Assembly (NCBI GenBank): GCA_030704615.1
Contig: CM060732.1
Span: forward strand, 16,740,001-16,804,000
Direction: 5' to 3'
DNA from: Takakia lepidozioides
Taxonomy: Eukaryota; Plantae; Bryophyta
DNA: 64,000 nt
Made by a program: the position numbers and the translations under genes. Positions 1 through 64,000 of the stretch are shown here, in pieces. The stretch's first letter is position 1. Each line of letters starts with the position of its first letter. The notes under the pieces were generated by a model. That model was not told the DNA's origin, did no database searches, and saw only the letters and a list, made by a program, of their open reading frames with translations.

Positions 1-606
1 AGGCTCGCCCTCAAATGCCAACTTCTTGGCAGAGCCAGTCCCAGTCCGAACTGACTTGGGAACCCGGACGACCGGTGACTTGGTAGTAGCAGCAGCAGTT
101 GCAGGACCTTGCACAAAGTCGTCGTCGGAGTCACTCCCTTGGGGCCGCTCCTGCGCCTCCTCTGGTGCCCCGGTGGTTTTCTGTTTTTTGGGGGTTACTT
201 TACTCCCCTGTTTCCGTGTCCTTTTCATTTGTCCTTTATTCTTCTCATTCAATTTCTCCTGAATACCTGCCTAAGCAAGCTCTGCCGCTTTCCTGGACTT
301 GACAAGCATTTTCGCCTCCTTTGGACCCAGCGGAGGCAGCGGAGCTCGGTTTGGTCGGGCCTCCGCATCCAGCTTCAATTGGAACTCGGATGAGTCGAGC
401 GAGCCGGGCGGAAGGTCCACATACCAAGGGCAATCGCGCAAATGCTCTAGATGCCACTCCTTCACGATAACGTCAGTGTACATGGAGTCAGCTCTAGGGT
501 TCCTCCATGCGAGGAAGAATGGCGGCTGGAAGGACAGATGACCTTTCTCCAACAGGGAGAACTTACAGTACCTGCATTCAAAAAACACAGACAGAATCAC
601 ATCCAT
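1..606 (-). pseudogene. Unassigned coding remnant, probably an accessory gene of the adjacent Mutator-like element
   Basis: ORF 271-606 (..ECRYCKFSLLEKGH..) continues in frame past one TAG into a K/E/S-rich tail that runs off the window. It points away from the transposase across the repeat arrays. No family recognised. Confidence 0.3.
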
Positions 607-1016
607 TTTTCCAGACTGGGTCCGAAAATGGCTAAGTCCCAGATCTGATTGGGCCCGGAACTGGAAAAATGGCGCCGAATTTCCAGAATATGTGCCATCC
701 GCCCCAGGGACTTAGCCATTTTTCCAGTACAGGGTCCGAAAATGGCTAAGTCCCAGAAATGACTGGGCCCGGAACTGGAAAAATGGCGCCGAATTTCCAG
801 AATATGTGCCATCCGCCCCAGGGACAGCCATTTTCGGACCTTGTACTGGAAAAATGGCGCCATTTTTCCAGTACAGGGTCCGAAAATGGCTAAGTCCCAG
901 AACTGACTGGGCCCGGAACTGGAAAAATGGTGCCGAATTTCCAAACTGTGCCAGCCACCCCCGGGGCTTAGCCATCCGCCCCATGGCCGGAAACAGGAAA
1001 TTCGGCGCCATTTTTC
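603..1016. repeat. Tandem array A, about 113-bp unit, about 3 copies
   Basis: Repeated ccatttttccagtacagggtccgaaaatggctaagtcccag...ctggaaaaatggcgccgaatttcc. Confidence 0.9.
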
Positions 1017-1518
1017 TAGGGGCTTCACAACTAATTTTCATGCGCCACATAAGGCAACTTACATCCTGGAAATGCAGGGACTACAATGGCCACGGATCAA
1101 AGAAAGGCAACACGTATGTACCTGTACAGAAGGCGCGTTGCCGCTTTGTCACCGTTCGGCTGGTCGGCATAGCCGCATTGCCGCCCGTAGTACAAAGGCT
1201 TCAGTTTGCGACGCGGTCTAGATGTGGGATTTCTCTCAAGAGAGCCACGCCCTTCTCCACGCGGCATACGTCCAAGTAAAAGAAAAAATCTCCCGCAGAA
1301 TGCGTGCGTACATGCCTCGAATGGAACTTCATCCACCCGTCACATCAGGTGTCGAAGGCGTATCCGGGAAGCAAGCGCGGTGTCCGTGTGGAACGTCCGG
1401 TTCAAAACAGACGGCGGAGGACATTTAATGCGCAACTGCGCCCTTAAATGTAGGTATGGAGGTCGCCCACAGGCGCCACCTGGCCCACCCTCCCCCCGAG
1501 ACTTCATCAACAGCCCGC

Positions 1519-1960
1519 TGGATGGAAAAAAACGACGCCGAATTTCCATTCCGCGGATGAAGTGGGACGCACCGTGGCCCTCCCTCCGCCCGAGACGTTC
1601 TCATCCAGAAGCAGCCGGATGGAAAACCGGCGCAAAATTTCCATGCTGCAGGCAAGTCGGAGCTCGGCCGGATGGAAAACCGGCGCCGAATTTCCATCCT
1701 GCAGGCAAGCGGGAGCGCGGCCGGATGGAAAACCGGTGCCGAATTTCCATCCTGCAGGTAAACCGGAGGGCTGCAGGATGGAAAACCGGCGCCGAATTTC
1801 CATCTTGCAAGTAAACCGGAGCGCTGCAGGATGGAAAACCGGCGCCGAATTTCCATCCTGCAGGTAAACCGGAGGGCTGCAGGATGGAAAACCGGCGCCG
1901 AATTTCCATCCTGCAAGTAAATTGGTCCACCTCATGGATGGAAATCCGGCACCGAATTTG
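1519..1960. repeat. Tandem array B, 53-bp unit, about 7 copies
   Basis: GGATGGAAAACCGGCGCCGAATTTCCATCC-like motif starts at about 1617, 1670, 1723, 1776, 1829, 1882 and 1936. Confidence 0.92.
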
Positions 1961-2103
1961 TCTCTACCGGACGACATTGGTGGGCATAACGTGCCAAAAA
2001 GTGGACCGCAGGCGAAAAACTCTAAGTTGAGTGATTGATTAGACAAAAAAAACGCGAAAAATGAATCAAATTTGTTGATGAAGGGTCGATACGGGCGTCT
2101 GTT

Positions 2104-3611
2104 GATGGATATTCGGCGCCGTTTTTCCATCCTGCAGATGATCTCTTTCGGCCACTCCCCCCGAGACGACTCCATCCGTGCGGCCTTGGATGGAAATACG
2201 GCACCGTTTTTCCATTCGAGGGATGTTCTCTGTCGGCTAGATGTCGGCCTCTCCCCCCGAGACGACTTCATCCGACGGGCCTTGTCCTGAAATTCGGCGC
2301 CGTTTTTCCATCCGGGGGATATTCTCTGTCGGCCAGGTGTCGGCCTCTCCCCCCGAGACGACTTCATCCGACGGGCCTCGAATGGAAATTCGGCGCCGTT
2401 TTTCCATCCGAGGGATGTTCTCTGTCGGCCAGGTGTCGGCCTCTCCCCTCGAGACGACTTCATCCGAACGGCCTCGGATGGAAATTCGGCGCCGTTTTTC
2501 CATCCGGGGGATGTTCTCTGTCGGCCAGGTGTCGGCCTCTCCCCCCGAGACGACTTCATCCGAACGGCCTCGGATGGAAATTCGGCGCCGTTTTTCCATC
2601 CGAGGGATGTTCTCTGTCGGGCAGGTGTCGGCCTCTCCCCCCGAGACGACTTCATCCGAACGGCCTCGGATGGAAATTAGGCGCCGTTTTTCCATCCGAG
2701 GGATGTTCTCTGTCGGCCAAGTGTCGGCCTCTCCCCCCGAGACGACTTTATCCGACGGGCCTCGAATGGAAATTCGGCGCCGTTTTTCCATCCGGGGGAT
2801 GTTCTCTGTCGGGCAGGTGTCGTCCTCTCCCCACGAGACGACTTCATCCGAGCGGCCTCAGATGGAAATTCGGCGCCGTTTTTCCATGCGATGGATGTTC
2901 TCTATCGGCCAGGTGTCGGCCTCTCCCCCCGAGACGACTTCATCCGACGTATGGAAATTCGGCGCCGTTTTTCCATGCGATGGATGTTCTCTGTCGGCCA
3001 GGTGTCGGCCTCTCCCCCCGAGACCACTTCATCCGAACGGCCTCGGATGGAAATTCGGCGCCATTTTTCCATCCGAGGGATGTTCTCTGTCGGGCAGGTG
3101 TCGTCCTCTCCCCATGAGACGACTTCATCCGAACGGCCTCGGATGGAAATTCGGCGCCGTTTTTCCATCCGATGGATGTTCTCTGTCGGCCAGGTGTGTC
3201 GGCCTCTCCCCACGAGACGACTTCATCCGAATGGCCTCGTATGGAAATTCGGCGCCGTTTTGCCATCCGGGGGATATTCTCTGTAGGCCAGGTGTCGGCC
3301 TCTACCCCCGAGACAACTTCATCCGAACGGCCTCATTGGAGATTCGGCGCCGTTTTTCCATCCAAGGGATGTTCTCTGTCGGCCAGGTGTCAGCCTCTCC
3401 TCCGAGACGACTTCATCTGACGGGCCTCGTATTGAAATTCGGCGCCATTTTTCCATCCGTGGGAAGTTCTCTGTCGGCCAGGTGTCGGCCTCTCCCCCGG
3501 GACAACTTCATCCGAACGGCCTCTAATGGAAATTCGGCGCCGTTTTTCCATCCGAGGGATATTCTCTGTCGGCCAGGTGTCGGTCTGTCCCCCTGAGACG
3601 ACTTCATCCGA
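2104..3611. repeat. Tandem array C, 96-bp unit, about 16 copies
   Basis: GGAAATTCGGCGCCGTTTTTCCATCC recurs at 2384, 2480, 2576, 2672 and onward, with conserved intervening sequence. Confidence 0.95.
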
Positions 3612-3635
3612 CATGTTGGTTCCCATTGTCACAAA

Positions 3636-5200
3636 TTGACAAGGGGTAACTCACGGGAGGCTGCCCTTGAGGCAGAGCAGCTCGTTCAGGAGGAGGTTAA
3701 GTTGAGACCTGGTGCCAAACCCAAACAGATACAGCTGCAGGCCGCCCATAAGATGGCATTGGCCAGAATTATGTCGGAAGACGGCTCCGACAGAGTTCCT
3801 CTCGATGAGAAGGAAATGGAGGCATTTCTGGAGTCGGTGTTCCACGTCTGTTCACCGAATGTCTGAAACCACATTGTCTCTTGCAAACAGAGAATTGGGC
3901 GTGGCTCGGATATGCACTCCATTCTAGAGGTGAAGCGACGATGTGGATATGACTACATTCATGGAAGTAGATTTCCAGGACAAGGGACTGAGGCAGATCA
4001 CTGTTTCGTATTCAAAATGTCAACGTGTGGGCCTGGCAGTGGCGTCGAACTGATCCACCGGATGATGAGTGGGGACCTGTCAAACAGTTGGGTCATGTTC
4101 GATCATATCAAGCGAATTACAAATCACCAGTGGGTGACAATGGGTGCACATGTCTACGACACCCACTGCAGGATGCTAATGACAATTATTATTTGTGAGA
4201 TGAAAGGAGAGGACACACAATCGGAGATGCTTCTTTGGCAGGGAATAAACGAACAGATGGCCATGGCAGGATTTCTTCCTCCCAATTTTCGTGGTTTCAT
4301 GGCAGACAACGCACAAGCAAATTGGGCTGCCATCCGAAGGGTGTACGGGGAAGACCCCAATGTTCCGATGAAAAGCAAGGAGAGATCTTGTGGGTTCCAT
4401 TTTCTGCAGAGCTTGTCGCAGTACACAACCAGGCTCGTGGCGCCAGATTTCAGAGAGGAGCACCGTTCCATGTGTCTTGCGTGGAAGTGTGCTCCCACCT
4501 TGGATGATGCAGAGACACAGTTTGCATGTATACGGGCTTGGTGAACAACGTCAGGTGCTATAAAGAAATCAGACGAAGGAGCAATGGTCAGGTAGCTAGC
4601 ATGGTGGCATTATTGTTTCCTCCAGTTCGGCGACTATATGCGGGAGGTGAGTTGGACAAATTTGCGTCCCGTTGAATATTATGCTAGCTACTCATTATTT
4701 GTAATTTGCTTGTAACCTGAACATGTGCATGTGCAGGAAATGTGTCTCGACTCCGACACCGACCTGTCGACAACAAACATGGCCGAATCAATACATTCTT
4801 CCTGGCGTGCCTCCTCTGCGGCGCATCTGGTGGACATCCTCACTGCCACAACGGAGGACATTGTCAGGTCAATTATGTAGCAATGCAGGTACAACGAGTT
4901 CTTGAAATGGAAACAGTGGGGCTTGGGGCCGGACAGGTAGGAAATGCTGATGCAGACTGCCTCCAGATCGAAGAATCCTTGCAAGTGGGCGACAGCCTTG
5001 CGAGAGGGCCTTCGGGGCACGCCATTGCTTCGAAGTGGCCAACACTTGAAAGGAGATGTTCACACCCGTCCAGTGAGACAAAGACTTGACGAGGCACCTG
5101 GCGGAGAAGAGGATTCATGGCGAGCTGACAAGAATATTCGCACGCTCCCTCGTGGTCCCGTGATGTTGCCCGCGGAGGTCTCGTCGAGCACCGCAAGTCC
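3636..5200 (+). pseudogene. Mutator-like (MULE) DDE transposase, spliced, with stops
   Basis: WVMFDH (D1), FMADNAQA (D2) and CGFH (CxxH), then after a GT-AG intron (about 4648-4736) TTNMAESIH (catalytic E motif). In-frame stops near 3866, 4544 and 4594. Confidence 0.8.
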
Positions 5201-5209
5201 GATGTCTGA

Positions 5210-5691
5210 GAAAATGGCGCCGAATCTCCAGTTACATGGCCCAAGAACTGCCCAACATCTGTGCAATCCCCGGCACCATGTACCGAAATTCGGCGCCACA
5301 TTTCCAAATTTTGGGCTTACACACCTGCCATGTTGGGACCTATAGCCGCGAAATTCGGCACCATTTTTCGCCGGAGACACTTATTACCGCGAAATACGTC
5401 GCAGCTTTCTCCGGTTGCGGAACCTATTACAGCGAAATTCGGCGCCATTTTTGCAGATGTCGCTCGAAATTCGCATGAGCGGAAGACGAAATATCATGAG
5501 CACGGCTCTCAAAACTACAATTTTTACTTCAAACAATGAATATTATATTGGTTTTTTCTGACACATTCCATTAAAAATAATATTTTTTTAAATGTTTTCT
5601 ATTTCCAAAATTTGTACTTCTGCTCATAAAAACTGATTGTCTTGCTACTCCGCTCATGCCGCTCATGCTCATGAAATAGCTAACCTCCCTG
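5210..5691. mobile_element. Right subterminal and terminal region of the Mutator-like element
   Basis: Dispersed AAATTCGGCGCC copies at 5210-5450, GCTCAT/ATGAGC repeats, and an end at ...taacctccctg (CAGGGAGG on minus) where pogo homology abruptly begins. Confidence 0.5.
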
Positions 5692-6810
5692 GGAACTCGT
5701 GGTGGAGATGGTTCAAGCGACGTCATCCTGATATATCTTTGCGCTCTGCTCAAGGTTTGGAGGTAAGTAGAGCAAAAGCTATAAATGTTGAAAATGGTCA
5801 ATCTTTCTATGCCAACCTACAAGGCATGTATGATCTCCATAAATATCCCCCATCACAAATCTGGAATTGTGATGAAACGGGAGTGCAAGCTGGTCGCACA
5901 AGTGGAGCAAAGGTATTGGCAAAGAAGGGCACACATTATGTGTATGGTATCGCACCTCAAAGCAGAGAATGGATGTTTGTACTTGTATGCGTAAACGCAG
6001 CAGGTCTCTCCATACCGAACTTTTATATCTTCAAAGGCAGACAGAAAAGGAAGAATCACATTGCAAAATGTGAGCCAGGGTCTCTTATGGCAATGCAAGA
6101 CAAAGCATGGATTAACAAGTCATTATTCACTTGCTGGCTAGACCACTTCCAGAAGCACGCACAAAGAATTTCACCTACCAACCGACATCTACTAATTTTG
6201 GATGGGCATGGATCTCATGTTTCAAAAGAAGCAGTCTTGAAAGCACAAAGAATGGGTTTGGATATGGTCACATTACCTGCTCACACAAGCCATGTGCTCC
6301 GGCCCCTTGATGTGGCATGCTTTGGTCCCTTCAAGAAGACATTCAGGAAAACTCGAGATGAAGCGACAATGCGCAGAAATGACAGCTATGCAGAAAAAGA
6401 ACATCTTGCGGAGTGGCCAGCAAAGGCTTCAGGTTAGTACTTATAAAACACAACATCACAAAATGATTTGCAAAAGTTGGAATCTAGCCATACAATGCAA
6501 GGGCAATGGACAAGCATTATGGACCTTCAAGAGCATTCGCATCAACCCCAAGCCTTGATGAGGGTTCTGAAACAGAAAGTGGGGGTGACTCTCAAAGTGA
6601 AGAGGACGATGAGCCAGACATCACTATTGAAGACATTAGGGAAGAAGAAAATGAGAATGCAAATGGCTACGCCTGCCATTACTTTGTGGACATTGCTGAC
6701 CCAAAAAGTCAGGAGGAATAGCACAATGATGAAGATGAAATCATGAACAACACAATGAAGACATGCATCAACAGGAAGGAATCAACAAGTTTTTGCCACT
6801 CCCTCAAGTG
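5689..6810 (+). pseudogene. pogo/Tigger-type (DDE_1) transposase, 5' truncated and frameshifted
   Basis: WWRWFKRRHPDISLR (end of CENP-B HTH), IWNCDETG, LLILDGHGSH and LPAHTSHVLRPLDVACFGPFK. Frameshift near 6420, then an acidic tail. Confidence 0.9.
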
Positions 6811-8393
6811 CTGAGTTTCGGGTGCCCGTCAATTCCCCATAAATCGATGACGTAGCCCGGCTCAGGCATGAGTTCCCCGGAATTCGGATTCAAGTAGAAA
6901 TTGGCCCAAATGGAAAGCTATGCATGTAGATTGGTTAGAATGCTTCCAAATTTTTTATGGTAGTGAGTTTCCACGCAAGGAACAATATGACTAGAGGACT
7001 TGACATTGTGATGAAAATTTGGACACATTTGAGGCAGATTTGGGGTCAATTAATGGAGACCATTTTTGACCCACCAATTTTCCCATACAAAGCAACGCTC
7101 ATGTGGTTTTGGAATTTGGTTTTGGAATTTTGGCCCAAGGTGCTCTACATGCCAGGCAATTAGAATTTGGGTATGTTGTATCAATGAAAAATCATTTTGC
7201 CAGGCCAATTGCTTGGTCAAACCATTTCTTCACTCCTAAACTAGAGCACAGTAAACATTTACAGCTTGCATTTTTGTTATAATTTTTGTAATGACACGGT
7301 GAAATCACTTGAAATTTTTACAGTAGGTTCCTGAAGTATGTAGGATTACTTTCATACGGTTCATCCCCCTGGATGTTTGTCAAATGTGAGATATGCCCTC
7401 AAACATGAGGGCATGTTCCGTTTTGGAATAGGCCCACCAAAAACAGGCTCGTCCATTAGGGGTTAAAGTACCACTAAGCAAGTGGGGACCACAATCTTGT
7501 ACATGACATATTTAGGTTCAAGGAAGTTTTTGTGACAGGATATATATTTTTTTGACTTTCACTGTGATAGACAACTTTGAAAAAATGCCTTTCACATGAC
7601 AGGTTGAGAATTTTTTTGCCTTTCACACAACCATATCATATGAAATTAAAATTAAAAATGATAGAGAAGTGTGAACTTCTTAGTACAATTAGTCCAAAGA
7701 AAGAACCCTTCGGTTTCTCATGTTGCGCCACACCTCGAACACTGCCCTCCAATCCATATTCTCCAACTTGATCCCACACAATGACATATGCATCAAAGCG
7801 TCCAAAGTATCCAACTTCAAGCAAGACCGCAAATGGCTTTTGATAGCATGGGGCCAGTCATTGTTGCAAGAAAGCCCACTTTGCTATTTTTTGCAAGTTT
7901 TCGACGACCAAAAGTACTTGAAAATTCATCTCTCCCACACCGCAAGTCCCAAAATTATGAGACCAAGCCGGTGCACCCCTCCTCATTGAGGGCTTTCTAA
8001 TGGTACCAAACACCAGGGCTGGGGCCCGCGGTTTGGGAGATCTCAACGATAACACAAAACACAACAAACTGTCTTTCTTCTATATTACTATTATTCTGTG
8101 TCAAGAATTGTGGAGTAGTCTAGTGGTATGGAGGTACTTGTGGTGTATAGGTGGTCTTGAGTTCAAATCTGTGCAATGAAATACATGTTTTTTCGAAGTT
8201 TTTGAAAAACTCAAGATTGCATGGTGATTTGAACCCACGATGGATGTCACGACAATGCTAATCCTTACCACTATGCTACCCTCTTAATCATGATAATCCC
8301 TTGTTGTAGACTTATATTTAAGGTATTGTTTACCCCCCTATGTGTGTATAATGTTGTACATGGGGGTGGTGGTTGGTACAGGTTGGCTGGGAT

Positions 8394-10410
8394 GCACCCC
8401 CTAGGCAAGATTGCGGGGCCGTTATCGGATCTCTTGCGTAAGTCTAAGATGTGAGTGTGGAACACCTTTTGTGGCCAAGCATTTGCCGAGTTGAAGCAGC
8501 GGATGGCTAAAGCTCCAGTCTCGAAAATTCCGGAGTTTGACCGTCCGTTTGAGATTCACACAGACGCGTCGGACTTCGTAAATGGGGTTCTGATGCAGGA
8601 TGTGCGTTCAGTGGCTTACAAAAGTAAGAAACGGAACGAGGTTGAAAGGAGGTGGCCTACGCACGAAAAGGAAATGAAGGCGGTGGTTCATTGCCTTGAA
8701 CTTTGGTGCCACTATGTTGGTTCCAACCCGGTGAAGGTGTTCACGGACAATGTCACGGTGAAGTATTTTGCAACGCAACCAAAGTTGTCTCCAAAGCAAA
8801 TTAGGTGGCAAGATACATCAACATTGTTCGATGTGAATGTCCAGTACAAGCTGGAACGAGACAATGTAGTGGCCGATGCATTAAGCCGAAAGCAGCAACT
8901 CATGTTGGTGTACAAGGAGGAAACGGAGTTACAAAGGAAGATACGAATGGCTTATCGGAAAGACTTGTTGGCAAAGAGTCTAGGGGCTAAGTTGCAATTC
9001 CATTTGCAGAATGCACTGCTTCGGTACAAACAAAAACGTCTCTATGTGCCGAAGGGAGGGCTCAGAGAAAGTTTCCTAAGGGAATGTCATGATGGCCCGC
9101 TTGCAGACCACGGTGGGGCCAAGCGCACCGCGACACTCTTAAAGAAGGAGTATTTCTGGCCCAAACTAAGGGAAGAGACCGAGGAGTATGTTAAGACATG
9201 CACCACATGCCAACACAACCGGAGTGAGTACAAGAAGCAAGCGGGGCTGTTACAACCGTTGCCGATTCCTGAAGGGCCTTGGGAGAGTGTCTCAATGGAT
9301 TTCATTACGAGCTTGCCATTGTCAAAGGACTATGATGCAATCATGGTGGTGGTGGTGGATAGGTTCAGTAAAATGACCCATTTCATCCCCACCAAGGAGA
9401 CGACAACGGCACATGAAACTGGACTACTTTTCTTCGCCCTTGTTTTCAAGCTTCATGGACTCCCGAAGGATATTGTCTTGGATCGCGATCCAAAGTTTAC
9501 AAGTAAGTTTTGGAGAATAAAACTTGATGTCAAGTTGGACGCGCTTCATCCTTGAAGTACGGCTTCAAAAGCGAGAAATGGAACACAGGGTGTACTTTGC
9601 TTTCCGCCGGTAGCTCCAACTCGTAAATGTCCTCATTCATAACCTTCCAAATGCAAAAAGGTCCCGCATACGGAGGCACAAACTTCGAACTCACTTCCGG
9701 AGGTAGTCGAAAATTCTTAATGTTCAACCAGACCTCCATGTCTGCTTCAAACATAACCTCCCTCCGACTTTGATTTGCCTGCAATTCATAGCGCTTTCTA
9801 GCCTTGGCGATGTTGGCTTTTGCAAGCTCCAACAAACACTTGCGTTCCTCCACCACCGCCATTGCGGCTGAAACCTTCTCGCCATCCTCTTCGGTCCCAT
9901 CCTTTGTCGTTTGGGCGGCCCAAGTCGTAGGCACCAAAGGTGCTTTCTCGTAGACCACTGGGAAGGGAGAAGCCCCCGTTGCGGAGTGTTCTGCGTTATT
10001 ATAACAGACCTTAGCCGTATCCAAGTGATCTACCCAATCTGCTTGGTCTGCCGAAACATAATTTCGCAAGAGTTGCTTCAACACGGAATTCACCCTTTCC
10101 GTTTGGCCGTCTGTCATAGGTCGTAAGGCCATGCTCATTTGTGTTGTTGGGTCATGAAAATGAACCCGAGTATAAGGTGGAGGCAGTGCTTAAGTCAAGG
10201 AGGTTCCAGAACTTAGAAATAGAGTATATCGTGAAATGGAAATGCTACCATCAAGTAGAGGCAACTTGGATGCGTGCCTCAGAAATGGGAAACGCACCCG
10301 AGGTGGTGGCAGCTTTCAGATGACAACCTCAAAAGCGGAAGAAGCATTGATGTGGACATCAACCTTAGATGGTGGGGGGGAGAATGCATGTTTAGTCCGG
10401 TTTAGCTATG
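8394..10410 (+). mobile_element. Gypsy chromovirus fragment (RNase H-integrase-chromodomain) with internal inversion
   Basis: HTDASDF, CHDGPLADH..CTTC, SMDFIT, YIVKWK..EATW. Closely similar to 39840-41880. Segment 9516-10140 is inverted. Confidence 0.93.
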
Positions 10411-10887
10411 ATTAATGTAATCTTACTCCTCCCGCTAAGATGCAACGAGTTCCTACCTCGTCTACCACTGTCATCTGCCTATGACAGTCCACGAGTACAC
10501 CTGCCAGTCTGAACTACGACTCACTGTATTGCTACGAAGGTTAGTGTTCGTTCGGCTGCTCGCCCACTCGGTCCTCCCGCCAGAATCATGTCAGAGCCTG
10601 ATGGATCAGCTCGTCTAGCACGTCTACACAAGGACGATTGTCGTTGGGTTTTCTACTGTTTTCTATCAGGGCCACGACGTATCCTAGCGCTTCGATATAG
10701 TAGAGCCAGCAGCCATGTTCGTTACTAGTGTAATGAACGAGAGCCACGATAGGGGAATGCTAGATCATGAGCAGTGCTCACGTGAGCGGTGGCTGCCTCA
10801 GGGTTTTTTTTATAAAGGGTACTGTACTTATTTCCGCGTATGGCACCTATAACCGCTGGTGGGATTTCCCTGAAGGCATGCAAACTG

Positions 10888-11299
10888 TCGGCTGGACCGA
10901 CATTTTATCAACGACTACATCACATGGTCGAAGATAAAATCAATTACCGTGGCTATGGTGGTCCAGTGAATCTCCTCCTCCGACAACCCATGGAGGATCA
11001 TAACAGTCTTGGGGGGGGTGAAGTTAGGGCAGACGGAGCATGATTGCATGCTTGGCCATGGAGCTTCAGCTACCCTACAAGAATGCTACTTTCTTGTTAG
11101 TGATCCCTACAAATTGAACATATGTTCGATATGCCGGCTGCCAGCTAGCATGGATACAACACGCAGACCGAAGTCCCGCTTTTACAAAAGGGGCAAGCAC
11201 CGTGCAAATTCAAATTCCCTATGCCTACAAAGTGGAATCCTCAACCTCCCTCCTGGTATAACCATGCGGTTTACTACAAGTTGCGAGTTCACCTTCTAG
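10888..11299 (+). pseudogene. NRPD2: C-terminal fragment of an RNA polymerase second-largest subunit, Pol IV/V (NRPD2/NRPE2)-like
   Basis: [25 protein letters not shown], frameshift in a G run, [53 protein letters not shown], GASAxLxE and GITxxF resemble NRPD2 more than NRPB2. Confidence 0.75.
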
Positions 11300-12516
11300 C
11301 TCCCCATTACCTGCGCGGCCCTGCTTTCGTAGAACGTATCGTCCACATCATCCTCCCTCGGGGAGGCCACTTCCAAATATTCCGGAGATACGTGCAAAAG
11401 AATATAGAGTACAATATATTCTTGGTTGATAAAATTTATAAAACAATTACAAATAAATATGGGTACCAATAAATCCTGGTTTCAAATTTTAAATTAATAT
11501 AGAGTGTGAAATATAGAAGTTTTTTATTTTATTTTTACAACTACCAATAGGGTCCTGATAAATACCTGGGACACGTGTCGTCTAATTACTGGTTTATCAA
11601 GTGGGCTATCAGGTTTGGGGGGGGGGGGGGGGGGGGTACATATGTTTGTATGTAGGTAAGGGCTCTATCTGCCCACCGCGATATCGCGGGATCAAATCTC
11701 TTTGCGTCGTTTTTTTTCTCTGCCTCGTGCACCAAGCCCTATCGTCCTCAATTCCCCGCTGCTGCGCTCCTCGTCCTCCTCGCTGTTGCTCCCATCTCCT
11801 GATGCGCAGCTTTTCCTCGCTGATGCTCACCGTCGATAACTCCAACCAGGCTAAGTCTCTAGAATCCATTCAGGTGGCGATGTAAAGAAGTTTGACCATC
11901 CTGCAAATGTGGGCTTTTGGCTCCTATTGGTATTCTTCCTGATGTTTAATGGTCTTCTTAAACTATTTCTCGAAATCCAGGGGGCACCTTAAATTCAAGT
12001 ATGATGCAACAGATAGTAAATAGATAGACATAGATTCAATTATTAGTCGGTTACTATGACTTTTGCGAAAGCTCAAAATGTTTATAGTTTGAATACTATT
12101 GATGCCCAATCTTTGGACGAATTTGTTTTGACCAAGTAATAATTATTTTTTATTGGAAAAATATTAATTATCTTATTTTTTAACATAGCGTGCCTAAAAT
12201 ATGCTAGCATCAGAAAATTATAATTAGTATAGCCTGCCAGAAAATATATCATTTTATAAATTTATGTAAATATAGGGTGGCCGATAAAGACCAAAATTAA
12301 AAAAAGACCAAAATTAAAACAATACCCCCTGTAAAATACCTTTTTTCGCACGTGATACCTAAAAGATATAAGGAGTGACCTTCCCGAGCATCCTCCATGA
12401 CCTCCGTCTGATTGACGATGTCCTCTGTGTCGTCAAGTGGGTTCTCGACAACCATTTTCTTCATCTTCCCCTGTCCATTGTTCAAACAGATGGGTCAGTT
12501 CCTAAAGTGCAGAGAT

Positions 12517-12864
12517 GGTGTGCAGTGCCGCACACCACTTTCTACAATGTTTTGAACCCCCACAAGCAACCTCCATTCCTACCCTTCCGATCTAAGCATA
12601 CATTAAGAGGGAGATTAAATGGTGTGCGGCGCCGCACACCTTCTCAGCATCCATTTTTCCTCCCTTCAACACTCCATGGAACCTTGAACATGACCTTCAT
12701 GGGGTCTCGAACTATGTGCTTTTCAAATGGCACAAATGGTGTGCGGTGCCGCACACCCTTTCAGCAGGGACACCACCGCACACCCTTTCATGCCTCCAGC
12801 CCTACCCTTCCTGTCTAAGCGCACATTTAGATAGAGGTTGAGGGTGTGCGGCACCGCACACCCT
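12517..12864. repeat. Cluster of four 20-bp palindromes GGTGTGCGGCGCCGCACACC
   Basis: Copies at 12517, 12621 (perfect), 12738 and 12843, spaced about 104-117 bp. Confidence 0.9.
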
Positions 12865-14339
12865 TCTGCATGTTTTTTTCATTCCTTCAAAACTCCATGG
12901 ACCTTTTCTATGAGCTTGCTGGGCCAAGTTTTATGTGCTTTTCAATGGGCAGATACGGTGTTGTCGTTCCAGTTACATAACATCTTTGCCTGTCATGGTC
13001 CTCGCAACAATACCGGATACCCCTTGCTTTCTCCCCCATTTTGAGTATTGTCACGGAAATGTCAAATTGTTCTCATACGAGCAACATTGGTACCCGATGC
13101 ATTACCCCTACAGGGCGGATCCTACTGTCGTCGGCCATCTTTATGTGGAAGGTAACAGGCCGAGGTCTAGGTAGACCCAGTTATTTGGAAGCAGGGAATG
13201 AAACTGCATTACCCCAAGGGGTTGGAATCAAGAATGATCCGCTCGGGGAAGCGAAGAGGGAGCAGACCACGAAGTCGCCCTTAGTGACGGAGAGGAATTC
13301 GGTGAAGAAGCCACACAGGGAAATGGAAGGGGACAGACCAGGAGGTCTCCCCAAGCGATGGAGTAAGCACGGGCAACAAGGAAGAGTTTGCCTACGAAAC
13401 CGCTTTGAGCAGCGAAGAGGAAGCAGACCACGAAGTCGCCCCTAGTGACGAGGAGGAAATTGGTGAAGAAGCCAATCAAAGGAACGAGGAAGGAGCAGGT
13501 CACAAAGCCGTTCTTGGTCTCCTCCTCTGTCACCGTTGCTCTGTCACCATTGCTAGGCCATGCTAGCGGGCGAAAATGTTTAGGGTGCAGACTGATCCAC
13601 ACACCATCGCGCTCTTCCTTGCGTCGTATCGCTTTGGTATCCCGTTCCGCTATCTCAGGCGAGGTCAGCTCCTCCTAGCTCATGCAGCTTTGCTGTTCAA
13701 GGCCGTGAGCTCGGCTCTTGTCCTTCCCTTCGTCTTTCTCCCTAACTTACAGGCTTCACTTCGACTCCTTTGTAGTGCTGATTTCTACCTTCGCCTTCTT
13801 GGGCTATTTCTCCTTCCGTTCAGGTACCTTTGGTACGTAACTAGGCTGGTGGGTGAGCGACGTTGCTCCCCTTAGATGTGCGCTCTCAGTTCCTACCGAG
13901 CCGGCACTCATGTTCGTGTTTTTGTCATCCTCCATAGGGGTCAATATCCAACACCACCCCTTTATCTGGTCCCACTCTCAACATCCTTCATTCTTGGCCG
14001 AAACACGACCTCCAATGTCCTTCCTTGCTGTGCTTCACCCATAGCACATCAATGGGGAGGTAACGTCATGGACACAAAACATAATGTCGGAGCATGCTAC
14101 AATTGATTAACATGAATGAACTAGAACGGAAGGAAGATATGGGGGTACTCGTCCTCGTTAGGCACGCCAATTTTGTCCACATTGGGCAGCCCATGTGGAG
14201 TGTGCCCTTTCAACTCCATTCCCACTAGACGTTGCATCTCCTGCCTCTTGTGAAGAGCATCTTGTATAGGAAACCACGTCTTGTCGAACTGCGCATTGCA
14301 AATAAGCAAAAAACGGTAAGGAAAGAGGGCTGAAAACAT

Positions 14340-15050
14340 ATGAGGCAGCCAAATTGTAGCAACAGAAATGTAGAGGTCTTACCGGACCCGCCCCATTTGG
14401 ACGGGGTTGAACAAACGTTTCATGGAGATACAGGTTTATGTAATGGGTGCAAAAGTAACCACATTCCCAATTCGAAGGCTGTTGGGGCAGAAGAGGCCGC
14501 AACCACCGGGCTGGGGAACATGCCCACTTCCATTCTGGTGATGCAGGGAACAGGCCGCGTAGCACGGCCCACAATTTAGCGACATATTGGTGGAGGTGAC
14601 GATCCTTATGTGACTTCTGGACAGAGTTCAGGTGTAGGAACTTGTGAGCCTCTAGAATAAGCACGCTCCAGTGGGAACTACAAAAAAACTAGCAATATGT
14701 GAGCATGTAAAAAACATGTATGTTCAGACATACACACGGTAATGGATGGGGTAAGGACTTCACATGCGATACACGAAAGAGACAATGGGGATGAAGAGCA
14801 CTTACTCATAAAAGACCTGCATAGTAAGAGCATGAATTCCAGAAACCATCAAATTCTGTCTGTGCAGCAGAGAACTTCTGGTCGTAGACTCGCATGTGTT
14901 GGCGAAATGCATGGTATCTGAGCAAATTTGAAACTTCACCATGCGCCACAGAGGTGTTCATCTGTTTCCCAGCCAATGCGTCGGTGGTATTCTTTACTAT
15001 TGTTTTTTCGTCTTCAGGTGCATCTGCCTGCAACCATTGAATTCGCATGC
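14340..15050 (-). pseudogene. Ulp1/C48 SUMO-protease-like domain exons
   Basis: FWNSCSYY, then after an AG acceptor SHWSVLIL..HLNS and QQPSNWECGYFC (His, Gln and Cys in Ulp1 order; the Asp position appears as Asn). Confidence 0.7.
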
Positions 15051-15233
15051 TGAAGCCCTAAAATGCGCATGAAATACACGAGAAGCAGCAACAACAATGC
15101 AAAATATCATATACACGATGAGGGTAAGGTAGGGTGGGTTAGGTACCTGGCGCTCCATGTACCAACGACCATATGCCGATGCAAAGAACTCCCTGAATTT
15201 GTTGTTTCCAGTTGTGAGGAGCGTGGCAAAACA

Positions 15234-17032
15234 TTATGTGAATGTGGGGTCGTCCAATGCAGGAAAACCATCGGGGAACAGATTGAAATCTCTTAAGAAC
15301 CAGAATCCACACGGTGCCACATTCTTCGGTCGTGGAGGGACAGGCAGAGTCGATTGCAGATGCGATACCTGTTCTTTGAAGAGAGCAATGGCTTCTGTTC
15401 TGTTCTGAGGATAGACAAGATTGGGTGCAGGCAGGCTGGCAGCAATGGGAAGAGGTGCTCTATCCACCACGCTATCGTCATGCTGGAAAGCGTCATCCGA
15501 GTCAGTCGTGCTGTCGATATCATATACTTCAGGCACCTTCAATCCCCGCTTTCGAGTTTGATGATTGTGAGTGCCTGTACAAGGATGGGAAGGCCCGGGC
15601 TCCTACGAGATGGGCTTATTCACTCTCTTTCTCACGGCCAACGGCACCAATCGCCTGCGTTTAGCGGGTGTTACTTCCTTCTCATGCATGTCGTCCTCCT
15701 TCGGGCCCTCCTTGGTGACATTCCCTATGGCCATGGCGTGACTATATTTCCGCTTAGGCATGAAGCTTTTGTCAATGAGAACCTGTTCCATCACAGCTCG
15801 TTGGCCAGCTTCAAAAACAGGATACATCTTCAGCTTCCTGTTTACTTTAGGACAACCATTAATCCTATGAACATTCAGCTTTTTCTTATCCTTGTAAATA
15901 ATGTGGCAGTAGATACATTTGAATGGTTTTCTGTGCTGATCACCCGGTTCTTCAATGCGGGCCTTGAAGTGCGCCTCGCAAATGAGGTCGGCCCACTCGT
16001 CACTATCATAATCCTCATGGTATTGGCGTCTGTCATTGTGCTTCGCTTCACCATATTGATGAGGTAATGAGGTTTGTAAAATGCAAAGCAAACGGATCAC
16101 GGTCAATACACACACATACTCTTCCAATGTCTGTGTTACATCCCACTTTATGTACAAGTTGAATGAATTTGTATGGAGGCCCACTTGCTCCTTCGCATTC
16201 GACATTACCTTCGTTTACGTTGATCCATTGTCACTGACCCGTTCATAGAATTCATGCCAGTAATGGAAATGAAGGGAAGTACCTTGAATTACTTGGAACC
16301 ACCAAGTCATGAGGTTGAGCCACATATCCACGGCAGGGTCGGAAATTTCGAGTGGAAAAAACCACATGGTCCTTATACTCTCCGATGCATTCCAGATTGA
16401 CAGCCACCTTATCTGCCATTTCCGATCCAATGTCAGAAACAGGAAGTACAGTCCCTATTGCCATGCAGGAAATGCAGTGCAGTGCAACCTCACCTTCTCT
16501 TTCGCATCCACACATGCTGTTGAGACGTGATGCAGTTTCTCCAACTGCCCGGTCGGGTGTATGGCCCGAGAATAATGTTTTGCAATCTCGGGGACGAAGT
16601 CCTTTCCAAGAGCCGGATTTGCAATGACCACCAGCTTCACAAGCTTTGACTTGTATTTGATTCTGGACTTCACCCCGGCTTCCCTCAAGTGGTCCGTCAA
16701 TGCTTGCAATGTTTTGGGCTGCCCCTCACTTTCCATGAAGCAGCGTTTGGCATAGGCAAAATCCAGCTTGATCTGTTTGCCTGCAAACAACCAAATGCAC
16801 AAACATTACATTCGATACATGTGCACAGAAGACAGGAAATTGGGGAAGGCTCAGGTGAGGAAAATGGGAGCATGACTTACTTCGTATACCACCTCTACCA
16901 TTCCATCGATAATGAGTCGATACCATGTCCGGTCTATTTTAGCCATGGCTTTTTGAATGAGCTCCGGATCTAGGAGGTCGGCGAACTGTTGCAAGTCAGT
17001 CAGACCGGGGTCAGACCAGTTTTCCTCACCCT
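15234..17032 (-). pseudogene. Middle exons of a large spliced TE-like gene, including a C2HC-type Zn finger
   Basis: FKCIYCHIIYKDKKKLNVHRINGC at about 15850-15925. Several GT-AG bounded coding blocks, e.g. 16880-17030 and 16490-16780. Confidence 0.5.
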
Positions 17033-17189
17033 GTACAGCATATGTGCTATATTGGTATGCACGTATGCATTTTCAGTGACCCTGCAAGGCCCACTCTACA
17101 ATTCAGTCCACTGATGGGTGCAAATAAAATTGATTGAAAATGGAATGCGGCACCGCATTTCGGGATTCAATGGGATGGGAATTAGAATC

Positions 17190-17726
17190 TTACGAGTTCA
17201 GGTCCACCATAGCATTTTTCAATAAGGAGGAGTCTACCGCCTTGACCTTTAGGATGACACACTCCACCATGTAATGCCAGCCAATTTGCTTGGCATGGTT
17301 CTGCTTGATGTACTCCCACCATGCAAGAAGACGGTGATTCCCATCCCAGACATAAAACATTTTGCCCAACATATGCCTGAAGTCTCGATCACCCTTCAAC
17401 ATTCCCTCGAATTCTTCGTTGTGATTGTGCCTGTGGGGATCCCATGATGACAATTCTTCCGCTATCGGACCACGCGATTCACCTTCCTCATTTTCAATGG
17501 AAACGTAGAAGGCGGGAGAACCCAGATGATACCCTTCTCGAAATGCAAACTTCAGCTTATCCACATCCCCTGGGAGAGCCTGCTTGACGATGGGGAGGGA
17601 GACCATGCGACAAAGTGGAATTCGCAGTGTCCGAGCGAAGATGCTGCTCCCCAGAACTCTGCCAATGCTGCTGTATGTCTCCTCCAACATGGCATCCGCT
17701 GCACTTTGGAATTCCTCCGGTGACAT
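17190..17726 (-). CDS. ParB/Srx-fold-like domain exon (DGNHR motif)
   Basis: LRIPLCRM..DVDKLKFAFREGY..FYVS....FYVWDGNHRLLAW..VECVIL..AMVDLN, ending at a GT donor (ctc|gtaag). Confidence 0.6.
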   Translation of the reverse strand: MSPEEFQSAADAMLEETYSSIGRVLGSSIFARTLRIPLCRMVSLPIVKQALPGDVDKLKFAFREGYHLGSPAFYVSIENEEGESRGPIAEELSSWDPHRHNHNEEFEGMLKGDRDFRHMLGKMFYVWDGNHRLLAWWEYIKQNHAKQIGWHYMVECVILKVKAVDSSLLKNAMVDLNS

Positions 17727-19372
17727 TTCTGGAGGTGGAGGAAGGGGCTGATCAGATGGAGCACCCCCACCCGTACTTGTAGGCTGGGATTGACGGCGGG
17801 CAGTTCTCGCATTTGAAAGACGTCCTCCACACCTTCCCTGGCAACATGAAGTTCGTGCAGAATGCTGGAGAAGTCATGCTCCAGACGTTAAGCAGGAGCA
17901 CCCTTATCCGTTGAGAGATCGATCACATTGGTCGAAAGCAGCCCGTGCTTGATGAGAGTACCGAACCGGAGCAGTCCGCTTTCTCCCCCCCCCCCCCCCC
18001 CCCTAAGAGAATGAAGCAGAAGGGGGCAGTGCAGATTCAAATGGATTCACCGGTTCCACGAGCTGAAGCTCAGTTCCTGCAAGAGTTTGAGACTGAAACT
18101 GGCGGCAAGTCTGCTACAGTGAAGGCAAGTGCCAGCCAATACGTCCTCGCAAAGCCAAATACATAGAGTTTGAATGCCACGAACCCTAGGTAATGGTCTG
18201 CTTGATGCTCCTGCTGCTGGCCGTCTGGTGATCGTTGCTCGTATGGTCAAAACACAAACATGTGAATCTGTCGCAAGTGTGTTCTCACTTTTTCTGGCAC
18301 ATTCTCTCCATCGATGACGTTAGAAGTGGCATAACCAACTATCATTCTCCTCCACAAGAGCATGCAAGACAATGCCATTACACGGATGAAAGAGATCATA
18401 TAGAGTGGTGGTGTGATGTTGTGAGGGCACGGCGGAAGTGGAGGACGCCAAGCTACTGGACAGAGACTGCTTCAGACATTTCGCACGTGAGTGGCATCCT
18501 TGTAATTAAAAAGTGAATCTAGGCATATCTCATACTTATGTCATGTGGCCTGTCATGTGCATGTATGCATGTTGGGGCATGGATGGGCGTGAGGCATGTG
18601 GACGGCACGGGGTGTGGCGATCATGTAATTCGGGTTTTCATGTATTGATTCGCCGACCGCGGAGGGTGGGTTGCCCAGGGGAGGGGCGGGTGGGTCGTCA
18701 CTGGGCCCGGTGACAGGGGTGTTAGGGCATTCAACTCCCCGGGCACTTCTATCACTTGGCAGCGGGTGCTCTTTTTGGACTTTACTGTGAGGTGGTAGAG
18801 GATACCGCAGGTAAGCGTGACTTTAGTGACGTGGCAGGTAAGTGGACAGTGCAATCAATTTGCGGTACTCGTCTGCTGAGCTCTCATCCCATTTTATGGG
18901 GGTGCGCTACAAAAGTGCTCGGCGACCTGGCCCTACCGCCCCATGCATGGAAGCGATATGTGTACTTGGCCTTTTTTGTCCGTTTCCTCCCTTTTTCTTC
19001 CTCCCTTTTTCCTCCCTAAACGGAGGGCCGGGTACATGGAAGGCCACTCTTAGGTTTTGTTTCCTCCCTAGGGCCAACCAATATCCAGGATATACAGATA
19101 ACTTGGCAACTTTCCATTCCTGGGCCCATTTGCTGCAGAAGGGCATAGAACTTGAAAGTAAATGACTGCCAACAACTCTACAGAATCTTTTCCATTTTGT
19201 CTCTCTTTCATCAGTCACCCTGTGAAGTGAACTCTCCATTTGATGTTTGCCTCCACCCACCCACTCTTTTCATGTACATCACATGACAGAATTAGGATCC
19301 AATTAGGATCCCTCTGCGTAGATCTAATCAGAGCTTTTGTGTCTTATGAACATTGTCTGTACTTTAATGTAC

Positions 19373-21914
19373 TCAAAAGGGGCGTGGGGGTTTCTCCAAG
19401 ACAGCAGAAAAATAGACCTCATTGTCGTCTTTGTCAATCTTTGGCATTACCATCCACAAGTGCTGCCGATATCTAAGCTGTGTAAAGTAGTACTGGTAGC
19501 TTGACAGATCATCCTTTGTACAAAAGAATCTGTCTACCCAGAGAAGCCCACCAGGTCGAAGCACCCGATCAAAATCAAACAGAATGAAGTCCAACAGCTG
19601 GTGGTCGATCCACCCATCCAAAAACAGTGTGGTGTGCAAGATGTCCAGAGTGTTGTCAAAGAAGGGAAGGCGCTGATTGACTGTTATGTAAAGTGGGAGA
19701 AGCCCTCGAAGGGCAATCAGCTCACTGAAAGGAGCACCTAAGTTAAGCACCACAGAAATTATGGTGACATCATTCTCTCTCATGCGTGCGGCAAATGTCC
19801 CCGTTCCCATGCTAAAATCCAAGCCAATTCGGATCTCCCCCGGTTTGATAGCCAACACATCTTTGATCAAAAACTCTGCATCAGTTGTATTTGGCACAAC
19901 CCAGCGCAGCTTCTCATGCCCCAACAGGTCAAAGCATGGGTTGCACTTGAAGAACTGCTTCCGGGTTTTTGATGCCAGACACTGAAAGTTCTTACAAATG
20001 TAGTTGTCCCATCGCACATTCCTGTTGTCAGGAAATGTCCACAGTGATTCATTGGTAGGGAGGGGCTTGATGAAGAATTTGGGCCCCCGAGCAAGACACC
20101 TTCTTCTTGGAAGAGGGTCACAACCCAGGACCATCAGTCTCTGCGCTAAGGTCCAATCATCCTGGCAATATTCACCCACGTCGTATTCCATGTACTGCTC
20201 CAGCTCAAACTTGTTGGACACACAGGCGTGCCCAATTGTCCCATAGGTTGCGTTTATTCCCATAAAATTCTTTTTCCCAAGCCGATTCTCCCTCACCTAC
20301 GCATGCAGTTGAACAGATGAATGCGTCTAGGGGACCGAATCAAGAACAACTATAGAAGTGATAGCAACTATAGGAGAGAGAATTGCATTCCTTCTGCCTT
20401 ACCTCAGCCTATTTTGCAGGTAAGTCTTGTGCTTTTTGCCAAGACGGCTGAAGACAAGTCAGATGATGTGCATTTCTTCTTCACGTCAAGGAATCCTTTT
20501 GAGAAGACTTGCATAATCATGATTCATGTAAAAACTGCCTGCCCCATAGTTGCAATATATGGGTGCTGTGACATGACTTGCCCTGATAAAGCTCTTCCGT
20601 TCCGCTGAGTCCCACATATATAAATGTTCAGTTTTAAATACAGCCAAGGAGCTCCACATATGAAGTCTACTGCAAGGCTGAAACCCTATCAATTGTCAGC
20701 AGAACATGGGCTCGTATTGTGTACTTCATACTCAATTGAGGAAAATGCCTCAGAAGCTGCAGGGGAAATCTCTTCCTTCCCCCAAAATAAATTGCAGAAA
20801 AAGACTAGAGAATTGTGGGTGTGCATATCTCTCCCCAAACAAAAGGGGTATATGTAAGCACAAAAGATCAGGATGTGTTTGAGGTACAAGAAGATGTTGA
20901 ATTCCGTTTTCAAAGAAAAAGACCAGGGAGAGAGAGAGAGAGAGAGACTCTTCCCTTCTACACAGGGACGGCTTCTGCAGACTCAACAATATGGAGCAAA
21001 GCTAGCCTCCCCGGCATGGACTCGAGCAAACCGTTGCTGCAAGGCATGAGCCAGAAATCAGGAATCAGCTCTGCCTCTTCTCCCCAAGTTGGTCTGGTTC
21101 CTTTCTCTTGGAAAGTGGCTTTGCTCAACCACTCCCCCCTGGTCTATCTGGAATCGGTGCGGTTGTCTGCCCTCTAACCCTGCCAGGGCGGCATTTCTTG
21201 GCTGTAAGCGAAGTTTTTGGCTAATTGAGTTTGATGTGACATAATTCGAATTTCTGGTGCAAGAAGAGAAGTAGAGAGAGAGGGAAAAGGATTGGGAGGG
21301 TTGAGCCTTACCTTTATGTACTTGCGAATCTCTTCAATCTCGAAGAAATCATACAGAGGATTGGTGTCTACTTTCTCCTCTTTCTCGGGCCATTCATCTT
21401 CCTCTTTTCCTTCCTCCACTGTCTTACCTTCAGTTGCCCCTTTATCAAAGTGTTGGTCCGATGCTAAAGAACTCGCCATACCTGCCCCTTGCCGCCTGCT
21501 CGAGAGTTCCAGCCCCTTTTGCTTCACTTGGGTTAGAATGCTCCCCACTAGATCAAGAGTGGCCGCTATTTCCACTAACAAGTTGCTACTTCTGGTTCTC
21601 TCAAAATTGAGTTGCAACAATGCAGGTCCCAGTGCATCGGGGGGTTCCCCTTTCACCCTCTCCTGTATCTCTTCCATAGATTTTCCTACCTTGACCTGCA
21701 AATCTGCGACCTTGGGATAGAGGGAGATAACCTGGGCGGCAATTGAGTCGCCACCCAACTTGTCGAAGCACTCATTGTTGGGATTAAAGAAGAAACCCGA
21801 GAACAGGTGAAGAACAACGCTTACAGTCACTAAAGCGACAAGGATGCCGAACGCAACTTGAATCCAGCTGGCAACTTTGACAGAACCCCTGGGGAACAAA
21901 TGCCTATGTATCAT
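19373..21914 (-). CDS. Membrane-anchored SAM-dependent methyltransferase (Methyltransf_29 / At1g29790-like); exons 21914-21312 and 20296-19373
   Basis: N-terminal TM segment. In-frame splice YIK|VREN (GT at 21311, AG at 20297). GCDPLPRRRC, IRIGLDFSMGTGTFAARM, QRLPFFDNTLD, DRVLRPGGLLWVDRFFC, AVLEKPPR. No stops. Confidence 0.92.
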
Positions 21915-22806
21915 CCTTGGCCCCTGCCTCCACTCAACTCTATCTCTCTCTCTCTCTCCATCTCTCTCACTTTCTTTCTCTTTCCCGACCTGCCGATGTG
22001 TGTCCGTCTTACTCGGATGACTTCCAACCGTCATTATCTTGAGATAGAAATCTACGCTCGACCCCTCGACCCCTACTCCTACCGCTCCTTAAACAGGGCC
22101 TTGGCAAGCAGCATGAAAAAACCTAGGGCCAAACTATCTTCACAGCCGTTGTGATCTTTCTTCGCCTTCAGCTCAAATTCTCTGAATCTCAATCGGTAAC
22201 ATTTTCCCAATTCTGGACCCTCTTCAGCCTCTTCCTCTTCCACACACATATAATCAAACCTCCATTCTGTCTTCTCTCACTCTACAGTTCAAACGGACGC
22301 GGGCTGGATGTTGATTGACGCCCCTTCTTGTCGCAAAGAGAGACGCAGCGCGTGCAACGACCGGATCGTCCATCGCAGCGCACAACGCACTCGCTGCCTC
22401 TTCCGCAGCCTCTCGCACATCGTGTCACGTGCGACAGCTCTTTATGAAATCTGCTCTCCTGTCTTCTTTTTTATTCATTCATTAACTCCATCAGTCGGTA
22501 ACTCAGTAGGATGGAGTGCCACCCAGGCGATTCTGGGTTCAACTCTTCCTACTTTGTCGGGTGTGGTATAATCTTCGCCCCCTTTCCTTGCTCGGCGAGG
22601 TTCACTTGAAAGAGGTTTTTCTTTTCCTCTCACAATAACTAAGGGGCCTGATTTGTAATAGCCTAGAGTGTAGTTGTTTGAACTTGAAAGAGGTTTTTTT
22701 TTTCCTCTCACTAAGTAGAGTGTAGTTGTTCGGGGTGTTTTCTTTGTAAAGGAGATACGTTGGTAGCAAGGAATATATTAGGTTATTTGAAGCAATCAAT
22801 ACAGGT

Positions 22807-25800
22807 TAAAAATGCCAGGATATTATTTTTTTCATTCCTCTTTTATTGCTTTTTCATCCGTACCGGATGAGGCATTTTTGGGATGTTGAATTACTTGTGA
22901 GGATGTCAAACCGTTCCCTTGGATGTTATTTCCTGTTTTTTCATCCTACTGATGGATTTTTCCCAACGGATGAACTCAAGGATGTTTTTTTCATCTGAAC
23001 CGGATGATGTGTACAGCTTTTGATGGCCATGGACTTATATTAATTACCCCTAATTATGGTTAATTAAGGTGTGAAACCCTGATCCCTACCCTAAAACCTA
23101 CCGTTTAACCTAGCTACGGAAAAAATCCGTCAGGTTTTAAAGGATGTGATGTTGATTGTTCATCCTGCACGGATGAAAAATCGGGCAAGTGCCCTAGGAT
23201 GTCTCTCCCACCGTCAGAAGCACGAGCCGTGCTTTTGAGCTCGCGGGGAGAACGTTATGGCGTCTGCGTTTTGCTGCTGCCCTGTTTGCTGCATCATACC
23301 CATGTTGGGCGATCTCCTGGGATGCGCAATGGCGGCGTTTTGTTTTTCTTACAGGCGGGAGACAATGCTGTGAATGCATCGTCTTTTTCCCTCCTCTGGC
23401 TTTTAATTTTTGCAGCGGCGCTTGTGTTAACTGTTGCAACAGAGTATCAGACCCCGTACGTGAATGTCTTGAATCTGTGATAGGGCAGGATGTTCTTACT
23501 TGCCCAAGATACCTTGCATGATGCATGTCTTGGGATAATTACGGATGATATAGTATGAGGCTGCAATTTATCCTGTATTGCGCAAGAGGGTTACTTGGTT
23601 ATATGTCAGGAATCTGAACATGAATAAACCCCGCCCTCCCACCCTGTTTTATCATGATTGATAGGGTGTTGTCACTTGGTAAGCTATGACAAGATTGAAA
23701 GTGTTAGATGGTGCCCTGTCATGGGCTGTTTATGTCTTTAATTGACAATGACCCCAGTGGGTCTTGTCCATGTCTTGACATGACATGAATATCTTCCCTC
23801 TCTTCCTTGTTCAGTGTACTTAGTGGTGTTTGTACACACTATCTACTGTCTTCCTTTTTGGTTATTGCTTCACCATTGTGACATAATGACATGTTGCTTG
23901 GTTGGCCTGGCAGAAAGCCAGCAAGGCCGTGTTTGAGTGGAAGGATGAGCTTAAGGCCCTTAGATATCAGCTGCCCCTCCTACTCCAGCAATGCAAGCTA
24001 CATTTGCACAAATCAAATCAGGTGACTTTCATGCTACCATACAAAGGCTGGAATTTGAAGCCATTGAAGACGCCGGTGATAACCGACCTGTCTTATTGCT
24101 TGAAACATTAGCTTTGGAGGACTGGGTTGCTCTTGGCATTATGGTAAACAAGAATGGGAAGTGGTTGGAAAAACTCCAGAAATACCACTCTAGGTTGTTG
24201 GAAGTATTGGAGGATGATGCTACTGAGATTGTTGCTTGGGAAAAGAAGGGCTCCTCAATTGAAGAGGGCCTTAGGCTGGCTAACAATACAGATGCCTTAC
24301 CTGTGTCCACCCATAAGTCCTCGACCACTGTTGAAAAGGAATTTATACCCACAGTGAGCAATCACCCAGTTCTGGGTTGTATGGACGTACTGGATGAAGA
24401 AAAGGAAGTTGTAAAAGACTTTTTTTATCAGGTCGTGCTTTCTCAACTGGAACAAGATCGAGCTGCAGGGGCTATACCAGGTAACCAACAATTCGTTCCT
24501 TAGTTATCCCCTAGGGCAGTTGAGCTTGAAGTTGCCAATAACGACCATATGATGTGGCATCCATTGGCCAACATTAATCTGCTGGCCCCTATTTCGATTG
24601 ATATGTGGGTCAAATGGGACAACATAACACCAACCGAACGAACAGGTGTGCACAGGATGCCAAAGACTACTTCCAGAGTTCAAAAAAGAGCTAATTGCCC
24701 TTGCATGGCCTCTACGAACCTTTTACTATAAACTTTGTGACCAAGGTGAGAACTTGACCTTACGGACCAAGAATGACTTACCTACTGGTTCAGCCAGATC
24801 TAAGAATCACAAAAGTCAGTTGTTAAACTGGCATAGGCCTTACATTCGATGTAATTGTGGGTCTGGAAATGCATCATCTGGTTGTGTTGTGTTTCTTGGT
24901 TTGACCATATGGTATGGTACATGTTGAATAACTTGACGGTTTTCTTTCCTGATGATACACACCCTTCTATTCAAACCAAGTATTATAATTTTCTGGTATG
25001 GATCATGAAGGCCGCCAGATCTGCCGTTCTGGCACAATTCACCTTCCAGATGATACGAGAATTTATCATGGAGGCAGCTTGTGAATTTGCAGCTGACCCC
25101 AATGCTAAATTGCTCATCAGATTGGGTGACTCCAAGACGGCTAGATACATTGAAAAGATGCTGAAACCTGGTACTTTTTCGGACAGCCAGCCCAAGCCTC
25201 AGTTCAACAACTACAAACGGCAGCATATGGAGGGACAGACGCCTCACCAACAAGGCAAAACATATGCTTCCCGGGGAAGAGGTACCCGGTACGTGCAAGA
25301 GGCCTCTACCAAGGGGTGGACACTCTGGCCGAATGCAGTCTTCTGCCAATACATCTGAAAATACCAGACCACCCAGCCATTCTACACCTAGCGGATCGGG
25401 GTCTCATTCTACTACCACCATCAACATTGCCAGTCAAGAATCATACAAGACCCAGAGGGGCTCTGAGGGGTTCTCCCCGATCCGCAGACGGGATTTCGGA
25501 TCTTGGAAGGATGTCTGATTGGGTATGCTCTTCTCATTTACTTGTATGCACATTCTTGAGAACACTTCTGGATATATGCAGACTGATACCCACATCCATG
25601 GTAGTTAATTATCTATTCATGACAGTGTAGCTCAATCATCTATATGTCATACCAAGGTTTAAAGAGGATCTGTCCCTTGTTTTATTATCCCTGTTTTCTG
25701 TTCAAATGACACCCAACTGCTAATCTTTAAAAATGGAAAGATGAGGAGTAGGCCTTTCCAACCCCTATGGCATAACTTTCCAGGGGTTGGAATCTACTTT

Positions 25801-26591
25801 GCAGAGGGAGAAAACTTATGAAGGGGTCTGGTATGCACTCCTTTACGGGGTGAGTGCATACCACACTCACTCCATAAGGGACTGCCATATCAGGGGCTGG
25901 TTGGTGGGTTCCCTCTCTCTCCCTCTCTCTCTCTCTCCCTCCTTGAAATTGGCCAGTTTTATCAGTGTTAATTTCCTGTTTTTTCATCCATACCGGATGG
26001 ACTCTGGCAGTGTTTTCACCCGTCCTATAACAATTTTTCATCCATATCGGATGAACTACCAGGGTGGACCCTGAATTACCTCTAAGATGAGTCTCTGATT
26101 TTTCATTCCTCTTTTATTGACTTTCATCCGTACCGGATGAGTCACCATAGAATGAGAAATTACCTCTGTGGGGGTTGCCACTGACATCCTGTTTTTCCAT
26201 CCATACCGGATGAAAAATGCCAGGATATTAATTTTTTCATTCCTCTTTTATTGCTTTTTTCATCCGTACTGGATGAGGCATTTTTGGGATGTTGAATTAC
26301 TTGTGAGGATGTAAAACCGTTGCCTTGGATGTTATTTCCTGTTTTTTCATCCTACTGATGGATTTTTTCCAACGGATGAACTCAATGATGTTTTCTTTCA
26401 TCTGAACCGGATGGTGTGTACAACTTTTGATGGCCCTAGACTAATAATAATTACCCCTAATTATGGTTAATTAAGGTGTAAAATCCTAACCCCTACCCTA
26501 AAACCTACCGTTTAACCTAGCTATGGATGAAATCCGTCAGGTTTTAAAGGATGTGATGTCGATTGTTCATCCTGCACGGATGAAAAATCGG
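22807..26591 (+). mobile_element. Unclassified element: about 380-bp direct repeats (22807-23184 and 26212-26591) flanking a decayed ORF
   Basis: Near-identical repeats from aaaaatgccaggatatta to ggatgaaaaatcggg, rich in TCATCC..GGATGA hairpins. No TG..CA ends, PBS or PPT. Confidence 0.7.
23902..25518 (+). pseudogene. Unassigned protein family, copy 1
   Basis: LETLALEDW, HMMWHPLANINLLAPIS, PLRTFYYKLCD, NHKSQLLNWHRPYIRCNC, WFDH and MEAACEFA are shared in order with 62527-63985. Confidence 0.75.
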
Positions 26592-27876
26592 GAACCCATC
26601 GTTCGTTGTTCAAATGATTTTTTATTGCTTTTAAACATTGCGAGTATGTTGGACATACCTTATTTGAGGTACGTGTTGAGTATAAGGTCAATCAAAATTG
26701 AATCAAATGGTGAACCCATCGTTCGTTGTTCAAATGATTTTTGGTTGCTTTTAAACAGTGCGAGTGTGTTCCAGACATACCTTGTCACAGTCTCCTCTCA
26801 AGTCAACCTAAATTGGTTCAAAGGGTGAACTCATTGTTCCTTAGTGAAATGATTTTTGATTGCTTTGAAACATTGCGAGTGTGTTCGACATACCTTATCA
26901 GAAGTACCTGTCGAGTATCAGGTCAATCAAATTTGATTGAAAGGGTGAACTCATCGTTTGTTGTTCAAATGAGTTTTGATTGCTTTCAATCTTTGCGAGT
27001 GTGTTCGGCATATCTTGTCAGAGGTACCTGTTGAGTATCAGGTCAATCAAAATTGATTTAAAGGATGAACCCATTGTTCACTGTTCAAATAATTTTTGAT
27101 TGCTTTTAAACATTGCGAGTGTGTTGGACATACCTTGTCACATGCTCCTCTCAACTATCAGATCAATTAAAATTGGTTCAGAGGGTGAACTAATTGTTCG
27201 CTGTCCAAAAAAATTTTGATTGCTTTCAATCTTTGCAAGTGTGTTGGACATACCTTGTCAGAGGTACGTGTTGAGTATCAGATCAATCAAAATTGCTTTA
27301 AAGAGTGAACCCATCAATCACTATTCAAATGATTTTTTATTGCTTTTAAACATTGTGAGTATGTGTCAGATGCTCCTCTCAAGTATCAAGTCAATCAAAA
27401 TTGGTTCAGAGGGTGAAGCCATTGTTCGCTGTTCAAATGATTTTTTATTGCTTTCAATCTTTGCGAGTGTGTTGGACATACCTTGTCACATGTCCTCTCA
27501 AGTATCAGGTCAATCAAAATTGATTCAAAGGGTGAACCCATCGTTTGCTGTTCAAATGATTTTTGATTGCTTTCAATCTTTGCGAGTGTGTTGGACATAC
27601 CTTGTGAGAGGTACCTATCGAGTATCATGTCAATCAAAATTCAAAAGGTGAACCCATCGTTCACCGTTCAAATGATTTTTGCTTGCTTTTAAACATTGCG
27701 AGTGTGTTGGACATACCTTGTCACAGGCTCCTCTTAAGTATCAGGTCAATCAAAATTGGTTCAGAGGGTGAACCCACCGTTCTCTGTTCAAATGATTTTT
27801 GATTGTTTTCAATCTTTGCGGGTGTTTGACATACCTTGTCAGAGGTACCTATTGAGTATTAGGTCAATCAAAATTA
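26592..27876. repeat. Satellite, about 120-bp unit, about 11 copies
   Basis: ggtgaacccatcgttcg..caaatgattttt..ggacataccttg..ggtcaatcaaaattg repeated with a period of about 120 bp. Confidence 0.95.
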
Positions 27877-28908
27877 ATTCTGTCAAGTTAAATAAACACA
27901 GTGTGAAACTAACTAGAATAAATCTAGTTATTTGTATTTAACACTTGGATTTAGTTCAAGTGTTAAGTCAGGTGTCAAGTTTAGTTTGACACTTGAACCG
28001 TCTTATCTTCACGAGAGCGTCAGTCGTGCGGCTCATCTCTCTCGAGTTGAGCCTGCACGACCGAGCTCCTTCACTGTTTAGAATCTGAGTGTGCTTATGC
28101 AGGGAGAATAGGTTGTTGTGGGGTGGAGTCCCCATAGCTTGGGGTGCCCCTGGCTCGACTACTATTTTAAAGAGTGATGGTGTTGTGTTTTGTGTTTCTC
28201 TGTTATCAGACAAGTGAGGTTAGTTCTTTCAATCACTCGAGAGAGATGAACTTGCATCTGTGAGTGCCAGAGGTGAATTTAGTTTTAGCACTTGTGGTTT
28301 TTGTTTTGAAAGTAAGAAAAGAAAATTATGGTGGTTTGTAGATTATGTTTGTGACAAGGCTGGTGGAGCAGCAGGATGATGCGCAAATGTAAGGAAGAAT
28401 AGGCTGTTGGTTTTGTTTTCCTATTATGGGTGGTGCCGAGCTCGGTTTTTGAGGAGCGTAGAGGGTTGTCGTAGAATCTGGTATTCATGTCGGCTCCACA
28501 AGCTTGGCATCTCGTGTTATACCGGAGCTCGATGGACAGGGCCTCGTTCGGTGGTCCGAGGTTGCGATTGTTGCTTCAGAAGTGAGTCCTTATTTGGTGC
28601 TTTGTCGAAGTTTCCTGCCTCAGCCATGCTCTCGAGTGTTGTTTGTGTCCATTAGAGCACGGATAGGCACGCCGTTGGACTGGATGCAGCCTTACCGGCA
28701 AGTAATTTCGTTCGCCCAGTGAAAGGAAAGTGGGAACCAGTGCATCGAAGGCGGGGTCACTGTCCAGATTTACCGATCGTGCCGGACAATGAATTCGTGG
28801 ATTGGCCCTGGACTGAGCATGCGCACATAGCAATGCAGGGCCAACGCATCAAAGGCACTAAGCCCTAGTGGGGCAACAGGCAAGAGACTGATGAAGTAAG
28901 ATATGCAA

Positions 28909-29128
28909 GCTAAGAAGTTGAAGGTGGGAGCTCAAATCTCTGTCTATTGGCCGGAAGACAACCTGTATGGACACTCCCATTTTGCTAGAGGAGATCGCTG
29001 ATTATTTGATGTTCCTGGAGCTTCAGGTGCAGGCCCTGCAATCGCTGGCTAACAAGATTGATTTACAAGCAAAACTTGTCGGGCAATCTGCCGAGAGCCT
29101 CATCTGCTTCTCGGAGGGGTTTCCGTAA
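28909..29128 (+). pseudogene. Fused gene scraps: Tudor-like peptide plus IBH1-like atypical bHLH helix 2
   Basis: KKLKVGAQISVYWPED (28912-28959) abuts MDTPILLEEIADYLMFLELQVQALQSLA (from 28967) in another frame. Confidence 0.5.
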
Positions 29129-29161
29129 ATGCCCGGAGAATCTAATCTATACAATGGCAAC

Positions 29162-29603
29162 CTAGGTGAGGTACCAAATAAACTCTGAAGCAGTGGCTAT
29201 GGCGCCACCAGTGATTGTCGTGCGAATCATCTTGTCGCGATTAAAAGTGGTATCTCCCAACGAAAGAAGGGCACCGATCAGTGCCCCTCCTAATGCTGCA
29301 TTTTTCCAATCGTGTTTGCCCCGAACACGTTCCATCCCATATCCATGCCTATGTAGATTCCTACTACCATACCCCATTGAAAGGCCTGTCTGCCTGATTC
29401 CTTGACCACTTTCTCAAGATTACGCTTTGTCACCCTTTCGTTCTTCAACATTGAGAAGGCCTCTAGCAATGTTCCATGAGCAGCTCCCACCCCTCCAATC
29501 TTGATGAAGCCGTCCAAAGTGTAGTCAGAAAAGAATGGCCCAAGTCCACCAGCACATCTACAGTGGGAGAGTCAACTCTCGCTAATAGCCTCGAGTGCGG
29601 CAT
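29162..29603 (-). pseudogene. OEP16: Intronless, frameshifted OEP16 (Tim17/PRAT family) copy
   Basis: MPHSRLLARVDSPTVDVLVDLGHSF / DGFIKIGGVGAAH..QWGMVVGIYIGM / YGMERVRGKHDWKNAALGGAL..ITGGAIATASEFIWYLT. Two frameshifts, no introns. Confidence 0.85.
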
Positions 29604-31475
29604 TTCGCTCTGCTTTCCTCACACCCAAGTTCTTTCCTGCACCGGCAACAAATCTCTGTTGTTGCCGACAGATGGAGAGAGACATGGAGAGACGGAGGTG
29701 GGTAGCCCTTTCCGAGCCCACTAGATGGCAAAGAAGCTAGGGAGGAGCGCGAGACGGCCAATGCAGGCGTTGCCGAGATGCCTGACGCTGCACAGGCCAT
29801 CGCCATCGCCACCGCCACAACCATACACCAGAGCTCGAGAGTCGTGGTTGGAGCAGAGCACAGATCCTGGCTGGAGCAAAGTAGCTCACTAAGAGAGCAA
29901 GCCTGTGGTGGTGCGCCTGTAACCACAAATGAAACCTGGGAACAGCTTTTAATGGCGAGAACGTTTTGGTGTAAAAAAAAAAAAAAACCTTTTTGATCTA
30001 ATTTAAATGATTTAGAGCCTAATTGGTCATATCTTTGTTAAATGGACTCCGTTTGACTCAGTTTTTGGGGGGATAGCTGCAGAAAGGGGAAATCTACCTA
30101 TCTAGACGTGGTTTTAGTTTTTTGGACTCTGCTAAAAATCTATGGATTTTTTTGAGTGTGAGTGTGCCATGAAAGATCCACAATTCTGTTTCTAGAACCT
30201 GTTGTGGTCTATATGAGAGACAAATCTGTGGATGTCCTCCTTGTATGGCTGGGGGAAATGAGGACGTAATTGAAGGGCAGGTCTCTTCTCTTAGCCTGTG
30301 CACACAAGGGGACTAGATTTATGTTTTCTAAGGGGCTCAAACTGATTTGAGTGGAGAGCAGGTGGACGAGTTGATTGCATACTGGGAGTCAAGCATTAGC
30401 AATAGACAACACACTGCTGTAGTTGGCGTTGAGGGCCTCAATATTGCTTTGGACAGTCAGAACTCTGTTGGAGCAAGCAGTTCTGCAGCTGTAGGTGAAA
30501 TACCAAAGTGGGTGGAAGCTAGGCTTGGAACACAGCCAAAAACAGCCCCGGGGACCAAGGTGTTCAGCCACAAGGCCGTGGTGTACTGGAGCAAATGAGT
30601 AGGAGCTACACAAGTTTTTGCAATCAGACATGGTTGCAGCCGGACACGCTCTGCACAAGACAACCACGAGCGGGGGTTCATTAGCAATGACAAGTTTGTT
30701 CTGCTTGAAGGAGATGCAGTCATTCGCAATGAGGACACCCGCAACCGTCTCAAAGCTTTCGAGTTGAGAGACTGTCAGACCCTACCTTTATTTTCTTTAG
30801 TGTTCAGTGAGCGGGAGATAGGGGAGTATTGCTTTGTCTCTACCTGGCAGAGAGAGGAGGAGGGTTGGTTAGAGCAAGCTACTGTAGCTTGGGATAAGGT
30901 CAGTGGCAAGTTTCTGGACATAGATATACCTCCTACACCTTACCATCATGCAGAGAGAGGCACTTTGAGAGAAGTCTGACAGTTGATAGCATAGATCAGG
31001 ATTACATCTTGCTTGGTCGGGCCTCTATTCTTCCCCTCCATTTCTTTACTATTTTCATTACTTTGTACTTGTAGTTGCCAAAGCCTCTCTTGGTGGAGGC
31101 CAGTCAGTCCGGGGTTTTGGGCTGGGATATTCTACAGGATCAGCACTGCAGATGGATTTTGGTGTGGGGGTGTTGATGTTTTGATTTCTTGTGTTTGGAT
31201 CCCCCCCAACACCTACATACTTGACTGTGCGCCATGTTGGTTTTGTGTGGGCACTTGCTTTCATAGGAATTAGGCCGGATTTGATCACCGGTGTTGTCGG
31301 TGGTGAGGCTGGAGTGATGACCAGCAAGACCACCAGTGTTTCTTCTATGGTGAGACTGGGTTGATGACCAGCCAACCATAGGAGTTCGTGCGGTGGATGC
31401 AGGTGCAGGTGCCCTGAGCCACTGGGATATGACCCTTAAACTACAACAGGTGCCCACCCGTGTCACTATTAGAAT

Positions 31476-34400
31476 TAGTACTAGAGCCTTATAGTGTCAC
31501 GTGGGGGAGGTGCACATTGTGAGTGTCATCACGGAGTTACCCAGGGGTTCTGAGGGGAGTACGGCTACAAGCAGTAGCAATGAGAGTGGGTTCACCAGAC
31601 GAGGTGTTTGTTTCAGACCACCTTCACCTCCACCCTCAACTAGTGCAGAGTCAGACACAGACTCGGAGGCTTCATCAATAGGTGTGCAGTTTCATTCGCC
31701 ATTGATGTGGGACGACATGGAGGAGATGTATGGAGCTACCAAGGGGCCTCGTAGGTACTCTGGAGCTGTGGGCACAATTGAGTTGGATGACTTTATCCAG
31801 GAGTTCGACAGCTAGTGTGATTTGCAACAGATGCCCAATCCACAGCTATTCACCCCATTCATGGCGTGGAAGGGACTGTTCCAGCATTTGGAAGGCCCGC
31901 CTATAGATGATTACCACAAGTTCAGGCGAGGACATGAAGCAGAGATTGAGGAGTGGAGGATGTATTGGTCACCTGACTACGTCTCCATTACTCGAGGCAC
32001 GACGCGACCAGTAACTGCATCAGCACCAATATCTCCCACTGCCAGCACTAGTATTGGAACAAGTAGTGCCGGTACTTCTGCAGGTGGTACCAGTTCAAAA
32101 GGTGCTACTACTCCTCATGCCACGACTACAACACATGTGCCTAGATTCAACCCGGTGGAGGAGTTCTTCCAGGAGTTGCGGAGGAACTACCAAGGTGTAC
32201 GGACAGAGAAGCTGCGAAGTTTGCAAGACTTCCAGCGCAAACCCAGTGAGAGTTTGCGAGAGGCCTACACTCGTATGAGGCGCTTGATAAGTGTGACCCA
32301 AGGGGTTACTGAAGCTCAGGCAATCTAGTTCTGGTATGGAATTTTGGACAAGGAGCTCAGGAGAAGGGTGCGGAATGCAACCCTGTTACAAGCAGCCCAA
32401 CCCACATTAGCAGATGTGTTTCTGCTGGCTGAGCGGATTGAGCTCAACATGGTGGAGGAGCGAGTTGTTACCATTGGATTTGGCAAGGACATGCCTGCAC
32501 GAGGCACAGCTGCCAGCCCACAGGCACAAGGGACTGCCCAACAGCGTGGTCAGGGGGACAAGGTTTCCCAACCCAAATTCCATGGAGCTTACAGGGGACC
32601 TCAGGTGCAGAGGCCAGTAGCTTCTTTTGCAGGCCAATAGCAACCAGGGGTGGTATGTTGGACATGTGAAGGACCCCATGTCAAGAAAGATTGCCCAGAG
32701 AGTGGCAAAGGGCTGGCACAAGCACAACCTGCACAGTTGCAGTGTGGGCATTGTGGCAAGTATGGGCATAGAGATGCCCAGTGTTATGACTTGCACCCCG
32801 AGTTGCGGTGAGGCCAGTTCCAAGGGAACAATGGTGGCCGAGGGCAAGGTGGAGCACCTCAGAGAGGACGAGGTGGTCAGGCACGAGGTGCAGGACAAGA
32901 GCAAGCACAGTATGGCCAAGGACGTGGAGGTCAGGGCATTGACCAAGGTATGGCCAACCGGCTTCAGCAGCTAGAGCAAAGGCTTGCTGCCATGGCCACA
33001 GCTCAGGTGGTACCAGCTCCAAGACTTGAGGGTCCACCTCCTGTTCCTCCTCAGCAGCGTCATCCTGACGGAGGAGACATGGGAGGCATGGGATTTATGT
33101 GTGGGGCAGCACTACCACTAGTGCAAGTGGAGTCTGCTGCAGCCGTCACTCGAGGAGCAGCACGAGTTCCTGAGCCACGAGGTGTAGAGGTGGAGTTGGA
33201 TCCACAGCGTGGGGAGGCAAGCCGTCAGGCTAGGTTGCCTCAATCATTCATCTTGGCAGAGACAGTGTTGACGCTATCCATGGCATCTAGTTCTCGCCCG
33301 ATGGATACCGAGGCGGATGTTTATTGTGCCATTGGGGAGAGCTACACGTGCTGCACTGACACCTGCTGCCAAGGCTAGTGCAGCCAGTGTGTTGTTGGGG
33401 GCGGCCACCTCTGTGTGTCAGGCCCCACTGTTCTTGGCAACCATGATTGCGACGCCGGGGGTAAGACCAGCTGCAGTGTTCAGACTAGCAGCAACACTCT
33501 GTGAGAGTGGGGAGGTCACTTCATCTTCTGCGGAGTTAGTGGAAGGTGTAGTGGCAGAGGGATCCTCGGATTTGAGGGTCAAGACTGCCACGGCTGCGCC
33601 ATGGCAAGGTTGACGGAGCTGCCAGCTAGACCAGCCTTTGAGCGCGCCATGGTGACACCTGGAGTTGTCTTGTTAGACAACCAGGATGGCATTTTCTCTT
33701 TGAGTGGACCGGCAGGCAAGAGGTACCGGCCACTGCAGGTCTTGTTGGACTCGGGAGCTCAGCCACTAATGTTGGGCAAAGCCGCTATTGCAGGTTTGGG
33801 CCTCATGGAGGCGGATATGGAGCCTTGTCCCTTCCAGATATAGACATCTCTGGGAGGATCAGAGCAGGCTCGGGGCATGACACGGCGTGAGTTGGTCATT
33901 AGACTACAGCCGGATCATCCTATAGATGGCTCAATGATGCGAGCCAAGGCCATTGTGACAGACCGGTCTCTAACGATGTCCTCGTTGGTGGGGCAGTGTT
34001 GTATCCCATGGGCTTCACCCTGGATTTTTGGGAGGAGTCAGCATCCTACAGGCCTGGATGGCAGTCAGGGGATGGTCGTCGTGTACAGCTCCTTGTGACA
34101 TTAATTGGGGGTGTTGCTGCTACCCAACGGGGCAAGATGCCAACACTAGCAGCCTTCACAGTTGCAGTTAGTTGGCCTGGAGAGTTGCTGGAGGGCAATG
34201 CCCATGTAGAGGATGTGCCACCTCCAGCAGAGCAGGATGACATGCATGGTACGGCGGAGTTGCCTGCCATGGTTGCTCACACTCTAGTGGGGTACGAGCA
34301 AGGATTTGCAGCAGGCTGCTGATAGACAGGTGCAACAAGCCTAGGTAGAGGCCTTTGTATCGTCAGGAGAGGAGGAGAGTGCGGTGATTGCACTAGAACC

Positions 34401-36960
34401 ACCTCAGTTGTCGCCATTGGACACCACACCTCTTGTGTGGCAGTGCCCGGATGAAGGCATATGCCTTCTGGACTTGTTTGGCGGGATTAGCACTGGATTG
34501 GCAACAGTACTGCAGGCAGGTGTACGAGTTCGACGTTACCTATATGTGAAGAGGGATGAGACTGCACGACGCGTCTCACTGCGCCATGTTGCTCAGTTGG
34601 TGCAGCAGTACCCTGATTTGTTGCCAATGTCTGCAGTTCGTGGATACCAACAAGCCTTGCCAGTAGACATCTCCTTGCTAGGGGCGCATGATTTGGAGCG
34701 GTTTGGCCCTATTCACTTAGTAGTTGCAGGTTGGCCCTGCCAAGGGCTTTCATCAGCTGGGTATGGCAATGGGTTACAAGACTCAAGGTCACGCCTGTTT
34801 TGGGAGATGTTGAGGGTCCTGCGCTATTTACAGCTTTAACAGACAGACTCTCCGGCATATATCTTGGAGAATGTGCCATTGATGGGTGATTCTCGGGCCA
34901 AGGTGATGGCCAGTGTACATCAAGTGTGGTCTTGGCTTGGATCAGCAGTGTTGCTGGATGCAGCTGCAGTGGGGTCACGGGCTCATCGCCCACGACTATG
35001 GTGGACCAACTTGATGTCACATGCATTGCTCAAGCGTGCATTTGATGGGGTGCAGCGGCCACCCAACCTGACGGTGGATAGCATTTTGGACATAGGGAGG
35101 CAGTCTCAGCGTGTGAGACACGATTACCGATCACCTTTGGCAGTGGTCAATAAGGTGGGTCACCCACGAGCAGCATTGCCTACACTGCTCAGCTTTCCAG
35201 GATCTCATGCTTTCCGGGATGGTGGACCTGGCCTCTTATGGGATAGCCAGTTGCAGCAGTTAGTGGAGCCCAATGCTGACGAGCGTGAGCGGGCGATGGG
35301 TTTTACCACTGGTACCACGGCGGTGCCATCTCTTTCTGAGGCATCACGTCGTCAGGTGTTGGGGCAAACAATGGATCTCAATTGCTTGACCTGGATTATC
35401 AGCTTGGCTATGGCTGAGCAGCGCAGAGTACGGAGTATATTTCCCTTTATGGTCTCCCTACCTACCGAGACGGTACAGGCAGCAAGTGGGGGCGAACAGG
35501 TGAGAACCACGAGGTGCAGGCCGCATCCATGGCACACGTGGGAGGTGCTCGAGGTTCAAAAGGAGTTGGCAGCCAAGGCGGCGGTGATGGATGAGGTTGG
35601 GGATTTTTCTCGGGTTGAGGAGGTCCTCAAGGATGGGATGATGGGGCAGGATGAGACATTATCACTGACAGAGCAGGTAGTGGTCACTGCTCAAGAGGTT
35701 GCAGCATAGCAACCACGGGACGCGTCTTCTACCTCTAAGTCTGTTGGACTCAAGGTTGCAGTCACGGAGGACAACTGGGAACCTAATGTTGGACCCATAG
35801 TCACCGGAGGAGAGAGACGACGTATACGGCAGTTCTTGAGGGCTTACAGGAACTGCTTTGCCTTCAGTTTGAAGGACTTAGGAGCACTGGAGGGTCAAGA
35901 GATTCGCATTGAATTGACTACTGACACGCCAATCTTTCGGAGACCCTATAGATATAGTGACATGGAGAGGTCCTTGATTCAGATGAGAACTCAAGACCTT
36001 TGGGAGGCTGGTTTGGTGGAGCTATCTGGGGGAGAGTATGCTTCAGCCACAGTGATGCCAGCCAAGAAGGATGTCTATGGCAATTGGACGGAGAGACGTA
36101 TGTGCGGTGATTACCGGTCTGTAAATCGTCAGACCAAGTCCGATAGGTATGCCATGCCGACACCAGAGGAGATCTTTGATGCCATTGGGCATGCCAAGGT
36201 CTTTAGCACTTTGGATTTACGATCCGGATATCACCAGTTGCCGATCAAGGAGGCGGATAAGCAAAAGACGGCATTCTGGGGGATCAATGAGCATGGGAAG
36301 GATTGCCTATACCAGTGGCGGTTCTTACCATTTGGGCTTAAGAACGCTCCGGCAAAGTTTCAGAGAGTCATGGACAGGATTCTAGCAGGGGTGGAGTTTG
36401 TTCGGTGCTACATAGATGACATCATCATCTTTAGTGCTACGGTGGAGGAGCATGAGAGACACCTCCAGGTGGTATTTGAGCGCTTGAGGGCGCACAGATT
36501 GAAGTTACATCCGGGGAAGTGCAAGTTTTTCTACAACCAGATTGAGTATCTGGGTCATATGATATATCCTGGAGGATTGGGGGTACAGCAAACTAAGGTA
36601 GAGGCCATTGCACAGATTCCACGACCCACGAATGTGAGCCGAGTTCGAGCTTTCATGGGGTTGGCAAACTATTATAGACGGTTTGTCAAGGGATTTAGTG
36701 CCATTGGCTCTAACCAAGCTGACCAAGGTGGACCAGGAGTGGCAGTGGGAAGATAAGCAAGAACGAGCTTTCCAAGAGCTCAAGGCGAGGTTGACCTCGG
36801 TGCCCATCTTGAGACGACCTATCAAGGGGCATCCTTTTCAGCTGCATACAGATTGGAGCATGCTGGGGCTTGGAGCGGTGCTCACACAGGTGCATGATGA
36901 GGGAAGAGAGTTCGTAGTGGCTTATGCTAGCCGCTCGAACAATGCTGTAGAGACTAAGTA
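31476..36960 (+). mobile_element. Gypsy LTR retrotransposon carrying a DNA methyltransferase (gag-PR-DNMT-RT-RH), decayed and interrupted at 36960
   Basis: Degenerate PBS tagtactagagcc at 31476; gag with two Zn knuckles (CWTCEGPHVKKDC, CGHCGKYGHRDAQC); protease LLDSGAQ; DNMT; RT ([28 protein letters not shown]); RH HTDWS. Confidence 0.9.
34450..35430 (+). pseudogene. C5-cytosine DNA methyltransferase domain, DNMT3-like, inside pol
   Basis: Motif I LDLFGGISTG, IV AGWPCQGLS, VI ILENV, VIII AHRPRLWWTNL, IX ERERAMGF, X RRQVLGQTMD. One in-frame TAA at 34837. Confidence 0.92.
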
Positions 36961-37214
36961 TGTCGCGGCCCTTTGCCTTAAGGGCAGGGGGTCGGGACAC
37001 AAGAGGGGCTGCCCCTGTGGTGGGGGCAGTGGTAGCGATAGGTATGGGGGGCTGAAGCACCCTTGAGTGCCCAAGGCACTCAAGGAGGCGGAGGCGCTCA
37101 CTAGGTGGAGCCCCGCACACCGGGTTGCGGTGGGGGGGGGGGTCCACAAGGGGTGGTGGTAGCTTAGCGGGACTTAGTGGAGGGGGGGAGCTTACCGAAG
37201 TGAGGTGCGTGACA
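36961..37214 (+). repeat. 5' LTR of the chromovirus
   Basis: TG..CA ends, followed by a tRNA-Met PBS; matches 42708-42928. Confidence 0.95.
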
Positions 37215-40200
37215 CTTGGTATCAGAGCTTAGAGTTCAGTACGCGATCGTCCTTCGGATTAGCCTCATCATGGGGTCGGGCAAGCCAAAGCGAAAGCGGA
37301 AGATGATGATCCTGGTGAGCCCGATGGGGGCGACGTGTCACTGAGGCGGCCATTTGAGGAAGCGATGCATGTTTCCAAAAACAAGGCCGCTCAAGAGCGG
37401 GAGGAATCTGAGGAGTCGGAGCCTGAGGAATCCCTGAGAGCTCCGACCGACCAACAGATGCCTCCCATGCCGACAGCCTTTTGGGAAGGGTTGTTGGCAC
37501 AATTTGGTGGAACGTTGAAAGACGTATTGAAGGCGGCTAATGCCACTTCCACTAAGGCAAAGTTTAAGGTGAAGCCGAAGGAACTCGGCACCTTCAAGGG
37601 CGTCCGAAATCGGAAGGCACTCAACATCTGGCTCTTGGAGCTGGAGCAGTACTTCCGGGCGGCCAAGTTGAGTGACGAGGATTGGGTGGAAGTGGCTCCC
37701 ACCTATTTGAGGGGCTATGCTCAACAATGGAGAAACGCCTTCACGACCGAGGTCCAAGCCCGGAAACCTTGAACTGGAGTGGGTTCAAGGAATTGATGAA
37801 GAGGCAGTTTGTGCCCCTCAACGCGTCCTGGCTCGCCCGGGACAAGATGAGGAATTTGAAGCAAACAGATGACTTTCGGGGATATGTCTAGGCTTTCAAT
37901 GTGCTGTAGCTCGAAGTCGCGGACATGGCAGAACCAGAAATGGTCTTCAACTTTGTGGCGGGACTGGCCCCATGGGCCAGGCGGAAGTTGGAGGAGAAGC
38001 CACCTAAGACTTTGAATGAGGCAATTGAGAGGGCTGAATGTTTCTCGGATGTCCCTAAGGGTGAAAGACAAGGCCGTACGGAGCTGAACCACAAGAAGAC
38101 CCGGCGGGAAGGTGACTCCTTCCGACCGGAAAAGAAGTGGGATAGGCCACGCGGCGACAATGGCACGTGGAAATCGAAGGGAGGGCCTTCACAAGTCAAG
38201 GCGGCACCCAATGCTTCGAAAGGAAAAGCGGGTGGAGCGGCTTATGGCGGACAAAAGGCGACCTTTGATGGAGTGTGTTTCAATTGCGGGGAGCCCGGGC
38301 ACATGGCCAAGAAGTGCACGAAGCCCCGGCAATTGAACATGACTCGGGCGACCACAGAGCTGTCGGAAGATACCATCAGTCACTTGGTGGAAGCAATGGT
38401 CGCCAGGACTTGCAAGGTAGGCAAATTTTCTTTTTGAGTTGTATCAGGAAACTGGCGCCTTACGTAAAGGCAGTCAGTTATTGTTCGTGGATGGGATAAT
38501 ATCCGGAACTAACGTGTCGTTGTTGGTGGACACAGGAGCGTCGCACTCCTTCATGACACCGGCAACGGCACAAAAGCTGGGACTCCCGACAAGTGACGTG
38601 GGGGCCTCTATTGAGGTGCGTTCTGCCAAGGAGAACCGCAATTGGTGACAAGGTTGGCGTTTGATGTTCCTCTTCAACTGGGAGTTGGGAGGGACGTGAG
38701 AACTTCACCATCTGCGAGATCGATGGAGTGGATCTCATTTTGGGGATGACCTTTTTGAGCAAATCCGGAGCGGTCATAGATGGCCGCAAGAGAGTAGTCA
38801 CGCTACCATGTGGGAATGGTGGCGAGGTCTTACGAGTGTCGGAAACGCCCAAACCTGTGGGAGGGCGAATAAACCTCCTGTCAGCAAGGGAGTGGGCCGT
38901 GGAGGAGGCACACGAGCCCTTGTTTTTGCTCTATATTAGAGAAGTGAAGGGAGAAGGCGATGGGGAGCCGAGCCCAGATTGGATCAAGGGGATTTTGGAG
39001 AAATACCAGGATGTGATGCCGGAGGATTTACCAAGCGGCTTGCCACCGCGAAGAGGAGTTGACCACAAGATTGAGGTGATACCGGGATCGGAACCGCCTG
39101 CCAAGGCGCTCTACCGGTTGAGCCACAGAGAGTTGGTCGAGCTGAAGACTCAGCTCAAAGATCTAATGTCAAAGGGGTACATCCGGCCGAGTAAGTCACC
39201 TTACGGAGCCCCGGTGCTATTCGCAGACAAGAAGGATGGGACGCTGCGGATGTGTGTCGATTACAGGGCTCTGAATAAGGTGACTATAAAAAACCGGTAC
39301 CCTTTGCCAAGGATCAACGACCTTTTCGATCGGTTGGCTGGAGCGAAGTATTTCAGCCGGATCGATCTGCGCTCCGGCTATCATCAAATTCGAGTGGCGG
39401 AAGGAGATGAGGAGAAGACCGCGTGCAGGACAAGGTATGGTTCATATGAGTTCTTGGTGATGCCTTTTGGACTCACCAACGCTCCCGCAACCTTTAGCAC
39501 GCTGATGAACAGCCTTTTCCAGGAGTGGTTGGATGACTTTGTGATCGTGTACATCGACGACATCTTGGTGTATTCAAAAACAAAGGAGGAGCACCTGGAG
39601 CACCTCAAAAGGGTGTTCCAGAAATTGCAGGAAGGGAAGCTGTATGCCAAAGCTTCAAAGTGCGAATTTGGGGTCACAAAAGTGGAGTTCCTGAGGCATG
39701 TGATTACACAGGATGGGATCAGAATGGATGACAGGAAGGTGAGGGCAATCTTGGACTAGGAGCCTCCGACTTCGGTCCCGGGAGTGCGATCCTTCCTAGG
39801 ACTCGCCTCCTATTACCGAAAGTATGTGAGAAATTTTGCCAAGATCGCGGGGCCGCTGTCAGACCTTCTGTGTAAATCCAAGGTCTGGGCATGGAACACC
39901 TTTTGTGGCCAAGCTTTTGTTGAATTGAAGCAGCGGATGGCGGAAGCTCCAGTCTTGAAAATCCCGGAGTTCGATCGTCCGTTCGAGATTCATACAGATG
40001 CGTCGGACTTCGCGATTGGGGGAGTATTGATGCAAGATGGACGTCCAGTGGCTTACAAAAGTAAGAAACTGAATGAAGTGGAGCGACGGTGGCCGACGCA
40101 TGAGAAAGAGATGAAAGCGGTGGTGCACTGTCTTGAGCTTTGGCGCCACTATGTTGGTTCCAACCCAGTGAAGGTGTTCACGGACAATGTCACGGTGAAG

Positions 40201-42707
40201 TATTTTGCCACGCAGCCCAAGTTGTCCCCAAAACAACTTAGGTGGCAAGATACTTTGGCGGTGTTCGACGTGGATATCCAGTACAAACCGGGACGGGACA
40301 ATGTGGTGGCCGATGCTTTAAGTAGAAGCAACAGCTCTTGTTGGTGTACAAGGGCGAGACGGCGCTCCAAAGGAAGATTCGGAAGGCTTGCTGGAAGGAT
40401 GAGCTGGCGAAGTCCGTGATGCATGACTTGAGGATGGGGATTAAATCGTAGTTCCACTTGCAAAATGGACTGCTCCGGTATAAGCAAAAGCGTCTCTACG
40501 TGCCGAAGGGAGGGATCAGAGATAGCCTCTTGAGAGAATGTCATGATAGCCCACTTGCGGGCCACGACGGAGCCAAGCGCACTGCGGCACTCTTGAAGAA
40601 AGAGTATTTCTGGCCCAAACTGAGGGAGGAGGCAGAGGAGTATGTCAAGACATGCACCGCATGCCAACAAAACCGGAGCGAGTACCAAAAGCAAGCGGGG
40701 CTATTACAACCCTTGCCGATTCTAGAGGGGACTTGGGAAAGCGTCTCGATGGATTTCATGACTGCTATGCCGCTGTCAAAAGGATTCGATGCAATCATGG
40801 TGGTGGTGGATAGGTTCAGTAAAATGGGCCATTTCATCCCCACCAAGGAGACGGCAATGACGCAGGAAATAGGGCGACTTTACTTCGCCCACGTCTTAAA
40901 GCATCATGGAGTCCCGAAGGATATTGTCTCGGACCGCGATCCAAAGTTTACGAGTAAACTTTGGAGGGCATTTTGGAAGAAGATGGGGACGAGGCTGAAG
41001 ATGAGCACCGCCTTCCGACCTACGACTGACGGCCAAACGGAAAGAGTGAATTCCGTAGTGAAGCAGATCTTGCGGAATTACGTGTCGGCAGACCAAACAG
41101 ACTGCATGGAACACTTAGACGCGGCAGAGTTCTGTTATAATAACACAGAACACTCCACAACGGGAGTTTCCCCTTTCGTATTGGTCTATGGAAAAGCACC
41201 TCTGGTGCCGACAAGTTGGGCCGCCCAGGACGTTGAGGAACCGGCAGTAGCGGCGGTACTGGAAGAACGCGAGCGTTTGTTGAAGCTCGCAAAGTACAAC
41301 ATTGCCAAAGCTAGGAAACGGTATGAAAGGCAGGCGAATCGGAAGCGGAGGGAAGTGAAGTTTGAGGCAGGCACGGAGGTCTGGTTGAACATCAAGAATT
41401 TCCGACTACCTCCGGAAGTGAGTCCAAAGTTTGTACCTCCGTATGCGGGACCCTTTTGCATCCGGAAGGTTATGAATGAGGATGTGTATGAATTGGAGCT
41501 GCCGGCAAACAACAAGGTGCATCCAGTATTCCACGTCTCCCTTTTGAAGCCTTACTTCAAATATGAAGCGCGTCCAAATCGGCATCAAGTGTTGCGTCCG
41601 CCACCTGTGCTGTTGGATCATGAAAATGAACCTGACTACGAGGTGGAGGTAGTGCTTAAGTCGAGGAGGATCACGAACCGAGAAACGGAGTATCTCGTCA
41701 AATGGAAGGGCTATCATCATGTGGAGGCATCTTGGGTGCGTGCCTCAGAAATGGGAAACGCATCCGAGGCGGTTGCAGTTTTCGAAGGGCGACCTCAAAA
41801 GCGGAAGAAGCGTTGATGGGGACATCAACCTTGGATCATAGGGGAGGAAATGCATGCTTAGCCCGGCTTAGCTAGCTGAGGAATCAAATTGCAAAAACTT
41901 GTTATAAAGGAAATGGGTTGCAAATGTTGTGCGTCCTATTTTGTTTGGAATGATGATGCATGGTGTGGTTGGCTAGTGTGTAGAATGCATGCTAGCTTAC
42001 AAAAGTGGGAGAGGTAAATTGGGTTAATCGTGTGTTTGCGCAGTGCCAAAATCGGGTGACTTCCATCCAAGGGGCAAGGAAACATGCGCCTTCTTTGGGA
42101 GTTCACGTGCTAGTGCGCACCTGGCGCGTGCGCGTACTATAACTGCGCTACCGAGGTGGTTGCCTTGTAGTGCGGGCTAACGCGGAAGCTACGTGCTTCC
42201 GTTCACGTACTATAATCGTGTAGCCTTGGGACGAAGTCGTAGTGCGGCTTCGACGTGTTCCCGTACCTCAGGCCAGCATTCCAAGACGGACCCAAATGTA
42301 GTGATTGGGGCGCACGGTTGGTTCAAGGTTATCTTCCTAGTCAAACGGGGGTTCGAGGTGAACCCTTGCGCAAAGGTGATGCCAAAAGCGGCATCATGAG
42401 CGATCGCAAGCAATGTTGTTGCAGTAAGGCGATTCGATCCTCAGGGAGGATCGTTCCTTGGCCTTGAAGTAGGCCAAGAAGAGTGCACTGGGAGGAGCTT
42501 GAGAGGCTCCACCCCTGGCCGGGACTTGGAGGAAGTCGGCCGAACTAGCCAGTGGAGAGTAGAGTCAAGTATGGGGTTTGGTTCTTTGCCATGGGACGCC
42601 ATGGCACGGAAACAAACTCCTTGATGTGGGATGCCACAACTTGGATGTTCCTTTCCACAAAATGGACAAGCCGATGAGGACATCGACTCCCTGTTGGTAG
42701 GGGTGTG

Positions 42708-42928
42708 TGTCGCAGCCCTTTGCCTTGAGGGCAGGGGGTCGGGACACAAGAGGGGCTGCCCCTGTGGTGGGGGCAGTGGCAGCGATAGGTATGGGGGGCT
42801 GAAGCACCCTTGAGTGCCCAAGGCACTCAAGGAGGCGGAGGCGCTCACTAGGTGGAGCCCCGCACACCGGGTTGCGGTGGGGGGGGGGCTCCACAAGGGG
42901 TGGTGGTAGCTTAGCGGGACTTAGTGGG
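42708..42928 (+). repeat. 3' LTR of the chromovirus, last ~30 bp missing
   Basis: About four substitutions versus the 5' LTR by eye; match is lost after gacttagtgg. Confidence 0.92.
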
Positions 42929-43979
42929 GGTGGCATAGGACTCACCCTGGGGCGGAGACCTCGTGGTGGGAGTCGTGGGGAGTCTTGGGACTCATCACGT
43001 TCCATAGTTCCACCTCAACAGCATAGCAGTGCACATTCTTCTGCATGGGTGACCGTCATAGCTGGGAAAATCGGAATCAAGGAAGAAGTTTCAGTGAATG
43101 GCCTACCTAATACAGTTATACATCTCAAGTGACAGAACTTTCTTTTGCAAAGTGCACTTTCTTGGCCAGTCTCTTAGAGTTTGTAGTCGTCACTATTACC
43201 GGTGAAGGAAAATGTATGGGGGTGGTAGTTAAAACTTTGCAAGCAATGGAAATAGATGGCTCAGCTGGACTCAGAAGGGAAAACCTCTTGCAGGAGTGGA
43301 TATCAGCATGAACACTCATTTGAAAACTGTGAAAGTCACTCTGAAAGGGAAGAATCTTCTTGCATTTGAGAATCTCAGCATCCATGGCAACAATATCCGA
43401 TACTACATTCTCCCAGACAGTTTGAATCTTGACACACTGCTGGTTGACTGGTCTCACTGATCCGCACATGTTTGCGGAAATGCTGGAGCCCGAGCTCATG
43501 TGGTGGGTGGGGCAAGACTCACCACGACTCATCACCGGGAGTCGAGGGTGTTCGTGGTGGTTCGCCATAAAATGGCATGGTTGTTTGTGAAACCCCCGCG
43601 GACAGCTACAGAAGTATATATAGGGAGTAGTAACCCCGAGAACTGTGCAAGCCCGTTGGTGACCAAAAGCTAGTGAGTAAGCGAGCGAGCCGGAAAGCGA
43701 CCAAAGAGTGGGGAGCTGTTCCGGACTGCCAACTACCAAATGGAATTCCGCTGGTCCCAAATCGTTGGAGGGTTCTTTGGGAGATCAAGGGGGGGACCGT
43801 TATGTCCCGGTGAGCAGCCGAAGCTCCAAGCAGCACGTTTGCGTCCGGAAGCAGGTGCCATTCAACACAAGTACGCAAGGGGATTCTTGCGAGGTATCTT
43901 GTACATTGGGACAGGGGGGTCGAGATGCAATCACACCAGACCATACGAGAGGATATCAAAGAAGTACAATCCTGCGACA

Positions 43980-45813
43980 ACAATCCATTTCGGAGGGATT
44001 GAACGTGACAGCGAAGAGGGCGTTAGATAAGAAGTGGGCAACGTTTTTCTATGAGGCCAACATACCATTCAACGTGGCACGGCTCCCATCATTTGTTTCA
44101 GCTGTGAGAACAACTTCGGAGTCAAAATGCACGTATACACCACCTCCTTACAATGCTCTACATACGGGATTGTTGGAAGAGGCCATGACTGGCCTTTCAA
44201 AACGAGTAACAGAACGAACCGGGGATTCATTGCAAAAATATTGAAGTACATTATGTGCCGATGGTTGGAGCTCAGCAAACCGACCATTATTCAACATCAT
44301 GCTCGTATGTCCAGCTGGGGAACAATTTATAGGAGCTATTGACTCAACCAGGGAACGGAAGGATGCACGTTATCAGTTTCAGGTGCTATCGAAAGCCATT
44401 GACTGTGTTGGACCGGAGAAAATTGTGCAAATTTGTACGGACAATACCTCGAACATGAGAAATATGGCCCAGTTACTTTTGGCTCAATACCCTCACATGT
44501 ATTCTCAAGGATGTTGTGCTCATATCCTCGACCTACTGTTAAAAGATTGGGGAAAAGAACAATGGGTGAAAGACCTTGTGAAGCAGGCCAAGTCTGTTGT
44601 GAAGTTCATCTGAAACCACCACATGCCTTTGGCAATATACATGAGGCACGAACCAAAATACAGCCTAAAGAATCGAGGAGAAACTCGGTTTGCCACCAAC
44701 TTCCTGATGGTGGACATGTTGGTGACTGTGAGGTCCGCGCTCGAGCACACTGTTATTGACCCACAGTGGGTAGCCCACGTACGGACGTTGTGGGACTCTC
44801 GGAAGAACAAGTCACTGAGCAAAAGTCAAAAGGTCAGAAAGACCATTCGATCAGATGATTTCTGGTCCAAGTGCGAGATTTTTGTGCACATGGTGGAGCC
44901 AACCCTTGTTATATTACGGGAGTTCGATGGAAAGAAACCAGTTATGGGAAAGGCATGGTTGCTATTGAGGTACCTTCAGCAACATGCATTTTCATTGAAA
45001 GACCCTCCATTCTCACTAGATGCAGAGTTGGCGAGAAGGGCCGAGGCGGCTTTTGTGAAACGATGGAAAATGGCCACTACAGACTTGCATGGTGCAGGGG
45101 CATTGTTAAATCCATTTCTATTGGACAACAACATGTTAAGAGATGATGTCGATGCGAAACTGGGATTGATACGGACACTCATGAAATTGGCCCCTCCAAA
45201 TCAAGGGGAGAGAGCTATATCGGAGTATCAAAGTTTCTCGGATCGTCGTGACCCTTTCCACAACCTTCCGGATCCAAAAGAACTTAACATGTAGCCGCAT
45301 GAATGGTGGGATTTGATTGGCGCCGGAGCAAGGACATTGGCCCCTATCGCAAAGGCGTTCTTGCTCCGTGTCATCCTGTGAACGTAACTGGAGTAGTTAT
45401 TCATTCGTGCATAGCAAGATTCCGAACATGTTGCATCCGGATAGGGCCGAGAAATTGGTATATGTGTATACCAATTCACGGCTTTTACGGGCTCAAGCGG
45501 GGGATGAAACTGCAGCATGGTACGAGAAGAATTTGCAATCTGAAGACTCAGCTTCTGAGGCCTATATAGCAAGTGACGATGCCGGTAATTCTACTAGTTC
45601 GGATAGCTCCCAAGCGGGAGATGCTGCAAAGGGCAATGAATATGATGCACATGGTTTCAACGAGGACGATGCTACAATGCCTTTGATGTTTAATGACTTA
45701 CTCGCGGATGATGTGGCGCATCATGTGGCTCATATTGGAGTCACCTGCACTACAGTGCATGATGCGGACCACCACCCGCATGTGCATCCTCTTCCGACAT
45801 TGCCAAGCAGTGC
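43980..45813 (+). pseudogene. hAT transposase (DUF659 plus dimerisation domain), with stops and frameshifts
   Basis: FFYEANIPFNVA, DGWS, QICTDNTSNM, CCAHILDLLLKD, ETRFAT, SSCERNWSSYSFVHSK..AEKLVYVYTN. Confidence 0.92.
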
Positions 45814-46685
45814 TGTTAACCGCTGGTTTATGACTTGGACAAAACAGGCTTTCAACACTACTGCCCATTTCCCAAGACATGCAACAGAGGTTGTCCGACG
45901 GTATGCCTTCGAAAATGATTACAGAGTAATCGTTTTAAGGATAGCTAAACCATGGCAGTCGTATGAATCAACATCTCTGCAGGTTGCTTAATCCTACTGA
46001 TTAAGCCCAACCTGCAATCTCATTAGCCTAAAAGATCTTAGTCGGAAAGGCTGAAGCCTCTTTGTTCGTACAGTCAAACAGTATTCAAGACAGCCAAGAG
46101 CTATTCTGAGATGATGCACATTCTCACTATCTCATGTTCTCTCATAATGCACATTCTCTCCATCTCACAATCACTCTACATAGAGATGTTTGGAATAGCA
46201 TGGCTTTACTTCAGAGTCCTCACATCATAGCACAAGTACACATCGAATCACTTTGATTCCACTGGATATACACTGATACCTTCTAAGTTGCGTGCAACCC
46301 TTTTATACTATGCTCGAAAGAGCAGCCTGCGGTCGTTAATGACCGTTGCCTAACTGCCTATGCAACCTAAAAGGTTTGCCAAAAAAGTGGCCCGTGGTCG
46401 TGGTCGTGACTCGTGGTCGTGTGCCTTAGTAGTACACGGCCCACGGTCCCTAGTAAAGCCTATGCTATTGTGGCCGTGTGAAATCGTGGTTCACGGCCCA
46501 CGGCTGCTACACTACCCACTACTGCTCCTCGTGGTAGTGTGTCCCGTGCTTCACTGCTGCTAAGTGCCGAGCACTTAGCCCTTTCTGCCTCGTGGCCGGG
46601 TAGTGTGAAGTAAATCACTACCCGCCATGTACCCTCGTGGCTTCAGCTCTCCCGCCCTCGTGGCACTGACACTTAGCCGTTATCA
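45814..46685 (-). repeat. 3' LTR of a minus-strand Gypsy element
   Basis: Minus-strand ends TGATAAC...GTTAACA, preceded by PPT aaaagagggggggggggg (plus-strand C run at about 46691-46708). Confidence 0.75.
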
Positions 46686-46731
46686 TTTATCCCCCCCCCC
46701 CCTCTTTTGAAATTGTGTCCGCACAATTTCG

Positions 46732-49700
46732 TCAGTTCCGGTGTTTGATGTGACTCTTGGGGATGTAGGGTGGTGGCATGCCCGTCTGCTGGTTGAGAAG
46801 TGTGTCCCAAGATGGTGATGGTCGTGGTGGCAGCTTCTTGTTCTTGTTGTCATCACTGTCTGGTTCTTCCTGTGGTTCGTGTGTGGGCCAGCTTTCATCA
46901 TCCGGGTGTTCTGCTACTCCGCCCGTGCGTACCATGTCAATTTTGGTGGACAAAGTTTCTTGGTAGGTTTGCAGCTCCTCCTTGGTCCAGGGCACAATGT
47001 CTTTGGTCGCCCTACTGTCCATTAACCAGTTAACTGCTTGCGTCCCTATCTCTTTGAAGGGGTGGTCCTTATCCAGTACCAACGGTGAAAAGTGGTCATT
47101 TGCCCGGCGCCATGCATATAGTGGTCTGTTCGTATATGCTGAAGTGCCCGAGACTCTCTTTGGTGGCTGGAATTTTTGTAATTCCCAGTGAGTATCCTTG
47201 TCAATACTCTCATAGCGCTGCCAGCTTCCCCTCATTGTGACGAATATTCTGTACAGGTAGCTGCCAATATAAAAACTTGGGCAGCCCATTACCACATCCA
47301 CTGATGGGGTGGGGTTGATCTTCAATTGCCCCACGGCCCACATGTAAGCTACCAGCTCCTTATACTCTAGAGGAGCCTGGCGCCAGAATTCAACCAATTT
47401 TGCCCCCTGACCATGTCTCCTCCCTGGCCAGTGGCCTCATCCTGTATCTCAAAGGTATGAGCGTTTGATTGAGCAAATGCAATTGGCCCAATGACCTGGA
47501 GGGAGCTAAGGCCTTGAATACCTTCTCTATCATCTCTCGGATTTGGTGGGCTGGGACTCTCATCATTTTAAAGTATTCCTCTGAATACTTCAGCCACTCC
47601 CCATCTTGCTTGCATGGCATGATTTGGAAATCATCCACTACTACTGAAGTTGATGCCACCAAAACACTTGGTACGGGGTTTACCTCCTGAGTAGATGGCC
47701 CTGCTGTGGCCTGTACTAGTGCCTGTTGACTTTGTGGTGGTTGTGTTGTTGGTAGTGTTTGTGCTGGTGTTGTTGTTGTTGATTGTATTGGTGCTTCTTG
47801 TTCATGGTCTTGCTCCTCTTGGTCGTCTTCATCCATGAGCTCATCTTGTTTTGGAATTGGTGGCAGGAATTCCTTGTGAATGTCTGTCACCAATTTCGCC
47901 AATTGACATTTCATTTGTCTTACCATTGCCCCGTTGAGTTTTCTTCATTTCCATTTCACCCCCTTCACTCAAACATGCTCAGGCCAAGGCTGCGTCTGCT
48001 GCGTCCAGCCCTGCTTGCAATGTCAGCTTCTCCAGCTGCTGCTTCCATTCTTGTTCATTGCCTATGGCAATGTCTCTTTCTGTGGTGGTTGTGAACAACC
48101 TGCTTTCAGCATTTTCCCTTTCCCTCGGCAGTACAGTATTGCATGATAGCCACTTGGTTCCCTGATCTTTGGCAACCCTCAGCTGCCCCTTGAGTGCTTC
48201 CACCTGCCTTTTGAGTGTCTCCACCTGCCCCGTGAGTGTCTCCACCTCTGTCTCCGTGTTTCGAGATTGTTCTCTTTCTGCATTGAGGTTGGCTTGGACA
48301 TTGTGTGTTTCGTCCCTCTGTCTTTGCCACTTCTGTTCTCACTCGTCTCGGCGTTCTATCAAGGTGTTGTAATGGCGAAGCAAAGTAGTCCGTTGATCCT
48401 CCAATGCTGTAATTGTAACCTCGTGGTTACATACTATTTGTGCTGCTGCCAATTCCCTATGGTGTTTTTTTTTGAGGTGGTCTATGACCATGGTAAGGTT
48501 CTCCGGACTTATGTAATCCTTGGCTCTGTCCATGTAAGACGCACCCTAGGTCCCCCAAGGTACCCCTGGGTATCCAGGGGTACCACAGACTCCCCTATTT
48601 TCTATGGTCATTTGGTGTCCCACACGACACCTTTCTTTTTATAGGGCCCACCCCCAAAAGGGGGCAGTAGCCGCAAGGCGAAGTGGCTCTTAGTTACGAG
48701 GGCTTCGGCCGGAGTCTTCTCTCTCTCTCTCTCCATGTAAGCTGTCACTTGGCCCAACGCTTGTACTGCCTACAGAATTGCATTTGGTGGTGCTTCCTCT
48801 AAACCCATGTCCCATGTTGTTGTATCCAGGACGTGCTGTGAGAGTAATAATTCCATATTGGAATTATTGTCTTGCTGCTGCTGACCTTGTGTCGCTTGCC
48901 CCACCTGCTGTTGCTTCACAACTATGGCTCCCACCTCTGTTGCTGGTTGTGTGACTTCTGCAGGTGTTGTTTGGTGGATTTCTGTGTTGGCAGGGGCAAT
49001 TTCCATGGGTGTCGTTTCATTGGCCTGCGGCTGGTCCCCTCCTTTTGGCTGTTGATTCTCTCTTTCTCTCTGCAATGTAGAATCAGCCATTGAGTTGCAG
49101 AGGTTTTCTGCCATTGCACTCGTGGTTGCTTCATCGATTCGGGCCCTCTTTGCAAGTCCGCCCTTTTTGTCCAATGGTTGTCTTTCCTCATCTTGCCCTG
49201 CTGCCGTCTCGCTTCCTTCCTCCTCCATCGTGTCTGCCCGCTGCATGACTCCTAATGTTGTTTCCTCTTCGGCTGTCAAATATACCATGTGTCAAATCAT
49301 TTGGAGCAACAGGGGAGTCACCATAGTCACTGTCGTTTTCTTCTTCTTCTTCTTTGTCAGCCTGGTTAATTCTTGGGTCAACTTTTTCAACAAGAAGCTT
49401 GCCCAATTCACGATTTGCCCGTTGAGGCAAAATTTCAACACCTGGTCGATTAGCTCCTTGGTGCAATAGCCGTGGTTTTGCCTGAGGCAAAGCAACGTGC
49501 TAAGCACCGGAGCTATCTTCTTAAAGCCGGGGTTTTTGCTGTGACTGCATGTGTAGCCCTGATCGGCTTGGTTGAGATTCTCGAATAGGTCCGCAATTAC
49601 AAACCTTGGTGGTTTGCTGCTGTGCGTTGGGACGTCCTGATTGGGAAGGTGAAACACTTCCGCCAAGTACTTCTCCGTCAGTAGAATATGTGTGTCACAA

Positions 49701-49945
49701 ACGTTTGTGCTTCGAGCGCTGGTGTTATAATTCTCCAAGGACTCCCTGCACAGATCGTGCAACGTGTTGATGAAGGACCGCAGGCCAAGACTGTCCAACG
49801 TCTCATGTGTGTCTGTGTCTTGCTTGATCTTCCTCAACGTCGGGCTGATTTTGAAATTCACCTGCGTATAAGAACCTGGTGTCTTCCGCTTAGTGCCTGC
49901 CATGTCCCTTAGTTTTGCTGTTGCTGTAAGGAATTGGAGCCCCAA
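46732..49945 (-). pseudogene. Extra (non gag-pol) ORF of an Athila/Tat-like element, decayed
   Basis: LCRESLENYN..NVCDTHILLTEKYLAEVFHLPN resembles plant retroelement extra-ORF domains. Q/T-rich and coiled-coil segments follow. Lies between the integrase and the 3' LTR in sense orientation. Confidence 0.55.
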
Positions 49946-50030
49946 TTCCTGGAAATGAAGTAATTGAAGAATGTAAACCTAATCATTCAGCGTTGCAACT
50001 GGTGTCGATTGCGTGGGTTGACCTGTGCAG

Positions 50031-50213
50031 ATGAGGGCAGCAGCAGGCCCTAGTGATGGGGTGAGATGGTGGGAGAAAGACGGAGGACCCAACATGAAAG
50101 ATGTGCACTCCACAGAGGAGTTTGTAGATGCGCTGTCAGGTGCTGGGGAAAAGCTTGTAGTTGTTGATTTCTATGGCACCTGGTGTGGTTCCTGCCGAGC
50201 TCTGTATCCCAAC
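50031..50213 (+). pseudogene. Isolated exon of an atypical (ACHT/Lilium-type) thioredoxin
   Basis: VRWWEK..PNMKDVHSTEEFVDALSGAGEKLVVVDFYGTWCGSCRALYP bounded by cag| and |gt. No other exons seen. Confidence 0.82.
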
Positions 50214-50767
50214 GTAGGATTATTTTTCTTTTCATGGAATTCCTAATGCATTTTCAGATGGAAGTTTCAGACAAATGCAATAGTGTGAGAGCATTTGCTG
50301 GCTTGCTGCTCTAAGAAAAGAAAATTACAAGAGGGTCGAGCTGTCTCCAGTGGAGGAGAGATATTTAGAGAAATTTCTACCGGGTGGATAGTGTCTTGAA
50401 AAGGATGACAGACCTCTGTAGAAATACGTTCTTGTCTGGTGCTTTTCATTTAATCTTGCGAGTGGTCAGCAATACAGGCTGAATGGACAACTGGAGATAA
50501 TAGTAACATGTTTAATGAGAAATCACATCATTCCTCATATCACATGCAGTTGTCTTTGTGGCATATGGTTCTTAGGCACTTTCACAGAGCCAGTTTTCTG
50601 ATGCCAGTACCCCTATGTTTGGAGAATGTAATCAATGACGGACAACACAACACGTCATGAAATTTAAATGTATCCAACATACTGTTTTCAAGAGAGTGTA
50701 CTCATAAGATGTTGTTTGTGCTCAATATGCCAAGGATGTACTCTCATTACATGTGGGGTGGGTGCAG

Positions 50768-50886
50768 ATGCTGTGGTGGGCGAGTTGCCGCAGGATATGG
50801 CATGACAGAAACTTCATGTCTGGTTTGTGGCACCGATGAAGGAGACAACCTGTCTGGCCATGCTGGGTCCCCGAACCCTGGCTGCA
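50768..50886 (+). pseudogene. Isolated exon of a long-chain acyl-CoA synthetase (LACS6/7-like)
   Basis: CCGGRVAAGYGMTETSCLVCGTDEGDNLSGHAGSPNPGC bounded by cag| and |gtaag. Confidence 0.8.
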
Positions 50887-51988
50887 GTAAGAATTTCTCC
50901 TAGACTTTGGGTAGACTTCCATACTGATTGTTTTCAAGTGGAAAAGCTTAATTTTATCCTAATTCTTAACATGTATCCAAGTATCTTGTAATCTATTTAC
51001 TTTTAGAAACTGTCCTGAGGTCTGAGTACTATACCACTTCATGGATAACCAAATCGGCTCTGTGCTCATGTTCGAGAGTATCTGGAGACTCGACTGTATG
51101 AAATATGAGGTTTTCAAGGAATGTATCACATAGAACCTTTACATGATTGTGATATGCAAAATGGAATACTCAAATTGTTAGGGGACATGAATGCTTCATT
51201 TTGCATGCTTCTTTCGATCGAGAGTAACTTTTGAACACACCACACAACACTGTAGCTGTCTTTGTTACAGTGTTGGGCTGCAGTATGTAGCACACTGGAA
51301 GTTGTGTAGACAACAATTTCCAGTTTGCGGGAGAGGAAGTGTGGGACTTGTTTCTGGGTTTAAGTAGTGGTTCTGCCTTTTGGGCTTCCACTTTTGCTTC
51401 CCTCGAAGTTCTCATGGAGGTAATTCTGTCATGTTGTCCTCCTAGGTTTAAAACGCAGTTAGCTTTAATTGCTGGGCCCGTACTTACCAAGAAGCATTTA
51501 GCTTTTGGTAACGGTTTTGGGTGGATCTCATCCTTTTTTTGGATGTGCTTGATTCTCTTTTGTTGGTGTTTTCTTCGTGGTTCATCCTGGATTGGGATGA
51601 TGGTCGTTGATGATTGTCCTAGTTCGGTTGGTTTATGTTAATCCATTTTGGATGCGCGCATCCATCTTCGTACGTGGTCTGTTTTTAGATGAGCGGCGTG
51701 TGCACAGTACTTGCAAACCGGTTTAATGGCTTTGCCCTTATCATCCGCCGTCTTTTGGCAATCTGTTGGATTGCGCCGTCGTTCTTGCTCCGTGTTATGA
51801 TCGATGGTTCGTGGTGCATTATTACCACGGTCGGTGGGGTCATTTGGAGCGTACATCTCGGAGTTTAACACAAGCAGTGACTCGTTGGCTGCTTCGTATT
51901 CGTTCACGGTTCTGTAGGGCATATGTGCTGGCCACGGCTCTCCATACGGTATACGTGGTGGTAGTGCCGACATCCAAATTCGTGGTGG

Positions 51989-52872
51989 TCAAAACGTGGC
52001 GGTGCCCTGAATTCGTACTGCCACCTGTTTCATTACCTGCTGATCCACCGTGGTATCGTGATGGATGTAATATGCACTGGAGGTTTCACGTTCTTCATCT
52101 ACGGTTTGGTCTTCCTCGTTGGCGTATAAGTCATGGATGAGGGCTCTGTCATGTATCCCTTTGTAGCCCTTTAACTTGTTGATATTCATTCGTCCCACGA
52201 ATTCTTGTTCCAGGGTCTGCCAATCGATAGTTCCATTGTCATGTACCTTTTTGATTTGAAAAGGTCCCATCCATGGCATTTTCAATTTCCCTCCCAGTTT
52301 GATCTTTTTTATTTTTGGTAGTCACAACACAATTTCTCCGTTCTGGAAAGATTTTTCTTTCCCTTCTGATATTCTTTTTCTTCGTTGTTCTTAAAATTCG
52401 TGCCTGTTATCTGCAGCGTCTGCCCGAACTTCTTCCAAATGAAATAACTCATGTTCCTTGAGTCGTAAATATTCTTCTAAGCCCCATCGTTCATGAGTTC
52501 CGGTTTGTAATGTAGGTATCATGCATTCAATGGGTAGGAGTGCCTCTGCTCCATACACTAGTTGAAATGGTGTATGTTTCGTGGTCACCTTGTATAAGGT
52601 CCTGAATGCCCATAGTGCTGTGTTCATCTTGGTGTCCCAATCTGTGCAATTGGCATTCACTATCTTAGTTAAGATAGTGCACAAAATCTTGTTGGTAGAT
52701 TCGGCTTGGCCATTTCACTGGGGATAGTAATCAGTGCTCTTGTGATGTACAATCATGAACTCCTTCGTCAAGCATTTTATGGCATCATTCATAAAATGTG
52801 ATCCCTGATCACTGACGAATTCCAATGGGCAACCAAATCGTGTGATGATGTTCTCATATAAGAATTTGGCTG
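51989..52872 (-). pseudogene. Gypsy (Athila/Tat-like) integrase core and C-terminus
   Basis: IITRFGCPLEFVSDQGSHF, NGQAESTNK, ALWAFRT..TPFQLVYG, WMGPFQI. Confidence 0.88.
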
Positions 52873-52877
52873 TTGAC

Positions 52878-53497
52878 CGGGGATTGTTTTTCCATGAGCG
52901 GTGAGCAGACCGGCCATGAGCATGAGCAAAAGAGAATCAGAGGGGTATATTCACATATTCGGCGGAATTACACACTACACCGCCTAATTCCGCGGGGTGT
53001 AAATGGTGAGGGTGTGGGGGTAAATGGGCGTCAAATGGAGTGGAGTCTATGGAATGGAGGTAAGTGGGCGCCGATTTGTGTCATTATCCCAATTTTAGGG
53101 GGGAAAAAAAGAAAAAAGAAAAAAGAAAAGAAAAGAAACCTAAATCGGCGCCGACTTACCTCCCAACCAAATTGGTAAGTCGGCGCCGATTTCGGTTTTT
53201 ACAAATTGGCGTCGACTTAGCTCTTCCTGTGAAAATAGACATTGATCATTTTAACTTCCTTTGTTGTTTGTTCCGCGGAAATAGAAACATGGCATATTAC
53301 CGCAGGTCCATATTCGCCGCCGACTTCCCATAATTGGACCTTCTGGTTGTCCGCATTGATCCACCATTTTCGTGCAAATAACTGTGGAATGGACTCAAAA
53401 TTGCCTCAAAATTGTGCCATTTCAGACTCTGCTCATGCTTATTTCTGCTCATGCTCGTGCTTAGCTGTGCTCATCACTCATGGAGTTTACAGGCCTT
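52878..53497. mobile_element. MITE-like element with imperfect ATGAGC-rich inverted ends
   Basis: Left tccatgagcggtgagca..catgagcatgagca mirrors right tgctcatgctcgtg..tgctcatcactcatgga. Internal AATCGGCGCCGA motifs. Confidence 0.5.
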
Positions 53498-53579
53498 GTT
53501 GACCTGGCAGTGTTGTCTCTTAGTGCCTTGGCCTCTACCCACTTGGTAGTGTAATCAGTGGCTGTGAGAATGTATTGGT

Positions 53580-53740
53580 TCTGTGTGTACCTTGCTGGAG
53601 GTTTTGTGTTAGTCTTCATGGATGACATCTTAATCTATTCAAGGTCTGACGAAGAACACATAGAACACTTGAGAAATGTTCTAGAGATCTTGCGAGAGAA
53701 TAAGCTCTATTCTAAGAAGAGCAAGTGTGAGTTTTTTGTT
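53580..53740 (+). pseudogene. Gypsy RT scrap
   Basis: [45 protein letters not shown]. Confidence 0.85.
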
Positions 53741-53859
53741 CCCAGTGAAAGGAGTAGAGTGGATGGGAAGACCCAATTTTATGTTCAAGATCAAAAGTAC
53801 CGTGAGTTGCCAGATCTAACGACACCACGGGCAAACAACTATCGTCAGTGGCATAAGTG

Positions 53860-54531
53860 CGAAACTTCTATAACATTCCCAGCCCCACGTCCTAACAGCC
53901 CCAGGAAGTTTGTTTGTCTCAGCCAAACATGGAGTGGAGTCGCGATTGTTTCTTGTTCGAGTACGACATGAGAAACATTGCCGACAAGCTTGCGATCGAG
54001 AGTTACAAAAAACATCCAGATGATGCACAAAGTGTATGTATGTGGGTCGATAGCAAACCTAAAAGCGTCTTTTTTTACCACGAAGAGACAGCGCCAGTGG
54101 CGGGTGATTTGAAGTTCGTGATTGGAATACAAATGAAGTGGCGAAAACAGAAAATGATTGACCTGGGACACAACCGTGTGGTATCCTGTGATGCAACATT
54201 TGGGACCAACAAAAATAAGGTAGGGATGTCACACTTAACCTTTCATTGCATTCTGAAATGTGAGTGTCATGCATCTGTTGCCAAGAAGACAACACACACC
54301 TTATTCATTTTGTATCATTGTGACATTGCAGTTCCCAATGTATATCATGAGGATATTCGACGAATGGCTGAACATCATTCCTGTTGTTTATATTATTTCA
54401 GCGAGAAACAAAACTACTGATCTGAGCCCATGGATGATCCGTCTCCGCGACCGACTTCTTCACAACAAATCAGATTGGAAGTCAAATGCTTTTGTTGTCG
54501 ACGATGCAGACGCAGAAATCAATGCCATCAG
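53860..54531 (+). pseudogene. MULE-domain transposase fragment, spliced
   Basis: VSCDATFGTNKNK|intron|FPMY..IPVVYII..NAFVVDDADAEINAIR|gt. Confidence 0.78.
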
Positions 54532-54920
54532 GTACACTGTTGTGAGTTACACTATGAGTTATATTGCCAGGTACACGCGGGGTTAGATGGATTGGGTTAC
54601 ACTGCTATGAGTTACACTGCCAGTTATACGAGGGGTTACATGGTTTGGGTTACACTGTGTTACATTGCGAGTTACACGAGGGGTTACATGGATTGGGTTA
54701 CACTGCTGTGAGTTATAGTGAGAGTTACACGAGGGGTTACATGGATTGCGTTACACTGTTGTGAGTTACATTGTGAGTTTCACAAGGGATTACATGGATT
54801 GGGTTACACTACTGTCACTTACACTGCTAAGAATTACACTGCGAGTTTCACTGCCAGTTACACGAGGGGTTACATGGAATGGGTTGCACTGCTGTGAATT
54901 ACACTGCTATGGCTTACACT
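54532..54920. repeat. GTTACAC-rich minisatellite, about 55-bp unit
   Basis: Repeated cacgaggggttacatggattgggttacactgctgtgagttaca. Confidence 0.88.
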
Positions 54921-55530
54921 TGTTGTGCACCTAAGCATCGTGCCACAACATACATCGCTGTCTACCAGACATTCCAAGAACACAATCCTAGAAAGCTATG
55001 CCACAATGAAAGAGATGAGAAATGGAAGAAGTGGAAGACAATGAAAACTCTCTAAGCATGAACCAATCACACTAAGAACAAACCCTAGTCATTCCAAGTG
55101 AAATCCACTCTATCACATAAACTAAGTCAAGCCAAGGGCACCTTTGCTAAGGAATCCACCCTACAAAGCCCTCAACACACTCCCTCTCAATACCTAGAGC
55201 TATGGAGGTGAGAGAGGCTCATGGAGGCTCAACTACAAGAAGATGAGGCCTCCTCAACCCTCACCAGGGGAAAACCCATCCCCATGTCCCAAGTGAGCTG
55301 GCTCAACACCTCACTTGACATATGAGACCAAATGAAGTCCCAACACACAAAATACAAATATAAATATCCAAAATGTCCTAATTAACTAGAAGTAGGTAGA
55401 TCTAGTTAACCGTGACTCAAAACAATGACAGCTATCGTGCACCTAGCATCGTGTCACAACATATATCATTGTCTACCACACATTCTAAGCACACAAGCCT
55501 AGAAAGCTATGCCACAATCCCCCCCCCCCC
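54921..55530 (-). repeat. LTR-like segment with PPT
   Basis: Minus-strand TGTGGC..CAACA (55516-54921) preceded by a G run (55519-55530). Internal ~80-bp duplication at the two ends. Confidence 0.55.
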
Positions 55531-56653
55531 AGCTGGTGATTAGGTCCCTCTAACACCGGATAGCTAACAAGTACTGATCCTAATTGGATAATCGCTTGGT
55601 CTTCAACCGCATATGTCCCAATTTCTAAAGGATATGGATCAAGAGGCCGGGTATTAGGAGAGCCCCGTCGTTAGTCGCATGCCTACAATCCATGATTTTC
55701 AATTGAGTATCCATGGCGTGGGGCTCCCACCAGCTAGACCTTGGATCACTTGTCAACTTCACCATTGTCATGCCCACTACCTCTGTCCAAGGCATCGTGG
55801 ATACAACCATTCTCCGCTAGGAACGTCCTCAAGTGATGGTGTAAAACATCCCATGTGTCACCCCCTTGAGCATTTGTCACACACCAACATGGTTGCGGCA
55901 CAACTAGCATGCAATGCAAACCTGTAGGTATCACTGCAAGGTTGGGATCTATCCTCCCATCCCATGTGGAAGGTGACATGGCGCATGATTGCGCACATGG
56001 TCCTTCCATACCATGCCATCTGGACCCTCCAAAATCAACACTCTTGAAGGCAACACCTCTCATACCCGTAGAATCACACGCCCTGCTATGACATCTAAGG
56101 TCGTTGGTGCTGTCACTACTGCAAATGGGGGCCGGGGAAGGAGGGGGGGGGGGGGGGGGGTGGGTAGCAACGCCAGTCCGCGCCCCGACGACGGGCGCGG
56201 CACTGAGCCTGTGATGCCACCCCCGTGGCCCCTCCTGCAATGCCCCGGTGCAATCCGATGGGCCCAGCGTCTTTGCGTCGCAAACCTGACGGAACCCGAC
56301 GGACCCAGCGTCGGGGCCAGGCTGCGACGCCAGAACGTCGCACGCCGGTGTGATGGGGAAGAGGGGGCCCCCAAGGGGCGACGACATGGTGTCGGTGGAG
56401 CCGTCGACTGCGACGCCCCGCCGTCGCAAGGTGGCATGAAGGGGAAGAGAGGGGCCCACCCTCGCCCCCTGTTGCGACAGCGGGGCGTCGCAGGAGGGGG
56501 CTTTGGGACGGCCGCTCCCTGTTGTGACGGAAGGGGGTCGCAACGGGGGGGTGGGGGGGTGCTTAAGTAAGGTTTGAGACAACGGGCGGGGAGAGGGGGT
56601 GGGGACGGGAGATGGGACAGGCCCCCCCCCACCTTCTTTATTATTATTTTTTG

Positions 56654-56659
<6 letters not shown>

Positions 56660-56703
<44 letters not shown>
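56660..56703. repeat. (CT)n microsatellite
   Basis: About 21 CT units. Confidence 0.95.
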
Positions 56704-56705
<2 letters not shown>

Positions 56706-59700
56706 CACGATATATGGAATTGTCATATTAACTTCCATGTTTTTAAGGTTTCATGGCGAACGGATGAAATTCATCCTGGTTTCATCTCTATCTGCCCATG
56801 GTTTTGTAGTTTCATGACGGACTGGTGAAATTTCATCCTGGTTTCATCCTAGTTTGCCCCGATTTCATCCTAGTTTGCCCCGATTTCATCCTAGTTTCAT
56901 CACTGCTATGATGGGGAGTGCTTAGATGAACTAACTCCCGCATTTTTTCATCCTATGTTGAATAAGTTTCATTAATTGACAACCTATCAGTAAACTCCTT
57001 CGCAGGACCGCAGAAGAGCCTGGAAGCTAATCATTGTTGTGTTAGCCTTTGTCCTCCATGGTTGGCTGCTTTTTGACCTTATGCGGGGGCTGAGGCGCGG
57101 CGGAGCGGTGGTGTGCGGGGGCTGGGTGGTGGCTGGGGCCGAGGCGCGGCGGAGAGGAATCGTGATGGAATGGATGAATGTCATTCCATGCTTGGATGAC
57201 TGTCATGACCTGACATGGGTTCGTCAGTGAAAACCCTATCTCCCGCCTTGTGCATTGAGTTCTCATGCGGCTCAAAGAAGATGAGGGCAGTGCGGCAAGC
57301 AGTTACAATCCCCTGCTGATTGTGCTTTTTAAAGATTCTGTGTACATTCTTCCCCCTTGGATCCATTATGAACAACGACTCTCTTCATGATATACAGGAA
57401 GGCACCCTTCATCTTTAAAATGCTTGAAGCTGTGAGCAAGATCGTTATCTTCTTTGCTCATTTTCAGTTTGCAAGTACTTAGAGCTATTTTGTGCAAGTG
57501 CTTGGAGCTGTTTCTTCCAATTCATTTGCAGGCTTGGAGCTATGGCTAAGATCCCCCAGACAGTAAAAAAAGGTTTTGTACTGTTGGGTTTGATACCCTA
57601 GACTTTGTGGTATTCTGTTTTGTTTGAAATCTGCATGTTGGACAACGATAACAAGCGTGATGCCTGCTATTCTCACCTAGGGTTCCACAATCCTCACTAA
57701 CCTATTGGTTTTTGTGGGGGCTTGTGATGGGACCAGGTGAGGGCACTTGACATGATGCTTTCGAGCTTGCAGGACTCCATGATGTCTTCAAGGGAACAAT
57801 GACTATAGCCTGCCGTTTGTTCATCAGAGACTATCAGATACCGTCGACACTCTGGGTTTTACAGGATCTACTCTTCTTCTGGCTTTCTTTCACTCATGAA
57901 CAATATAGGTTTTAGTTTTTGGCCTTGGCAATCATACTCAAAACTTTGAGTACTTAAGGCTTCTTCATGTCTGGTGATTAGGGCTTGGATGTATGTATGA
58001 GACACACATCTTTGACAATGCTTAGACCTGCGTATGATATCTTTCAGAGATACATATGGTACCAGTATGGAATTTTTACCAGAGCTTACCATCTGCAATA
58101 CTTTGAGATACGTAGGCATTCTGAAAATCTATCAGATCTGCACATGACATTTTGCAGAGATACTTTTGGTACCAAGGTTGAATTTTTTCCATAACTTAGC
58201 ATCTGCAATGGCTTGAGATGCTTTGGCTACCTGGAAATGTGCATAAGACCTGCACAACCACTTTGCAGAGCTATGTACTATGTACCAGTTTGGTTTTTCT
58301 ATGCTTGTAGCATATGCCATAGTCTGGACTACTTAGACTATCTGGAAAAATTAGGCATCGGTACTTGATACCTAAATCTTTCAGAATTATAGTTGATGCC
58401 AGTATGAACTCTCCCTTGACCTTTGACTTCTGCAATTTTGAGGTATTCAGGACTTGGAAAATATTCTTTTCTGATATGTATAATTAGCTGTTGTGCTATG
58501 TTAAATTGTTACTATACCTTAGCATCTACAAGGGCTTGAGATGCTTTGGCAATCTGGAAAAGTGCATCAGTTTTACACAGCCAATTTGCAGAGCTACATA
58601 TTTGTCTGGTTTTTCAAATACCTTTGGCATCTGCCATAGTCTGATGTATTTAGACATTCTGCTGTGTTATGATAATCCTATTAAAACAAGGATGTGGAAA
58701 GAAGTTGTGCTCTGTGCTTGTATGCTTTGAAGTCAAAGTTATGTGAACAAAGCTGGGGATGAAATCCCACCCTCCCACCCGTACTTTCAAGGTAAATACC
58801 CTTAAGTTTGTATGAAGCCTACTGGTTACAAACAAGGTCTGGTTGTTTCTGTACACACCATCCACATCTACCTTCTAACTTTCCAGTGTAGTGTGAAAGA
58901 ATTGGGCACCACTATGCATGCCCACTAGGTGTTAGTATGACCAAAGATACGTGAACCCTACCCTCGCCGCAGCGGAAGGGAAGACATGGACAGGGCCAGA
59001 TGTGCTTCAATACTCCACGATTGCATGGGATTGCATATGGAGACACGATCCCTACGTCAACCCACAAATGCACACTCCTGGGGTAACGATGCCCGTGGCA
59101 AGATGTCAAATACTTATCCGGATGGTAACTTCATAATTCAGAGTAGGAAGCCCACTACTTGATGCCTACCCAGCACTCTCAAATCTTCTCGCTCCCTATG
59201 GGCAGAATCCTCACTATTGGACCCACACTCTATCCTTTCTCCTTCAACTATCCATGCCTCTGCACAAATCATGCATTCATCTTTGCCCTTGCTGCTAGCA
59301 GCTGACAATGACAACCTAGGAAACACCCAATCACACTAGTTCCTATGCTGAATTGCATCTGCTACTCTTTGTCATCTAATAGGCATTCAACTTTTTGCCT
59401 CGGTTGTTCCACCATTCACAAGGGTCAACAAAATATTCATTCCACACCTTCTCCTCATCTCTATTATCTGTTTTGGATACTTCCACATCGGCAGTTACTT
59501 GTCATAGTCATTCCAAACCACTACAAATCTACCCAACAAACTAACTTACAGAATTCAATATGCATCTCAGGGCCGAGTCTGATGAGAGGGCAAAACAGGC
59601 TGAAATAGGTCAAAGAAGAAGGTGCCCTCACCACATTGTCCTTGACAACTCAATATGTAAATTCAGGGCCGAGTCTGATGAGAGGGAAAAACAGGCTGAA

Positions 59701-59729
59701 ATAGGTCGAAGAAGAAGGTGCCCTCACCA

Positions 59730-60790
59730 CATTCTCCAAGGCCTCCATACCACGCCCCTGCTGTGCACACCCTGCAAGCATCGTGTTCCACTTGATGAAA
59801 GATCGTTGAGGCATTCTATTGAACACTTGGTGAGCATCCATGATGCTCCCGCACATAACATACATGTTGACAAGGGTGTTGAGTAGAAAAATATTTGGCA
59901 TGCACTTTAGATATGTGAGTGTGCACCTTCTTTCTAGCTTCAAGGCCTTTCATCTTGATGCACTTATGCAATTCCAGCTCTGAAGATGTCGCCATGTGGA
60001 CCTCTTTCCCCTTTTCCAAAGCTGCCAGGGCAGTGTTCAGATTGACATTTGGTACAATTCCAGCTTTGATGATATCCCCATGCACCTCTTTGCCCTTTTC
60101 TAGGCCGGCTACCAGGCTTGCACAAGCATTGCAAATGCACACAAACATGATGTGCTTCCCCCATCATTTGCTCATAGCTCTCCAAAGCCTCCATTCCACA
60201 TCCCTGCTGTGCATACCCTGCAAGCACATCATATCGCACTCCACGACACCACATGTCATTTAGCCATAGTGTCGAGCACTCCCTTTGCATCCTAGATGCG
60301 GACATGTAGGCCAAATGTGGGTGCATCGAGGATGCCAAGAGAGTGTTCAACACTATGGCTGAACGAGATGTGATGTCGTGGAGTGCGATGCTCACAGGGT
60401 ATGCAGAGCAGGGGTGCGGGATGGAGGCTTTGGAGACCTATGAGCAAATGATGGAGGAAAGGGTGAAGCCCGCCGACATAACGTTTGTGTGCGGTTTGCA
60501 GTGCGTCTGGCAGACCTGGAAAAGGGCAAAGAGATCAATGGTGACATCATCAAATCTGCAATTGTACCAGATGTCATCCTGAACACTGCTCTGATGGACA
60601 TATATGCCAAATGTGGGAGCATTGAGGATGCCAAGGGAGTTTTCAACACTATGGTTGAACAAGATGTGGTGTTGTGGAGTGCGATGCTTGTAGGGTGTGC
60701 ACAGCAGAGGCATGGGATGGAGGATTTGGAGACCTATGAGCAAATGATGGGGGAAGGGGTGAAGCCCAACCGCATCAAGTTTGTGTGCAA
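59730..60790. pseudogene. PLS-type PPR repeats, scrambled, on both strands
   Basis: ALMDIYAKCGSIEDAKGVFNTMVEQDVVLWSAML (plus strand); LVNMYVMCGSIMDAHQVFNRM (minus strand); frameshifts. Confidence 0.9.
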
Positions 60791-60794
60791 GCTC

Positions 60795-61595
60795 CAGATT
60801 ACCTATGATTCCCTGTGGATCAATATCTACTACCAACCTGCATGGGTAGATGGTCAACTAGAAGCTGCAGCAACAGCGGCACAATTGATAAAATCAGCAC
60901 CTTCTTCAACACATTCCACCCTATTTTTCCCTCTTATCAGAATCGGCCATGTTGAATTCTGCAAGCTAGCTGGTTTGGAATGACTGACATGATACTGCCA
61001 ATGTGACAACAGAAAATATCCAGAAATAAATAATAGAGATAAGCAGAAGTTGTGGAATGAATATTTTTCTGACCCCAGTCAATGGTGGGACGATCAAGCT
61101 CGAGGCAAGAAGGTGAATGCCTATTGGATTATAGAGAGTAGCAAATGCAATTGAGCATAGGAACTAGTGTGATAGGTAGGGTTGGGGTGTTTGCTGGAAC
61201 AACTCTAGGCTATCATTATCAGCTGCTAGCAGCAAGCCAAAGATGAATGCATGATATGTAGGGTGACATACCCTATTGCTGAAATCTGGCCCTCTTGGAT
61301 GAATCTGGACCTTCAGCTATCCATGGATTACAAAGAGTAGTAGATGCAATTGAGCATAGGAACTAGAGTGATAAGTTGAGTTGGGTGTTTCCTAGAACAG
61401 ATGTAGGCTGTCATTGTCAGCTGCTAGCAGCAAGGCAAGGATGTATGCATGGTTTGTGCAGAGGCATGGATAGCTGAAGGAGCAGGGATGGAGTGTGAGT
61501 CCAGATTCATCCAAGAGGGCCATATTTCAAGCATAAGGTTACCTATGATTCCCTGTGGATCAATAGTTACAAGAAACTTGCATGGGTAGATGGTC
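60795..61595 (+). pseudogene. OSB-type PDF-motif coding remnants
   Basis: LWNEYFSDPSQWWDDQARGKK|intron 61113-61504|IHPRGPYFKHKVTYDSLWINSYKKLAWV; second half-motif ITYDSLWIN..PAWV at about 60800. Confidence 0.65.
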
Positions 61596-62526
61596 TATCA
61601 CTGACCAAAAGGCAGAAAGTAGTACATGGCTTTTAGCATGCCTGCGGAGACGTAGTGTAGATATAGTATGTCACCCTTTATCATGGCTGGATTTTGTTGA
61701 CTCTATTCCAACACTTGCTGTCTTGCATTCTATTCTGTTTTTGAATGGTGAATCTTCAAGAGTATTTGGATTTGCATATTCACTTCGAATGTATGGGAAT
61801 TGTAGGAGAATTATATGGGAATGTATGAATCACTTACACACCACTCTGTCAATGGTATATGTAAGACTGTGACAGTATGCAAGAGTGGTTGTACATACTC
61901 CTCTAGATGTAGCCCCAATCACTTACATACCACTCTGGTAGTAATAATTCAAAAACATAGTTCTTGGTGGGACACACTGAATGACTTAGTCAGTGGTTTT
62001 AGCACACAATCTAACCACTACATCAATACTGGTAGAACCACTTCGTCAGTGGTTTTAGCACATAACCTAACCATTACATTGATACTGGTAGAACCACTCA
62101 GTAACTGGTTTTAGCACACATCAATACTATTAGAACCACACATTCAGTGATAATATACATTGTTTATTCTTGAATCATGACTATTAGAGTCATTTACGTC
62201 TCACTCACATAGTTGTTTGTGAAGTCATTGCATTTTTCAGCACATCCCTAAAATAGGGCTCATGCTCATTTGCAATATCGCTACGTGTCCAGATAATGGA
62301 GCCCATAATCGTCTAACTGGATTCGGCCACGTGTCCATATGGATACGGACACGTGTCCGTCCATTGCTAAGTATGATCGACGGAGTTGTTGCGTCCACGT
62401 TGCATACGGTGGAAGTGGTCTATGTTCTGAAGTGGTTAGTTTACCACTGTGACACGTAAGCGAACAGCTGGACTCACTCATTATCTTGTTATGCATGATG
62501 CATCGCTCTGAGAAGCTTGCTCCCAC

Positions 62527-63985
62527 ATGGAACAAAGAGCTACTTGCCATGGGGTATGGAGAACCTTTACCACCTCCAATCTTAGCTGTTCAAAGTTACT
62601 TTGGCACAAGTTAATCGCCAAGATTTCCACAGCCTGGTCGAGACTTTGGACAACAAGGCCATTACTGACAGTCAAGCTCCTGGAAACTCTTGCTTTGGAG
62701 GATTGGATGAAATTAGCCCTGGTGGGCAACAGACATGGAAGGTATTTGGAAATGTTAGAGGAATGCCACAAAGGAATGGGAGAAAGTCGCGAAAAGCACT
62801 GAACGTGCCCTTAGAGAGGCAATCCCTGAGGAGGAGACTCATTGTAATTCTTAGAATAATACAACATCCACCATGGATGATTTTGTACCGTCAGTCACAA
62901 ATCACCCTTTCTTGGAACATATTGCCATACCAGAGGCAGAAAAACATGCTGTTATGGATTTTTGTGAGCAGATTGAACAGTCACAGGTGGAACAAGATCG
63001 GACTACAAGTGCCACCCCTGGCAACCTACCATTTGTTCCTTGGGTACCTGCCAGATCAGTGGAATTAGATGTGGCCAACAAGGACCACATGATGTGGCAC
63101 CCATTGTCCAACATTAATTTACTGGCCCCTATCTCAGTCTCGATGTGGGTTAAGTTGGGAAATCTAACACCAAGAGATGTGAACAGGATGCAATAGATGG
63201 TACCCAAAGATGGAAGAAGGAAACTCTGGCCATGGCATGCCTCTGAGAACTTTCTACTACAAACTTTGTGACAAAGGAGAAAAAACCTCTTTCAGAACGA
63301 AGGATATGCCAACAGGAGCAACAAGGTCCAGGAACCACAAAAGCCAACTGTTCAACTGGCATAGACCATACCTGCGATGTGACTGCAATCCGATCGCGAA
63401 AGCGGGATGCACAGGAAGTGTCATGTGGTTTGATCATGCAGTGTGGTATATGTTATGGTGTGGTTGATGAGAACAATGAGATCAGCCGTCATGGCACAGA
63501 TCACGTTTCAGCTGTCCAGAGAATACACAATGGAAGCTGCCTGCAAATTTGCTGAAGAGCCCCAAGCTAAACTATTGAAATTCTTGGGAGAAGCTGCGGG
63601 GGCAAGATACATTGAGAAACTGCTTAAACCAGGAAGTTGTTTTGACAGCTTGCCCAAACAGGCTAATATGCACAAAAGACAAAAGGCTGAAGCATGGGGA
63701 ACTCCACCTCAGAACAGACAGCCTAATGGCAGAGGACGAGGGGGACAGGTCAGAGGCAGGGGCATGTATAGCCGAGGTGCACAATCCATGGGAACCTACT
63801 CTGGCGGTGGACAGGGGAGCCCCTCATTTTCCGAGAATGCAAGATCATACACAAAGCCTAACTCTGGCGGATCTGGAGGATCTGGCAGTACCATCAACAT
63901 TGCAAGTACCGCATCCAATAAGTTTCGAGCAAGGAACCCTGAGGGGACTCCTATCAAGAAAAGAAACTTTACATCTTGGACCTGA
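62527..63985 (+). pseudogene. Unassigned protein family, copy 2 (homologous to 23902-25518)
   Basis: Same ordered motifs; G/R/S-rich C-terminus ending STINIAS..NFTSWT; several frameshifts. Confidence 0.75.
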
Positions 63986-64000
63986 TAAATTGTTCACACC

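Follow-up and report, generated by a model that had tools for sequence, protein, structure and literature searches.

A decayed Ty3/gypsy copy in a moss, very probably of the KnitGypsy-Dnmt3 kind, carries a DNMT3-type methyltransferase ahead of a conserved stop codon

A cytosine methyltransferase lying between the protease and the reverse transcriptase of a broken retrotransposon raises the question of whether the enzyme was captured by chance in a single copy or belongs to a whole element family, and what it might do there. The element occupies about 31-37 kb of the window, i.e. the whole stretch of 64,000 nucleotides of Takakia lepidozioides DNA that was analysed. The locus is a dead Ty3/gypsy copy comprising gag, protease (PR), a DNMT3-type methyltransferase, reverse transcriptase (RT) and half of an RNase H (RH), with the following features.

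30083..31704, forward strand: 5' leader (sister-contig cover from the 30000-30243 bin; one contig diverges before 30083; left edge approximate)
31705..32448, forward strand: gag (ATG at 31705 or 31717; tblastn match of Marchantia P0001 starts at 31717; Retrotrans_gag E 5e-4, below the cut-off)
31813 and 32326, forward strand: premature stops in gag
32656..32784, forward strand: two CCHC zinc knuckles (nucleocapsid), seen in the translation
33598..33960, forward strand: aspartic protease (catalytic D of LLDSG at 33748; premature stop at 33841)
34453..35424, forward strand: DNMT3-type C5 cytosine methyltransferase (PF00145, PDB sequence matches, structure model, motifs)
34468 (I), 34735-34740 (catalytic PC), 34867 (ENV), near 34987 (RxR) and 35272-35376 (IX-X), forward strand: methyltransferase motifs
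35425..35706, forward strand: linker, open and evolving fast, that forms the C-terminal tail of the Gag-PR-methyltransferase frame
35707..35715, forward strand: UAG (35707-35709) followed by CAA-CCA, in agreement with the CAR-YYA readthrough consensus
35773..36708, forward strand: reverse transcriptase (RVT_1 E 2.3e-33; YIDD at 36409)
36710..36960, forward strand: 5' half of RNase H (RT_RNaseH_2 E 4e-20), truncated by the nested element
36961..42933, forward strand: nested, unrelated chromovirus-type Ty3/gypsy (integrase and chromodomain; right edge approximate)

A main frame from 31495 to 36756 contained gag, the CCHC knuckles, the protease-like motif, the methyltransferase and RT, and RNase H was reached after a short indel downstream of RT. 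The first-pass annotation had stated that these pieces share one frame apart from local indels; all 8 of its 8 named ORF starts were indeed in frame, and frame-shifting indels were located at about 33330-33570, 33960-34285 and 36705. The protease piece of the window alone gave no Pfam match, and the equivalent position in the relatives P0023, P0176 and P0229 is assigned to Asp_protease_2 or gag-asp_proteas. The copy is dead, as stated earlier, with 16 stops in its main frame. Stop density was 10.6 per 1000 codons in the methyltransferase and 6-13 in the other domains; being a product of post-insertion decay, it is uninformative on selection.

Two points concerning the extent of the copy had been overlooked. 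The element is interrupted at 36961 by the nested chromovirus, whose LTR copies are 97% identical over 229 nt and beyond whose insertion point the sister contigs carry on with different sequence, and family-like sequence extends upstream to the 30000-30243 bin in sister contigs. Since family sequence continues 5' of it, a tRNA-Met-like site near 31476 was dropped as a candidate primer site. Both ends of the copy are lost: the remainder of RNase H and the integrase (IN) were absent from the window 3' of the nested element, a search for the 5' A repeat (described below) and the primer site recognised neither, and blastn of the 5' leader against the A repeat of a second copy or the peat loci shown gave no match.

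The profile searches proposed earlier recognised RT, as listed above, and the methyltransferase (PF00145, E 2.6e-11, with stops read through as X), which contains one premature stop in the window copy, at 34837. Its motifs I, II, IV, VI, VIII, IX and X run in linear, unpermuted order, as had been claimed, whereas DRM methyltransferases are permuted. The closest solved protein was DNMT3A (E 1.7e-13), followed by DRM-type enzymes (1e-4 to 1e-3; DRM2 at about 1e-3 only) and M.HhaI (6e-4), thus upholding the assignment to DNMT3 rather than DRM. A structure model (pLDDT 96.5) showed the complete DNMT3 fold, with DNMT3A/B as best Foldseek matches (DNMT3A E 1.9e-20, TM 0.73/0.84). The catalytic Cys occurred in 61/61 related loci covering the site and the ENV Glu in 58/64, the glycines of motifs I and X were also conserved, and the acidic residue of motif II, Lys in the window copy, is Glu in 49/60 family loci. 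Comparison of the window and L004 methyltransferases returned a dN of 0.205 and a dS of about 2.0; between subfamilies dN was about 0.2-0.3 and dS about 1.5-2.9, with synonymous sites near saturation. Identity was higher in the methyltransferase (66-70%) than in the protease (51-59%) or gag (56%). Judged from these comparisons, the methyltransferase of the family is under purifying selection.

A land-plant Ty3/gypsy family with many copies carries this DNMT3-type, non-permuted, intron-free enzyme as a constant component. The copy number of the family in the moss-lineage host is very high, with 61,544 contigs from run X1 placed on 30000-37300. Relatives were found in Marchantia, Riccia, Calypogeia, Sphagnum, Closterium and Klebsormidium; Marchantia proteins made up 14 of the 35 long relatives listed, and the protein search also returned Calypogeia, Riccia and Sphagnum proteins. 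The metagenomes contributed 72 related loci. The domain order of the family is gag-PR-methyltransferase-stop-RT-RH-IN-PHD, a PHD finger standing 3' of the integrase in the complete loci and in a second copy within the window. In sister copies the domain is found at the same site, contrary to the one-off insertion considered earlier, and its position is the same in liverwort, moss and algal relatives; in 61 of 150 representatives the methyltransferase follows RT or RNase H (algal type, between RNase H and integrase). The suggested comparison of RT and methyltransferase trees gave the same main groups, with deep forks open and no host DNMT3 in the tree; the RT tree was a quick one rooted with the nested chromovirus only. 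A recent retrocopy of a host DNMT3 is unlikely, because synonymous sites are near saturation and the trees agree. Host DNMT3s were absent among the matches listed. No fern, lycophyte, hornwort or seed-plant name appeared among the 35 and 99 proteins listed (about 8000 candidates scored per search, most of the matches bearing no name), a weak negative, and viral contigs gave 2 pattern matches and no relatives.

The first-pass annotation had also described the methyltransferase as intron-free between PR and RT, inside an open pol. The first part stands. The second does not: the window methyltransferase and RT share one frame, but in the land-plant branch a conserved stop divides them. This stop, at 35707, is a family feature that had been overlooked, and not a product of decay. 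Over 35704-35715 no variant of 2% or more was present in four runs, including 719 X1 sister contigs in which the stop is invariant, with adjacent sites variable. It was present in 47/48 related loci (46 distinct linkers), compared with stops in at most 39% at any other of 1754 alignment columns, and unrelated linkers of 282, 324, 336, 348, 396 and 405 nt each keep the frame. Marchantia, Calypogeia and Sphagnum gene models terminate 90-94 residues past motif X. Since the stop is invariant among sisters and nearly so across loci, the methyltransferase ends the Gag-protease frame, and RT-RH-IN-PHD would likely come from occasional readthrough. The plant-virus consensus UAG-CAR-YYA (PMC2194720) is fitted by the window and 5/47 loci (L010, L052, L053/L054, L063); CAA-CCC, which misses its last base, follows 38/47 stops (main peat-moss subfamily). 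A stable stem 3' of the stop was absent in 5/6 contexts folded (z below -2 in 1/6). The junction is open in the algal relatives P0023, P0025, P0032 and P0035, and the stop is therefore not needed family-wide.

It is somewhat unlikely, though deserving consideration, that access to the RT-RH-IN frame depends instead on splicing that removes the stop from some transcripts, in the manner of Ogre, or on re-initiation from an ATG further downstream; in either case enzyme production would remain at Gag level. The TAG of the stop could serve as a splice acceptor, an ATG lies at codon 3 in the main peat-moss subfamily and at codon 5 in L048 and L052, and the gene models P0004, P0007, P0009 and P0016 join the methyltransferase to RT, although they are predictions. 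Both routes are opposed by the six bases after the stop, which are conserved and fit the readthrough consensus in several subfamilies. Introns are expected to be U-rich before the acceptor, whereas the sequence 5' of this stop is not, nor is re-initiation favoured in the window, L010 and L063, whose first in-frame ATG comes no earlier than codons 85, 48 and 117, respectively.

A search for intact multi-copy elements with paired LTRs had been proposed. The family proved to be multi-copy, but its complete copies (L034, L051, L059) are arranged A-coding-B-A-B, without paired LTRs. B-A-B ends recurred in other loci as well as in the window, where a minus-strand 3' end at 54921-56110 was treated as a second copy, apart from that at 31-37 kb.

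55518..56110, reverse strand: 3' end of the second family copy, with integrase tail, PHD finger remnant and polypurine tract (tblastn to PHD-bearing relatives)
54921..55517, reverse strand: split end repeats of the second copy (B 55517-55433, A 55430-55007, B 55006-54921)

The coding part of this second copy (55518..56110) showed 67-69% DNA identity to peat loci; its B copies are 89% identical, and a 2-nt spacer lies in a decayed palindrome between the first B and A. In the family the B-A junction forms a palindrome, ACA-NN-TGT; most peat loci have a CG adjoining it where B ends. A polypurine tract lies upstream of B. A 4-bp target duplication flanked 7/7 complete loci, 6 of them perfectly, and an rve-type integrase with D,D,E intact was found in L031 and L032. 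Primer-site bases were kept at one A-B junction (L039/L040, a single insertion). The bases following A were complementary to A position 166 at 13-14 of 14 positions in 3/15 loci, and the best self-primer match fell at A 162-166 in 9/15, the match not exceeding all controls in 8/15; L040, L043 and L050 had at least 10 perfect self-primer bases, with no tRNA primer site apparent. Split repeats and 4-bp duplications would fit a 2-LTR circle that is opened at its internal palindrome and so integrated. The A-coding-B form was also considered as proof of 1-LTR-circle integration and rejected: L017 and L058 have a common flank, yet one ends in A-B and the other in B-A-B, so that the short form can arise after insertion.

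With slightly better than even confidence, we interpret the locus as a dead copy of a land-plant Gypsy-DNMT3 branch in which the methyltransferase, placed before a leaky stop, is produced at Gag level, packaged, and methylates the element's own new DNA. The process would start from the domain order described, with a selected methyltransferase and its invariant Cys, and from a stop conserved across subfamilies; as the enzyme precedes a likely leaky stop, it is likely to be synthesised, and to enter the particle, in amounts like those of the coat protein. Self-primed reverse transcription, suggested by the peat-moss-type loci, would then give DNA with an LTR of B plus A at both ends. Integrated copies are bounded on either side by a palindrome internal to that LTR and have a 4-bp target duplication, and prior closure to a 2-LTR circle opened at the palindrome by the DDE integrase is quite probable. 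It is fairly likely that the packaged enzyme methylates the new DNA, most likely at CG; methylated in the particle, new copies would arrive pre-marked. Only tentatively, and with appreciable doubt, can all this be extended to an ancient green-lineage Ty3/gypsy clade, high-copy in bryophytes and represented in Marchantia, whose replication would depart from that of textbook LTR elements by combining Gag-level DNMT3 by a leaky stop, self-priming, a methylated 2-LTR circle and a PHD-guided integrase that cuts the internal palindrome, yielding permuted, pre-methylated copies.

CpG content was examined with regard to self-methylation. CpG at codon junctions was 12/281 in this element versus 58/345 in the nested chromovirus (p = 4e-7; control p = 0.85), and near-intact L010 had a CpG o/e of 0.31; strong CpG loss without CWG loss characterised both this element and L010. 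The main peat subfamily showed values of 0.54-0.71, above its flanks (0.39), and L048 reached 0.80. CpG depletion is thus not general across subfamilies and the evidence is mixed; some of the loss in the window copy may be decay after insertion. Differences among peat copies were highest at CHG (22.6%), then CG (16.6%), the pattern that host silencing would give.

The subfamilies that lack CpG depletion agree with an unlikely alternative, in which host chromatin would be the main substrate: released from Gag, the enzyme would methylate in trans the target site or copies already present, under the guidance of the PHD-bearing integrase, and would limit copy number rather than mark its own cDNA. 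The PHD finger of the complete loci and of the second window copy is in its favour, and host-benefit and chromatin explanations were raised by de Mendoza et al. (PMC5890265). However, the Gag fusion places the enzyme at the site of cDNA synthesis, the algal-type enzyme between RNase H and integrase would likewise be in the particle, and the strong CpG loss that spares CWG, noted above for this element and L010, also speaks against it. Very unlikely is a non-catalytic or other-substrate role, such as nucleic-acid binding, RNA methylation or the choice of palindrome cut by the integrase. In its favour, de novo methylation by the Klebsormidium enzyme was not seen in yeast, an outcome that the authors regard as inconclusive (PMC5890265), and motif IV reads G-W/F/Y-E-C-Q in 65 of the 150 representatives and the usual PC form in 45; the CG beside the palindrome could also suit such a role. 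The invariant Cys, the conserved ENV Glu and glycines and the full DNMT3 fold oppose it. A one-off capture or host-DNMT3 retrocopy in a single dead element, to which only the broken state of this copy with its 16 stops would point, is already refuted by the shared position across liverwort, moss and algal relatives; the near-saturated dS and the congruent trees also oppose it.

Self-methylation by a packaged enzyme can be addressed in a genetic model, since the Marchantia gene models Mp4g09160 and Mp8g17980 have an unbroken-looking Gag-PR-methyltransferase frame. The conserved stop predicts many enzyme molecules per particle, and the split ends point to circle integration as a regular route for an element with a DDE integrase. 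Element copies may also raise the number of DNMT3 genes counted in bryophyte annotations, and tools that rely on paired LTRs would miss them.

Among known systems, TMV (UAG-CAR-YYA), MuLV gag-pol and soybean SIRE1 use in-frame UAG readthrough (PMC2194720), as would the window and several subfamilies; here, however, the stop follows a captured enzyme, not gag alone, nor does it precede env, and the putative readthrough context has no pseudoknot-like stem in 5/6 cases. The putative self-primer resembles that of Tf1/Sushi and Tcn1, in which post-LTR bases are complementary to an LTR-internal site (PMC6317226), but it occurs only in peat-moss-type loci and without a chromodomain. Foamy virus and HIV-1 provide examples of a DDE integrase opening the palindrome of a 2-LTR circle (PMC1180852, PMC4372172); their palindrome is the LTR-LTR junction, giving a normal provirus, whereas here it would lie inside the LTR, so that the inserted copy is permuted, apparently as the regular route of the family. 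Canonical plant Ty3/gypsy elements (chromovirus, OTA, Phygy, Selgy) have paired complete LTRs, unlike this family, and DIRS/tyrosine-recombinase elements lack the DDE integrase that this family combines with a 4-bp duplication. The dinoflagellate SymbioDIRS-Dnmt3 and SymbioLINE-Dnmt are retroelements bearing C5 methyltransferases; SymbioDIRS-Dnmt3 shares the split repeats and performed de novo CG methylation in yeast, but these elements have a DIRS or LINE backbone with tyrosine recombinase or endonuclease (PMC5890265).

The closest system is KnitGypsy-Dnmt3 of Klebsormidium nitens (de Mendoza et al. 2018, PMC5890265), termed streptophyte Gypsy-DNMT3 in bioRxiv 10.64898/2026.05.21.726589, and membership in this kind is very probable. 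In both, a Gypsy element contains a DNMT3-type domain that lacks introns, is not permuted and is under purifying selection, and the order PR-methyltransferase-RT-RH-IN is common to the window family and KFL_009030040 (P0027). The split end repeats are shared as well: the legend to Fig. 4c describes DIRS-like repeats with Gypsy domains, and that to Fig. 1 defines the DIRS-like layout as A-coding-B-A-B (PMC5890265), the available portion of which gives no mechanism for it. Retrotransposons of this DNMT3-bearing kind were described from algae only in the literature searched, whereas the window family inhabits mosses and liverworts, at very high copy here. Sequence identity to the Klebsormidium element stands at only about 45%, and in the trees no sister relationship between Klebsormidium and the land-plant clade is resolved. 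The enzyme ends Gag-PR before the stop here, while it lies in the Pol ORF in KnitGypsy-Dnmt3 (PMC5890265), whose gene model is continuous there, and the PHD finger after the integrase is a further difference. The architecture is that of the published KnitGypsy-Dnmt3 kind; what differs is the land-plant branch and its conserved stop.

The main-frame translation of the Ty3/gypsy copy on the forward strand (approximately 30083-36960) contains gag, two CCHC knuckles, an LLDSG protease, a C5 methyltransferase and a reverse transcriptase (RT), and the ORF starts named in the first-pass annotation were confirmed to share one frame (8/8), apart from three short frame-shifted stretches. A profile search of this translation returned the Pfam families DNA_methylase, RVT_1 and RT_RNaseH. 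The copy had been described as dead and indeed carries 16 stops in the main frame. Its RNase H is interrupted at 36961 by a chromovirus-type element, and no integrase of the interrupted copy was found after this insertion within the window. The nesting is specific to the window copy, because sister contigs run on into other sequence at 36961. The primer site of the nested chromovirus is presumably of the tRNA-Met type, and its 5' LTR seems about 480 nt short relative to a sister contig.

Features of the window accompanying the methyltransferase-bearing copy
600-3610 and 26560-27900: tandem arrays with units of 96, 53 and about 120 nt, the first two with a palindromic core
8400-10410: older chromovirus copy sharing about 83% identity with the nested one, integrase region partly inverted
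19373-22088, reverse strand: host gene of the At1g29790-like SAM-methyltransferase family, whose relatives carry PF03141
29162-29570, reverse strand: intronless, frameshifted Tim17-family piece directly upstream of the element, probably a retrocopy and, we assume, OEP16-like
36961-42933, forward strand: nested chromovirus-type Ty3/gypsy, LTR copies 97% identical, with chromodomain
43233-43457, forward strand: short LSM-domain fragment adjoining the following feature
43680-45990, forward strand: decayed hAT-type transposase (DUF659)
54921-56110, reverse strand: second remnant of the methyltransferase-bearing family, with PHD finger, polypurine tract and end repeats B-A-B
59200-61550: nested inverted repeats flanking coding pieces that we take to be PPR-like

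The 19373-20296 part of the host gene matches Marchantia at 75% and Ceratodon at 72% identity, and a FastTree analysis of this one gene (21 rows) returned it as sister to a Ceratodon-containing clade with support 99, which makes an early-branching moss the likely host.

The assignment of the enzyme (34453-35424) to the DNMT3 type rather than to DRM was borne out, the best solved protein being DNMT3A (E 1.7e-13) versus about 1e-3 for DRM2 and M.HhaI. The predicted structure, built on a 50-sequence alignment, showed a pLDDT of 96.5 and a pTM of 0.93, and the 31 Foldseek matches listed, with a best E of 1.9e-20, belong without exception to DNMT3A, B or C. Among 72 related metagenome loci, the catalytic Cys is present in all 61 that cover it, the Glu of the ENV motif in 58/64 and the motif II Glu in 49/60, the latter being Lys in the window copy. 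Identity between subfamilies is 66-70% for the methyltransferase (48-52% against the distant locus L048), 60-79% for RT and 51-59% for the protease, with dS at or close to saturation. Among the best 150 of 256 representatives, motif IV reads G-W/F/Y-E-C-Q in 65 matches and the usual Pro-Cys in 45.

Codon-junction CpG is depleted in the window element compared with the nested chromovirus (12/281 vs 58/345, p = 4e-7; control p = 0.85), the window copy being the older of the two. CWG shows no such deficit (1.44 vs 0.77). The observed/expected CpG ratio is 0.31 in the near-intact locus L010, 0.54-0.71 in the main peat-moss subfamily, where it exceeds that of its own flanks, and 0.80-0.83 in L048 and the algal-type L065. 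The depletion in the window element, its intact CWG and the low ratio of L010 favour self-methylation at CG; the values of the main peat-moss subfamily, L048 and L065 speak against it. Residence in gene-like chromatin could explain the pattern of the window element, because a window exon of the host has this pattern too (0.44, 1.36). Methylation of the element's own cDNA is the role that we regard as somewhat probable for the enzyme.

The methyltransferase is not a one-off insertion, as complete related loci carry it between protease and RT in the order gag-PR-MTase-RT-RH-IN-PHD. The expectation of multi-copy elements with paired LTRs held for copy number, since 61,544 contigs of the sequencing run X1 were placed on 30000-37300 with every one of 30 bins covered, but not for the LTRs, which are absent as pairs from the peat-moss-type loci. 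Sister copies depart from the window at no fewer than four of its premature stops (40 rows of 790). The matches listed include 35 long related proteins, among them 14 from Marchantia (some may represent one locus in two assemblies), one from Sphagnum fallax, KFL_009030040 of Klebsormidium and two from Haematococcus; shorter ones add Calypogeia, Riccia and two further Sphagnum species, and Closterium and Scenedesmus were also found. In a representative search, 256 clusters scored an E of 1e-30 or lower. Among the best 150 of these, the methyltransferase lies beside another retroelement domain in 89, before RT in 6 and after RT or RNase H in 61. The commonest form among the representatives is a chlorophyte-type RT-RH-MTase-IN-PHD arrangement (Haematococcus, Scenedesmus and many metagenome contigs; for example L065, 1874-5090).

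The RT and methyltransferase phylogenies (36 and 30 rows of a chosen subset, the RT tree by a quick method) both group the window with Marchantia and peat-moss-type copies, as well as returning the RT-RH-MTase-IN type as its own clade. Between the trees, the window and L010/L053 exchange positions, and neither tree fixes the placement of Klebsormidium. The window element is genuine and dead, and belongs to a bryophyte-wide branch of an element kind already known from algae.

The methyltransferase had been placed between protease and RT in one shared pol frame; position and frame stood, but a conserved stop (UAG, 35707-35709) separates it from RT. No difference of 2% or more was found at 35704-35715 in four runs (719, 11, 1 and 1 contigs), with 22 differences listed elsewhere within 161 bases around it. 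Both sides of the junction are covered by 48 of the 72 loci, and 47 of these have a stop in frame at the corresponding position (39 TAG, 8 TAA), the remaining one having an indel there; in every other one of 1754 columns stop frequency is at most 39%. Most of the loci fall into one subfamily, but five other subfamilies with unrelated linkers retain both stop and frame. Over about 2060 codons, L010 is interrupted by two stops, one being that of the junction. Gene models of Marchantia, Calypogeia and Sphagnum end 90-94 residues beyond motif X (110 in the window frame). In the Marchantia gene models Mp4g09160 and Mp8g17980 the methyltransferase domain is naturally uninterrupted. A stop is missing from this junction in four algal-type proteins.

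The hexamer after the stop matches CAR-YYA, described in the available text of PMC2194720 as a plant-virus readthrough signal after UAG, in the window and 5/47 loci, while 38/47 show CAA-CCC followed by ATG. These 38 loci and the stop-less algal-type proteins count against readthrough. In the main peat-moss subfamily (L001 and most loci) the hexamer is one base off and an ATG lies three codons past the stop; this subfamily may have shifted to re-initiation. The TAG could instead serve as a splice acceptor, paralleling the Ogre-type regulation described in part of PMC6317226, but the conservation of the hexamer and its CAR-YYA matches speak against this. The stop at 35707 is likely programmed and leaky, and this layout would couple production of the enzyme to that of Gag and not of RT, whether by readthrough, splicing or re-initiation.

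In the peat-moss-type loci, repeat A (340 nt) opens the element and a polypurine tract followed by B (115 nt), A and B closes it. Target duplications of 4 bp flank 7/7 loci with both ends (6 perfect). The B|A join reads ACA-NN-TGT, palindromic in L002, L005 and L051, and the two palindrome halves are the first and last bases of the inserted copy; L065 has the same end palindrome after its PHD. In 3/15 loci, 13-14 of the 14 bases following the 5' A could pair with A position 166, and the self-primer match exceeds all 60 controls in 7/15, one of these at another position. End layout, target duplications, palindrome and self-primer match point to B+A as the likely true LTR, in which case a 2-LTR circle opened at one internal palindrome would yield A-coding-B-A-B. 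A ligated circle junction might retain primer-site bases, and such bases are kept at the A|B join in one insertion. Of 13 loci checked for the integrase D,D,E pattern, L031 and L032 retain it; in the other 11 the check was incomplete or revealed damage. L017 (single B, 13368-13482) and L058 (B-A-B, 7604-8171) share a flank, hence one insertion site, yet differ as A-B versus B-A-B. This suggests B-B recombination after insertion, so the short form can be a later product.

The claim that no land-plant lineage had been characterised agrees with our searches, in which the literature retrieved, poor in subscription journals, held no land-plant member, conserved stop or Marchantia gene ids, and its accessible parts no description of RT-RH-MTase-IN-PHD. 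The available portions of PMC6317226, PMC9516144, PMC6453930 and PMC11982613 do not mention DNMT3-bearing elements, and PMC6338049, in part, mentions such transposons for green algae and as absent from land plants such as tracheophytes. The available passages of PMC12344493 and bioRxiv 10.64898/2026.05.21.726589 cite PMC5890265 for streptophytes and name no land-plant host, although their supplements could list bryophyte sequences. Self-priming elements, as outlined in PMC6317226, resemble the present family in that bases after the LTR are complementary to an internal LTR site, and integrase cleavage of circles has retroviral precedent in the abstracts of PMC1180852 and PMC4372172. KnitGypsy-Dnmt3 of Klebsormidium nitens is described by de Mendoza et al. 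2018, in the portion available of PMC5890265, as having DNMT3 in pol and DIRS-like repeats. Judged from sequence, the bryophyte family goes beyond that account in the conserved, apparently leaky stop behind the enzyme and in its permuted, putatively circle-type ends with integrase target duplications.
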